DNA of 48,891 nucleotides, counting the filler, from Basidiobolus ranarum (lineage: Eukaryota): the NCBI GenBank assembly GCA_040143965.1. It is 2 parts of 2 records of this genome, joined end to end, with 100 filler letters (N's around TTAATTAATTAA, not from the genome) between each part and the next. Parts side by side here need not be neighbours in the genome. Positions count along the whole stretch, not along the records: positions 1 to 24,425 come from JASJQH010007029.1; 1 more part is not named here. One strand, 5' to 3'. The translations under genes and the position numbers were made by a program. Of the stretch, positions 1-48,891 are shown piece by piece. Each line of letters begins with the position of its first letter. Position 1 is the first letter of the stretch. The notes under the pieces are model-generated. The model was given only the letters and a program-made list of their open reading frames with translations. It did no database searches and was not told where the DNA came from.

Positions 1-203
1 TCTAAGTTTAGACTGAAGAAACCCCAACGTAATTAATAAAATAAGAAAGGCAAGTCCATAAGTTACGTCAATCTTTGCTAATGCACGTGTTTTCATTATC
101 AGCCCATATATTACGAAAGTTATTATATCAAAAATGAATTAGTTTACAAGAATGAGTGAGGCAATGGCAGGTGGCTAATAGATAAACGGGATGGTTGGTA
201 GCA

Positions 204-1028
204 TTAGGGTTGGGGTTCTTTGCTAAATGATTGAACTTTAACTCCTGATTCGGTGGATGGATTTGTGAGGGTGGAGGATGCATTCCCATGGGTAGAATTG
301 CTGATTACTGATTGACGATATAGCCTAAGATCAGCTACCGACTTTTTGTAGGCATTCATGCGACGACGTCTACGTAGATAAATGAATAGAAGACAACTAG
401 CGATCACGACAACACAACCGACGACAATAAGGATGTAACCCCATGTTGGGAAATGATTGTATTCTACTTCATTTTGGCAGATATTACTCTTACAGTTCCC
501 AGAGTGACATTGCCGATCTTCGGAGCAAGGCTCATCGTTTTCAAGAGCACTCACGCATACACCGTTGTTTGTGGAACAAAATAAACCGGTTAAACAGTTA
601 TCACGGTTATTCAAATAGGCGCTAATACTGTCAATGATACACTGTTGTCCAAGTGGTACATTTTTGGCAACGCATCGCTGATTCAAGCACGTACCATTCT
701 CCCCCTCGCACGATTCGTCTCGGTTGATACTACAGATATCTCCCAACTTGGTTTTCGGCAAGCATTTGAGTAGGCTATCAGGACAATATTCGGTAGAGTT
801 ACAAATGGGTGGTTGCGGAAGATTACTTGGCCAGTCGAATATCGGTTCGTCAATGCGGCAACCCAGTAAAACACATTTGTTAGTAGAATCATCGCAGGCC
901 AATGTTTCGTTTTGACAAGGGCCTTTTTTGCTAAGCGAGTCAGTAGGTTCGCATGAATCCCCAGCAAGGTAAGCTAATGCTGTGGAGATGCACAGTGCCA
1001 AGTAGACAAATATTAGATGATTCTTCAT
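204..1028 (-). CDS. Cysteine-rich type I membrane protein (signal peptide, Cys-rich ectodomain, single TM, short cytoplasmic tail)
   Basis: 274-aa single-exon ORF. Hydrophobic N-terminus MKNHLIFVYLALCISTALA, dense Cys repeats (e.g. CSEDRQCHSGNCKSNIC), TM WGYILIVVGCVVVIASCLLFIYL, then stop-transfer RRRRR. Confidence 0.85.
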   Translation of the reverse strand: MKNHLIFVYLALCISTALAYLAGDSCEPTDSLSKKGPCQNETLACDDSTNKCVLLGCRIDEPIFDWPSNLPQPPICNSTEYCPDSLLKCLPKTKLGDICSINRDESCEGENGTCLNQRCVAKNVPLGQQCIIDSISAYLNNRDNCLTGLFCSTNNGVCVSALENDEPCSEDRQCHSGNCKSNICQNEVEYNHFPTWGYILIVVGCVVVIASCLLFIYLRRRRRMNAYKKSVADLRLYRQSVISNSTHGNASSTLTNPSTESGVKVQSFSKEPQP

Positions 1029-1866
1029 GGTAAATAAATTATTGAAGAGAAGGAAAGACGGTGTGGCTTTCTTTTTTGAAACCAGCTTATATATTCAACT
1101 TCAACCTTATCTATACTTACAACGTGACATCATATTTGGCTTAAATCATATTACATCCATAAGAATCTTCCAAGATTGAGTTTTTTTTCTAAGATTGGAC
1201 ACTGTTGAGTTTTGTAGTCAGCAAAGGAATCTATTAATAAAGCCACCTAGGCCCTCAGATATAACAACAAGCCAGTGACACTAGGGTTATTTATTTTAGC
1301 CTCAACCAAATATGTGACGAAGTGATTATAGTGTAGAGCTGGTGAAATCGGAACAAAATGGCTGACTGACTTATAAACTTCTTTTCGATCCGTCTCGATC
1401 CTACTCGTCAATCAAACAATGAGTGTTTCTTAATAATAAAGAATGAAATCAGCACCAATGAGATCAGGTATCATTATCTCACATTGATTATGGGGAACCT
1501 ACTGTAGATCTACCAACTTGACTGAAGAATTCAATAATCCAATAGTTAGTCAATTGTGCGGTTTTGATGAAGTGCTGGAAAGAATTCATTTCAAACAAGA
1601 AGAGATCCACAACAATGGACAATTGGTAATTTTTAAGGAAGTTAAACGCGTGCATAAATGAAGTTTGAAGTGGAATATTTTCGTTGCAAACTTTCTCCAA
1701 CCCATAAATATCTTGCTGCCCCGGTTTCCCAAGTGTTCACTTGATTAGAGCTAGATTTTAGATTTCATACGTAGACCACTTGGACTTCCCCTTTGAACTA
1801 CCTCTCACTTTCGTATCTTCTTTTTTGCAAGAGTTGACTGCTTTGGAAGAAGTATCATTCTAACAC

Positions 1867-3096
1867 ATGTTGCGCTCCAGTGTTAAATTGGCCCCGGCAA
1901 TCTCAGCAGTGACCGTGGGTGGTTTTGAGAAAAGGGGGGACAGAAAGTATTGGTTCACTGTTCACGTGATCCCTGCAGATTTCGATAATGATATGGCGGA
2001 TTCTGGAAGTAGAATCAAGAGACCATATGTTATATACCGAACACAAGAGGATTTCTCCGAACTTTCCATCCGTCTTGGCCAAGCTTTCTCTGAAGTGGAC
2101 CATGAGTTTCCAACCATACAATTCCGTAAGCGAAACTTCTTACTGATCTCACCTTCACCCCAAAAGGTTCGAGATCGCCTAGATTTATTTGTGAAGAAAC
2201 TGTTCCAAAATCCGATTATGGTTTTGACTTCCCCTGTGGTTCTTGAATTCTTTGGGTTATGGGATAGTGATATTAAGCACATGAGAAGGCAATTTGGGAC
2301 CGGCTATCCTGACTTTGAAGTGGAGGACGAGAATGACTCACGATTCGACTCGGCAATCGATATTTCGTGTGGCGATAGCTCCAAATCTGACTCAAGTCGT
2401 GATGGCTTTAGCCCTAGACATAGTACCATATCGGTTATCAAACCGATCCTTAGACGCGCAAGAAGTGCAATGTTAGGCGACAATGAGGATCGTGGAGTTT
2501 GGTCAAAAGTTGAGTCACCCAATGATGATGAGTTGGGTACTGTTATTACCAAACCTGGCATCGTAGCCCCATGGAATTTACGCTATATGGACCCAGTCTT
2601 GGTCCAAACCATTCTGCCTCCAATGGGGACATTCTCCTGTACCTCCTCTCCTACGCCAACTCCAGCATCACCTGTCCTACTTTCTCCCTCAGCAACCCTT
2701 GGTCGTTCTGGAACAATTGGCCGTGGGCAACGCACACTAGGTCCACGTACCTTACGTAAGGCAACATCAACTAACTCTCTATCAGCCGCAGCGGCAGCAG
2801 AAGATCCAGACTTTGAGTCCTCGACATTTGTTAAAGTAAAAGCCATCCTCAATGATGATACCATCGTCATTCTCCGTGTTCATAGAGGCATCAGTTACGA
2901 CGATCTATATGACAAGATACTACTTAAATTCCGTCTGTGTGGTCAGCAGTCCAATCATATAATTGGAAAATCCCTTGTATATCGACTTACTGAGAATCGA
3001 GCGTTCTTTGTTTCCAGTGAAGAAGAATTGCAAAGCGCTTTGATGCATGAGTTCGATAAGATCACCTTCTATCTGGTTGCTCCTAGTAAGCAATAG
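1867..3096 (+). CDS. PX domain + C-terminal PB1 domain protein (Bem1/p40phox-like architecture without SH3)
   Basis: 409-aa ORF. N-terminus fits PX (YWFTVHV...YVIYRTQEDFSEL...LDLFVKKL...SPVVLEFF). C-terminus fits PB1 (VKVKAILNDDTIVILRV..ISYDDLYDKILLKF...SSEEELQSAL). Confidence 0.75.
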   Translation: MLRSSVKLAPAISAVTVGGFEKRGDRKYWFTVHVIPADFDNDMADSGSRIKRPYVIYRTQEDFSELSIRLGQAFSEVDHEFPTIQFRKRNFLLISPSPQKVRDRLDLFVKKLFQNPIMVLTSPVVLEFFGLWDSDIKHMRRQFGTGYPDFEVEDENDSRFDSAIDISCGDSSKSDSSRDGFSPRHSTISVIKPILRRARSAMLGDNEDRGVWSKVESPNDDELGTVITKPGIVAPWNLRYMDPVLVQTILPPMGTFSCTSSPTPTPASPVLLSPSATLGRSGTIGRGQRTLGPRTLRKATSTNSLSAAAAAEDPDFESSTFVKVKAILNDDTIVILRVHRGISYDDLYDKILLKFRLCGQQSNHIIGKSLVYRLTENRAFFVSSEEELQSALMHEFDKITFYLVAPSKQ

Positions 3097-3320
3097 TCTC
3101 AACTTGCACTGTACCATCCAAAAGTAGTATTGTCATATCAAGGACTCTGGGCATACCATATATTTACATGGGTTTATTCCATAAACTAGACTTAATAAAC
3201 ATATCAATCATGGGAGTAAGGCGCTTTTTATTGGTTAAATAAGCTTGACTATTTCAAACCCGCAGTTGTGTTGGGTATGGTATACACAGGGTATCCGTTG
3301 CAAGGAATAGTCATTTTCTT

Positions 3321-4721
3321 TTAAGAGCGATTAGGCTCGGGAAGGATCTTGTTCTCCGGATGGGATGCGTACTCAGTCCATGCACCATCATAAAGTGCCA
3401 ACTTTTTAGCACCAGCAATCTCTAATGCCAAGTAGATTACCGCAGCGCTGACTCCACTTCCTATGATAGAATCGAGAGTGTTTGTTGGTGCGAGCTTGTT
3501 GATTTCATAGAGATTCAGAATAAATACCACAAGAAGTAACAATATTTCGATTGACATCGACGCCGTTATCCTTAAAGAGTTTGACCAACTCTTGTGGAGA
3601 CTTCATTACTTTAGTGTCTTGATGAACCACATCGGCGAATGGGATACTAAGAGAATGTGGAATATGTCCACTAGGAAGGCCTGCACGTGGCTCGGGGTCC
3701 ACTCCACTGAATCTAATCAGAGTTGTCAAGTTTGATTTATGATTTGTATATTAAGTTACAAAAACTGACCTCCCCTTCGGGCGAGCATCGATTACTAGCT
3801 CGCCATCAGGTCCATCCGCCTTCTTGATATTTTGGATGATTTGATCCATGCTACGAACCAACTGAGGTTGGAATTTGGCATTGTAAAGTTTGGGCTAATT
3901 TCCGCTTATTGAATAAACTTATACAACAAACATGGAATAAGTGCACATAAATCAGATTACCTTAGTGGCGGCTTGTCCTCCCTCCACTGGTCGTTCTTCT
4001 TGAAGCCATTTAGGTAAACCACCATCCAAAACAGCAACCCTTTCATGTCCAAAAACCTTGTAATAGCTACGCATTAATAAAACCATTCTACAGTAGTAAT
4101 CAAGTTCCACATACCTTAAATGTCCAGTAAACTCTAGGCGCAGAGAATATTCCATTGGTGTCATAAACAATAACCTTATCGTTTTCCGAAATCCCTAGCT
4201 CACCTAAATATTTTCAATAAGAATAAGGAAAAGAGGGGAAAGAAAAGGATATTTTTGGGAATTAAATACATACCAACAGATTGAGCAAAAACCTCAGAAC
4301 TTGGTAACATATGAGGAAGTTTGCTGGAGGTGTCACTAATTCCATCAATATCAAAAAAGCGAGCACCCTAATGACAAGTTTACCATTAATATTACTTTCA
4401 TATATCTGTGGGAAGGGAGAACAATAACCTTTATGTGCGAATTCAGATATTCCTGTTTAGGATTGCGCTTGGTTTGAGGCATATGCCAGGAACCATCGAG
4501 GACAATCACCTCGTCTTTATTGTCAGCCAACCACTGTGTAGATACAAGCTTCATATCTTCAAATTCACTTAGTTTAGAAAAATCAGCACTCAAGTTTAAA
4601 AATACTCACCCAGTTTTGGTGTGGTAGAATAGGCTTTATGCAGCGATGGTACTAAAATGGAGCGTGCGGCAAATAAAATCGGCCTAGAGCTTTGAATGCC
4701 ACTGAATAAGATGGAAGTCAT
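3321..4721 (-). CDS. TUM1: Thiosulfate/3-mercaptopyruvate sulfurtransferase (tandem rhodanese), 8 exons, N-terminal mitochondrial-type presequence
   Basis: Spliced pieces give LVSTQWL...LDGSWHMP, FGHERVAVLDGGLPKW, EPRAGLPSGHIP, catalytic loop TSCGSGVSA and YDGAWTEY. Seven GT-AG introns keep the frame. ATG at 4721 (MTSILFSGIQSSRPILFAARS). Confidence 0.92.
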
Positions 4722-5050
4722 TTGTAGATCAAAGATTCAATGAACTAGGACTTTTAATGAATGTCGAAGGTATATATGCGCATATATAAGCCAGCAACTA
4801 CCAATCGGTTTACATGATTAGTACAATAGATAAGTGGTTAATCATGATTTGATTTGGTGAGTGTGTATCATGATTTTGTGTTAAATTGTATTGTACGAAA
4901 TATTATCTACGATTAGCACGAAAGTAGCGAAGTTGTTCATTACGTATAAAATCACGGGAATGGAGAATTCCGGTTGAACTAATGGTAATAATCCGTGGGA
5001 TGATTTTGAAATGTTATATACCATGATTGCTCTTCTTGACTTTATCAATA

Positions 5051-5932
5051 ATGCGATATTTACGCGGCTTAGTACATGAAAACCTTAGAAACACTTTCAA
5101 TAAAGCCCTTTGGTCACCGAAATATGTAAGACCGGAAACTATTCACGCATGCTTGAAGCCATATTCCACCAATGTAAACGCCCCGGATTCATGGCCGATC
5201 GACCCAGCGATGTTAGAGTTTAATGCGACAAATCTAGACAAGATACAACAGCGTCTGGAAACTCGTCTTTCGACCAGACCACCATTTACCTTTAAATATG
5301 ATACGAGCAAAACCCTTGCTGAAGCCGCTGTCTTGGTTCCTTTTTGTATCGTTGATGGTAAGCCCAGTATCCTATTTACTGTAAGGAGTAGCAATATGAA
5401 TTCACACAAGGGGGAAGTCAGGTACTTACTTTTATATATTGCTACATTCAATTTGTTATATATAAGCACTTTGTCGAACACGAATACCTCTTGAACATGC
5501 ATTAATTCTGTGTTGGTAACTAGTTTCCCCGGAGGTAAAAAAGATCCAGAGGATAAGTCATTACTTGCTACAGCACTTAGGGAAACGCATGAAGAAGTAT
5601 ACATTCCCTCAGAGGACATTCAGACACTTGGTCAGCACGCTACTCTACCAAACCGCACACTAACTATGAAAGTGTACCCTTTTGTTGGGTTTATAAAGAA
5701 GCCGATAGTACCTCAGGATGTCAAATACAATCCTCATGAGGTCTCAGGAGTTTTTACATTAACCTTGGAACAGCTCTTGGACCCCAAACGGAGATCACTT
5801 AAAAAATTCCGAGGAATGTCGTATTCCATTCCTGTATTCAAAGGGCCTGAAGAACTTGGTGTAGACGTATGGGGACTCACTGCTTTTATTTTAGAGGGTG
5901 TTCTGAAAACGTCCTTTCAACGTATCGACTAA
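5051..5932 (+). CDS. Nudix hydrolase, CoA pyrophosphatase type (NUDT8/PCD1-like), 2 exons
   Basis: Intron 5422-5523 (GT..AG) joins LFTVRSSNMNSHKGEVS to FPGGKKD..ALRETHEE (NuCoA + Nudix box). C-terminal VWGLTAFIL. Confidence 0.9.
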
Positions 5933-6225
5933 TTGTAGTATAATATTATTATCTCAATAAAAGCAAAGTGCGTCTAAACCCATTCATCACATCGCTATGC
6001 AAACAAAAATAGAATTCCTAATCGTGCAATAGATATTTTTATTGATTTCGTGACAATCGAAACGGGTGGCTTCGAATCAATGACCAAGAATGATTATTAC
6101 TAGTAAACTCAACAAAAACTTCCCCATATTGTATCCCATGTACTGCGCCAACGCATAAAATTTTTTGACATATTTGTTTTTGAATACTATCGAACTCACC
6201 TTGGTCTCATTCAATTATTGTCATT

Positions 6226-7450
6226 ATGCAAGCCTTCCGTTCATTACTCCCTCGTGCTCAAAGAGCTTTTGTCGCTACCGTTCCTAGAGCTGTTCCTCGC
6301 TCTGTAGTTAGACCTTCTTTATTGACCGGAGTCAGAGCCTTCTCTTCTTTCCCTGTTCCCCAGCAAGTCAAAGTTCAGGTATGAACATAACACAAATATA
6401 CTACTTTCAACCAATATTTTCTTACCTGCTACCTGTGTAGAAAGCCGCTCCTTCTTGGAGAGCCCAAGCTGTTGTCGATGGCCAATTCAAGGAGCTTAAG
6501 TTGGAGGACTACAACGGCAAATTCTTAGTTATGGTTTTCTATGTAAGTTTTTACTTTATATTAGAGTTGAGTAAGAAATATCGTGTTTACTAATTTATCT
6601 CACTTTAAGCCTATGGATTTTACTTTTGTCTGTCCCACGGAACTTTTGGCTTTCAGGTAAGTGATAAAGTAGTGATATTGACACGACAACTCAAACTAAC
6701 TGTGTATCATAGTGATCGCATTAAAGAATTCCAAGATCTTGGTGTTGACGTAGTAGGAGTCTCCACTGATAGTGAATTCTCTCACCTTGCTTGGTGGTAT
6801 GAATGCATTCATATATACTATCGATTATATCGGAGTTTTATTAATAGTGAAATTATTTTCAAGCAATCTTCCTAGAACCAAGGGCGGTTTAGGCGATATC
6901 AAGTAAGCTCCATCAAACTATCAACCCAATATATTATTACTTAGATTTCTTTGGCTTATTTAGGATTCCTTTGAGTAAGTTCAACTTTACCTCTGATTGA
7001 TTTTATCATGGTCCAAATTACTCATATTTCTTGTCAGTTGCCGATATTACCAAGAAGATCTCTGCTGATTACAACGTTTTGATTGAAGACAAAGGAATCG
7101 CACTTCGGTTGGTATATACTACAAATATTGATGAGAAGAGCTACATGAATTAACTAGAGATATTTTACCAGCGGTCTCTTCATCATTGACCCTAAGGGTG
7201 CTGTTAGAGTTATGCAAGTCAATGACCTTCCAATTGGTCGTAGCGTTGACGAGACATTGCGTCTTGTTGAGGCCATTCAATTTACAGATACTCACGGTGA
7301 AGGTAGGAACCATCCATCTGTTTAAATACTCTATTCATTGAATAACCAACTTGAATTTCCTTAGTATGCCCCGCTAACTGGAAGAAGGGATCACCTACTA
7401 TCAAAGCTGACCCTAAGAATTCCATAGAATACTTTGAGAAAGTGAACTAG
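6226..7450 (+). CDS. Typical 2-Cys peroxiredoxin (AhpC/TSA family) with mitochondrial-type presequence, 9 exons
   Basis: Splicing 8 short GT-AG introns gives [49 protein letters not shown] and HGEVCPANW. Arg-rich leader [15 protein letters not shown]. Stop TAG at 7448-7450. Confidence 0.93.
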
Positions 7451-7677
7451 ATGTACCGTTCGCTTACGTGAATTGATGAGTTTCAATAAAATTCTGAAAT
7501 ATCTATTCCCACACAATTTTATACAATCGCTACACTAATATTGTATCTGCTATATTTCATAAATATCCAACGGTCTTTAGAATGAATGAATAGTCATTTT
7601 ATTCGTTATCTTAGAACTATAGAAAATTTCATTAACAAATATTCTAATAGTCATGTCGCGTTAACGCGGCAAAGTGC

Positions 7678-8004
7678 TTAGTCGAAAAGACCGAAGCCCA
7701 TATCATCATCAGACTCTTCCTTGGCTTCCTCCTTAGCTTCCTCAGCAGGAGCATCAGAGGAGGCAGCAGCTCCACCAGCAGAGGCTGGGGCAGCGGCACC
7801 ACCGGAAGGTACGGAAGCAAGCTTGCTCTTTCCTTCGGCGATAAGTTCCTCAACATTCTTGCCTTCCAATTCGGAAATCAACTTGTTAAGGCACTCAGAG
7901 TCAGCCTCAATACCAACGGAAGAGAGAAGTTTCTCGACATCAGAGGCAGAGGGAGATTCGTTACCACCGAGGGTAAGGAGAAGGTAAGCAGCAATATAAC
8001 GCAT
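7678..8004 (-). CDS. RPP2: 60S acidic ribosomal protein P2
   Basis: [10 protein letters not shown] start, Ala/Gly hinge and C-terminal [13 protein letters not shown] signature. Confidence 0.97.
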
Positions 8005-8012
8005 AGTAGATA

Positions 8013-8107
8013 CTATAAATACACAACCGTTAGTTATCTATTAGATCGAAAATTGCATCCATCTGGTGGAGATTGAAAACACTAGACAATATGATAATAA
8101 AACTAAC
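8013..8107 (-). other. 5'-UTR intron of RPP2
   Basis: Minus strand reads AAG|GTTAGT ... ACTAAC ... TTTATAG| and ends 8 nt before the ATG. Confidence 0.7.
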
Positions 8108-9536
8108 CTTGGAGATGGGTTCGTGTGTCGTAAAGTGATTTAACTCGTCAGGCGAGGTACAATACGCTCGGCACGGTAAGAAGAAGAGGAAGGAACAATG
8201 ACTCCACCTGAATCTGCTTTTTGTAATTGCTCGTCAATGGTAGATTTACTTTTCAGAACCCGGGTAAAATTGGATTTAGTATCAAGGCTAGCATATCCAA
8301 GGGAATTCTTGTGCAAGTATGATTTGTAGCTGATTTGTTGCTAGCTTATCAGTATCATAAGTGTCAGCTTGAATAATTATGAATAGATTTAGAACATGTC
8401 AACTAACCTCCAAAATACTCTAGAATACTTTGTAATCAATCGCTCGATGAAACGAATATTCTGGAATAGGCAATAGAAACAATGTTGTCAGCTAACTCAT
8501 CAATAGCGTCATTGGTTGTTTCATAATCAAGCATCCATGACTGTACTTGTCCAATTGAAACGATCGTTGAAGGGTGACCCGGTGAGAATGTGCGGCTAGT
8601 GGCTAGTTGCTGGTCCCCTTTGCACTTCTACAACCATACAGCGCAGTACATGGAGCAGTTATTATCGACAACTTATTTATTTATGAAAGCGGGTTCCTTA
8701 ACTAACCCTCCTGAATGATGATTGTCAGCTCCACAGAAAACTAAGCCACCGAACTCTAAACTTCAGTACTAAAATGGCGATGTATATATCTAGATTTATA
8801 TGTACTTAATACTACCAACCACTCACGGTGTTGAGAATGCATACAGTCAATTAATAGCCTAATCCTTTATAATACTAGATGTTAACCTGAACTATTTCCA
8901 TCCTCTCCTTTATATTCAATTGTTACTGAGCATCTCAAAATCAATAAGTTAGCCTCATTCACAATTACACCCGCACCCGCACCCACATCGGCACCTCTAG
9001 AAGACAAAGGAATGGCGCAACATACTTCCAGAAGCGAAAAGGTTTTTTAATAAATGTCAAATATATATCGGAAAATGAGAAATATGTACCGTACAGCACA
9101 GATCAGCTTAACATGAACAGATCATGATACATTTGTGATCATGTAAAATTTTAGAATAGACGCTCAAACACCTGCATAGATTGATTGAATGCTTCTGAAG
9201 AATATCGAGTTTTAATTAATGTGGAAACATAAAAAGTAAGAGAGGAATTGAAACACTCTATTGCCTTCTGTTTCTTCTTTTATTTTCTTACTTTATGCAT
9301 CATCAGAGACAAAATATGGTGGTGGAGAAGCGCTCAAATGCGCTGGGATCCGTTTTCACACTTTTTAATTTGTTTCTAAAATTCGTTGATTTCCAGCATA
9401 TAAGTAGAGGCCACCCTTGAAGTAACCTTCATCAAGTGACTTTCACACTCGTGTCCATTCTGCTTGTTTCTTCCTTCTAATACAAGCCTCATTCTCTCAC
9501 TGACTATCCCTTCCGATAAAGTCACATCACAAAAAA

Positions 9537-10496
9537 ATGTTCTGCTACAATATAGGGTCTTTATTCTCTCTTTTCTCTCAGCCCCAGAAAAAACTTCCAG
9601 CTGAAAGCTCGATCAGCCCTTTCTATTTCAATTCCGAGCTAAAGAAATGGCTGCCTTTGCATCGTGATCAAGTCGATGCACTTCCTCCAACATCGGGTGG
9701 TAATAACTTCGACGATGATGTAGCATTTGGCACTTGGAGACTGTGCTGTTATAATGTCTCTAGTGAAAAAAATCCACACTCTGAACGTCGTATCAATGAG
9801 CTTCTTCGACTTTTATTACGGGAAAATGCCGATGTGATCTGCCTTCAAGAAGTGACATCAGAATTTGTCGAACAAATCAAACAAGAGCTCTGGGTTCAAC
9901 AAAGTTATATGCTGTCCGATATCGAGTCTCAGTATATTCACCCGCAAGGGGTGTTAATGCTCTCACGTCTTCCACTTCATCCCTTCTACGAGACCTACCT
10001 ACCCTCTAAACAACAAAGAAAAATGCTCTACGCAGATATCTATATTAATGAACAATCGGTGGTGCGAATTGCCACATCTCACTTGGATAGCTCCAAAGAG
10101 AATGTAAATATTAGGCAACAGCAATTGGAATCTATGAAAACAGTACTGCTACCACAGTCAGAGAAAGATAAATTCATGACATCTGTTGTTTGCGGAGATT
10201 TTAACTTCACCGAACCCAACGAAGATGCTGTTCTAAAAAATGCGCATTTTATCGATGCCTGGGAGCATAAAAATTCAAACAATAAGACGGGTGCTGGATA
10301 CACCTTGGGTATAAACTATCCTACGTCTAACCCCACAAGAAACGATCGCGTGTATATTTGCAACCACGACAAAGAAATCCATTGGGAGGCAGTCAGGGTT
10401 AAGTTGATAGGCGACAAGCCTATTCCTGATAGCAACGTATTCCCATCAAGTCACTTGGGGCTTAGCCTCATCTTTACTGCCACTTGGCCAAACTGA
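9537..10496 (+). CDS. Endonuclease/exonuclease/phosphatase (EEP) family protein, TDP2-like
   Basis: Motifs CYNV, DVICLQEV, ATSHLDS, CGDFN, FIDAWE, RNDRVY and FPSSHLGL in a 319-aa single-exon ORF. Confidence 0.88.
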   Translation: MFCYNIGSLFSLFSQPQKKLPAESSISPFYFNSELKKWLPLHRDQVDALPPTSGGNNFDDDVAFGTWRLCCYNVSSEKNPHSERRINELLRLLLRENADVICLQEVTSEFVEQIKQELWVQQSYMLSDIESQYIHPQGVLMLSRLPLHPFYETYLPSKQQRKMLYADIYINEQSVVRIATSHLDSSKENVNIRQQQLESMKTVLLPQSEKDKFMTSVVCGDFNFTEPNEDAVLKNAHFIDAWEHKNSNNKTGAGYTLGINYPTSNPTRNDRVYICNHDKEIHWEAVRVKLIGDKPIPDSNVFPSSHLGLSLIFTATWPN

Positions 10497-10973
10497 ACTA
10501 AGCACCGCACATGTTTACGGACAAATGAAAAACCAACCCTCCCTCACAATTCGAAAGTCCATCGAACCATCAAAATTATGTTCATCACATCGTAGCTACA
10601 CATTTGTAATATTTCCGCACTTCCCTCATGCTAATTATTTCTGAAACGACAGATAGTATTTTGTACCATTTTGCAGTGCCACTTCACGCCATACCTTGCT
10701 TCTCTCACTCCTATCCGTTGCCCTTAAAATCCCTTGACACTCCTCCGCTATTTCCAAAGCTATTCATTATATATGATATCGTTCTCAACCAATAAAATCA
10801 TATGTGGCTTATATGCAGTCTCCTATAGTCTATTCCCGAATAGAAATAGTGGCAAGTATATCGGAATCAGATTCTAAAATATTCTGTTTTTATTTATTCT
10901 GGATTTTTTGTAAGTGAAGCAAAAGGGGATGTATTGGAAAAAATACAGGGATTAAATGACAAGACTCGCATTA

Positions 10974-11643
10974 TTATTGTTTATTCTTCTTGAGATAAGC
11001 TTGGCATTTCTTACGAAGTTGAGACGCTGTCTGTTGGTTGACGTTGAGTTTACGATCACGGAACATACCATCATAATCATCCCCATGTTTATCGATAAGT
11101 TCTTGGATCCAGCGTACCTCACCTTGAGATTGGTGACGTTCAATCTTTAATCCGTTAGCAGCTTGCTCTTCCAAGGCTAATAAAAATCAAACTTAATCAC
11201 TGTCCAAAAATTGACCTATATACTTGTTACTTACCTCTAACAACATCGGTTTTGGCTGGAACGGAGGGAAACTCCTCATCAGAATCAAACTCATTTGGAT
11301 CTTTACCAACGATGATGTTGATAACATTGCCTTCTTCATCTCTCTCGATCAAACCTTGACCAGGACCTAAGTGACGACTAATTTCTTCGGGAGATAACTT
11401 GTCAAGATCAACTTCTGAGGCCTCTTCCTCTTCTTCGTTGTATTCTAAACCACCAGTGGCCTTATTTAAAGTAGTCATTAAACCCAAACGTTGATAGTTT
11501 TGGCGTAAAGTTGCTTTACGATCCCAGTTCTCCGAAATGATTTTATTGTTCACTAAAGGAGCACGTTTGAAGTGTTTGTTCTGAGTTTTACGGGTTAATT
11601 TGCTTCCACTAGCTTGGGTCTTTCTCTTACGTGGGCGAGCCAT
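10974..11643 (-). CDS. NOP16: Ribosome biogenesis protein Nop16, 2 exons
   Basis: NWDRKATLRQNYQRLGL and LIDKHGDDYDGMFRDRKLNVNQQTASQL motifs. Intron 11177-11234 (GTAAGT..TAG). Confidence 0.92.
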
Positions 11644-11703
11644 TGTGAATAGGAACTGTACAGTGTTGAAACAAGAGAAATCTAATTGATATTAAAGAAT
11701 AGG

Positions 11704-11800
11704 GAAATTTTTTTCTTTTCTTCATTGATTTTTCGAATTTCTTATATCATGGCTAAACGAAGGAAAAAAAAGATTCCAATTTCATTCAAAAAAAAATTTC
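11704..11800. promoter_or_regulatory. RRPE-like (AAAWTTTT) elements in the short divergent promoter between NOP16 and the SNAPC5-like gene
   Basis: GAAATTTTTTT at ~11704 and AAAAAATTTC at ~11791, upstream of a ribosome-biogenesis gene. AT-rich context makes chance matches possible. Confidence 0.35.
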
Positions 11801-11935
11801 GATACCTCTAAAAATTCAAAGTCACAATCGTCTTAGTTTCTTGTTTATCTTATCTATCATTTCTCGTTTAATTGTCAACAAATATCTTGAACTAGTTACT
11901 CATTTTCATTTCCTCTTGAACCATACCACTCTGTG

Positions 11936-13244
11936 ATGAACCCTAGTCCTTTAGCAACCAAACCTTTATACCGTAAACGTCCCCGTCCAGATACCGTAGG
12001 GCGACACCCACTCTCTAATACAGTAGCTCTATCCTCTAATAAAACTTTTGGTAAATATGAAACAATCGTTTACTCCTCGATAGCCATATATTAATCTTTC
12101 CTCTGTCTCACCAAACCTAGAAACTCGAGAGGGTGCAGTAAAGTCAGTCGCGGTTTTTGTTATTCCATTCATGTAATTTTTGTCTTCGATTCCGTTACTA
12201 ACTATTATGTAAGGGTTCCTTTTTGCCAGGGATTTACGATGGGTATTACAAGACGAATTAACACAAGAAGCACAATTATTGAAAGATCTTCATTATAAGA
12301 TTACCGATCAATTGTCACGCTTACAAGTATACCATATTCACAATATATGAACTCGCTTCAACTGTTGAATAACCAGACCACTTTTATAAAAGGTTGAGGA
12401 AGCGGTACTTACTATGATGTATAAGGGACCAGAGTTATCTGACCAAATTGAACAGGTATACTTTAAATGAATATTTGTATCAGGTTCGATTCCGAATTAA
12501 TTCTAGTCTTTTCTTCGTAGCATCCTGGTGAAGATATATCCACGATATCTCTGGAAACTTCACTTGGTGACCATTTAATTGAAGCAGAAACGGTGACGAA
12601 TAATGCACTTTCTTCTATTTATATAGAAAACCATCGAAATTCCAAAGATCTTTTCGAACATTCAAATAGTGGTGAGACCATGGAATATGTTGATGTGATG
12701 AATGAAGCAAATACTGGCAGTCCAAGCAAGGTAATTTTTATCTATTTACCTGTATTACCAAGTCTTGAACTGACTTCGTTCAAAGGAACACACTCATCTG
12801 GAACTAGATACTGAAACTCTGCTTGAACAAATGCACGAAAGTCAGCAGAGTATGATGGATGACATTTTCGATGCTAAGCAGACCGAAGATATTTTGAGAA
12901 AAGTGAGACTTGGTTTGGAGTTTGGCAATGATGAGCAGGAATTGGCTGATATAGAAGAGGCTATACAGTCACTTCCCGGAACACCCGGAATCCACTACGA
13001 AGAATCCGATATCCCTATGGTGGACAATTTACTTACCGTTGATGATAACCAAGAGCCAGAGCCAGAACCAGAGGAATCTGAAGAGGAATATGAATCTGAA
13101 GGTAACCTTCCTTTCTATATCTACAACACTCACTTGTTATTGACCATCGTGTTTCTAGATTATGCAGAGGAAGAAGATGAGGACGACGAAGCAGCGCGAC
13201 AAGCACTTAGTCAGATGCTAGCCAAATACGGAGATCTCGCTTAA
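11936..13244 (+). CDS. Multi-exon protein with SNAPC5/SNAP19-like coiled-coil and acidic C-terminus (about 7 exons)
   Basis: ATG at 11936. Exons ~12230-12326 and 12393-12455 splice to DLRWVLQDELTQEAQLLKDLHYKITDQLSRLQVEEAVLTMMYK. Later introns 12456-12520, 12731-12785 and 13102-13158 keep the frame to TAA at 13244. Intron 2 boundaries are ambiguous. Confidence 0.7.
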
Positions 13245-13515
13245 TCTATTCGGAGCTAAGGTTGGACGGTTAAGCTTTAGAGCAGAATAAGTTAGAGTTG
13301 GTGCCAACAAAATTTCAAATCATCATTAAAGATCTTAGTGTTAGGTCATCTCTCTTGTATAAATCAACCAAATAAATCAACATTTAATGATGAGAATAAT
13401 CTAATACTTTTCAGTAATTTGAATGGAAGGGTTAGGGTTATAAAAAAAATTCAATATGATGATATTTGGTTAGGGTTATATGGTTGAATGGTCGGCTTTT
13501 TCATTGTATTGAATA

Positions 13516-14682
13516 ATGGAGGATAACGGATTCACACTTTTCAAGTACAATTCTCGAAAGAATCAGAATCGACGTAAACGTCGCACAGATATCAAACAAG
13601 TATCTGCAGACAGCGTTATAGAACTGGTGGAAGATAGGGTGTAAGTGTACTTAAAACTCGACCATTCTCTCCAATTCTCGGTTGTTTCTAACGCTTTCAA
13701 AAGAGATACTTTAAAACATAGCGAATTTTATTCGCAACTAAAAGGTGACCCTTGAAGAAACTGTTTATTTCTCTGTAGTAGTTGGTTGAAACTAACATGG
13801 TGTTTTCTTAGAAATCATTGAAACTTGTCACATTTCAAACTTGGAAGATATTATTTGTTATGGTGTGGGGTCTTTCGAACAATCACGTACCTCCCAATTT
13901 CAACTTGGATTAGTGTTATTACTTCGGGAATCACTTAAAGTATGCAATTACTCTTCCATTTTCTTCGCCATTTAAGCAAATTCTAAACAGAATATAATAG
14001 ATCAAGGGTAAAATGTACAGTTATGATCCAGTGTTAACAAAAATCGACCTAGAGGTGCTTCAACATTACGATATCGAACTGATTAAAGTCAATGAGGTAA
14101 TTACTTGATTTACTCGTTTGTCTACTTCGTCAAAAGCTCAATGGAATTTCTTACACTTTATAGCAAGCGAAACGCAAAGTCACCGCGCTCACACTGTTCT
14201 ACATGCCACATTGTGGAAAAACACTATACAATAATGTATTGGCGTCCAATTGGTCACGTGAAGACATCAAGAATGTTTTACTCGTTGGAAATCGACTAGA
14301 GATGTATCATGAAAAGTTGGTTTCTATTTCAAGGCGATGGTTACTTCCATTATATTACAAAACTAACCAGATTTTCGAAATTCATTAGTGAACCCACATC
14401 AAAGTTACGCCGTGAAGTTCCGCATATCTTGGAGATATCCTTTTTATAATGGATTCACTTGTTCATATTACCAATATCCCCATTCTTATCTTTAACCTGA
14501 CTTCTTTTCACGCTCTTGACTTGATCAAATGCTCACCGTTTCCCGAAGAATTCGATACCAACACGATCTTTAACGATACCTGTCTTCATCAATTTCTACC
14601 TGAGAAGGTCGAAGCAGCGGAAGACAGTGTATTTGAGGTGGAAGCAGTCGCTGAGCCTGAGAATGACCCAGAGCTGATATGA
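13516..14682 (+). CDS. SRR1-domain protein (SRRD/Ber1-like), 7 exons, last intron AT-AC
   Basis: Spliced motifs IICYGVGSF, SQFQLGL, YDPVLTKID, TLFYMPHCGKTLYNNVL..NW, LLVGN and IFNDTCLHQF. Confidence 0.88.
14435..14511 (+). other. U12-type (minor spliceosome) AT-AC intron, 77 nt
   Basis: 5' end ATATCCTTT, branch TCTTTAAC ~16 nt before the 3' end TTCAC. Removal joins ...HILE|ALDLIKC in frame. Retention gives an immediate TAA. Confidence 0.85.
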
Positions 14683-14839
14683 GGGAGCTTAATAGACGTC
14701 TTTATTTAGTTAATTACAACTTAATTTATTCTTTTGTATAGATGCGTCTGGGTATAGGTGTGCGTATTGTTAAAATTAACGCGAGCTCAATAAAATTATC
14801 ACGTAACACAACATGAAGCCTTCAACTTCACAATGAGTA

Positions 14840-16157
14840 TCAAAGTATACCCAAAGAATGTATTTGATTACCAATTTTGCATTTTACTTCGTTCACTGGA
14901 AAGACGAATTCGCCCAGTTCTTCTTCAAACTCTTGAAGTTTCGAGCAAGTATGTGAGTTGATGGTTTCTCCACCAACGGCCCAGGCAACACTGGTATGAA
15001 ATCGAGGAGTCTACATAATTAATTGGTCATTAAAAGGGGATTGCTTCAATGACTTCGTTATGTCACATAAGTACCTCATAGAACATCGGTAACCGGAACT
15101 GCTCAAAGACCTGATCAATGCAATCTACATATTCCCGAAGCTATAAGAAATATTTAGTCAAACCACGCTTGAACCACTCGTTATTTAAACCTAAAAATCA
15201 TCACATACCTCTTTGGAGCCAGACCCAACCTCAAGACTTATAAAAGATCTAGTCTGCTCGTCATTAGAAAAGTGTACGATCTTAGAGAATGTGAGCAACA
15301 TTCTATATTCAAATAAATTTTAAGCTATTGAACTTGATAATATGGAATCTCTACCAAAGTCACCTTTTTCTTTCGCTAAGTCTCTCCCTTAGTAGTCTAA
15401 TGAATCGGTCTATGTGGAATACTTTTAAAAAGACGGTCCTTGATAAACTAACATGATATGCTTCAGTTTTAGGAGCAAAACTACGGATATTTGAGTCTAA
15501 ACTCTTGGCTTTCTCGTTGATTCTTTCAATTAATTCTATAAACTCTGAATTTAAGCTCACTAAAACAAGTTAACTCTTGAAACTTGGATACAAGAACATC
15601 AAGTCTCAATTACCATCTATGTACACATAAGTGGCCCAATTACCAACTACATGGGGTGTGGTACGGAGTCTTCCTTCATGTAAGCTCGGATTATCCGATT
15701 CTCGGGCTAATAGAAAGAACAAAGCTGTTACCACTTCATTCACCTGATAGAAAAATAGAACTTGATTGACTCACTCTTCTCTTTAAAAAGATCTAAAAAT
15801 TCACTAGGTAAGGGTGGTAACTTCTTCTTCCTAACGAAAAAACTCAACCAATAAATGGGAAAATCCAGGAGAAAAATATCAACCGAGTAACTAAGAGTGT
15901 TTTCTGATAATAACAACTTAAAACTTCATTCCTTTTAATAATAAAGTTGAAAAGTTTTTGGGCTACAGAAAACTCGATCTCTATTTCGGTGTAAATATGT
16001 ATATTTACCCTAGTTCAACTTCTGCCTCTTCTCTATCTTTACGTTTCAATTTGCTATCATTTACGGTTACTTTTTTATCTATCGTATTAAGGGATTGTGT
16101 GTTGGCTTCACTTTCAGACTCGGAAGAGCTTCCGTAATCTACAAGACCGGAGAACAT
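14840..16157 (-). CDS. USB1: U6 snRNA 3' phosphodiesterase (2H family), 7 exons
   Basis: LVDYGSS start, HEGRLRTTPHVVGNWATYVY, two HxS motifs (YHVSLSRT, FHTSVAW), FSNDEQTRSFI and CKIGN. Six GT-AG introns keep the frame. Confidence 0.92.
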
Positions 16158-16989
16158 GTGTAATATAGTTGATGGGATGCAATTCAGTTTATTGTTTACC
16201 TCTTGAGTCACGTGCTAAGCTCTAATTTATCAAATATAGAAAAAAGCAAGTGTTTTTGGTAAGATTTAACCATCTTTCACTTTGGCTAATGCATGCAAAC
16301 TGTCCCCCAGTATCTTCCTAAAGCGTCCTCACATCGCGCACATTCTATAAGTCGACAATTTTGGTATGTCACCACGGTTATCCCCTCTTACACAGGTATA
16401 GACATAGGGGTCAGATTAATGATAAATAAACAAAAAGTACGCTGAGAACCCATGATGCTACAAAGTCAGTTGGTGTTACTGGCTTACCTGTCAAGGGCAG
16501 TTTTTTAAGGGTAGTTTGAAATATCACAGTGGGAAAGCACTCTGGAAATACAAAAGAACAAACAAGGGGTTCCTCTTCTGGTTACGTTGCCAACTATATA
16601 TTGATATACACCTACCTTGTAAGTGATCGGACTACCAATCGGAGAAGATACTTCCAAACTAATCCACATACTAGTATCTTCGAATCGCAATTTACCCGAG
16701 ACCCTTCTTCAAGAAGTACAAAAGAAATGGGAAATAAAGTTCACTTGGTTTCATTACAAATAATCAACCAGATTTGGGGAGCAAGCGCGTCTTAAATATT
16801 GAACCGTACCGAATTTACGTGTGGTACAATGACCTTGGCCAATAAGGAGAAGAAATGCCTTTATGTGGAACCTCCATATCAACAATAGATTAAATGGATT
16901 AAGCTGTCATTTTTTTTAACTGGTGAGTGATCTCCCACTCCCTTAAATATAAGATGTTGTACACGTTGTGAGCCAACAGTATTTCTCTG

Positions 16990-18685
16990 ATGAACTCTCA
17001 TAATCGTTTGGCTGTACGCCAGGTATGTAGCTTGACCTGCCTCTTTTACTCCAGTGTCTCTAATGTGATCCTTTCTCCCCTAGTTCTGGCAGGAGAATCG
17101 GAGCCGCTTCCTGGTAGATTGGGTGGTCACACCTATCACCATCGTTATCATATTAGCATATGTTTGGTGTATGAACCAGCTGATTAAGCTCACGCCCATT
17201 GACTTTCCTGCTAGTGTAAGTACCCGGACAGATATACATTCTAACCGTGCCGAAGCTGACTCAAGTTTCTGTTTGTAGGTGGCATGCATGATTCTAACAT
17301 TCATACTTCTACTAATATGCAATCTGATCACCGCTCGCTATACCCAAATGTTCATCAATACATTTTCTCCGGCGGTGGACTTCTTACTGAAATGGATTAA
17401 CGTTCTCTTTTGTCCAGCTTTCATTCTAATCCCCAATAGCAAGTCCATCTCATCGAAAGAGTTTGGTATGGTGTTCGGAGTATTTGGTAAGTAATGGAGT
17501 GTTTCTTATCCAAAGGAAATAGATTTACTTAACAATTACTTTCTAGCAATTGGTCTATTGATCTCAACCATTGCAACTGCTTTGACCGTCAACGCATTTA
17601 AAAAATTGAAAACAATCATCTTTAAAAAGCCCCAGGCTTCAACTGAAGTGGAGTCTGGAGATCTCGAGAAGGCCAGTGCAATTGACCTACCAGAAGAGGA
17701 TGACTCCACATTAAATGAAAGAGAAAGGAACCCCAAAGAAACCTCGCCACCGGCAAACGATAAATCTATGAACAAGCTGAGTGAATTATCTGAGTTGAAT
17801 GAAAGTGGAAGCAAACTCAAGAAATTCCTGGGAGATTATGCCAATCCTATGATTTATTTCACCGCGTTTGTCCCTTCGTTTATAGTGTATTTGGTGACGG
17901 ATCAAGAATTACCAGTTCAGTTAACCTTGAACGTACTAAGTTTTTATGCTGCTTTGGCAGTGCCAGCAAGGATCCGAAGATTCCTTCACCCTATTATTAC
18001 CTGTTCTGGACTCATGATTTTCTTCATTTATATCCTTGGATTGATGAAGGGTCTCACTTTGACCCATGGCTTAGATACCTTCTCAACAGGTACACGTTAC
18101 CTAGTTCTACTTGACCCTACACGTACAGAATCAGTTCCTCAACCTGGGGCTGGAGACGTGCTTTATTCGTTACTTGAAGGCAGTATCGTATCCCTGTCAT
18201 TTAACATGTTCAAATACCGTAGAGAACTTCGGGATCATGCCTTCGAGATGATTCCTACCATTGGAATTATTAGTTGCGCTTCCTTATTTTTATATCCACT
18301 TATTGCGGGAGCCATGAATCTCCCAACCAATGTTGCACTTCCATTTGCTGTCCGAGGAATTACCACACCACTTGCCATTAATATTGAAACGGTACTTGGT
18401 GGTGATGTTAATACCACGGTGATTATGGTGATTGTCACGGGAATTCTTGGTGCAGTCGGTGGTCAATGGTTTTTAAGAAAATTGGGATTTAGTGAGGATG
18501 ATTATATCACCATCGGTGTTACATTGGGTTGTAACGCAAATGCAGTCTCTACCGCCGCTTTGTTAGAATCCAATTTAAAAGCCGCTGCCATAGCTTCTTT
18601 GAGTTTCGTACTGTTTGGAACCATTCCAATTATATTGGTCGCCATACCATCTATCACCAATGTTATCAGGGGATTCGCCACTTGA
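16990..18685 (+). CDS. LrgA/LrgB (CidA/CidB)-like fused multi-pass transporter, 4 exons
   Basis: N-half FPASVACMIL...FLLKWINVLFCPAFILIP is LrgA-like. C-half FAVRGITTPLAI, VTGILGAVGG, IGVTLGCNANAVSTAAL is LrgB-like. GT-AG introns link the ATG at 16990 to the 17558-18685 ORF. Confidence 0.85.
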
Positions 18686-19017
18686 ATGAGTAAGAATATT
18701 TAACTATAGAGGGTTTAATAATATTCACTGTATATATTAATACTGGAAGGAAGGAGTGTAATTTAAGGTTTTTATTATGTTATGTAAAAATCCAATTGAC
18801 CTCTATTACGAATATGTCCATGAATCTCATAAATATCGATATTTTACTTATGTCAATCGTATCATACTTTCAATTGTTTTGGAATTTTATTTCCATGGCA
18901 TTCATTGATTTTCGAGGGTTGAGGGTTCAGGGTTCAGGGTTTGGTTTTTTATCAACCTTTTCAAATTCTTGGTATAAGTTCGAGATAGAAAACCGTGTCA
19001 GTTAAAATCTCTGTATA

Positions 19018-21153
19018 ATGAGTAACATTTATATACAAGAACCGCATACGAAGTATTTTCTCTAGTTTTATTCTTTCTTCTTAAAACCAAGAAATCTCTG
19101 TTAACTTGGGTCCCCCTTTTGTATTCATTAGCGGTAAAGTGGTGATAGAAACTAGTTCTGGTGAAATAGAAATCGAATTATGGTCTAAAGAAGCTCCAAA
19201 GACTTGTAGAAACTTTATACAATTATGTTTGGAAGGATACTATGTTGGTACAGTGTTTCACCGAGTTGTACCTAATTTTATAGTACAAGGTGGTGATCCT
19301 ACTGGTACTGGAACAGGTAAATTAGTTTGGAGAGTTTGAACTCAAGAGAGCTTTGGAGTTTTCTTGAAATTAACGGCTTATCTTTACCCTTATAAAGGTG
19401 GTGAATCTATCTATGGTGAACCTTTTGTAGACGAATTTCACTCGCGTTTACGTTTCATTAGACGTGGTTTAGTAGCTATGGCTAACTCCGGAGTCAACCA
19501 AAACGGTAGTCAGTTCTTTTTCACCTTAGATCGTACTGACGAGTTACAAAATAAACATACGATTTTCGGAAAGGTAAATGCGTCGTTATTCTCCCTTTTC
19601 TTCTCTTAAAAACTTCTAAACTTTATGGGATACTTTTAGGTGGTAGGTGATACAATATTTAATGTATTAAAGATCGGTGAAGGTGAAACAGACGAAGATG
19701 AACGTCCACTTTATCCTACTACAATTAAAGCCACTCGTGTCATATCGAATCCATTTGATGATATCGTACCAAGAATCACTATTGAAGAAAAAATCGCTAT
19801 GGAAGCAGCAAAAGCAACTCAAGCAAAAGTAACTACGAAGAAGAAGGCAAAAAAGTAATATTTCCATGATAATTCTCCACCACTTTTCACACTTTTCACT
19901 AATGAAAATTTATCTTAATTTACACGTTTAGAAATTTGGCTTTATTATCTTTCGGTGAAGAAGCTGAGGAGTTCGAAAATGTTCCAGTAAAGAAAATTCA
20001 AAGTAGTCACGATGTCCTTGACGATCCTCGACTCAGTAAAGAGGTTTTGATTCAAACTAACGAGGAAGTGGACCAAAAAGTAGGCTTATCTTCATTTTTC
20101 TTCTGCGATCTTCGTCACTGATTTGTTTAAAAGCTCAAGAAATTGGAAGAAACGAAGGATTATGTGCGTCAAATTGAACAGAAGGTTAAGCCCACTAGTG
20201 CTGAGAAACAGGTGGAAGGTAATAAAGAGGAAGAGCAGGTCTCAGCCCAGGAGTTTGATCGTATGATGCGTGATCAAGTTAAACGGAGACACAAGAACTC
20301 CTCGAGCTCAGAAGAGGAAGATTCTGACGGAGAGCCACGAAAGAAACCAAACAAATCAAGGTAGATGCTGATTTTTTCCAACTCCATATAATGAATCTCT
20401 TCTCAATCCGTTATCTTCAGTAGTACTCAGAGCGCTATAGAAAAACTGACAAGTGATATTCGAAAAATCGATCAATCCAGAGAAAAAATTCAAGATCGAA
20501 GGGAACAAACAGATAAAAAGAAGAAAGTCTCCTTGTTAGAGTTGGAAAGACAAAAATACCAAACAAGTAGCAAGGCTATAGTTGGAAAGAGTGGTCGTAA
20601 AGGGAGGTCAGAGGAAGAGGTATGTCTTGTAAGAGAATTTTCTTGAAAAGTCAAGCGATTCACTGGTATTTTCTTTCCTTAGACTTTAGCTAAACTTTCA
20701 GCATTTACGAGTAAACTTTGGAGTGCTCCAGTTGAGGAAACAAAAACCAAAGATGAAATGGAAAAGGAGCTAGAAGGCCAACTCTGTATGTTGCATTCTG
20801 TTCCCCATTGTCTTTCTTGCAATGACACATTTGGACAGCAGGTGGAGGAGACTGATGAAGGATGGCTAAGCCATAAATTGATTTTCACCAAGGATCTCAA
20901 AGGAAAGGATTTGATGCAACGTAAGGACGATATCAACGATTATGTTGTTATTGATCCTCGTGCGCGGAAAGAACAAGCTCTAGAAGAGGATAAGAAGAAA
21001 AGAGATGGTAAAAACAGCATTTCAACAGTGTTTCGATCTGATTCTCGGAAACGGGAAAAGGGCGATGACCGAGATAGTGATAGGTATCGTTCCAGAGGTG
21101 ATAGAGATCGACGCGACCGTGACCGTGATAGATATGACTCTCGTCGAAGATGA
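19018..21153 (+). CDS. CWC27: Spliceosome-associated cyclophilin CWC27, 8 exons
   Basis: [91 protein letters not shown] and an RD-rich tail. Confidence 0.95.
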
Positions 21154-21562
21154 TTGCTATTCGATTAGAGAGCACCGAGATGGTGAATGATCAATCAGAG
21201 ATTTGAAACTGCCAGAAGTGGCTCATCATATGTTTGTGAATATGGATTAGTGACCACACTCTTGTTTCTGACTCTATAAAGAATAAAATCTTCATTGATT
21301 ATACTCTGTGTGCAACTTGGATCTACAGTTTTAGTAAAGTGGAAAATGGATCTATAGGCTGTACCGAAATGCTTCAAAAGTGTTTTTGAAACAATACTTT
21401 CCCTCAACATCTTCATAATTTGCTAAATGTTAATGAAAAGGAATGTCTGGATCAAAAATAAAACTGGAAGGTATTGTATCCCTTATAGCTGCCTACAGAT
21501 GCTATACAAGCTGATTGAATCAAATGAGGTGGCACCAAATCTTTGAAATTGAGAGCAAAAGT

Positions 21563-21850
21563 TGTTAGTATTTGGGAGCCTGTTGGTAATGGGTAATATC
21601 TTAGTGTAATATAAGATAACTAAATACTGAGCTATATATGACTATATAGATGTTTAGGCAATGCTAATTTCAACAAAGTCTACCCCCATGATGTCAAGGT
21701 CCTCCAACAAGAGGTTTACTTGGTGCTAGTCAGCAAGAGATATATGGGACATGTAATTGTTGAAGTGTTTTGGGAGTTTGTTGGAAGTGGTTTGCAGAAC
21801 TAGAAGAACTGGTGATTTTCACTTATTGATTTATTATGTATAAAGTGGAC
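21563..21850 (+). repeat. Cluster of solo-LTR fragments: internally deleted family-1 copy 21563-21675, family-2 end 21676-21709, family-1 start 21758-~21850
   Basis: Direct matches to 26184-26512 (TATTTGGGAGCCTGTTGG; GTTTAGGCAATGCTAATTTCAACA) and to the end of 25670-25913 (AAGTCTACCCCCAT..TCCTCCAACA). Confidence 0.8.
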
Positions 21851-22251
21851 ATAGACAGAAAAACTGCATGCCAAAAAATGAATCAGTTTTGAGCGATAGT
21901 GTATCTTACAATACAAAGTGTGGCAGAATCACCTTCCTAGTATCAGAAACTATTATTTGGGTTCTTATTACGCCGGGTGTTAATTGTGACATTAAATCAT
22001 TACAGAGATATTGACATTTGAAAGATTCAAAAGAAAAAAAAGGAAATCAGTTGTGAGCTCCGTTGTACCAATTTCAAATTCAGCCATTTTCTACTCAAAT
22101 TTAATGACATGAGATTTTCCACGGGCGTTACATAAATAATGTATAGTTCTGGCAAGTGCTATGAGGAGTGTTTATTTCAAACTAATAGTACATATGTGGA
22201 ATTAAGACAAAAAGTATATAAATTGCCATTGGGAATATCTACAATCAGCAT

Positions 22252-23298
22252 TTAAATACTCACTGCATGGGGTATAGACGGGTAATTTAGAGGATCAGGG
22301 TAATCAAGAGCATCAGGATAGCCAAGTGACTCTGGGTAACTTGGTGGATTATCTTCATGTATGGCTTCGTACTCAGGTAGCAATTCAATCTCTACAGGTG
22401 CAACAGCATTGTGGGTAACCCTGTTGTTGATTTTTCGCACAATGCATATAGGCAATCTAGCTTTTATATGCCTGATTCGACCATCCAATTCAACGGTAAT
22501 TTTGGTCTGGAGTTGATGTGAGACTTCTACATAGGAAGAAGTCGAATCGAAATGAACATTCTTGTAGGATCTATCTATTCCAAGTGAAAGAGTGCTGGAT
22601 ACTGCGTCTCTGGATATATTCTTGAGAAGAGTACTCACAAATCTATTGATGCAGCAATTGACTCCAGCAGGATAGTCTCCCGGATCTTTATAAGTTGTAA
22701 TCTCATATACACCTGCCCAGACACTGATTAACTTACAGCTGCCACCTCGAACGTTGTGCTTGAATGTGATAGGAATGGTGTCGCTGGGAATATACTCGTG
22801 TTTAGGGATAATTATCTCATAATCAACCATATCCTTCCAGGTGTTTTCAATATGAGTGTTGCACACTGCAGACATCATTGCGCCAATATCTTGGTGAATA
22901 TACACCTCTCGATCAGTTTTTAAATTGGAGGCAAACAGTGGTGTCTCTACCATCGCTTTTAAATGGTATTGAATCGATGCATAGTCTACATACAGTGAAT
23001 CCGGAAGATCAGCAGGAAGTGCAAGTTCAAAATCATAAACATATTCTCCAGCGCAGAATAACTTGAGGTTCTGATGAAAATCCCATTTGTGGTCAATGAG
23101 GGTCGTAATGCAGCTTTGGATTCGTCCCTTCCTCATTACAAGCGAACCTTTGAAACAAAGGTTAATATTCTGCACCTTAATAGGCGTAGATGGAGTGAAA
23201 ATGAGCTTTCCCCTCAAAATAAATGGGGACTGATTATCATCAAAGATACTCTTGAACATAACATCTCTTTCAAGTTCGATTGATAACTTCGGACTCAT
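22252..23298 (-). CDS. Alpha-arrestin (ART-like) adaptor, copy 1
   Basis: Arrestin-N motifs LRGKLIF, GEYVYDFELALPADLPDS and IQYHLKAMV, arrestin-C-like EVSHQLQ, PY-type motifs LPEY and PPSY. ATG at 23298. Confidence 0.85.
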   Translation of the reverse strand: MSPKLSIELERDVMFKSIFDDNQSPFILRGKLIFTPSTPIKVQNINLCFKGSLVMRKGRIQSCITTLIDHKWDFHQNLKLFCAGEYVYDFELALPADLPDSLYVDYASIQYHLKAMVETPLFASNLKTDREVYIHQDIGAMMSAVCNTHIENTWKDMVDYEIIIPKHEYIPSDTIPITFKHNVRGGSCKLISVWAGVYEITTYKDPGDYPAGVNCCINRFVSTLLKNISRDAVSSTLSLGIDRSYKNVHFDSTSSYVEVSHQLQTKITVELDGRIRHIKARLPICIVRKINNRVTHNAVAPVEIELLPEYEAIHEDNPPSYPESLGYPDALDYPDPLNYPSIPHAVSI

Positions 23299-23801
23299 TT
23301 TCAAAGGGCTTGTAGTTAAATTTCACCAGTACAGAGTGTATGATTTTTCAAGTTGTAGTAAAGAATGAACACTTTCAATTCCAGCGGAAACTAAGTCTTT
23401 ATGAACGAAAATCTGATCATTTTCTTGAAATAAAATTATGCTATCGATTAGGATTAGACTCCACCATGTAACATGATCCATGCCATGCGAAGTATTAATA
23501 CATCTCACTACTATTTACGGTCTGAACATTTGAAGTCTGCTCCCTTGATTGCCGTTTCAGGTCAATCTTGGGATGCCACCGATCATCCAGATTCACTGAA
23601 CCAGCCACTTGTAGGACAGACGTCATCGTCTTACATCAAATCACATTGGATCAATATCCTCATTCGTATGAGATCAAGGTCATTCAGATATATGTACTTC
23701 TGGCAAGTGCTCTGGAGAGTGTTTATTTTAAACTATTAGTACATATGTGAGGTTAAGAAAAAAGTATATAATTTAGCATTGGGAATATCTACAATCAGCA
23801 A

Positions 23802-24425
23802 TTAAATACTCACTGCATAGGGTATAGACGGGTAGTTTAGAGGATCAGGGTAATCAAGAGCATCGGGATAGCCAAGAGACTCTGGGTAACTTGGTGGATT
23901 ATCTTCATGTATGGCTTCGTACTCAGGTAGCAATTCAATCTCTACAGGTGCAACAGCATTGTGGGTAACACTGCTGCTGATTCTTCGCACAATGCATATA
24001 GGCAATCTAGCTTTTATATGCCTGATTCGACCATCCAATTCAACGGTAATTTTGGTCTGGAGTTGATGTGAGACTTTTACATAGGGAGAAATCGAATCGA
24101 AATGAACATTCTTGTAGGATCTATCTATTCCGAGTGAAAGAGTGCTGGATACTGCGCCTCTGGATATATTCTTGTGAAGAGTACTCACAAATCTATTGAT
24201 GCAGCAATTGACCCCAGTAGGATTATCCTCCGGATCTCTATACGTTGTACTCTCACATACACCTACCCAAATACTGATTAGCTTACAACGGCCACCTCGA
24301 ACGTTATGCTTGAATGTGATAGGAATGGTGTCGCTGGGAATATACTCGTGTTTAGGGATAATTATCTCATAATCAACCATATCCTTCCAGGTGTTTTCAA
24401 TATGAGTGTTGCACACTGCAGACAT
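23802..24425 (-). CDS. Alpha-arrestin, tandem copy 2 (5' part lost in the assembly gap)
   Basis: Colinear with the C-terminal 207 aa of copy 1 (19 substitutions counted). The 3' flank ~23690-23801 also matches ~22140-22251. Confidence 0.8.
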   Translation of the reverse strand: MSAVCNTHIENTWKDMVDYEIIIPKHEYIPSDTIPITFKHNVRGGRCKLISIWVGVCESTTYRDPEDNPTGVNCCINRFVSTLHKNISRGAVSSTLSLGIDRSYKNVHFDSISPYVKVSHQLQTKITVELDGRIRHIKARLPICIVRRISSSVTHNAVAPVEIELLPEYEAIHEDNPPSYPESLGYPDALDYPDPLNYPSIPYAVSI

Positions 24426-24525
24426 NNNNNNNNNNNNNNNNNNNNNNNNNNNNNNNNNNNNNNNNNNNNTTAATTAATTAANNNNNNNNNNNNNNNNNNN
24501 NNNNNNNNNNNNNNNNNNNNNNNNN
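24426..24525. other. Assembly gap with artificial TTAATTAATTAA spacer
   Basis: N runs flank a 12-mer that has stop codons in all frames. Confidence 0.95.
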
Positions 24526-25047
24526 GCGTTTTTCGTTGAAGGACTTGGAGACATGATGAGTGCTCCATTCTTTGCCGCCTTTGCCACTTCAATTCATACC
24601 CTGCTTGCTATTCTCCTTGGCGGACTAACGGCTTTTCTTATGGTTTCTGCTGAGTTTATGTTAATTTCTCGTACCTCAGTCGTAACTCTTTCTGTAGCCG
24701 GTATCTTCAAGGTACCCAAGAGTAATTTTATGATGGGCAATTAGGGAAATTCGAGTCTCTAACTGTTGATTAATAATTTACAGGAGGTTATCACCATTTT
24801 CGTCTCTATCGTCACCTTTGGTGATACAGTAACTGGAGTGAATATTGCTGGCTTATGTGTAACTTTATTTGGTATAGGATTGTATAACTGGCTAAAAATC
24901 CATCAAATGAATCTTAAGAACGCAGACCCAGAATACAGCAAAATTAACCAAGTAGGTCTAGGTGATGATAGAGTGTTTTCCGCCAATGCCACCACTGAAT
25001 GGGATGAAGAAACGTTAGAGATGACTAGAACACGGTGGAATCTCTAA
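24526..25047 (+). CDS. 3' end of a triose-phosphate/nucleotide-sugar transporter family protein (SLC35C2-like); 5' part missing
   Basis: AFLMVSAEFMLISRTSVVTLSVAGIFK|EVITIFVS...GLCVTLFGIGLYNWLK. Intron 24712-24783. Confidence 0.85.
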
Positions 25048-25543
25048 TATTTCACCTCAATTGATATGGAACTTTGGAACATAAATGGATATTCTACGCT
25101 GGGATTTGATTGAATTCTTCATTTATCACCATCTTTGAGTGATACTTCATCACACCCTCCCTATCCTTTTCCCACTCTTTCTCTACTCATCCTCATCTAA
25201 GGGAGTGCTTTGTCACATAACTATAGGACCCCTTTGAACTTTATAAATTCTCCACTAACTACGTATAATATGAATCCGCCTATTGCTTATTTTTTGAGCA
25301 ACATACATGCTTTGCCCCACTTTCCCTTGACTTTATATAAAGTAAAAATATTTATGTACTATACTAGATGCTGCTATTTGTATGTAGATGTAGATGCAGA
25401 TGCTTACAACTCCTCTCAAGCATTCTCTTTAAATCCGCTGTTGTAAGTATTGAAGTGTTTAGGGTTCATCTAAACTGAAATGAATATATCAAGTCACGTG
25501 GCCATAGTTATTTTATGGAACATTGTTATGGTTAGCTAAGAAC

Positions 25544-26122
25544 TGTTGAAGTATTTTGGGAGTTTGTTGGAAGTGGTTTGGAGAACTAGAAGAATTGGTG
25601 GTTTTACTTACTGATTTATTGAGTGGAAAGCTGACATTTATAGTTTTATCAAGGGGTAAACAAACATACTGTTGGATAATTAATCTTTATTCAACATCAT
25701 AGTTAACTTTAGTTATGATACATATATCAGAAACAGAAAGCAACGTATCTATAGCCCCTATATTCTAAATAGGAATATCTCTATATCTATATAACAAGTA
25801 TGTCTTATTACCCCCACTTATCTATTATATCTTATTACACAAACTAAAACACACTATCATAAGTTGCTTCTAATACTCAAAGTCTACCCCCATTATGTCA
25901 AGATCCTCCAACACATACATATAAAATATGTCAAGGAATGTCCCAGGAACATGTGTGCAAAGTTTAGGTTCTTTAGGAAAAGTTCTCAGAATCTATATAT
26001 CTTCAAACTTCTAAGTAAATTCCTCTGGGGAATAGTAGGTGATATCTTTTGTGAAACATGGAATAACTAGATGCTAAGCTATATATGACTCTATAGATGT
26101 TTAGGTTATGTTTATTTCAACA
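25544..26122 (+). mobile_element. Family-1 solo-LTR-like element interrupted by a nested family-2 element
   Basis: TGTTGAA...TTCAACA termini. Colinear with 26184-26512 once 25670-25918 is removed. No flanking TSD. Strand is relative only. Confidence 0.75.
25670..25913. mobile_element. Family-2 solo-LTR-like element, 244 bp
   Basis: TGTTGGA...TCCAACA inverted termini flanked by an exact 5-bp duplication CATAC (25665-25669 and 25914-25918). Confidence 0.8.
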
Positions 26123-26183
26123 GTTAGAGCATCATACTACACTTTTGAAAGATAGAATCGAGAGCAAATAGTTGAATGTAAAC

Positions 26184-26512
26184 TGTTAAAGTATTTGGGA
26201 GCCTGTTGGAAATGGCTTGGAGAATTAGAGAAATTGGTGGTTTTGACTTATTGATTTATTGAGTAGAAAGTTGACATTTATACTTTTGTCAAGATGTAAA
26301 CAAACTAATGTAAAGAATGTGTTAAAAAAGGTCCCAGAAACATGTGTGCAAAGCTTGGGGCCTCCAGCACAAGTTTAAAAAATTTATATATCTGAGAACT
26401 TCTAAGTAAATTCCTCTTGAGAATAATGGGTAATATCTTAGTTCAATATAAGATAACTAAATACGAAGCTATATATGACTATATAGGTGTTTAGGCAATG
26501 CTAATTTCAACA
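26184..26512 (+). mobile_element. Family-1 solo-LTR-like element, 329 bp
   Basis: TGTTAAA...TTCAACA termini. Similar along its length to the reverse complement of 30337-30657. No TSD. Confidence 0.78.
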
Positions 26513-26520
26513 ATTAATCA

Positions 26521-26664
26521 GTGAAAACTATCGATTTCTCTATTTCTCCAAACCACTTCCAACAAACTCCCAAAAAACTTCAACAGTTCTTAGCTAACCC
26601 TAACAATATTCCATAAAATAACTATGGCCACGTGACTTGATATATTCATTTTAGTTTGGATGAA
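26521..26664 (-). repeat. Inverted copy of 25465-~25605 (about 80 bp of non-LTR flank plus the LTR start)
   Basis: Reverse complement reads TTCATCCAAACTAAAATGAATATATCAAGTCACGTGGCCATAGTTATTTTATGGAA...GCTAAGAACTGTTGAAG, nearly identical to 25465 onward. Confidence 0.9.
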
Positions 26665-27550
26665 GAAATCTCAGTCACAGCATATACCTCTTAGCTTCAA
26701 TAATTTCATGCATTCATGTCACTTCTTTTTACCACTCTGTGAAGATTGATTCAACGCAATATTCAATCTGGTTATGTTTGTAGAGCATACAATTTTATAC
26801 CTTGTGAGATCAGTATAGGTATGGCTCTAAGCGGAATCAGCGCACAACCAAGTACATAAAGACGAATACACGTCTCCACACTCTTGGTGCATCCTTCACG
26901 ATCATCTAATTTTTTCCAGTTTTGGTAGCATAATAACTAATTTAATATGGTACACGTGAATACCTCTTGGGTGATGTTCAATGGTTTTGCCTGAAAAAGA
27001 ATTTCCATGTTTCTCTGATTTGTAGTCAAGGAAAACGATGACCCTTGAGTGCGCTTGGCAGTAAACACAGAAGATTATATCTAGAATGATTGGTGACCAT
27101 TTAAGATCTAATAATGGGATGATTCCTGTATACTAGGTAACGCCAATAAGAATCACCAATACTATCACAACCCTAATATGGTCAAGCTGCCGTTAAGTTT
27201 AACTTGAGACTTCGCCACAACTAAAGTTTGTTGGAATACCAATTCACATCTATCCCATTGACTCGAATTAAAATGTAAGTTACTTCACGCTTCATTTGGA
27301 TGTTATTCGAGCTTATATCTGAGAGTTAGTAGCTGTACCAATGGACTTTACGATACGTTAATGATTCAGAATAAAGCTCACAAAACATAAACCACTGGCA
27401 TGGTCGAATATCCGGTACATGAGGGTGTATCATACACTAGTAGGTACATGATAAATTATACTTTATTTACTCGATAGTGTGGTTTAATTAGCTATATATA
27501 TACATTTCGAACGTCGAAATTTCACGAAGGATATGTGGCGGCTTCAACTC

Positions 27551-27787
27551 TTAGTCATCACCAGTAAGCTTCATTACTATATATTTGCATTTCATTGCCA
27601 AACTTCGATGGTATATAGCTTCTTCAATGCTTACGCGACGCCCGTGAAGAGTGTATCTGATTCTGGATGAGTCGGCAAGGCAGCATTGGGCTTTGAGATT
27701 ATGTCTGAGAAGTTGCGTATGGTAGAATTGGTTTACGCTCTCGTGAGCATTCAAAGTACCGTTGAACATGATATTCTGTTGGGTCAT
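27551..27787 (-). CDS. Small protein, paralog 1 of an unrecognised family (78 aa)
   Basis: C-terminal RYTLHGRRVSIEEAIYHRSLAMKCKYIVMKLTGDD. TATAAAA at 27844-27850 (-). AATAAA at ~27462 (-). Confidence 0.75.
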   Translation of the reverse strand: MTQQNIMFNGTLNAHESVNQFYHTQLLRHNLKAQCCLADSSRIRYTLHGRRVSIEEAIYHRSLAMKCKYIVMKLTGDD

Positions 27788-28327
27788 TAGAGTGATTTGA
27801 AAATAGATAAGAAATAAAGAAAAATTCCGTAACTAGTGGGAACTTTTATATCTCTCGATTCACACGGACACTAATGGAAATCACCAACCAAGTTCTCAAG
27901 AGACCACCAGTAAGGTTGAATTTTAGATTGGTTTCGTGTTATTGGTCTTACTTTTTCTATAGCACATTCCATTTATGGATGAATTTTCTTTTATACTTGT
28001 CACGGTAAAGCGCATAACGGATAATCATCACTCATGGTTCAGATTCATTGCTAGAGTTATCTTCGGAATATACAATCCAGTTACCCGTCCATACCGTGAT
28101 GATCATTCAGAGCCATTCGCAACGTATTGTGCGGTTCCCTTCGTGTTACCTGCACTTGATCAATTCGGATAATTTGGCACTAAGTTAAACACTGCCCTAT
28201 TCGAGCGATGGATTACCATCATTAGGCAATACGATTGACAGATTAACTTCACGTTTATTCTTCCAATATGAGACAGGGATAATTAGATATATACAGAGTG
28301 CCTTAATTTAATACTATCGCCGTAGGA

Positions 28328-28603
28328 TCACTCATCACCAGTGAGCTTCATCACTACATATTTCGCTTTCATGGCTAGACTTCGATGATACAACGCCTCC
28401 TCGTTGCTTAGTCGACGCCCACGAAGAGTATAGCTCAGCTTGGAAGGAGCAGCGAGTCGGCTTCGTCGGCCCGGTAGTAGTGATGAGTGATTTTGTTCTT
28501 TAGCGTTGGAACGATGCTTTGTATTATGCTGGCCATAGAAATGGCGGATGTTCTGGTGTTGAACATGATGTGAAATAGAAAGCTCAATTTGTCGATTAGT
28601 CAT
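28328..28603 (-). CDS. Small protein, paralog 2 (91 aa)
   Basis: C-terminal SYTLRGRRLSNEEALYHRSLAMKAKYVVMKLTGDE. TATAAAA at 28661-28667 (-). AATAAA at ~28254 (-). Confidence 0.78.
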   Translation of the reverse strand: MTNRQIELSISHHVQHQNIRHFYGQHNTKHRSNAKEQNHSSLLPGRRSRLAAPSKLSYTLRGRRLSNEEALYHRSLAMKAKYVVMKLTGDE

Positions 28604-29608
28604 GCCCTAAAATGTGATACTCAAGAGACGCGGATGCTGACATGTCAAAGTCAGTATTCCTTTTATAAGATGTACTCATCAATGGATTGACAATCAAGAC
28701 CTTCCCGTGGTCGTACAAGATGGGCGAGCTCATTAATTGCATTGAGGAATCTTCCAAATATGGAGCTATCCATCCCTCACGACGTCATGGTTTCGTAAGA
28801 GCGGACGTAGTGAGCTAATCGTGCAGAGAACAAAAAAACTAACGGAAAACCGGCTTCGTATGTAGCAAAGTCTCTCTCAAAGATCCCAATCAGTGATCCT
28901 AATGGATACAAGTATTGTTTTCCCTGATCATTTGGCTTTCTTCAAAGAAACGTGACATCCAGTAGATTTCGCGAGCAAATGAATCATAGATGCCTGTAGC
29001 TCGAATTGCTATTAGTGGTCCTTTGCATCCTGGAGCTACCCAATCACATGCGCAGCCTGTTCAAACAGGTATCAGAAAATCCCCATAGGGACTCAACATC
29101 AAACCGATTGCTCGTATGTTCATAGGCCACACTCTTATCATGCAAATGTTCTAAAATACTGAGCTAAAGCTAGCCTAAGTGGTCTGAGGGTTAAACTATG
29201 TTTTCTTTGCCATCCTATTGCACTCGTAACCGAAAGCAATCTGACCCATTCGCTACCGAAAAGAAGCGAAACTTTAGCCAAGCTATCACCATAAGCATGT
29301 CGGAATTAGTACCGATAATGAGCAGCTACCCCTAGCTCATCACTAGGAAACTAGCCAAGGTTTTACCTGAGAACGAATACATGGGCAACATTACAATTAA
29401 GTGACTGTCATGCCAAGAAAACGATTGGTTTTTGTTCGAAGAACAAAAGCAATCATCACCTTTGCTGAAAGAACTGTACGACTTGCGTATTTTAGCGTGA
29501 ATCCAATTTTTGTCACTATAATTCTTATGAAGTCCGCTCCTTCGTATAAAATCCCTACCCTTTCATCTTTTGGAACACCATCTTTCAGTGTAGCCGGCTG
29601 TCTCAATT

Positions 29609-29857
29609 ATGACCAAAAGTGATATATATCTCCAAGCCTCGCTTTCTACTGCCCATCAAAGCCCCCACCAATCATATGGTCAACTTGAGCAAAAGAGCCT
29701 TGCATCGCCGCTAACTACTCAGATGAATGATATCGACTTACTAAAGGTCAAATATACTCTTCGTGGACAATCCTTAAGCGTAGAGGAGGCCATGTACCAT
29801 CGGAGGCTAGCGATGAACTACAAATTTATCATGATGAAGCTTACGAGAGAAACATAG
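29609..29857 (+). CDS. Small protein, paralog 3 (82 aa)
   Basis: C-terminal KYTLRGQSLSVEEAMYHRRLAMNYKFIMMKLTRET. TATAAAA at 29545-29551. AATAAA at 29909. Confidence 0.75.
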   Translation: MTKSDIYLQASLSTAHQSPHQSYGQLEQKSLASPLTTQMNDIDLLKVKYTLRGQSLSVEEAMYHRRLAMNYKFIMMKLTRET

Positions 29858-30336
29858 GATCCAGAACTATGTATATGTACACAACTTTTGACACTCAATC
29901 CACATTAGAATAAATTGTAACACTTATCATTCAACCTACATATCCATTCTAGATCATTTTCCAAATCTGATCAAGATCGTGTTAGCTGCATATTTTTTGT
30001 TTAGGAATTGTTAATATTAGGTTTGTGAGTCATACTGGGTTTCAGCATATGAGGTACACAACGGGTTAGCTAGATGTAAAGACCACTGTCGCGGGACATT
30101 GCAATTCCAGTTTACACAACTATGATATATAATGGAATGTTCAGATGTGGGAGAGAACAAATTACTGCTGTTGTAAAGCTCAGGATTCATTGCAAAAGTT
30201 GCATTTTCATTTGTACACCAAGTTAAGGTGAATGCTTTGTAAAGGCTACCATCATCTTGGTGCTAATAAACATCATGATATGTTAAGAAAAGTTAGCTCA
30301 GTGAGAGCAATTGAATTCAGTGTAATAAGTGCTTAC

Positions 30337-30657
30337 TGTTGAAATTAGCATTGCCTAAACACCTATATAGTCATATATAGCTTAGTACTTAGTTATCTTA
30401 TAATTCACCAAGATATTATCCATTATTCTCAATCGGAATTTACTTAGAAGTTCTCAGATATATAGATTTTTCAAACTTGTGCTAGAAGCCCTAAACTTTG
30501 CACACATGCTCCTGGGACTTTTCTTAACATATTCTACACATTAGTTTGCTTACATCTTGGCAAAAATATAAATGTCAACTGAACACTCAATAAGTGAAAA
30601 CCACCAATTTCTCTAATTCTCCAAACCACTTCCAACAGGCTCCCAAATACTTTAACA
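30337..30657 (-). mobile_element. Family-1 solo-LTR-like element, 321 bp, with intact TSD
   Basis: TGTTGAA...TTTAACA termini, with the 5-bp direct repeat CTTAC on both sides. Confidence 0.85.
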
Positions 30658-32803
30658 CTTACTATATATCTCTTCACTATCCTAAATTCTTCCTAGCTGT
30701 TCTTCAGTATTTAAAAGCTTGGTGCCATTTGAATCTGACTCAAATAGAAAATTGAGCTCTTTTTTCTGATTATGTATGTCGTTTCTGTAAGAACGAGCAC
30801 TTTCACGCACTGGAAACATTAGCTACTACTTCTTTATTCTAACCACCTACTGGTGACATTATTCGATGCACTTGAAAAAATCATCTATATTACAACACTT
30901 TTCGTAGTATTTAAGTAATGTCCTCAGAGTAGATATATCAACAAGACACCATCAAAACTTCACCTTTACCACTACATACATATTAAACTAACAGTGAGGG
31001 AATATTCTCATATATGTTGCTCAAAGTTAAACATATATTGAAGCTTGCAAGGGAAAACCTTTATGTTATGGCTGGAATGACATAACGTTGTGTATATATT
31101 TCAAGTGGCCAGAAGAGTATAGCTTAGACACCAAAAGTATAAGTGCTCAGATAGACAAATATCATCGATATACGTTTGAGTACCTACAATATCCAAATAT
31201 TCTAAGCCTCTATAGCCCATTCCCCAATCCAGGCATTTCCATAATACATCAGCATGGCTCCTCTTCATCCTTCATAAATGGAAGAATTAACATCGCTAAA
31301 TCTTGATTTCAATTATTCCCTTAAAGTAAAACTGATACACTTCCATATACACACATACTCGCACACTGGTATACACTCCGTAAGCATGAATAGATTAAAA
31401 TCACTTAGTGATTTGTGCAACCAATGTTGGAACACCCAAAATTAGTCGCACATCTCAAGGGAGATCTTTGTTCTTTTGGTAACATTTGTACCATATCGAA
31501 GAGTACTAAAATTTAATGGCTAAGAATAACTATGTATACAACGGAAATCTTTCATTAAGTGGCTTATTTCCAATCATTATTTAGTTTCATTTGGTATGAT
31601 TTATGGGGGAAGAGGGTAATTCTCCCATAAGATTCCCCACAAAAATAACTGACAAATTAGATGCTAGTATTATCTAGTTGAACTGTGGTCCATGTCCATT
31701 TCCCAACTGGAAGAGCCTTTGAGTCCTAGAGTAGACAGCTTGAGCTAGGTATGTTCAGGCGGTGAAATAGGGAAGCAGTCTATATGATTGCTTCCTTCCA
31801 CTCGTCATACTACATGAGTTCCAGGTTAGCAGCAGGTCCACTGCATTCCTCCTAATCAGTATATTCTCCACCGAATATTAGACGGGAAGCTCGTATGGTT
31901 CGATACAAATGAATGACTCTAGTATGAATTCATTGTGCAACATCAACACCAAAGGCCGTTGTTGGTTGCTGGATTCACCCACCCCATCAGAAACAAGTAT
32001 TTCAATGTCTCAGTATCAACATTGAATTTTGGCTATGAATCTATTTATAGATACGTTGAGTGGTGAGATCAAGTTGATCTGTAGAATCTTTCAAATTAAT
32101 GAAGTACAAATTCTATTGGAGTTTACACAAGGAGAATGGAGAAATTCTTTACAATCTTAATGATTGTCACTCTAAGCGTCTCCTCACTTCACACAAGAAA
32201 TTTTGGAATCACTTCATTAGTTGGAATATTCGTACGACATTCAGTACATTATCGGTGGCAATTAGGGAAATCCTTTCGAGACCCAGACATTCAACCTGTT
32301 GTCTGTGCAAGTAAAATGAATATGGTATGCATGGAGACAGTGGGTTTCTTGTCATTTTCAAGAAGAATGGCAGAGCAAACGTAAAAAACGCCATATGAAT
32401 TTAAATAGATCTTCCAAAGTTGGCCTATTAATTCTGAATGATACTTCCTAATGCAAAACAAGAGGCTTTATAATCAATCGAACGTTGGCCAAGAGAAGAA
32501 AATCGAACAAAATGCCAAAAGTAAGGCAAGATTATGGAAATGTTGGGTAAAGGTAAATATGAAATAGGAAAAGAGATAGAAAGATTTAAAAGTAGCAAAA
32601 TAACATAGAGTTATCAAGTAAACATTACTATATATCTTCAAAAAAAACATTATTTATCCTAGCAGTGGTGCGAAGGGAGTAGCTGTTCGCAAATGGAATT
32701 TTCATGAAGGTACAAATATGAACTGGGGTAAATCAAAGTAGTGTATCAAGGATATAGATGAATGGCAAATTATGCGTTGGTCACGATTCAGGTGAAAGAA
32801 AGA

Positions 32804-34280
32804 TCAACGACAGATGACCATACAAGGAGCAAAGATAGAGGTTGCAATACTATACCACCATGAGCTATTTTCTGCAGGAAGATAGGCCGGAGTGAGGTCG
32901 GCAGATATGGGTAATTTACACATAGGACAAGTGCCAGATTTGGTGGTCAACCAAGGATCAATACACTCTACGTGGTAGTAGTGACAGCAGGGTAGCTCAC
33001 GGACTTCATCGCCATCGTTGAAATCATCCAAGCATATTGGGCAAACGCTTTGGGCTGTTTCTTCATCTTCCGATTTAAATGGAGGAGGTGAAAGCATATT
33101 TTGAGGATCGTAAGCTGGTGGAGGTTCCATTACAACAGTACATTGATGGTTGATGTTATTCTTCCCATGGGAGGAGCGAGTACGTAGTTCCCCACTAGGA
33201 TGCCAGACCTTGACAGGGAATTTGTTTAGAGCGCTCTTATGAATAACCATCATCTCGGTACCATCAGGAATGTTGTTTCGAAGAGCATAATTACGACGAA
33301 GTCGGTAAAGATGACAATGCATGGCCACTACAAGTGGCGGGTGTTAGTAGCAGTTTTGATGACTGTAATTGAACCAATAGAACTTTACCTGATATGGCCA
33401 AAGACAGAAAGAGAAGCACAACCACAATGATGAGAGTAAACTCCCATACACTGGGATATGATTTTTCACTTGGTTGCATTGTGAACCTGATTTGCTTTTT
33501 GAGAGTATTCACGTTACCGGTAGACTGTTGGCTGTCTAAGATGTCTTGGGCCATCTGAACGCCTTTGTCAGAGGAAACAACGAATACGGGGATAACAATA
33601 GGGATGGAAAAATGAACGTCATTCAGGCTAATATCATCACCATTTGTGGAGTAAATGATAGCACCCAGTGCTTGATCATTTTGGGCACGCATAATTTTCC
33701 AATCAAGAGTACAGTTGCCCAACGGCACTAAGGCAATTCGAGTATATCCGGTATGTGCACTACTATTTGATGACTTAGAGGTTGGTAAGCCTTCACAAGG
33801 AACATCGAGGACGTATCCGATACCCTAAATCCAAAACAAAGTTAAGTTAAGGTTCTTGGTGACTTGATGATAATTAGATATGGGAGATATTTATGCCGAT
33901 CCACGGACATTCAAGTTATTAGCCGAATATACAGGACAAAGAGAATAAGATAATTCGTATTATGAGTACTGAAGGGATAAACTTAGCGTTGTAGCAGTCT
34001 GAGTAAACTTCATTACCTGTAAATCCTTATCATTTAAACCTGCTGTATTGGGGACAACACGAACACCAGAAGTGATATCACTGGGAGTAATAGTCTTGTC
34101 AACAGAAATATGATTGGTGTTGGTGTCGATAAAAACAGTCTCTTCATGTATACTAGGGTTTTTCCCACCAAACAAACCAGCAGATGTCAACTGAAAGTGG
34201 AAACAAACCAACAAGAGACCAACAATAGACAACCAGCGCCTGGTTGACCACCCAGTGGTCGCTATACTTGGTAAATACAT
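32804..34280 (-). CDS. PA-TM-RING-H2 E3 ubiquitin ligase (RNF13/RNF167/GRAIL-like), 3 exons
   Basis: Signal peptide, PA-like RIALVPLGNCTLDWKIMRAQNDQALGAIIY, TM FTLIIVVVLLFLSLAISVAM, RING-H2 CPICLDDF...LPCCHYYHVECIDPWL...CPMC. Introns 33825-34016 and 33328-33388. Confidence 0.9.
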
Positions 34281-37200
34281 AACGTACTAATAATTTTCAG
34301 GAAAGGTCGAAGAACACAGTGGTGGTTAGTTTAGCGTAGGGAAATTACTTGACAAAAAGAATATAGAAACCTATGGAAATGCGTCAAGCGGGTGAAAAGA
34401 ACGCAAAATGGAAAGCAAATGATAGAAAGAAATAAGTAGACAGGCAAAACAAGCAATCCGAGGTGGAAAGCAGTGAAATATATAATTCAGGTACCTGGTG
34501 AAAAAAATCACTGTCCTCTCAAGAAAGGGGGTGATTTTGTGATATAGGATTGGTGTACTAAAATAGGTCAACTTCTGCTAGTTGTTATAGTAACTGAATA
34601 GGCCTGGTAAGACTTACAGATGGGGACTTCCCCTCATCTCAGAAGTAGTACAAAGCAGACTTACTAAAATAACGACAAACATAAATAGAACTGTGCCACT
34701 TAAAGGTGTTAAATAATATTGATTTGATTTGATTTGCTTCCATTCGCGAGCGCGATTTGGAGCATCTTGAGATCTTACAAGAGGGGAGGGAACAATATGA
34801 AATTATCCAACTAAGTATGGCTGAATGACCCCTAACATAGCGTTTAGTCCCAATTTACCATTGAATATGACTGGCAAGTACACTCATGTCAAATTGGTTG
34901 AGAATAGGACTTCAAATGGCATTCAGATGGGAGTGATGTCGCACGAGAACTGGTTCTGAGAGGAACCATTGGTTGCAGAGTCCGGTTTAGTAGCGATTTT
35001 GGAATTCCATAAGTGGCCATGAAGTTGCCAAATTGGGCGTCAGTCCTGTTCTAATTTTATTCCTGTGATCTGTTTGGGCCTCGCCCGTATTTTATTTTGG
35101 AGAAGTGGCCAGCATTTATTCGGTTAGATTACAGACTCATATGAAAGGCAATAATCGTTCATGACAAGACATTGCTGCATCCCAAAAAACAGAGCATAGA
35201 TTGCACTCGCCCTACATTATGAATGGAGCTGCCCTTTGTAACAGCATTGTCTAAGTGCATTACAGCTGATCTTGACCCCTGTGGGGATCCAGAGACCTCT
35301 GTTCAAGACTGCATCCACGTGACCGCCAAATCAAGAAGCTAGGCCCCCACCGCTTCCCTGACCCAAGTATTATGTAATATTAGCTGAGACTTATGGTTTG
35401 TACTCTGGCCATTCATCCCGTCAAGATGAATGCTTATAAGAACATAGGCTGGAGCTCTGGATCAGCAGCGTGGAAAGAAATACGGCATAGCCGCTGAGGG
35501 TCCAAAACTCTGGTGGCTGCAGCCATTACAATCTGCATTAAGGCTGATGGTTTTGGGAACGCCGCTTTGTTGTGAAAGTACTCTCGATTGACTTTGAACC
35601 GTATACAACTCTTTACTCATGCTATTACAGAAAAGCTAATGATAAACGCATTAATATCAAGATAATTGGTTTAAATTAAGTGTCTAATGCAGAGAGCGAA
35701 TGGCCAATTTCAAAATGGATCCGAAGATTCCATTGGCCATTCACCTGGATCCAAATTGAAGCAGAATCCATAAATCAAAATGAGTAATTGGAACTAGAAT
35801 CCACACCTCGCACAATGACTCATATGATCTGGGAACTCAGGAATGAAAGGATAATGTGGCGGATCGCTCATGATGAACTTGCCTGAAGAGTAGGCTCGGC
35901 TTATCCTTTAGGGAGTATTTGTTGTCAAATAAAAATTCCCCGCTCTAAAGGAGCAAGTATTGGCTTAGAGATTGTTGATTCACACAGCTCAAGGTATCAG
36001 TATGATCGGTGAGGATCATGGCTTCATATCATCACAGCCGTGTGAGGTTGTCTTGAAGCCATTGGAGTGTTGGTGTGGAAAGAAATGGCTGCGAACCTTT
36101 AGTGTATCACCTGTATCATACGGTATCTGGTGGGACTTGTTTGGCTAGAGGTTGTTCTGGTTCAGAGAATATGTCAACTTTAATGCAAGAAGAAATTGCA
36201 TTCCAATTGGATTGTCTTTCGATTTTTCTTCGTTGGGGTCCACCAAACTTGCATAGAGCTTTTATTAATGCTAACTGACTAAGTATTCGATATTGTCGAA
36301 ATGGATGCATCCCTAGAGATGAGATCGCCCATTGTGATTAGTGGTTACTGATGAAGCTGTTGCGCAACATACTTACTATTATTAGCTTGCCATCCGGTCC
36401 ATTGGTTCCTGGCTTTTGCTGCACTTCAAGTGACTAAGAATTAGGCCAACTGCATATCATTTTTACATTTAAACTTCGAGCACGGATTTTGGGCCTGTAT
36501 TTGATTGTAGCTACAGGTAAGGATCAAATATCTAGGGACCACTTGCAGTATGGTTTCAGAAGCCCATCGTAGATTGCATTCTCCACATGAATGGATATTG
36601 GGTTGCTAATGTTTACATTGTCTTTTGCCTGTTAGCGTGATGATGGTGTTTCATTCGATGTGATCTATTGCATATAGCTGTCTTCAGCCATGGTGTGCAT
36701 ATGGACCCCAGATGATTTTATTGCTCAGTTTGTAAGGAATTTTATCCTTAAAGAGTGGAGCAGTAGAGGGCGGCTCCTTGTACCTTATTCTGTCACTGGC
36801 TATAAATCCCAGCTCTAAACCCATGCTTCCATGAAACTAGTTTTTTTAATGTAGCATATATATCAAGTGGACCACAATGTTTGTCAGCACTAGTCACATG
36901 GCGTCGCGATGGTTTCGTCATTAATAATGCATTGGCCAATAAATTATATACTCCGTTTAATAGCTTTCTTTTAATACACTGCATCCATCATCTAGAGCTA
37001 GTACGCTACATTTAAGAGGACACTTGCAGAGTATTCTGTAATAGTGGACTTGCAACTTATTTTGGAATACTCTTTTTGCATATGCGCCGACTCCATACAA
37101 AAGTACAATTATTTGGGATCTATTGACAGGAGTGATGTGATTTACATGTATTACGTTACGATACTGAAAATAAAAATGAACAGTGATATATTTTCAGAGT

Positions 37201-37357
37201 TGTGTGTAGTTTGGGGAAAGTGATTAGTGTCTTGGATAAGTTTGAAAATTTTGACCTGTGGAAGGGATTCAAAATGTTGCAATATTGACTAGCGAATTAT
37301 TCCGGAATTATATATAATAAATAAGCTCGTACAAAGTAATGTATCTCATGTACAATC

Positions 37358-37743
37358 TGTTGAAGTATTTTGGGAGTTTGTTGGAAGTGGATTGGAGAAC
37401 TGGAAGAATTCATGGTTTCCACTTATTGATTTTGTTGAAGTATTTTCGGAGCCTGTTGGAAGTGGTTTGGAGAAATAGAGAAATTGGTGGTTTTGACTTA
37501 TTGAGTATTCAGTTGATATTTATAATTTTGTCAAGATGTAGACAAACTAACGCGTAGAATGTGTTGAGAAAGGTCCCAGGAGCATGCGTGCAAAGTTTGG
37601 GGCTCCTAGCACAAGTTTAAAAAATCTATATATCTGAGAACTTCTAAGTAAATTCCTCTTGTGATATCATGGTTCAATATTGAATAACCAAGTACTAAGC
37701 TATATATGACTATATAGGTGTTTAGGCTATGCTAATTTTAACA
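37358..37743 (+). mobile_element. Family-1 solo-LTR-like element, 386 bp, with duplicated first ~75 bp and intact TSD
   Basis: TGTTGAA...TTTAACA flanked by CAATC on both sides. A second TGTTGAAGTATTTT start occurs at ~37433. Confidence 0.85.
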
Positions 37744-38433
37744 CAATCATATAACCAAAAGCCTAACTCACATGATCAAATCAACTGACTGCAAACCTTT
37801 TCAAAGTGCAACACTCTAATACATACTGGCTACAATTCCAAATATGTAGAGTTTCGATTCCTTTGGTTTTTAGCTACGTGCCGTTGTGAATAATTTTATT
37901 TCAAGAAACTAACCGATGTTTGCTACCTACAATGTGGATTTGTGCTTCCTGAAAGCCATGCAATTGTCAGTATATAGCAAGATAGCGACTATCATTTGTA
38001 CCAGGAGGCTAAAATAGTAATAGGTTTGAATTAGCAAGTGCATAGATCCCTGCCTATATGTATCTACCTTCAGTCTACTAGTTCTATCATCTGCAGTTTA
38101 TAGATTAACAAAAGAGATGCTTCCATGATTCTTATTCTACTTCACCTTAAAGCTGCTTAGTAATAAACCAGCACTGAATCATCATAGTTGACAAGTTGGC
38201 AAATTTGCAAGTGGCTGAATATTTGTTTCCCATCTTGCATATATTTGGGAAGCAGTTGCTCAATATACAGAAGTCTGAATATGTATTTTACGTAGTCCCG
38301 GCCAATATGAATAATGGGTAAATCTTTCTCGACTTCCCTATACTTTGTATTTTATGCACAACTATGTATCATTTATTTCAATGTAGTTTGAGGATTTCAC
38401 AGCATATACTTGTTAGATTCAAACACTTCTTAT

Positions 38434-38490
38434 TGTTGAAAATGACATAGCTTAAGCATCCATATAGTCATATAGTTAGCTACCTAAATT
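38434..38490 (-). repeat. Diverged fragment of the family-1 LTR end
   Basis: TGTTGAAAATGACATAGCTTAAGCATCCATATAGTCATATAG resembles TGTTGAAATTAGCATTGCCTAAACACCTATATAGTCATATATAG at 30337. Confidence 0.55.
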
Positions 38491-38934
38491 TCACTTAGTG
38501 AAGATGCACAGTATTAAAGGGGAAAATTTTCATCCATGGTTCAGGATTTGGTGCAACTCTTTCACTAAGAATCTGAATTATCTCCCAAATTAGAGAATTG
38601 CCGGTTCGGATAATTTTTCGCATCATACATCAAAATAGGTAGTGCGTATGAAGTTCTAGAAGCTTATTTGTATTCCTCATGGTATGGGTAAATACCGCTT
38701 AAGAGATAAGCAAAGTAATATAAAGTATTTCTGGTCATATGATCCACTACCAACTGGGGTGTAGTCACTAGTGCACATTCGCCGTCTATGATAATTAGCA
38801 ATCTTTCAAATTTGGAAGCTAGGAGTTTTGTAAATATTAATGGAGACTAATGTTATTGCACGTTTGTTCTTTATTGAAGTTGAATTCAGAGTATTCGAGT
38901 ACTCAAATCTCGCTAGCTCTTGAATTGATGACTC

Positions 38935-39528
38935 TTACCACTTATATCCTGCATCAGGGCCTGGGACCGGGTTGCCACCTGGATGCTCTCCATTGTTTGA
39001 GTAATCACCAGAGTGACCATCTTCATGAGGAGAGTCACCCTTAGAGTGGTTCTTCACATGGTGTTTTCCTTTACCACCATGATGGGAGCCTTTTCCACCA
39101 TTGTGAGAGCCTTTTCCGCCATTGTGAGAGCCTTTTCCGCCATTGTGAGAGCCTTTTCCACCATGGTGAGAGCTTTTCCCTTTACCGGAGTGACCCTTCA
39201 TGTGGTGCTTGCCCTTACCACCGTGATGAGATCCCTTATCTTTACCGGAGTGACCCTTCTTATGATGGGAGCCTTTGCCTTTACCTCTACCGTGACCCTT
39301 TGAGTGATGTCCATCACCATCATGGTGATCATTCTTTTTATCATCGTCATCATCATGGTGTTCATTCTTCTTACCATCATTATACGAAGGAACCACATGT
39401 GGTGCTGGTGCTCCAGAGGACTCCAATGCTGCAACATTACCACTGGCATCAGAGTCTTCGCTAGGATAAGCGAATGCGACTTGGGTAGTGGCAAGAGCAG
39501 TCAAAGCGAGAGCAGCGAAGAATTTCAT
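38935..39528 (-). CDS. Secreted His/Gly/Lys-rich low-complexity protein (197 aa from the ATG at 39528)
   Basis: Signal peptide MKFFAALALTALATTQVAFA, acidic His/Asp block, GGKGSHN/GGKGKHH repeats. TATA-like TATATATA at ~39609. AATAAA ~60 nt after the stop. Confidence 0.85.
   Translation of the reverse strand: MKFFAALALTALATTQVAFAYPSEDSDASGNVAALESSGAPAPHVVPSYNDGKKNEHHDDDDDKKNDHHDGDGHHSKGHGRGKGKGSHHKKGHSGKDKGSHHGGKGKHHMKGHSGKGKSSHHGGKGSHNGGKGSHNGGKGSHNGGKGSHHGGKGKHHVKNHSKGDSPHEDGHSGDYSNNGEHPGGNPVPGPDAGYKW
39076..39300. repeat. Coding tandem repeats: 21-bp unit (GGKGSHN) and 60-bp unit (KGHSGK...HH)
   Basis: CCATTGTGAGAGCCTTTTCC repeats with period 21. TTTACCGGAGTGACCCTTC recurs at 39181 and 39241. 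Confidence 0.9.
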
Positions 39529-40805
39529 GATGAAGAGGTAAGGTAAAGGAGGTAGAAGGGCAAGAGGAGGACTGGTAGGAGTGATGTTCACACACCATGA
39601 TCACTGGGTATATATACCTCAAAACAACTACGCAACTGCTATCCTGGGCGGTGACTTGAGTTGTATGGGAATATGCGAAGAAAGAATGGGGCTGGCGAGT
39701 AATAGTTTAGAAATGATTTACTTGGATGTCTCAGGGACGATGTCGCTTCAAAGTTAGGAGATTTACCCTACGACTTGCTGTGAAACACGTATTTACCTTC
39801 CCATGTATCACACACTAAACTAGCACATGCATAAGGAGTACTTGTTTGATATCAGCCCATTAAGTATATGCATAAGGCTGGGTTTGTTGAATATCTATTT
39901 TAATTGAAACTAGAGTCTAATCCTACATAAAGCCATTGAGAACCGCTATTCCAAGCAGTTGTGAATCATGTCTGAAACAAGTCATTCGAATGGATGGTGA
40001 AAAATGTTTTTGGATTCCCAAGCCGGCGTTACGATGCGATTGTTTATCGCTCTTATTTTCCGATCAAACCAAGGCTATGCTGCCACAGGCGCCTGTAACA
40101 ATGGTGACATTAGATCTCAAGATACCCATGGCGGATGACTGTGATTGGATAGCTCAAGATCAACAACTCTGTTGATGGCGAGACTCTTTGGTAAAGCACA
40201 CAGGTATTTGGGATTTATGGATGATTATCTGCTATACAAACTATCTTGCACATGATTGGGAGGGCTTATGGAATGCGTTCCGTGAAAAAAATGGCTCAAT
40301 GATGCAGTCATACTCTCAAACCATTCCCATGACCAGTCTGATTGCAAATTAAGCTACTGTCCTGGCAAATGGTGTGTGGCATGGGTGAATCACCCAATAT
40401 ATTGATCATTCCTCCAGGGATGGCACAGGGCATGGTTAATACATGCTATATTGAACCACTCAGCTCAGTTATCGCTGATTCTAGTACGCCTTGTTGGCCA
40501 TAAAAGTCGAATCTACACTGATTCTTAAACCATTTTTATTTGCTCTAGCGGCTCTTCAAATTCACATTTAAACTCTGATCACTCTATTGTATTTGGATAA
40601 TTGTCTTTTTTTTTTTAATGCATCACCCCCAGGACAGAGACCATTCATTTCTCTTAAAAGGAAGAATCTCCGTGTAGTGCATATTTGTTATTCTTTTGTT
40701 TGCCTGTCTATACAAGTTTTCCCAGCCAAAACTTATCCTTCTAACTCAAGTTCTTACATTCTCGTATAGGAGACTTGTATTATTATTACAAAAACAATCA
40801 ACAAT

Positions 40806-41462
40806 ATGCCAGTCCTCGAAGTGGTGGGTGGTTTAATAGGTGCAGCCATAGTTTGTTCCATGGTCGTTCGTAAAGTTCACATAAAAAAGCAAAAAGCTAA
40901 AGTCAACAAAATGACAAAAGCATTATGGAAACGTCGAAAATTTATCTATGGTAGTCCCAGAGTCACCCCTGTTACTTCAACTGGTGCAAATACTACTACT
41001 GCCAACAACGATGAAACGGGTCAAACTTTGGCCAACGTCAATTATTACCCTAGTGCTTCTGCTATGGTAACCCCCAATATCATATTACCGCCTATTCATT
41101 TTCGTAGCAACCACCATTACCCACAATTCTCTTCCAACATCCCTATCGCCGATCTTCCAACAATGTCTCAGACAGCTTCGGCTCGTGAATTTGTAGCCTG
41201 TAACGGTAACTTGCCTAGAGAGAATGTGAACCACTTCGAACTACAGAGTTTACCTCCTCCAACACCACCCGCTTCAGCACTATATCGAGAAATCCCTTCG
41301 GCGCCGAGTCTCGCCGAGTCGGAGAATATGGAACAGGAATATCCCGAGTTATCCACTTCAACTTTCTCAAGTCAATTGCCTAGTGCTCCTACTTTAGATC
41401 ATTTCGAACTCTCTGAAAGTATCGCAACTACAACAATATCCAAGGAATGCCTAGTCGGATAA
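40806..41462 (+). CDS. Uncharacterised protein with N-terminal membrane anchor and Pro/Ser-rich tail
   Basis: 218-aa ORF. Hydrophobic VVGGLIGAAIVCSMVV is followed by a basic stretch. Two PSAP motifs. Confidence 0.7.
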   Translation: MPVLEVVGGLIGAAIVCSMVVRKVHIKKQKAKVNKMTKALWKRRKFIYGSPRVTPVTSTGANTTTANNDETGQTLANVNYYPSASAMVTPNIILPPIHFRSNHHYPQFSSNIPIADLPTMSQTASAREFVACNGNLPRENVNHFELQSLPPPTPPASALYREIPSAPSLAESENMEQEYPELSTSTFSSQLPSAPTLDHFELSESIATTTISKECLVG

Positions 41463-42069
41463 AGTATATCCGTGGATCACGTGCTATCCTTGATGGATAA
41501 GATCCGAACCGAATGAAAATTGATCAATTTATTGAATACATGAAATCTGTCTCATCTGCCATTCACGTGATATTCGCTTATTCCACAAATCGCCCTTGAT
41601 ATGATATCGCTGGCTTGATGTCAATCTAAATCAGTCTTCCCCTCTCCTGAAGTCAACGATAAAAGGATCTCCTTCAACTCTCCCAGTGTAAATATATCCA
41701 CCAGTGGACAAGTCCAAATCAGTCAGATTTGAGCGAGACTCCTCGACACATCAATTAGCTCCTAATTAATCTTAGTTGACATTCCTAAAGACAAGTCCTA
41801 TCGTATTTCAACTGTAACTCATCGATGTTTTTGCTTTCAATTTATAAAAATTACCTATGAATCCAAGAGTGTTCAAGTAAAAGGGGAAATTTATTTGCAA
41901 GTGTTTTCGGTGGATTGAAAATGACTTTGAGTAGGTATAGAGAATATTGTTGGCATGACATATACCGAAGAGTTGGGAAAGTGGGCTGTAATTAATGAGC
42001 TATATACAAATCAATTGAATGGATTACTGTATAAATAACAGCGTACAAATGTGGCTAAGAGACTTAGGT

Positions 42070-43577
42070 TTAAATACTTTCGAATGATGCCGAGGCAAAT
42101 CCAATGGCTAGTAATCCTATCAAAAACCAAGTGACAACTGTATTGCCTTTCGGATCATATTTGAATGCAGATGGCAACATTCCTTGGACCACAATAACCG
42201 CCATCAATCCAGCAGCTGCTCCAAATACAATTCCGTACAGGATGGATTGATGGGTGGTTTTCATCTCTTTCAATAGAATGTATCCAATAATCGCCCCTAG
42301 AGGCTGTGAGAGACCACCTAGTATTCCAGCGTACAAGAATGCTTTAGTAGATGATCCAGTGGAGGCGTATATAGGAATGGAAATCATCAGTCCCTCTGGA
42401 ATGTTGTGCACTGCGATGGCAACGAAGAGACCAAGTCCAAGCGATGAAGATACATGACTACCCAAGAACATGATTAATCCCTCTATGTAATGAATGTCTG
42501 TTAATGGATGGTTCATTGGAGGCTTCTCATTGTACAATACCTACCTGGGAATTTGTGGATCGATATGGCAATTGCCGTCTGAATTCCCAAGCTTAATAGT
42601 TGGAGTTTTTGTTCGGTTTCAGTTTCTACAGCAGCCACATCGGCCATGCAAACTGTGTCGTGGCAGTGGACTGAGGTTTTCTTGTGCAGCGTCTCACATT
42701 GCTTTTGCTCCGCTTCATTATCGTGATGATGATGGTGGTGATGATGTTGATGGGCTTCACTGGAGGATTGTTCATGGGGATTACAGCTATCAGGCGGTTG
42801 AACAAAAGGCAAGGCAGGTTGATTTATGTGAGGGTCTGGACATGCCACGTCTGGGGTATACGAATGACAGCGTTGAGGAGCACAATGTTCTGAGCGTGAA
42901 CCATAACACGGGATAGAGGAGGAGTCTTGTAGTAACCGCAAAGTGCTAACTTCATGATCATGGAGATTTCTTTTGTCATTATCACAGGAATGTATTCCAA
43001 CGTCGGCTTCTTCATCAAGTTCTTCAATCGAGGGGGTGTGGCAGGGGCATACATCATGGGGGGAGATCCATTGAATTAAACGGTTCAACAAAAACGCCAT
43101 GATAGTGCCAAAGGTAAAAATACACATCAGGATCACGTTCACGAAGTTACTAACCAACTTCGATTCTATGATAAATCGTCGTGACTCTGGCAGTAAAATG
43201 ACCAAGCTAGAGTATATCTACAAATATAGAAGGAATACATGATATATAACCACTCGGTAAACCAGCGTATATAGAGTTGATAATGTACCATGATTCCCGA
43301 GGCTAAGCCCAACGACGCAGCTAAAAATGTACGCGATTCGGTAATACGGAAATCGCTTTTAAACACTCGTTGTGCGATTCCATCCAAGAATACAATGGAG
43401 GCTGATACGTAAGCAAGCTTGTTAGATTCTGTTTTTTGAAAACTTCAGTAGTACTTCATATCAAAATAGTATACCTCCAAATACACAAGCTAGACTTGAA
43501 CCTAATACTAAGATCCAAGTTTCGGTTGAATTTATAGCATCCTCTTCGTTCCAAGCAGTTGCAGATAACAAGGCCAT
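42070..43577 (-). CDS. ZIP-family zinc/iron permease (ZupT/Zrt3/ZIP11-like), 4 exons
   Basis: FLAASLGLASGIM, His-rich loop HQHHHHHHHH, TM4 AISIHKFPEGL, TM5 AIAVHNIPEGL. Introns 43402-43474, 43218-43288 and 42483-42544. Confidence 0.92.
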
Positions 43578-44946
43578 TTAGAGAAGCTACTTACTTTTAT
43601 TAGTATCTACCTTTAAGATAGATAGAACTGGAGAACAAGGGGGAATAATACTTGAAAGGTCGTAAATAAATCAGGTCTTAGAGTATTCAAATACTTTTTA
43701 AGTATTGTAAAGTAGAGCTTTCCCCTCTTTTGTCACCCCTTTTTTCTCAACTGTATCCATAAAATAGAAACTTGAAAGTGTTGTAGCCTATGAGATTAAA
43801 CCGAAACAGGCTATGGTTGACTGAAGATACTCTCTAGGTATCTGAAATATATCCAATACAACTTCACAGTTGACGAACAGCGCACCTCGTAAGACATAGG
43901 TCAAACATGAGTTTAGCGTTAAAAATATGGATCAAAATGAACGCCGTCTGGTATTAGTGATTTACCAATCATGTTCACCATCTCGCAGAATATGACAATC
44001 GTTGATTATAATGGGAGCGATGAATAGGCGGGTGCCAATTGGTTTAAATTACTGGAACGAAAATGTCGAACAGCGCAACCACAAGGGTACCCCTCTCTAT
44101 GATTGTGATGGATCGTTCAAGCTTGAACTGATTCTTGGTGTATACGTAGTTAAACCCCGAACCTAGTCAGCATCTTCTATTCCTAGACAGTAGCTTTCTT
44201 TAATCCCCAATGCGGTGTACTAAATGTGCTGCCATCACCAAGCATGCATCAAAGGGGCTGTTGTATGGTATCCCTAATACTCCGTTGGTCAATTTGACTA
44301 TGTATGGGGAATATCCCTTGAGCCATATGAATTGATTCACCATGTATCATCTTGTTCTAGCTTAATCAAAATGATGCTATTGTAACGAGCATTAGCAACA
44401 TACTCTATCCCATTTTGGGTGCATTTGAAGTCCATCCCAAATATGTAGGAATGGTTAGGCCTCAATATGAGGGTTAAATGATTTTCAAGTCTCGAAATAG
44501 AATAAGTAGAGGCATGTTTGGCGTGGATCAGCCAAAGCTCACAAATTCGCAGATTTGGGTGGCTTCAAATAGCCCTTGATTAGTACCAGGCCTGTTCTAC
44601 AAAATCGGTAGCGAATACGCTGAATTATACCAATCAATAGTAAGTGAGTACCATGTGAACTGGAGTTGCTGGGGAGTGTACGAAAAGATATTAGTGCAGC
44701 TTTCTGCAGGACGATTGGGTGTGATCTGCAGGAATTTTAACGTAAATGTAAACTCTAAATAAGTAAATTTTATTGGTTATATTTAGATTATTCATAAAAC
44801 TTAGGTAACAAAGTTTTCTCCACCACCATTAGAGAAGGTTCTGGGCATGTGAAACGATATATGCTTCATTGTATAATATAAGCTGCGATGCCCATGTATT
44901 AGGGGTGGAACACTAAAGAAAGATGCATCATAGCTGTCTTTTCTCT

Positions 44947-45529
44947 TTAGAAGTAAGTCTTGTAAATCATGACAAAAGCAGCAACAGCGATAGGGAGTGC
45001 CAATCTAGAAATTAGACTATCAAAGCGAAAAAGAGCCTTCGGTTATTTCTGTTTCTTATAGTGGTGGCTACGTTATGTAAATAACCTACCTTTGCTCCTC
45101 TTCTTTGGGTGGTGTTTGAGTGAAGGAGGGTGTAACAGGCTTCTTAGGAGCTCCCTATTCATTTGCTTAGCAATGGCCCAGATACAAATACTATTTCGCT
45201 AAACTTACCACTGATTCCATATTACCCACGAACATATCAGTCAACATGTTGCGAGCATCTTCAGAGTGACCAACATCAATGAATGCCTCGGTAGCGTCTA
45301 AGCCGGCTTGCTCAAGAATAACCTCCTCACCGCCAGGGTGCTGCATCAATGAAAATATCACAAAAGGTGAATAATGATGGCTTGAAGCAGGTAAAATGGA
45401 GGAAGAAAAAAAGAGACAAACCTCATCTAGAAACTTCGTCACGTCGTAAACTTTGCCCTCAATGGAGAACCATACATCTGACTTACTGGTATGAGTGCTA
45501 AGCTCTTCGGCTGAGATGATTTTAGCCAT
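44947..45529 (-). CDS. CYB5: Cytochrome b5 with C-terminal tail anchor, 4 exons
   Basis: KVYDVTKFLDE|HPGGEEV...DATEAFIDVGHSEDAR and tail LALPIAVAAFVMIYKTYF. Introns 45341-45421, 45155-45208 and 45017-45089. Confidence 0.95.
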
Positions 45530-48500
45530 TTGGTCTGTGATTGCTGAGTAAGAAGGAAGGGTAAAAGCAGACAAGACGAGCTTATATCGCACCCTATTTA
45601 TTACCCAAGCAAGATTAATGAACCCCAGAGAATTATCAAATCTAGATCACGTTGTATCATGCTATACACAGCGGAGAAAGTCTATGCCCTTGACGTTAAC
45701 CGGGATAACATTGTCCGTAAATAATAGCCAGCTCTGAAAATACTGTTTTGTGGAGTCCCACCTTTCTTTTACTTTGATAGGTGAATACAAATGATGATCC
45801 ATTCTATCAGCAGTTATCGTGAAACCAACAAATCTCTTTCTGGAAACTTCTTTGGGAGAATTTAGAATTGGCCCTATCTCGAAGCTGCATTAATTTCCAT
45901 GAGGTTGACTGTCGGCCGATCCCTATTTGGCAAAGTGAATAGATTCATAAGAGAGCTCGATGATATTCATCGAATCCCAACTACATTTCTCATCAATTAC
46001 TTGGCTCTTTTTGGATCCTGACTCACAATAATGTGTGAAATAGCGAATCTCCGGAATTTGTCTTCAGAACTGGGTGTTTTCGCTCATGTGAAATCAACAG
46101 TAAAAGTGGAATTGTTACTTTAAGATTGTTTACTAAACGACTCTATTATACTTACCGATAGTTTCCATTTCAGTGTGAGTGATGATGCTTGTAACCAAGA
46201 GTATAACGACTCTGAGGGAGTTGGTCAATCAGTAGAATCAATTTTGTGGAACAAATTACACGTCAAGACAACATTGTACTATCGGGACTTTTCCGAGTAG
46301 GATGTATTCTCTATCTTCTGTTTCAAAAGGTTCACCACTCTTGCCAGCAGTTGAGCCACTGGTGAGTTTTCGGGTGAATATTCATTTGCTTTTAGACAAG
46401 CATGAATAAAACGATTACAATTCCGAAATGAAATATCATATTCTCTTTGTCACTTCCAATAGCACCGTAGTACAAAGTGCAGTAATAAAAGAACACAATA
46501 ATGCTGACCATGTACGGGGAACGTCAATCAACGATTTAAATTTCCTCAGATGCCTTAAGCACTAATGGGGGAGAAAGCAGATATTTCACCACAGTTGGTC
46601 GGCATTGTAGACTATCTCTGGCTAGGGGTTTTCAGACTACGTCTCATTATATTAGATTGAACTGATTGGGCTTGAGGGGAGAAAAATCAAGTCGCACATG
46701 TTCTAGATTACATTGTCCAACGCCAATTATACACCTTTATCTGACTCAATACAACGGAAGAAGCTATTGCGGTAAAGATGGCTGAGGAATTCGGTCCGGA
46801 CTTGTCATCCTAGTAATGACTCTGTCTGAAAACCTGTCAGAATATTCTGGTATATTCATCTGATACTCTACAGGGAAAGTCGCAAAGTAGTGTTGATTTC
46901 AGTTCTGTTTGTGATGAAAAGTGGATGCGTAGATCACAATGACCCTTCAGACCGATATTTCGACAACGGATCAGGAAGAAGAAAAATACTATAATGTACT
47001 AGTAGAAGTCACAATTCATCAGAGACGACAGGAAGTAGTGATGAAAGCATCGAAAGTAGACCAAGAAAAATACATAGGATCGGTGGTTCGATCTCCAGTA
47101 GTGGCTACACGGCTAGCAAGATAAACCAATCGGCCCTTAGATAAACTCTCCAAAGGATGTTGCCGATGGGTCCTATGATATGTAGGTGGCAAGTATCACC
47201 AAGAGCTAAAATATATAGTGAAATAGCTGCAAATACTGACCAGCTAATGACCAATCATATCGAGTTTAGCAATCCGACTAAAACGAAGATCAATGGTATT
47301 TCAAGTAAATGTATAGATCATTGAAGGCGTGAGATGAATCTCACCACACTATTTACCATAATGGATAATTTTGATTTCAAATCCATGGGTATACAGAGCA
47401 TGTGGAAAATCTCAAGGATCACTTGGGTGCACTAATAAAAGTGACTTTGGAGCTATAAGTAAAGGTTGTAATATTACAACTGACGGTTTCATAAGATCTG
47501 CTGCACTTAGCATATATGTCAGTAAGGATAAATAGACCACCATTCAGGAACTATGGATGTATATCAAATAAACCATAGCGACAAGGCCCATGACAACTCT
47601 ATCAACATGACTCCATCGGTTGCACATACGGTAAAAGTAACTCTGACCAGACATACGCTTGACTATGCATCAAGCACCAAATTGTATTATTTAATTGACA
47701 GTCTCAGTATCAAACAAGATACTCTGGAGACAGTCTCCTGACAAGGTTGGAGTCAACTCAGTCTAGAAAAATGAACACGAAGAGATACGTTATTGGGCTG
47801 CAGTTTTGATTGAGTGCGGAATGCCAGGAGGCCCAGGGCGTGATTTCGATCTGCAAGAGGTTTCTTACATAGCAAACAAGTCACATCTTATCATCTGACT
47901 AAACCTGACTTAAACAATTGGAAATTCAACTGTTGACAGCATATTTCCTGGCACTTGCATCGATGGAAAACACTCCTAATTGAAGAAAGTAATGCAAAGT
48001 CCAGTGATTCCTCGAATGTTTGAGCGCACATCCCATCCTTTGATATTCCTGGAGCATTCTTCATTGAATATTGGCCAATCATTCTCAAGGCATCATACGC
48101 CTAGGATATTGCAGGCCAAGTGTTTTCAGAATTTATCGAGGGATAACAGAAGTTGCGATCTTATGCTGAATGGCCGTCGTTGTAATCATGCAGAATTATT
48201 AGCGACTACAGCACAATAGTTTGTGCAAGGCTTATTTTAAGCTTACAGTAGTTCATGTGAGCCAAATGGCTGCTGTCGAAGGGATGTTTCAAAGAGTGTT
48301 GAAACTGGCGTTGCATCTCTTTTAGTTGATAACTCTAAAGGCGTGTAAAGTTGATCGGAGGTAAAGTTATCTTCTAGAGTGGGTGCTGGTTCGTAAGGCG
48401 CATAGAAGCGGTGGAATTCCCAATTGAAACCGTTTGTTACAAACGCGAATTGGAAATTTCCGTGTTTGATCAGAGATCTAGTTAGATGGATGATGTTGCG

Positions 48501-48891
48501 GAGTTTACTTGTTTCACGTGGGTCGGAGTATTGTTATTTGCTAGTAGCTCAAAGCCAACGGGAATTTTCTCATTCCTTCGCGACATTCGTGAGTGAAATA
48601 TATAAAAGTTTTATGATCATGATATTTCTTATGTTCATAATTTTCTAGCTTGCTATCTGTCAACTCAATCTCAGACCTACCTATTCCAGCCGAGTCCCCA
48701 GTTATTATCTTCTTAGTTCTTTTCTCAAGCTATTGAGCTACACTCTAGAATGCTCATTCGAAATTTAACCCTTTTAGGACTCTTGCTTGCCAGCATCCAA
48801 GCCGAACCAATAGAGAAAGCCATAGTTCTTTCTCAGTCCACAAACCATGTACCAAATAGGGCTCGAATGAAGAATCGCTATCGGTTTAGAA

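Follow-up and report, generated by a model that had tools for sequence, protein, structure and literature searches.

How does an SRR1 gene of the fungus Basidiobolus ranarum pass the in-frame TAA that follows the residues PHILE near its 3' end, and which spliceosome would carry it past? The gene lies in a window of 48,891 nucleotides (the whole stretch of DNA analysed), whose bases 1-24425 are contig C7029 of an assembly of 65.0 Mb in 13,754 contigs. A sequence-only reading had proposed that the stop is removed with a U12-type AT-AC intron at 14435..14511 of an SRR1 gene, and both parts of that proposal stood: coordinates and motifs were exact, with the frame restored to the IFNDT motif, and the spliced protein matched Pfam SRR1 (PF07985) with 162 bits, over the cut-off, at residues 60-222 and profile positions 9-171 of 172, while exon 7 by itself gave no Pfam hit. 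The gene has seven exons and six introns, introns 1-5 being GT-AG introns of 61-73 nt and intron 6 AT-AC. Its features are as follows, with the basis of each in brackets.

13516..13640, + strand: SRR1 exon 1, with the ATG at 13516 (model translation equal to public protein P0001)
13704..13744, + strand: SRR1 exon 2 (seven-exon model)
13812..13939, + strand: SRR1 exon 3 (Pfam SRR1 positions 12-47)
14001..14096, + strand: SRR1 exon 4 (Pfam SRR1 positions 52-80)
14164..14315, + strand: SRR1 exon 5 (Pfam SRR1 positions 81-126)
14316..14388, + strand: intron 5, GT-AG, 73 nt, phase 2 (seven-exon model)
14389..14434, + strand: SRR1 exon 6, 46 nt, last residue E196 (seven-exon model; residues conserved in homologues)
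14435..14511, + strand: intron 6, U12-type AT-AC, 77 nt, phase 0, last intron of the gene (motifs, model, homologue fit)
14435..14445, + strand: U12-type 5' splice site, beginning ATATCCTTTTT (complementary at +4 to +11 to the 5' terminus of the fungus's own U11)
14447..14449, + strand: in-frame TAA, which on retention ends the protein at residue 200 (sequence; ORF 14300-14449)
14486..14496, + strand: branch region (pairs with the fungus's own U12 around a bulged A at 14495)
14509..14511, + strand: 3' splice site CAC (motif, model)
14512..14682, + strand: SRR1 exon 7, which carries H222 and the conserved FND motif and ends in the stop codon 14680-14682 (model, homologues, Pfam)

The donor agrees with the U12 consensus RTATCCTT, and the branch motif TCTTTAAC at 14489-14496 differs from TCCTTRAC by one mismatch. 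Its second A, at 14495, lies 16 nt before the last intron base, and the distance from the motif to the intron end is 15 nt, inside the 10-20 nt of the U12-type pattern. U2-type AT-AC introns carry a U1-type donor consensus after the AT; the donor here, ATATCCTT, is of another kind. Once the intron, with its AT...YAC termini, is taken out, A197 directly follows E196 (phase 0) and the conserved frame, with IFNDT downstream, is restored, whereas the frame read through after PHILE stops at 14447-14449. RTATCCT occurs 12 times in the window, counting both strands, and this site alone matched the full donor-branch-YAC pattern; 10 of the 11 others had no branch-plus-acceptor. We regard 14435-14511 as almost certainly a genuine U12-type AT-AC intron, the last in SRR1, that is removed by the minor spliceosome.

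Use of a further AC at 14536, whose branch is weaker, would lengthen the intron to 102 nt and shift the frame; that AC was not taken as the main site. The RTATCCT site at 18030 has a weak branch and acceptor, outside the spacing that the pattern allows for AC, and a donor-like ATATCCTTTT at 4252 on the − strand, without branch or AC, apparently lies within the 3' end of an ordinary intron. Positions 24426-24525 are an N linker with a short TTAA repeat between two separate contigs, the second piece not being placed in C7029; a repeat of at least 57 nt occurs at 22819-22875 and 24369-24425, the second copy at the contig end.

Translation of the seven-exon model gave 252 aa that equal the public B. 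ranarum protein P0001 letter for letter, and exon 5 used as a protein-search query also returned P0001 (100% identical). Since the public model already splices the AT-AC intron, the mis-modelling by GT-AG-only gene finders that the sequence-only reading had predicted did not occur in B. ranarum.

Minor snRNAs and proteins of B. ranarum

The sequence-only reading had credited this early-diverging fungus with a minor snRNA set, and the genome search it called for recovered U11, U12, U4atac and U6atac, one copy of each. Two of the four score over the Rfam cut-off (U11, 84.6 bits; U6atac, 66.3 bits), and two fall under the cut-off of 53 (U12, 49.4 bits, E 2.9e-7; U4atac, 46.6 bits, E 2.1e-5). An upstream element, TCCCAYA, at about −62 to −67 is common to all four minor snRNA genes and to 4/4 major U6 genes compared, these being the ones with upstream DNA (two more U6 loci came without it); it resembles the plant snRNA upstream element. 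Major U6 gave 25 matches, against the single copy of each minor snRNA.

The 5' end of U11 forms 8 pairs with the SRR1 donor at +4 to +11 (−6.7 kcal/mol). For U12, 10 pairs with the branch, one of them G-U, were read by eye around a bulged A14495; the computed best duplex lies in a register 5 nt upstream of the one read by eye, an effect of the near-tandem repeat that makes up the branch region. Stem II of U4atac pairs with the fungus's own U6atac at −26.3 kcal/mol, a value as low as which came in 0/2000 shuffles, and 12 distinct foreign U6atac segments were all weaker partners (12/12, −15.5 to −24.1 kcal/mol), as was major U6 (−11.7). An earlier shuffle test on a longer U4atac/U6atac segment was weak (−36.7 against a mean of −27.2, sd 3.9, minimum −39.9). 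The sub-threshold U4atac (L004:1501-1629; C640:9904-10032) pairs specifically with its own U6atac, and its 5' helix matches an extra base in the latter. The U12 copy (L002:1501-1648) carries a U in place of the Rfam-consensus A beside the branch-pairing stretch; co-variation of this change with the A before the branch was considered and dropped as too weak, there being A in 14 and T in 16 of 35 donors-with-branch read by eye.

All four protein families searched, which we take to be minor-spliceosome proteins, have matches in the genome: PDCD7 (27 bits, at the cut-off), zf-SCNM1 (44.9), CCDC84/CENATAC (43.4) and zf-U11-48K (33). The exon behind the last match resembles both GTSF1 and U11-48K and hits GTSF1 better. 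CENATAC and U11-59K are named in passages of PMC11347168.

The GUCGA box of U6atac

The only U6atac copy found (L001:1501-1634; C89:21836-21969, + strand) has GUCGA in place of the AAGGA of the Rfam consensus. Facing the SRR1 donor, it forms pairs at +4, +5 and +9 and wobbles at +8 and +10, with mismatches at +6, +7 and +11, and the resulting −0.4 kcal/mol, against −7.1 for a canonical copy, counts against our main reading. Pairing of U6atac with donor positions +6 and +7 has been shown by suppressor genetics in human cells. Donors altered to match the variant box were looked for and set aside: among the 100 listed of 150 rows, inspected by eye, ATATCCTT occurs in 38 and the complementary ATATCGAC in 0.

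That the box is wholly new is ruled out by a U6atac 'CC variant', [GU]CCGA, which passages of PMC2396436 describe in several non-fungal lineages (Trichoplax, cnidarians, sponge, Acanthamoeba, Physarum, moss, oomycetes) and call hard to explain; the two fungi named there, Rhizopus and Phycomyces, have AAGGA. The Basidiobolus copy shares with that variant a C-containing motif in place of AAGGA, poor pairing with an unchanged donor and a preserved U4atac pairing, and it differs in that GUCGA is one base off, with a C opposite +6 as in the variant and a U opposite +7 (PMC2396436, same passages). Judged from these motifs, the Basidiobolus U6atac would work like the CC variant and is not a strict member, since it departs from [GU]CCGA. 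A literature search, outside figures (PMC10639083 Fig. 9E, on the Rhizophagus U6atac) and figshare files, returned neither a fungal case nor a follow-up of the CC variant. In metagenomes AAGGA was present in 43/43 U6atac loci (31 distinct), none assignable to a fungus, in a scan by an exact-match pattern that returned no CC variant and is therefore biased and silent on the box in other fungi.

We consider it somewhat probable that the Basidiobolus minor spliceosome runs on this single GUCGA U6atac, unable to pair with +6/+7 of unchanged ATATCCTT donors, and that it would be the first fungal CC-type case. A canonical AAGGA copy that is missing from the assembly and does the work, or an assembly error behind GUCGA, is an unlikely but serious alternative: the assembly is in 13,754 contigs, and 45 of 2,894 U6atac candidates were scored. 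The 10-mer of the variant box also occurs twice (L001:1414-1423 and 1511-1520), 87 nt upstream of the U6atac copy in the former case, which again lends this alternative some weight. However, the DNA search of the fragmented assembly found no second U6atac, an error is an improbable source of three neighbouring changes in the direction of a known variant, and each species covered in PMC2396436, as far as its passages go, has either the AG or the CC form and never both. An exact look-up of the ORF adjoining U6atac gave no match.

If a single GUCGA U6atac is indeed what this fungus uses, it would represent either one more independent switch or an indication that the CC-type variant is ancestral, and the CC-variant puzzle of 2008 would become testable in an organism that can be cultured and has more than a hundred minor introns. 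Were standard donors spliced with only two U6atac pairs, the helix would not be a universal requirement, and the donor would have to be held by proteins.

Predicted splicing of the SRR1 intron and alternatives to it

In the minor spliceosome, GG6/7 of U11 and GG14/15 of U6atac pair with CC5/6 of the donor, and GA23/24 of U12 with the branch (PMC4980772, in part). The pairings reported here for U11, U12 and U4atac/U6atac are sequence complementarity, and the mechanism is that of established spliceosome biochemistry. On this basis U11 would bind the SRR1 donor at +4 to +11 and U12 would pair with the branch region, leaving A14495 bulged; U4atac would then bring in U6atac, and two transesterifications would join 14434 to 14512. 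The U6atac/donor helix would keep no more than the two Watson-Crick pairs of +4 and +5, and the donor is therefore probably selected by U11 together with proteins, for instance the SCNM1 zinc finger. Retention of the intron would place a stop four codons in and remove residues 197-252, including the conserved FND motif; we infer that full-length SRR1 therefore depends on minor splicing. Because the AT-AC intron is the last, a retained transcript would have no junction downstream of the stop. The minor spliceosome of this fungus is predicted to be functional.

It is very unlikely that the AT-AC sites are spliced by the major spliceosome or a hybrid one, the minor snRNAs being relics and the altered U6atac a decaying gene. 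The three changes in the donor-pairing box of U6atac, the scores of U12 and U4atac under the Rfam cut-off and the 25 major U6 matches would suit such a reading, and hybrid spliceosomes in non-animals are a speculation of PMC11347168 (in the passages concerned). By contrast, the donor is U12-type and not U1-type, and the U6atac gene retains the catalytic GAGA and AGC residues together with an intact upstream element, TATA-like box and T run. Its best pairing is with its own U4atac, for which major U6 is a poor partner, and a similar variant box is known from many lineages (PMC2396436, in part). These U4atac pairing data also argue against U4 borrowing by these fungi in a hybrid spliceosome, as suggested in PMC11347168 (same passages).

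The sequence-only reading had found no GT-AG pair that rescues the frame, but such pairs exist: read in the exon 7 frame the intron contains no stop (ORF 14416-14682), and so, of 3712 GT/GC-AG models with one or two introns, built from exon 5 onward, 473 have an open frame. Examples are an intron at 14316-14417 (16 aa more, with the stretch translated in that frame) and a pair at 14316-14388 and 14412-14548 (20 aa fewer). Enumeration of these models nevertheless led to their rejection for poorer homologue fit, and a coding AT-AC stretch in a gene spliced at GT-AG sites only is exceedingly improbable. Against the B. meristosporus SRR1 protein P0002 the AT-AC model scored 552 and the best of the 473 open models 445. 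A profile of 153 homologues omits P0001 and P0002; it favours the AT-AC model, since P0001 served as query in collecting the homologues and was included in their alignment. This profile gave the AT-AC model 297.9 bits and four GT-AG models 255-266, which is 32-42 bits lower (a fifth contained stops). The GN-to-FND spacing of the AT-AC model, 45 aa, equals the median of the 84 homologues (of 153) with both motifs, while the four GT-AG models have the wrong spacing of 25, 61, 61 and 69. No length change occurs at residues 192-200 in 127/153 homologues, exon 6 residues L187, P192 and I194 are the commonest homologue residues, and the AT-AC junction is used in two public models, being identical in P0001 and P0002. 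In exon 7, F216, N217, D218 and H222 are conserved in 144, 125, 112 and 107 of the 153 homologues, respectively.

Distribution and age of the intron

At the E196/A197 junction, the SRR1 model of Acaulospora morrowiae (P0012) carries a 25-aa insertion. This insertion can be back-translated into a stretch that starts with ATATCCTT, has TCCTTAAC 16 nt from its end and finishes in YAC; donor, branch and YAC all fitted in 0/40,091 background windows from other proteins. These features suggest the same intron at a length of 75 nt, not removed by the annotator. Among Glomeromycota, 6 of 7 named SRR1 models break at or beside the AT-AC site, a count taken on protein models that were picked after viewing the alignment and with names for 14 proteins only. 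The seven are as follows.

P0012: reads as retaining the intron
P0004, P0005, P0040: without exon 6
P0019: diverges after exon 6
P0011: diverges after exon 5
P0006 (Rhizophagus): intact

The six broken models are probably annotation errors caused by the same intron, so the mis-modelling predicted by the sequence-only reading, which fails for B. ranarum, appears to hold in Glomeromycota orthologues, and the SRR1 AT-AC intron flags an annotation trap. Other named fungal models are intact (P0008, P0009, P0010, P0013 and P0030), where loss of the intron and its correct splicing are not distinguishable. Since an AT-AC-like intron lies at the same site in the Acaulospora protein model, the intron is probably older than the split between Zoopagomycota and Glomeromycota.

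Human and mouse SRRD, in the same Pfam family, is what we take to be the SRR1 orthologue. A comparison with animal orthologues had been proposed, and it was answered in part, from minor-intron gene tables: SRRD was missing from all 8 supplementary files of PMC6717393, which did contain the controls NOP2 and DRAP1, and was absent from the mammalian minor-intron tables consulted in PMC6865273, where one of two controls was present. A putative Ensembl id of SRRD gave no match in a weak look-up. Its absence from the PMC6717393 tables, as far as these were seen, indicates that SRRD is apparently not a minor-intron gene in mammals. The SRR1 intron would be a fungus-specific or fungus-retained minor intron. 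Because mammals appear to be without it, it may help to date minor-intron gain or loss.

The minor spliceosome that had been postulated for this fungus is supported, but it was already published for the genus. According to passages of PMC10639083, minor introns number 249 in B. meristosporus, a share (0.554%) above that of any other fungus. Those of PMC11347168 put the number at 237 and rate its U11 and U6atac as high-confidence, its U12 and U4atac as putative; Table S7 there places the U6atac at K493scaffold_519:39962-40096. B. ranarum resembles its congener in intron class and motifs, in strong U11/U6atac and sub-threshold U12/U4atac, and in the SRR1 junction. The main texts of both papers do not name B. 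ranarum, and their passages, figshare per-intron tables aside, do not discuss SRR1. Rhizophagus irregularis, with 205 minor introns, is similar in that its minor introns likewise carry consensus motifs, and some of them sit at positions that fungi share (PMC10639083, in part). The SRR1 intron of B. ranarum differs in its phase 0, the rarest in the trend 1 > 2 > 0 reported in that source, and this counts against it. It is one more member of a published class and ordinary for the genus; the U6atac variant and the Glomeromycota evidence matter more than the SRR1 intron itself.

Across the 65 Mb, the donor-branch-YAC pattern gave 176 matches against 64 for a reversed-pattern control, both counts including repeats and double acceptors, with a control rate of ~0.05 per window. 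A dispersed repeat family with a branch-like motif inflates the pattern counts. Two pairs of AT-AC pattern matches lie on the same strand, 1,018 nt apart in L063 (C80:9093, 10111) and 361 nt apart in L073 (C209:11190, 11551), and may possibly represent genes with two minor introns.

What the first reader, a model, noticed from the sequence alone, without database searches (positions are those of the whole stretch)
27551..29857. Cluster of three micro-protein genes sharing an unrecognised ~35-aa C-terminal motif and the same promoter geometry
Seen: three intronless ORFs (78, 91, 82 aa; strands -, -, +) end in YTL[RH]Gxx[LV]SxEEAxYHRxLAMxxK[YF]xxMKLT followed by exactly three residues and a stop. 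All start with MT. Their N-terminal halves are divergent, polar and Q/H/S-rich. Each has TATAAAA 57-58 nt from the ATG and an AATAAA downstream. The DNA differs at many codon positions while the protein motif is kept. Inference: these are real, selected, probably co-regulated genes. They have no signal peptide and match no family I recognise. A disordered N-terminus plus a short strand-helix module could be an inhibitor or adaptor peptide, a nucleic-acid-binding peptide, or a stage/stress-specific protein. Genes this short are easily missed by annotation. This is the best candidate for an undescribed system in the window.
Basis: partly seen in the sequence, partly recalled or inferred. Interest (0 to 1): 0.82.

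Follow-up and report, generated by a model that had tools for sequence, protein, structure and literature searches.

The report
Three orphan micro-protein genes in Basidiobolus
Three neighbouring genes for 78-91-residue proteins in a Basidiobolus fungus share a strongly conserved 34-residue tail that matches no known family; they look like real, selected genes, but what they do is unknown and they could not be looked for in related genomes.

Summary
There are three intact ORFs of 78, 91 and 82 aa. All start with MT, and all end in the same 34-residue motif, three further residues and a stop. Each has TATAAAA ending 57-58 nt before the ATG and AATAAA 52-84 nt after the stop.

The tail is under purifying selection: dN/dS is 0.09-0.24 with synonymous sites near saturation, and DNA similarity ends at the stop codon.

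The window is from the Basidiobolus ranarum assembly. Only the 91-aa gene is in the public protein collection; the other two are not.

No relative turned up in Pfam, NCBIfam, PDB sequences, 1.84 billion protein representatives, or metagenome, prokaryote and viral DNA. Two weak TPR-repeat hits failed a profile-profile test.

AlphaFold2 models two of the three (A and B) as a disordered N-part followed by a beta-hairpin and a 22-residue helix. Foldseek found no similar fold.

Best reading: a lineage-restricted family of small, basic, mostly disordered proteins whose tail folds on a partner. Expression, orthologues and function could not be tested. Interest is modest.

The parts
27551..27787 (-). 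Gene A: 78-aa micro-protein, CDS including the stop; not in the public protein collection
   Evidence: ORF. In-frame stop at -48 with no upstream ATG within 120 nt. Absent from the collection.
28328..28603 (-). Gene B: 91-aa micro-protein, CDS including the stop; the only copy present as a protein record (NCBI, UniRef; no name shown)
   Evidence: P0001. In-frame stop at -6.
29609..29857 (+). Gene C: 82-aa micro-protein, CDS including the stop; not in the public protein collection. Transcribed divergently from B, with 1005 nt between the two ATGs.
   Evidence: In-frame stop at -18.
27554..27655 (-). Conserved 34-codon C-terminal module of A (beta-hairpin plus helix in the model)
   Evidence: AF2: strands 45-47 and 50-52, helix 54-75, pLDDT 73-87.
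28331..28432 (-). Conserved 34-codon C-terminal module of B
   Evidence: AF2: strands 58-60 and 63-65, helix 67-88, pLDDT 81-87.
29753..29854 (+). Conserved 34-codon C-terminal module of C
27844..27850 (-). TATAAAA of gene A, starting at -63 from the ATG
28661..28667 (-). TATAAAA of gene B, starting at -64 from the ATG
29545..29551 (+). TATAAAA of gene C, starting at -64 from the ATG
27462..27467 (-). AATAAA 84 nt after the stop of A (candidate polyadenylation signal)
28254..28259 (-). AATAAA 69 nt after the stop of B
29909..29914 (+). AATAAA 52 nt after the stop of C

Best explanation
The three ORFs are real, intronless, protein-coding paralogues. They form a family so far seen only in Basidiobolus ranarum, and they arose by old whole-gene duplications.

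Each encodes a small (9-11 kDa), basic (pI 9.2-10.7), non-secreted protein. The polar N-part (41-54 residues) evolves fast and is probably disordered. The 34-residue C-terminal module (short beta-hairpin plus a helix of about 22 residues) is strongly constrained.

Inferred mechanism: the module is too small to fold alone, and it is conserved on all faces of the helix. It therefore most likely folds on and docks to one common cellular partner, a protein or possibly a nucleic acid. The variable tails would then give each paralogue its own effect, so these would be small adaptor or inhibitor-type regulators. The TATA-box promoters at identical spacing suggest regulated (condition- or stage-dependent) rather than housekeeping expression.

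Shown here: gene integrity, homology along the full length, purifying selection on the tail, promoter geometry, and absence from all known families. Inferred: disorder, fold-on-binding, the existence of a partner, and inducibility.
For: Gene integrity:
- The three ORFs are intact, with the same MT start and a stop three residues after the motif.
- Each has an in-frame stop upstream, at -48, -6 and -18.

Selection on the tail:
- dN/dS is 0.086, 0.109 and 0.236, with dS 1.2-2.4.
- Fisher tests of synonymous versus non-synonymous change give p = 1.9e-6, 4.3e-5 and 3.4e-3.
- Identical residues number 26, 20 and 21 of 33 in frame 0, against 12-17 in the other frames. Ungapped identity is 79, 69 and 70 of 102 coding nt, against 29, 27 and 21 of 100 nt just after the stop.

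Homology of the N-parts: they still align better than shuffles, z = 2.4, 3.5 and 5.9, with 26, 8 and 1 of 1000 shuffles reaching the score. Stop codons make up 5.8% of triplets in the window, so an unconstrained 41-54-codon frame would stay open only 4-8% of the time.

Promoter: TATAAAA sits at -63/-64/-64, with only 20 such heptamers in the window.

Composition: GC of the genes is 0.42-0.46, close to known coding ORFs (0.427) and above the flanks (0.345-0.353).

Structure: AF2 models of A and B agree on a disordered N-part, a hairpin and a helix at pLDDT 73-87.

Conservation around the helix: 14 of the 22 helix residues are invariant, on all sides of the wheel. The helix is not amphipathic: muH is 0.10-0.19, and 1705, 953 and 1314 of 2000 shuffles do as well.

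Localisation and charge: no signal peptide or membrane segment; basic pI.

TATA-box promoters being typical of regulated, stress-responsive genes is established knowledge from yeast. I recalled it and did not test it here.
Against: - No transcription or translation evidence could be obtained.
- No orthologue was found anywhere. That includes the annotated proteins of B. meristosporus, which are in the collection at least for the neighbouring gene (P0005; searches). No eukaryotic genome DNA could be searched, so absence there is not shown.
- A codon-usage log-odds score trained on 2892 codons of neighbouring ORFs does not separate the three genes (0.05-0.09) from meaningless ORFs nearby (-0.04 to 0.12).
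- The structure models rest on three sequences; mean pLDDT is 61-62 and pTM 0.34-0.37.
- Nothing identifies a partner.
- Only the TATA box is shared upstream, so co-regulation is weakly based.
- The R-R-x-S site at the invariant serine is present in 2 of 3 copies only.
Confidence: 0.5

Rival explanations
1. Small nucleic-acid-binding proteins. The basic hairpin-plus-helix module would bind DNA or RNA directly, and the Q/H/S-rich tails would act as low-complexity effector regions.
For: - The C-terminal 37 residues have pI 9.7-10.1 and whole proteins pI 9.2-10.7.
- R, K and H residues in the hairpin and helix are invariant.
- The models give a hairpin followed by a helix.
- There is no signal peptide.
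Against: - No match to any DNA- or RNA-binding family in Pfam or NCBIfam at E <= 10.
- No PDB sequence hit at E <= 10.
- No structural match: 8 Foldseek hits for A, all at E >= 4.5, and none for B.
- The module also keeps many hydrophobic residues invariant, which suits burial in a protein interface as well.
Confidence: 0.15
2. Precursor peptides of a ribosomally made natural product. The conserved C-terminal module would be a recognition (follower) sequence for a processing enzyme, and the variable N-part would hold the product.
For: The architecture is a variable part joined to an invariant recognition-like part, in several tandem paralogues without a signal peptide. Basidiobolus is described as unusually rich in secondary metabolism (PMC7466969, listing and start of abstract only; PMC10079182, passages).
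Against: - No tailoring or processing enzyme family was found among the ORFs scanned in the 48.9-kb window. The neighbours are arrestins, a TPT-type transporter, a PA-RING ligase, a ZIP transporter, cytochrome b5, LrgB and an EEP nuclease.
- The variable parts are long (41-54 residues), still homologous, and show no conserved cleavage site.
Confidence: 0.05
3. Not independent genes. They could be 3' exons of larger unrecognised genes, remnants of a mobile element, or relics now decaying.
For: - No expression data.
- The codon-usage score does not discriminate.
- Copies of a dispersed repeat of about 330 bp bracket the cluster in inverted orientation.
- No orthologues were found.
Against: - In-frame stops lie just upstream of each ATG.
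- The MT start is shared and TATA is at the same spacing in all three.
- B is present in NCBI and UniRef as a free-standing 91-aa protein.
- DNA similarity is confined to the CDS. Nothing repeated flanks the individual copies; the dispersed repeats lie more than 470 nt from the nearest gene.
- No transposon protein family appears in the surrounding ORFs.
- dN/dS is far below 1.
Confidence: 0.1
4. A stand-alone, degenerate single unit of a TPR_10/TPR_12-type repeat, descended from a fungal TPR protein.
For: Apart from B's own record (P0001), the only hits of the family profile in 1.84 billion representatives are two TPR-repeat proteins. They are P0002 (CHAT plus TPR_10/12; E = 3.7e-6 summed over 6 repeats) and P0003 (E = 9.3e-4 over 4 repeats). 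Both match profile positions 38/42-69 without gaps and share the G-x7-A, EEA, H and A spacing.
Against: - The E-values come from summing repeated weak matches.
- The profile-profile comparison gives probability 5.8%.
- No TPR model in Pfam matches at E <= 10.
- There is one unit per protein, not an array.
- AF2 gives a hairpin, not a helix, before the helix.
Confidence: 0.05

Closest known systems
Taxonomically restricted (orphan) small-protein gene families of fungi, as a general phenomenon (recalled, not from a call)
   Same: Short, intronless, tandemly duplicated, with no homologues outside the lineage, partly missed by annotation, and a fast-evolving disordered part.
   Different: A 34-residue module is held under strong purifying selection (dN/dS 0.09-0.24) with identical promoter geometry. 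That argues for an established function rather than a young proto-gene.
TPR_10 / TPR_12 repeat units of fungal CHAT-TPR proteins (P0002, P0003; Pfam PF13374, PF13424)
   Same: An ungapped 31-residue likeness, including the G, the EEA helix start, H and the small residue seven positions after the EEA alanine.
   Different: There is a single unit, not an array. No Pfam TPR match. hhalign probability is 5.8%. The predicted element before the helix is a hairpin, not a helix.
Small intrinsically disordered regulator or inhibitor proteins that fold on their target, for example mitochondrial ATPase inhibitor IF1 or heat-stable kinase and phosphatase inhibitors (recalled classes; analogy of working principle only)
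   Same: Size under 100 residues, a largely disordered chain with one short conserved helix-forming element, histidine-rich and basic.
   Different: No sequence or family relation. No consistent mitochondrial presequence. The target is unknown. The R-R-x-S site is not conserved in all copies.
Cytoplasmic fungal RiPP precursor families with conserved flanks and a variable core, of the MSDIN/cycloamanide type (recalled)
   Same: Multi-copy short genes, no signal peptide, and a conserved recognition-like segment joined to a variable segment.
   Different: The variable part is 41-54 residues and still homologous. No processing-enzyme family was found among the ORFs scanned in the window. The conserved part is at the C-terminus only.

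Membership tests
TPR repeat proteins (Pfam TPR_10 PF13374, TPR_12 PF13424) | Match to a Pfam TPR model | tested here: not met
   0 families at E <= 10 for all three proteins.
TPR repeat proteins (Pfam TPR_10 PF13374, TPR_12 PF13424) | Tandem array of helix-turn-helix units of 34-42 residues | tested here: not met
   The motif occurs once per protein. AF2 shows a hairpin plus one helix.
TPR repeat proteins (Pfam TPR_10 PF13374, TPR_12 PF13424) | Profile-level homology to a bona fide TPR protein | tested here: not met
   hhalign of A1 against P0002 gives probability 5.8% over 31 columns. The HMMER E-values of 3.7e-6 and 9.3e-4 arise from 6 and 4 summed repeats.
Secreted small effector or cysteine-rich proteins | N-terminal signal peptide with a hydrophobic core | tested here: not met
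   The longest apolar run is 3-4 residues. The maximum 8-residue Kyte-Doolittle mean among windows starting in the first 30 residues is 0.16-0.94. No dedicated signal-peptide predictor was available.
Fungal RiPP precursor (MSDIN-like) | Short hypervariable core between conserved flanks | tested here: inconclusive
   Only the C-terminal part is conserved. The variable part is 41-54 residues and is weakly but significantly alignable.
Fungal RiPP precursor (MSDIN-like) | Dedicated processing or tailoring enzyme in the genome, often nearby | tested here: not met
   None among the 29 ORFs or ORF fragments (48-410 residues) scanned with Pfam across the window. The rest of the genome could not be searched.
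Transposable-element ORF | Repeated DNA extending beyond the ORF, terminal repeats, transposase or gag/pol homology | tested here: not met
   DNA similarity is limited to the CDS. No TE family appears in Pfam scans of the genes or the surrounding ORFs.
PKA-type phospho-regulated peptides | R-R-x-S/T site conserved in all members | tested here: not met
   R-R-x-S at the invariant serine in A and B. C has R-x-x-S on a different serine.
Real protein-coding gene (general test) | Purifying selection specific to the reading frame | tested here: met
   dN/dS 0.086-0.236; excess of third-position change, and identity drops in the other frames.
Real protein-coding gene (general test) | Transcript and protein evidence | not testable with these tools

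The most novel reading that the evidence does not exclude
The 34-residue hairpin-plus-helix tail is a previously undescribed autonomous recognition module. It would found a Basidiobolus-specific family of inducible micro-regulators, with many more unannotated copies in the genome, that dock onto one conserved cellular machine and tune it during a lineage-specific life stage such as conidial discharge, the gut stage or zygospore formation.
Probability: 0.25. Interest if true: 0.55.

Novelty: new member of a known kind. Interest (0 to 1): 0.35.

Why it matters
If confirmed, this would be a clean example of an orphan micro-protein family that has passed from 'possible ORF' to 'constrained gene'. 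It sits in a poorly studied, deep-branching fungal lineage that lives in amphibian and reptile guts and occasionally infects people.

It also shows concretely that the current annotation misses such genes: 2 of 3 here are absent.

The conserved tail gives a ready bait for finding its partner. The paralogues' different tails give a natural experiment on how disordered regions diversify function.

Without expression data, orthologues or a partner, it remains one of many lineage-specific gene families in fungi.

Tried and rejected
Searches for relatives:
- Family libraries: Pfam and NCBIfam, 0 hits at E <= 10.
- Word-indexed search of 5.8 billion protein clusters, first with B and then with the three-sequence profile at E <= 10. 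Only B itself was found, among 1 and 27 candidates.
- Exhaustive HMMER profile search of 1.84 billion representatives. It returned B plus two TPR-repeat proteins. I rejected these as relatives after hhalign gave 5.8%.
- PDB sequence search: 0 hits.
- ESM Atlas with the whole protein and with residues 52-91. Best feature scores were 0.77 and 0.86, within the tool's stated noise range, and the structure rows were unrelated.
- DNA collections with back-translated patterns. Metagenomes: 185 pattern matches, 0 relatives. Prokaryote genomes: 104 matches, 0 relatives. Viral contigs: 56 matches, 0 relatives.
- A broader degenerate pattern on metagenomes: 0 matches.
- None of these collections holds eukaryotic genomes as DNA.

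Structure:
- Foldseek against PDB: 8 hits for A, all at E >= 4.5, and 0 hits for B.
- Homodimer prediction of the tail (residues 38-78 of A, two copies): no verdict, score 0.02 against a mark of 0.32, controls not run. I draw nothing from it.

Other checks:
- The codon-usage log-odds score did not discriminate.
- Shared upstream motifs: only the TATA box.
- Rfam and tRNA scans of the window: 0 hits.
- Earlier findings of this scan: nothing relevant.
- Literature. 'Basidiobolus' plus 'small open reading frame': 0 papers. 'Basidiobolus ranarum' plus genome plus transcriptome: 17 papers. 'Basidiobolus' plus RNA-seq: 51 papers. No listed title or abstract concerns these genes.

Ideas considered from memory and dropped: likeness to LysM, AP2-type, ribbon-helix-helix and mitochondrial presequence patterns. 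The spacing differs, or no library model matched.

Full report
**What is there**

The region holds three intact ORFs:
- A: 27551-27787 (-), 78 aa.
- B: 28328-28603 (-), 91 aa.
- C: 29609-29857 (+), 82 aa.

All three start with MT. The alignment has 25 invariant columns, 19 of them in the last 37.

A and B lie in tandem. B and C are divergent, with 1005 nt between their ATGs.

Each ATG is preceded by an in-frame stop, at -48, -6 and -18. A has no upstream ATG within 120 nt. B has upstream ATGs at -76 and -40, and C at -82.

TATAAAA starts at -63, -64 and -64, so it ends 57-58 nt before the ATG. AATAAA follows the stop at +84, +69 and +52.

The window holds 20 TATAAAA on both strands, with 18.8 expected from shuffles. 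The heptamer is therefore not enriched overall. By my arithmetic, about 4e-7 is the chance that B and C match A's spacing within one base. AATAAA is commoner, at 99 matches, so that feature is weaker, about 1e-3 by chance.

A six-frame motif scan and a deliberately permissive tblastn found no fourth copy or relic in the 48.9 kb; the next best E was 0.17.

**Where it is**

A neighbouring ORF (17495-18685) matches a protein that its source names as from Basidiobolus ranarum, at 98% identity. That protein's contig length of 24,425 equals the window's part before the N runs at 24426-24525. B's own record lies on a contig of 24,366, which equals the part after them.

The trio sits in a stretch of about 8 kb (24.7-32.8 kb) that has no other recognisable gene. 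On the left are the 3' end of a TPT-type transporter gene (24526-25047) and two arrestin-fold paralogues. On the right is a PA-RING ligase gene (32804-33824).

Small ORFs in the stretch have no credible Pfam match; the best E was 0.0066 and below threshold.

Copies of a dispersed repeat of about 330 bp lie at 25465-26664 and 30332-30660 in inverted orientation. Further copies are at 21567-21852 and 37354-37743. The repeat is therefore a genome-wide element, not part of the genes.

**Are they genes?**

The strongest evidence is the pattern of substitution.
- Over the last 34 codons the pairs differ at 23, 33 and 32 of 102 nucleotides. Of these, 15, 20 and 17 are third positions (binomial p = 0.0017, 0.0012, 0.016).
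- Nei-Gojobori dN/dS is 0.086 (A-B), 0.109 (A-C) and 0.236 (B-C), with dS of 1.2-2.4.
- Fisher tests give p = 1.9e-6, 4.3e-5 and 3.4e-3.
- Read in the other two frames, identity falls from 26, 20 and 21 of 33 residues to 12-17. The 100 nt after the stop are only 21-29% identical, which is random level.

The constraint is therefore on the protein, not on the DNA or an RNA.

The N-parts are at synonymous saturation, but they still align better than shuffles (z = 2.4, 3.5 and 5.9). The duplications thus covered whole genes. The open frames have also been kept. Stops make up 5.8% of triplets in the window, so a free 41-54-codon frame would stay open only 4-8% of the time.

Gene GC (0.42-0.46) resembles coding ORFs (0.427), not the flanks (0.345-0.353).

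Against this, a codon-usage score trained on 2892 neighbouring codons does not separate the three genes from meaningless ORFs nearby. No transcript or peptide evidence could be obtained either.

**Annotation status**

Only B is in the public protein collection (NCBI and UniRef, a singleton cluster). A and C are absent.

**Relatives**

None was found.
- Pfam and NCBIfam: 0 hits at E <= 10.
- PDB sequences: 0 hits.
- Word-indexed searches of 5.8 billion clusters: only B.
- Exhaustive profile search of 1.84 billion representatives: B plus two TPR-repeat proteins.
- Metagenome, prokaryote and viral DNA: 0 confirmed relatives.

The two TPR hits are a CHAT-TPR_10/12 protein and a TPR_10 protein. Their repeat unit aligns without gaps to profile positions 38/42-69 and shares the EEA helix start. 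The E-values come from summing 6 and 4 weak repeats, however, and the profile-profile probability is 5.8%. No Pfam TPR model matches either. I treat this as a resemblance, not kinship.

Two limits apply. A 34-residue motif needs about 35 bits to pass in libraries of this size, so diverged relatives could be missed. And no eukaryotic genome DNA could be searched, so unannotated orthologues in B. meristosporus or elsewhere remain fully possible.

**Structure**

AlphaFold2 models were made of A and of B, each from the three-sequence alignment. They agree on three points:
- A disordered N-part, with pLDDT mostly below 50.
- A two-stranded hairpin (YTL / RR[VL]).
- One helix of about 22 residues running to the MKLT end, at pLDDT 73-87.

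Mean pLDDT is only 61-62 and pTM 0.34-0.37, so these are low-confidence models.

Foldseek found nothing similar in the PDB.

The helix is not amphipathic: muH is 0.10-0.19, no better than shuffles. Of its 22 residues, 14 are invariant, on every side of the wheel.

The proteins are basic, pI 9.2-10.7, and have no signal peptide or membrane segment.

**How it most likely works**

This part is inference. A 34-residue hairpin-plus-helix cannot bury a core on its own, and it is conserved all round. That is what one expects of an element that is enclosed by a partner when it folds.

I therefore read these as small regulator or adaptor proteins. The constant tail docks on one common partner, and the fast-evolving polar tails differ between paralogues.

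The identical TATA geometry, with nothing else shared upstream, fits regulated rather than constitutive promoters. That link comes from recalled yeast knowledge and was not tested here.

I put about 0.85 on 'real, selected protein-coding genes' and about 0.35-0.4 on the docking mechanism itself. The combined statement gets 0.5.

**Rivals**

- Direct nucleic-acid binding (0.15).
- Not independent genes, or relics (0.1).
- RiPP-type precursors (0.05). No processing-enzyme family was found among the ORFs scanned in the window.
- A degenerate single TPR unit (0.05).

**Comparison with the known, and novelty**

The family belongs to no described protein family. As a phenomenon it is a taxonomically restricted small-gene family, and such families are common in fungi (recalled). 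Basidiobolus genomes are described as regionally duplicated (PMC10079182, passages seen).

No listed paper on Basidiobolus concerns these genes. Supplementary tables could not be seen.

I rate it as a new member of a known kind, with modest interest. The selection signal and the clean module make it a good experimental handle. Nothing yet points to an unusual mechanism.

Noticed in passing
window 21567-21852, 25465-26664 (several partial copies in both orientations), 30332-30660, 37354-37743, 38432-38481: A dispersed repeat of about 330 bp (78-95% identity between copies), with no ORF, tRNA or Rfam match. Inverted copies (262 nt, 88%) bracket the micro-gene cluster at 26251-26512 and 30337-30598. 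It is probably a non-autonomous mobile element.
   Followed up: partly
window 22252-23322 (-) and 23802-24473 (-): Two adjacent arrestin-fold ORFs (Arrestin_C, with Arrestin_N/LDB19 in the first). They are either tandem paralogues or exons of one gene. The second runs into the N run.
   Followed up: no
window 24526-25047 (+): The 3' end of a TPT-family transporter gene (Pfam TPT, E = 3.8e-4, last 39 profile positions), cut by the N runs and probably with one short intron. In Mucorales a TPT gene flanks the sex locus (recalled). No HMG-box or helicase match appeared among the ORFs scanned, so I draw no link.
   Followed up: partly
window 24426-24469 and 24482-24525: Two runs of 44 N, 12 bases apart. 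They split the window into pieces of 24,425 and 24,366 bases, which equal the contig lengths reported for the neighbouring proteins.
   Followed up: yes
window 1864-3096 (+), 204-1094 (-), 38935-39600 (-), 40770-41462 (+): Long open frames (410, 296, 221 and 230 aa from stop to stop) with no Pfam family at E <= 0.001. They may be further lineage-specific genes.
   Followed up: no
window 17495-18685 (+): An LrgB-like gene. B. ranarum has at least three further paralogue or orthologue records (64% and 41% identity within the species, 73% to B. meristosporus), consistent with frequent duplication in this genome.
   Followed up: no
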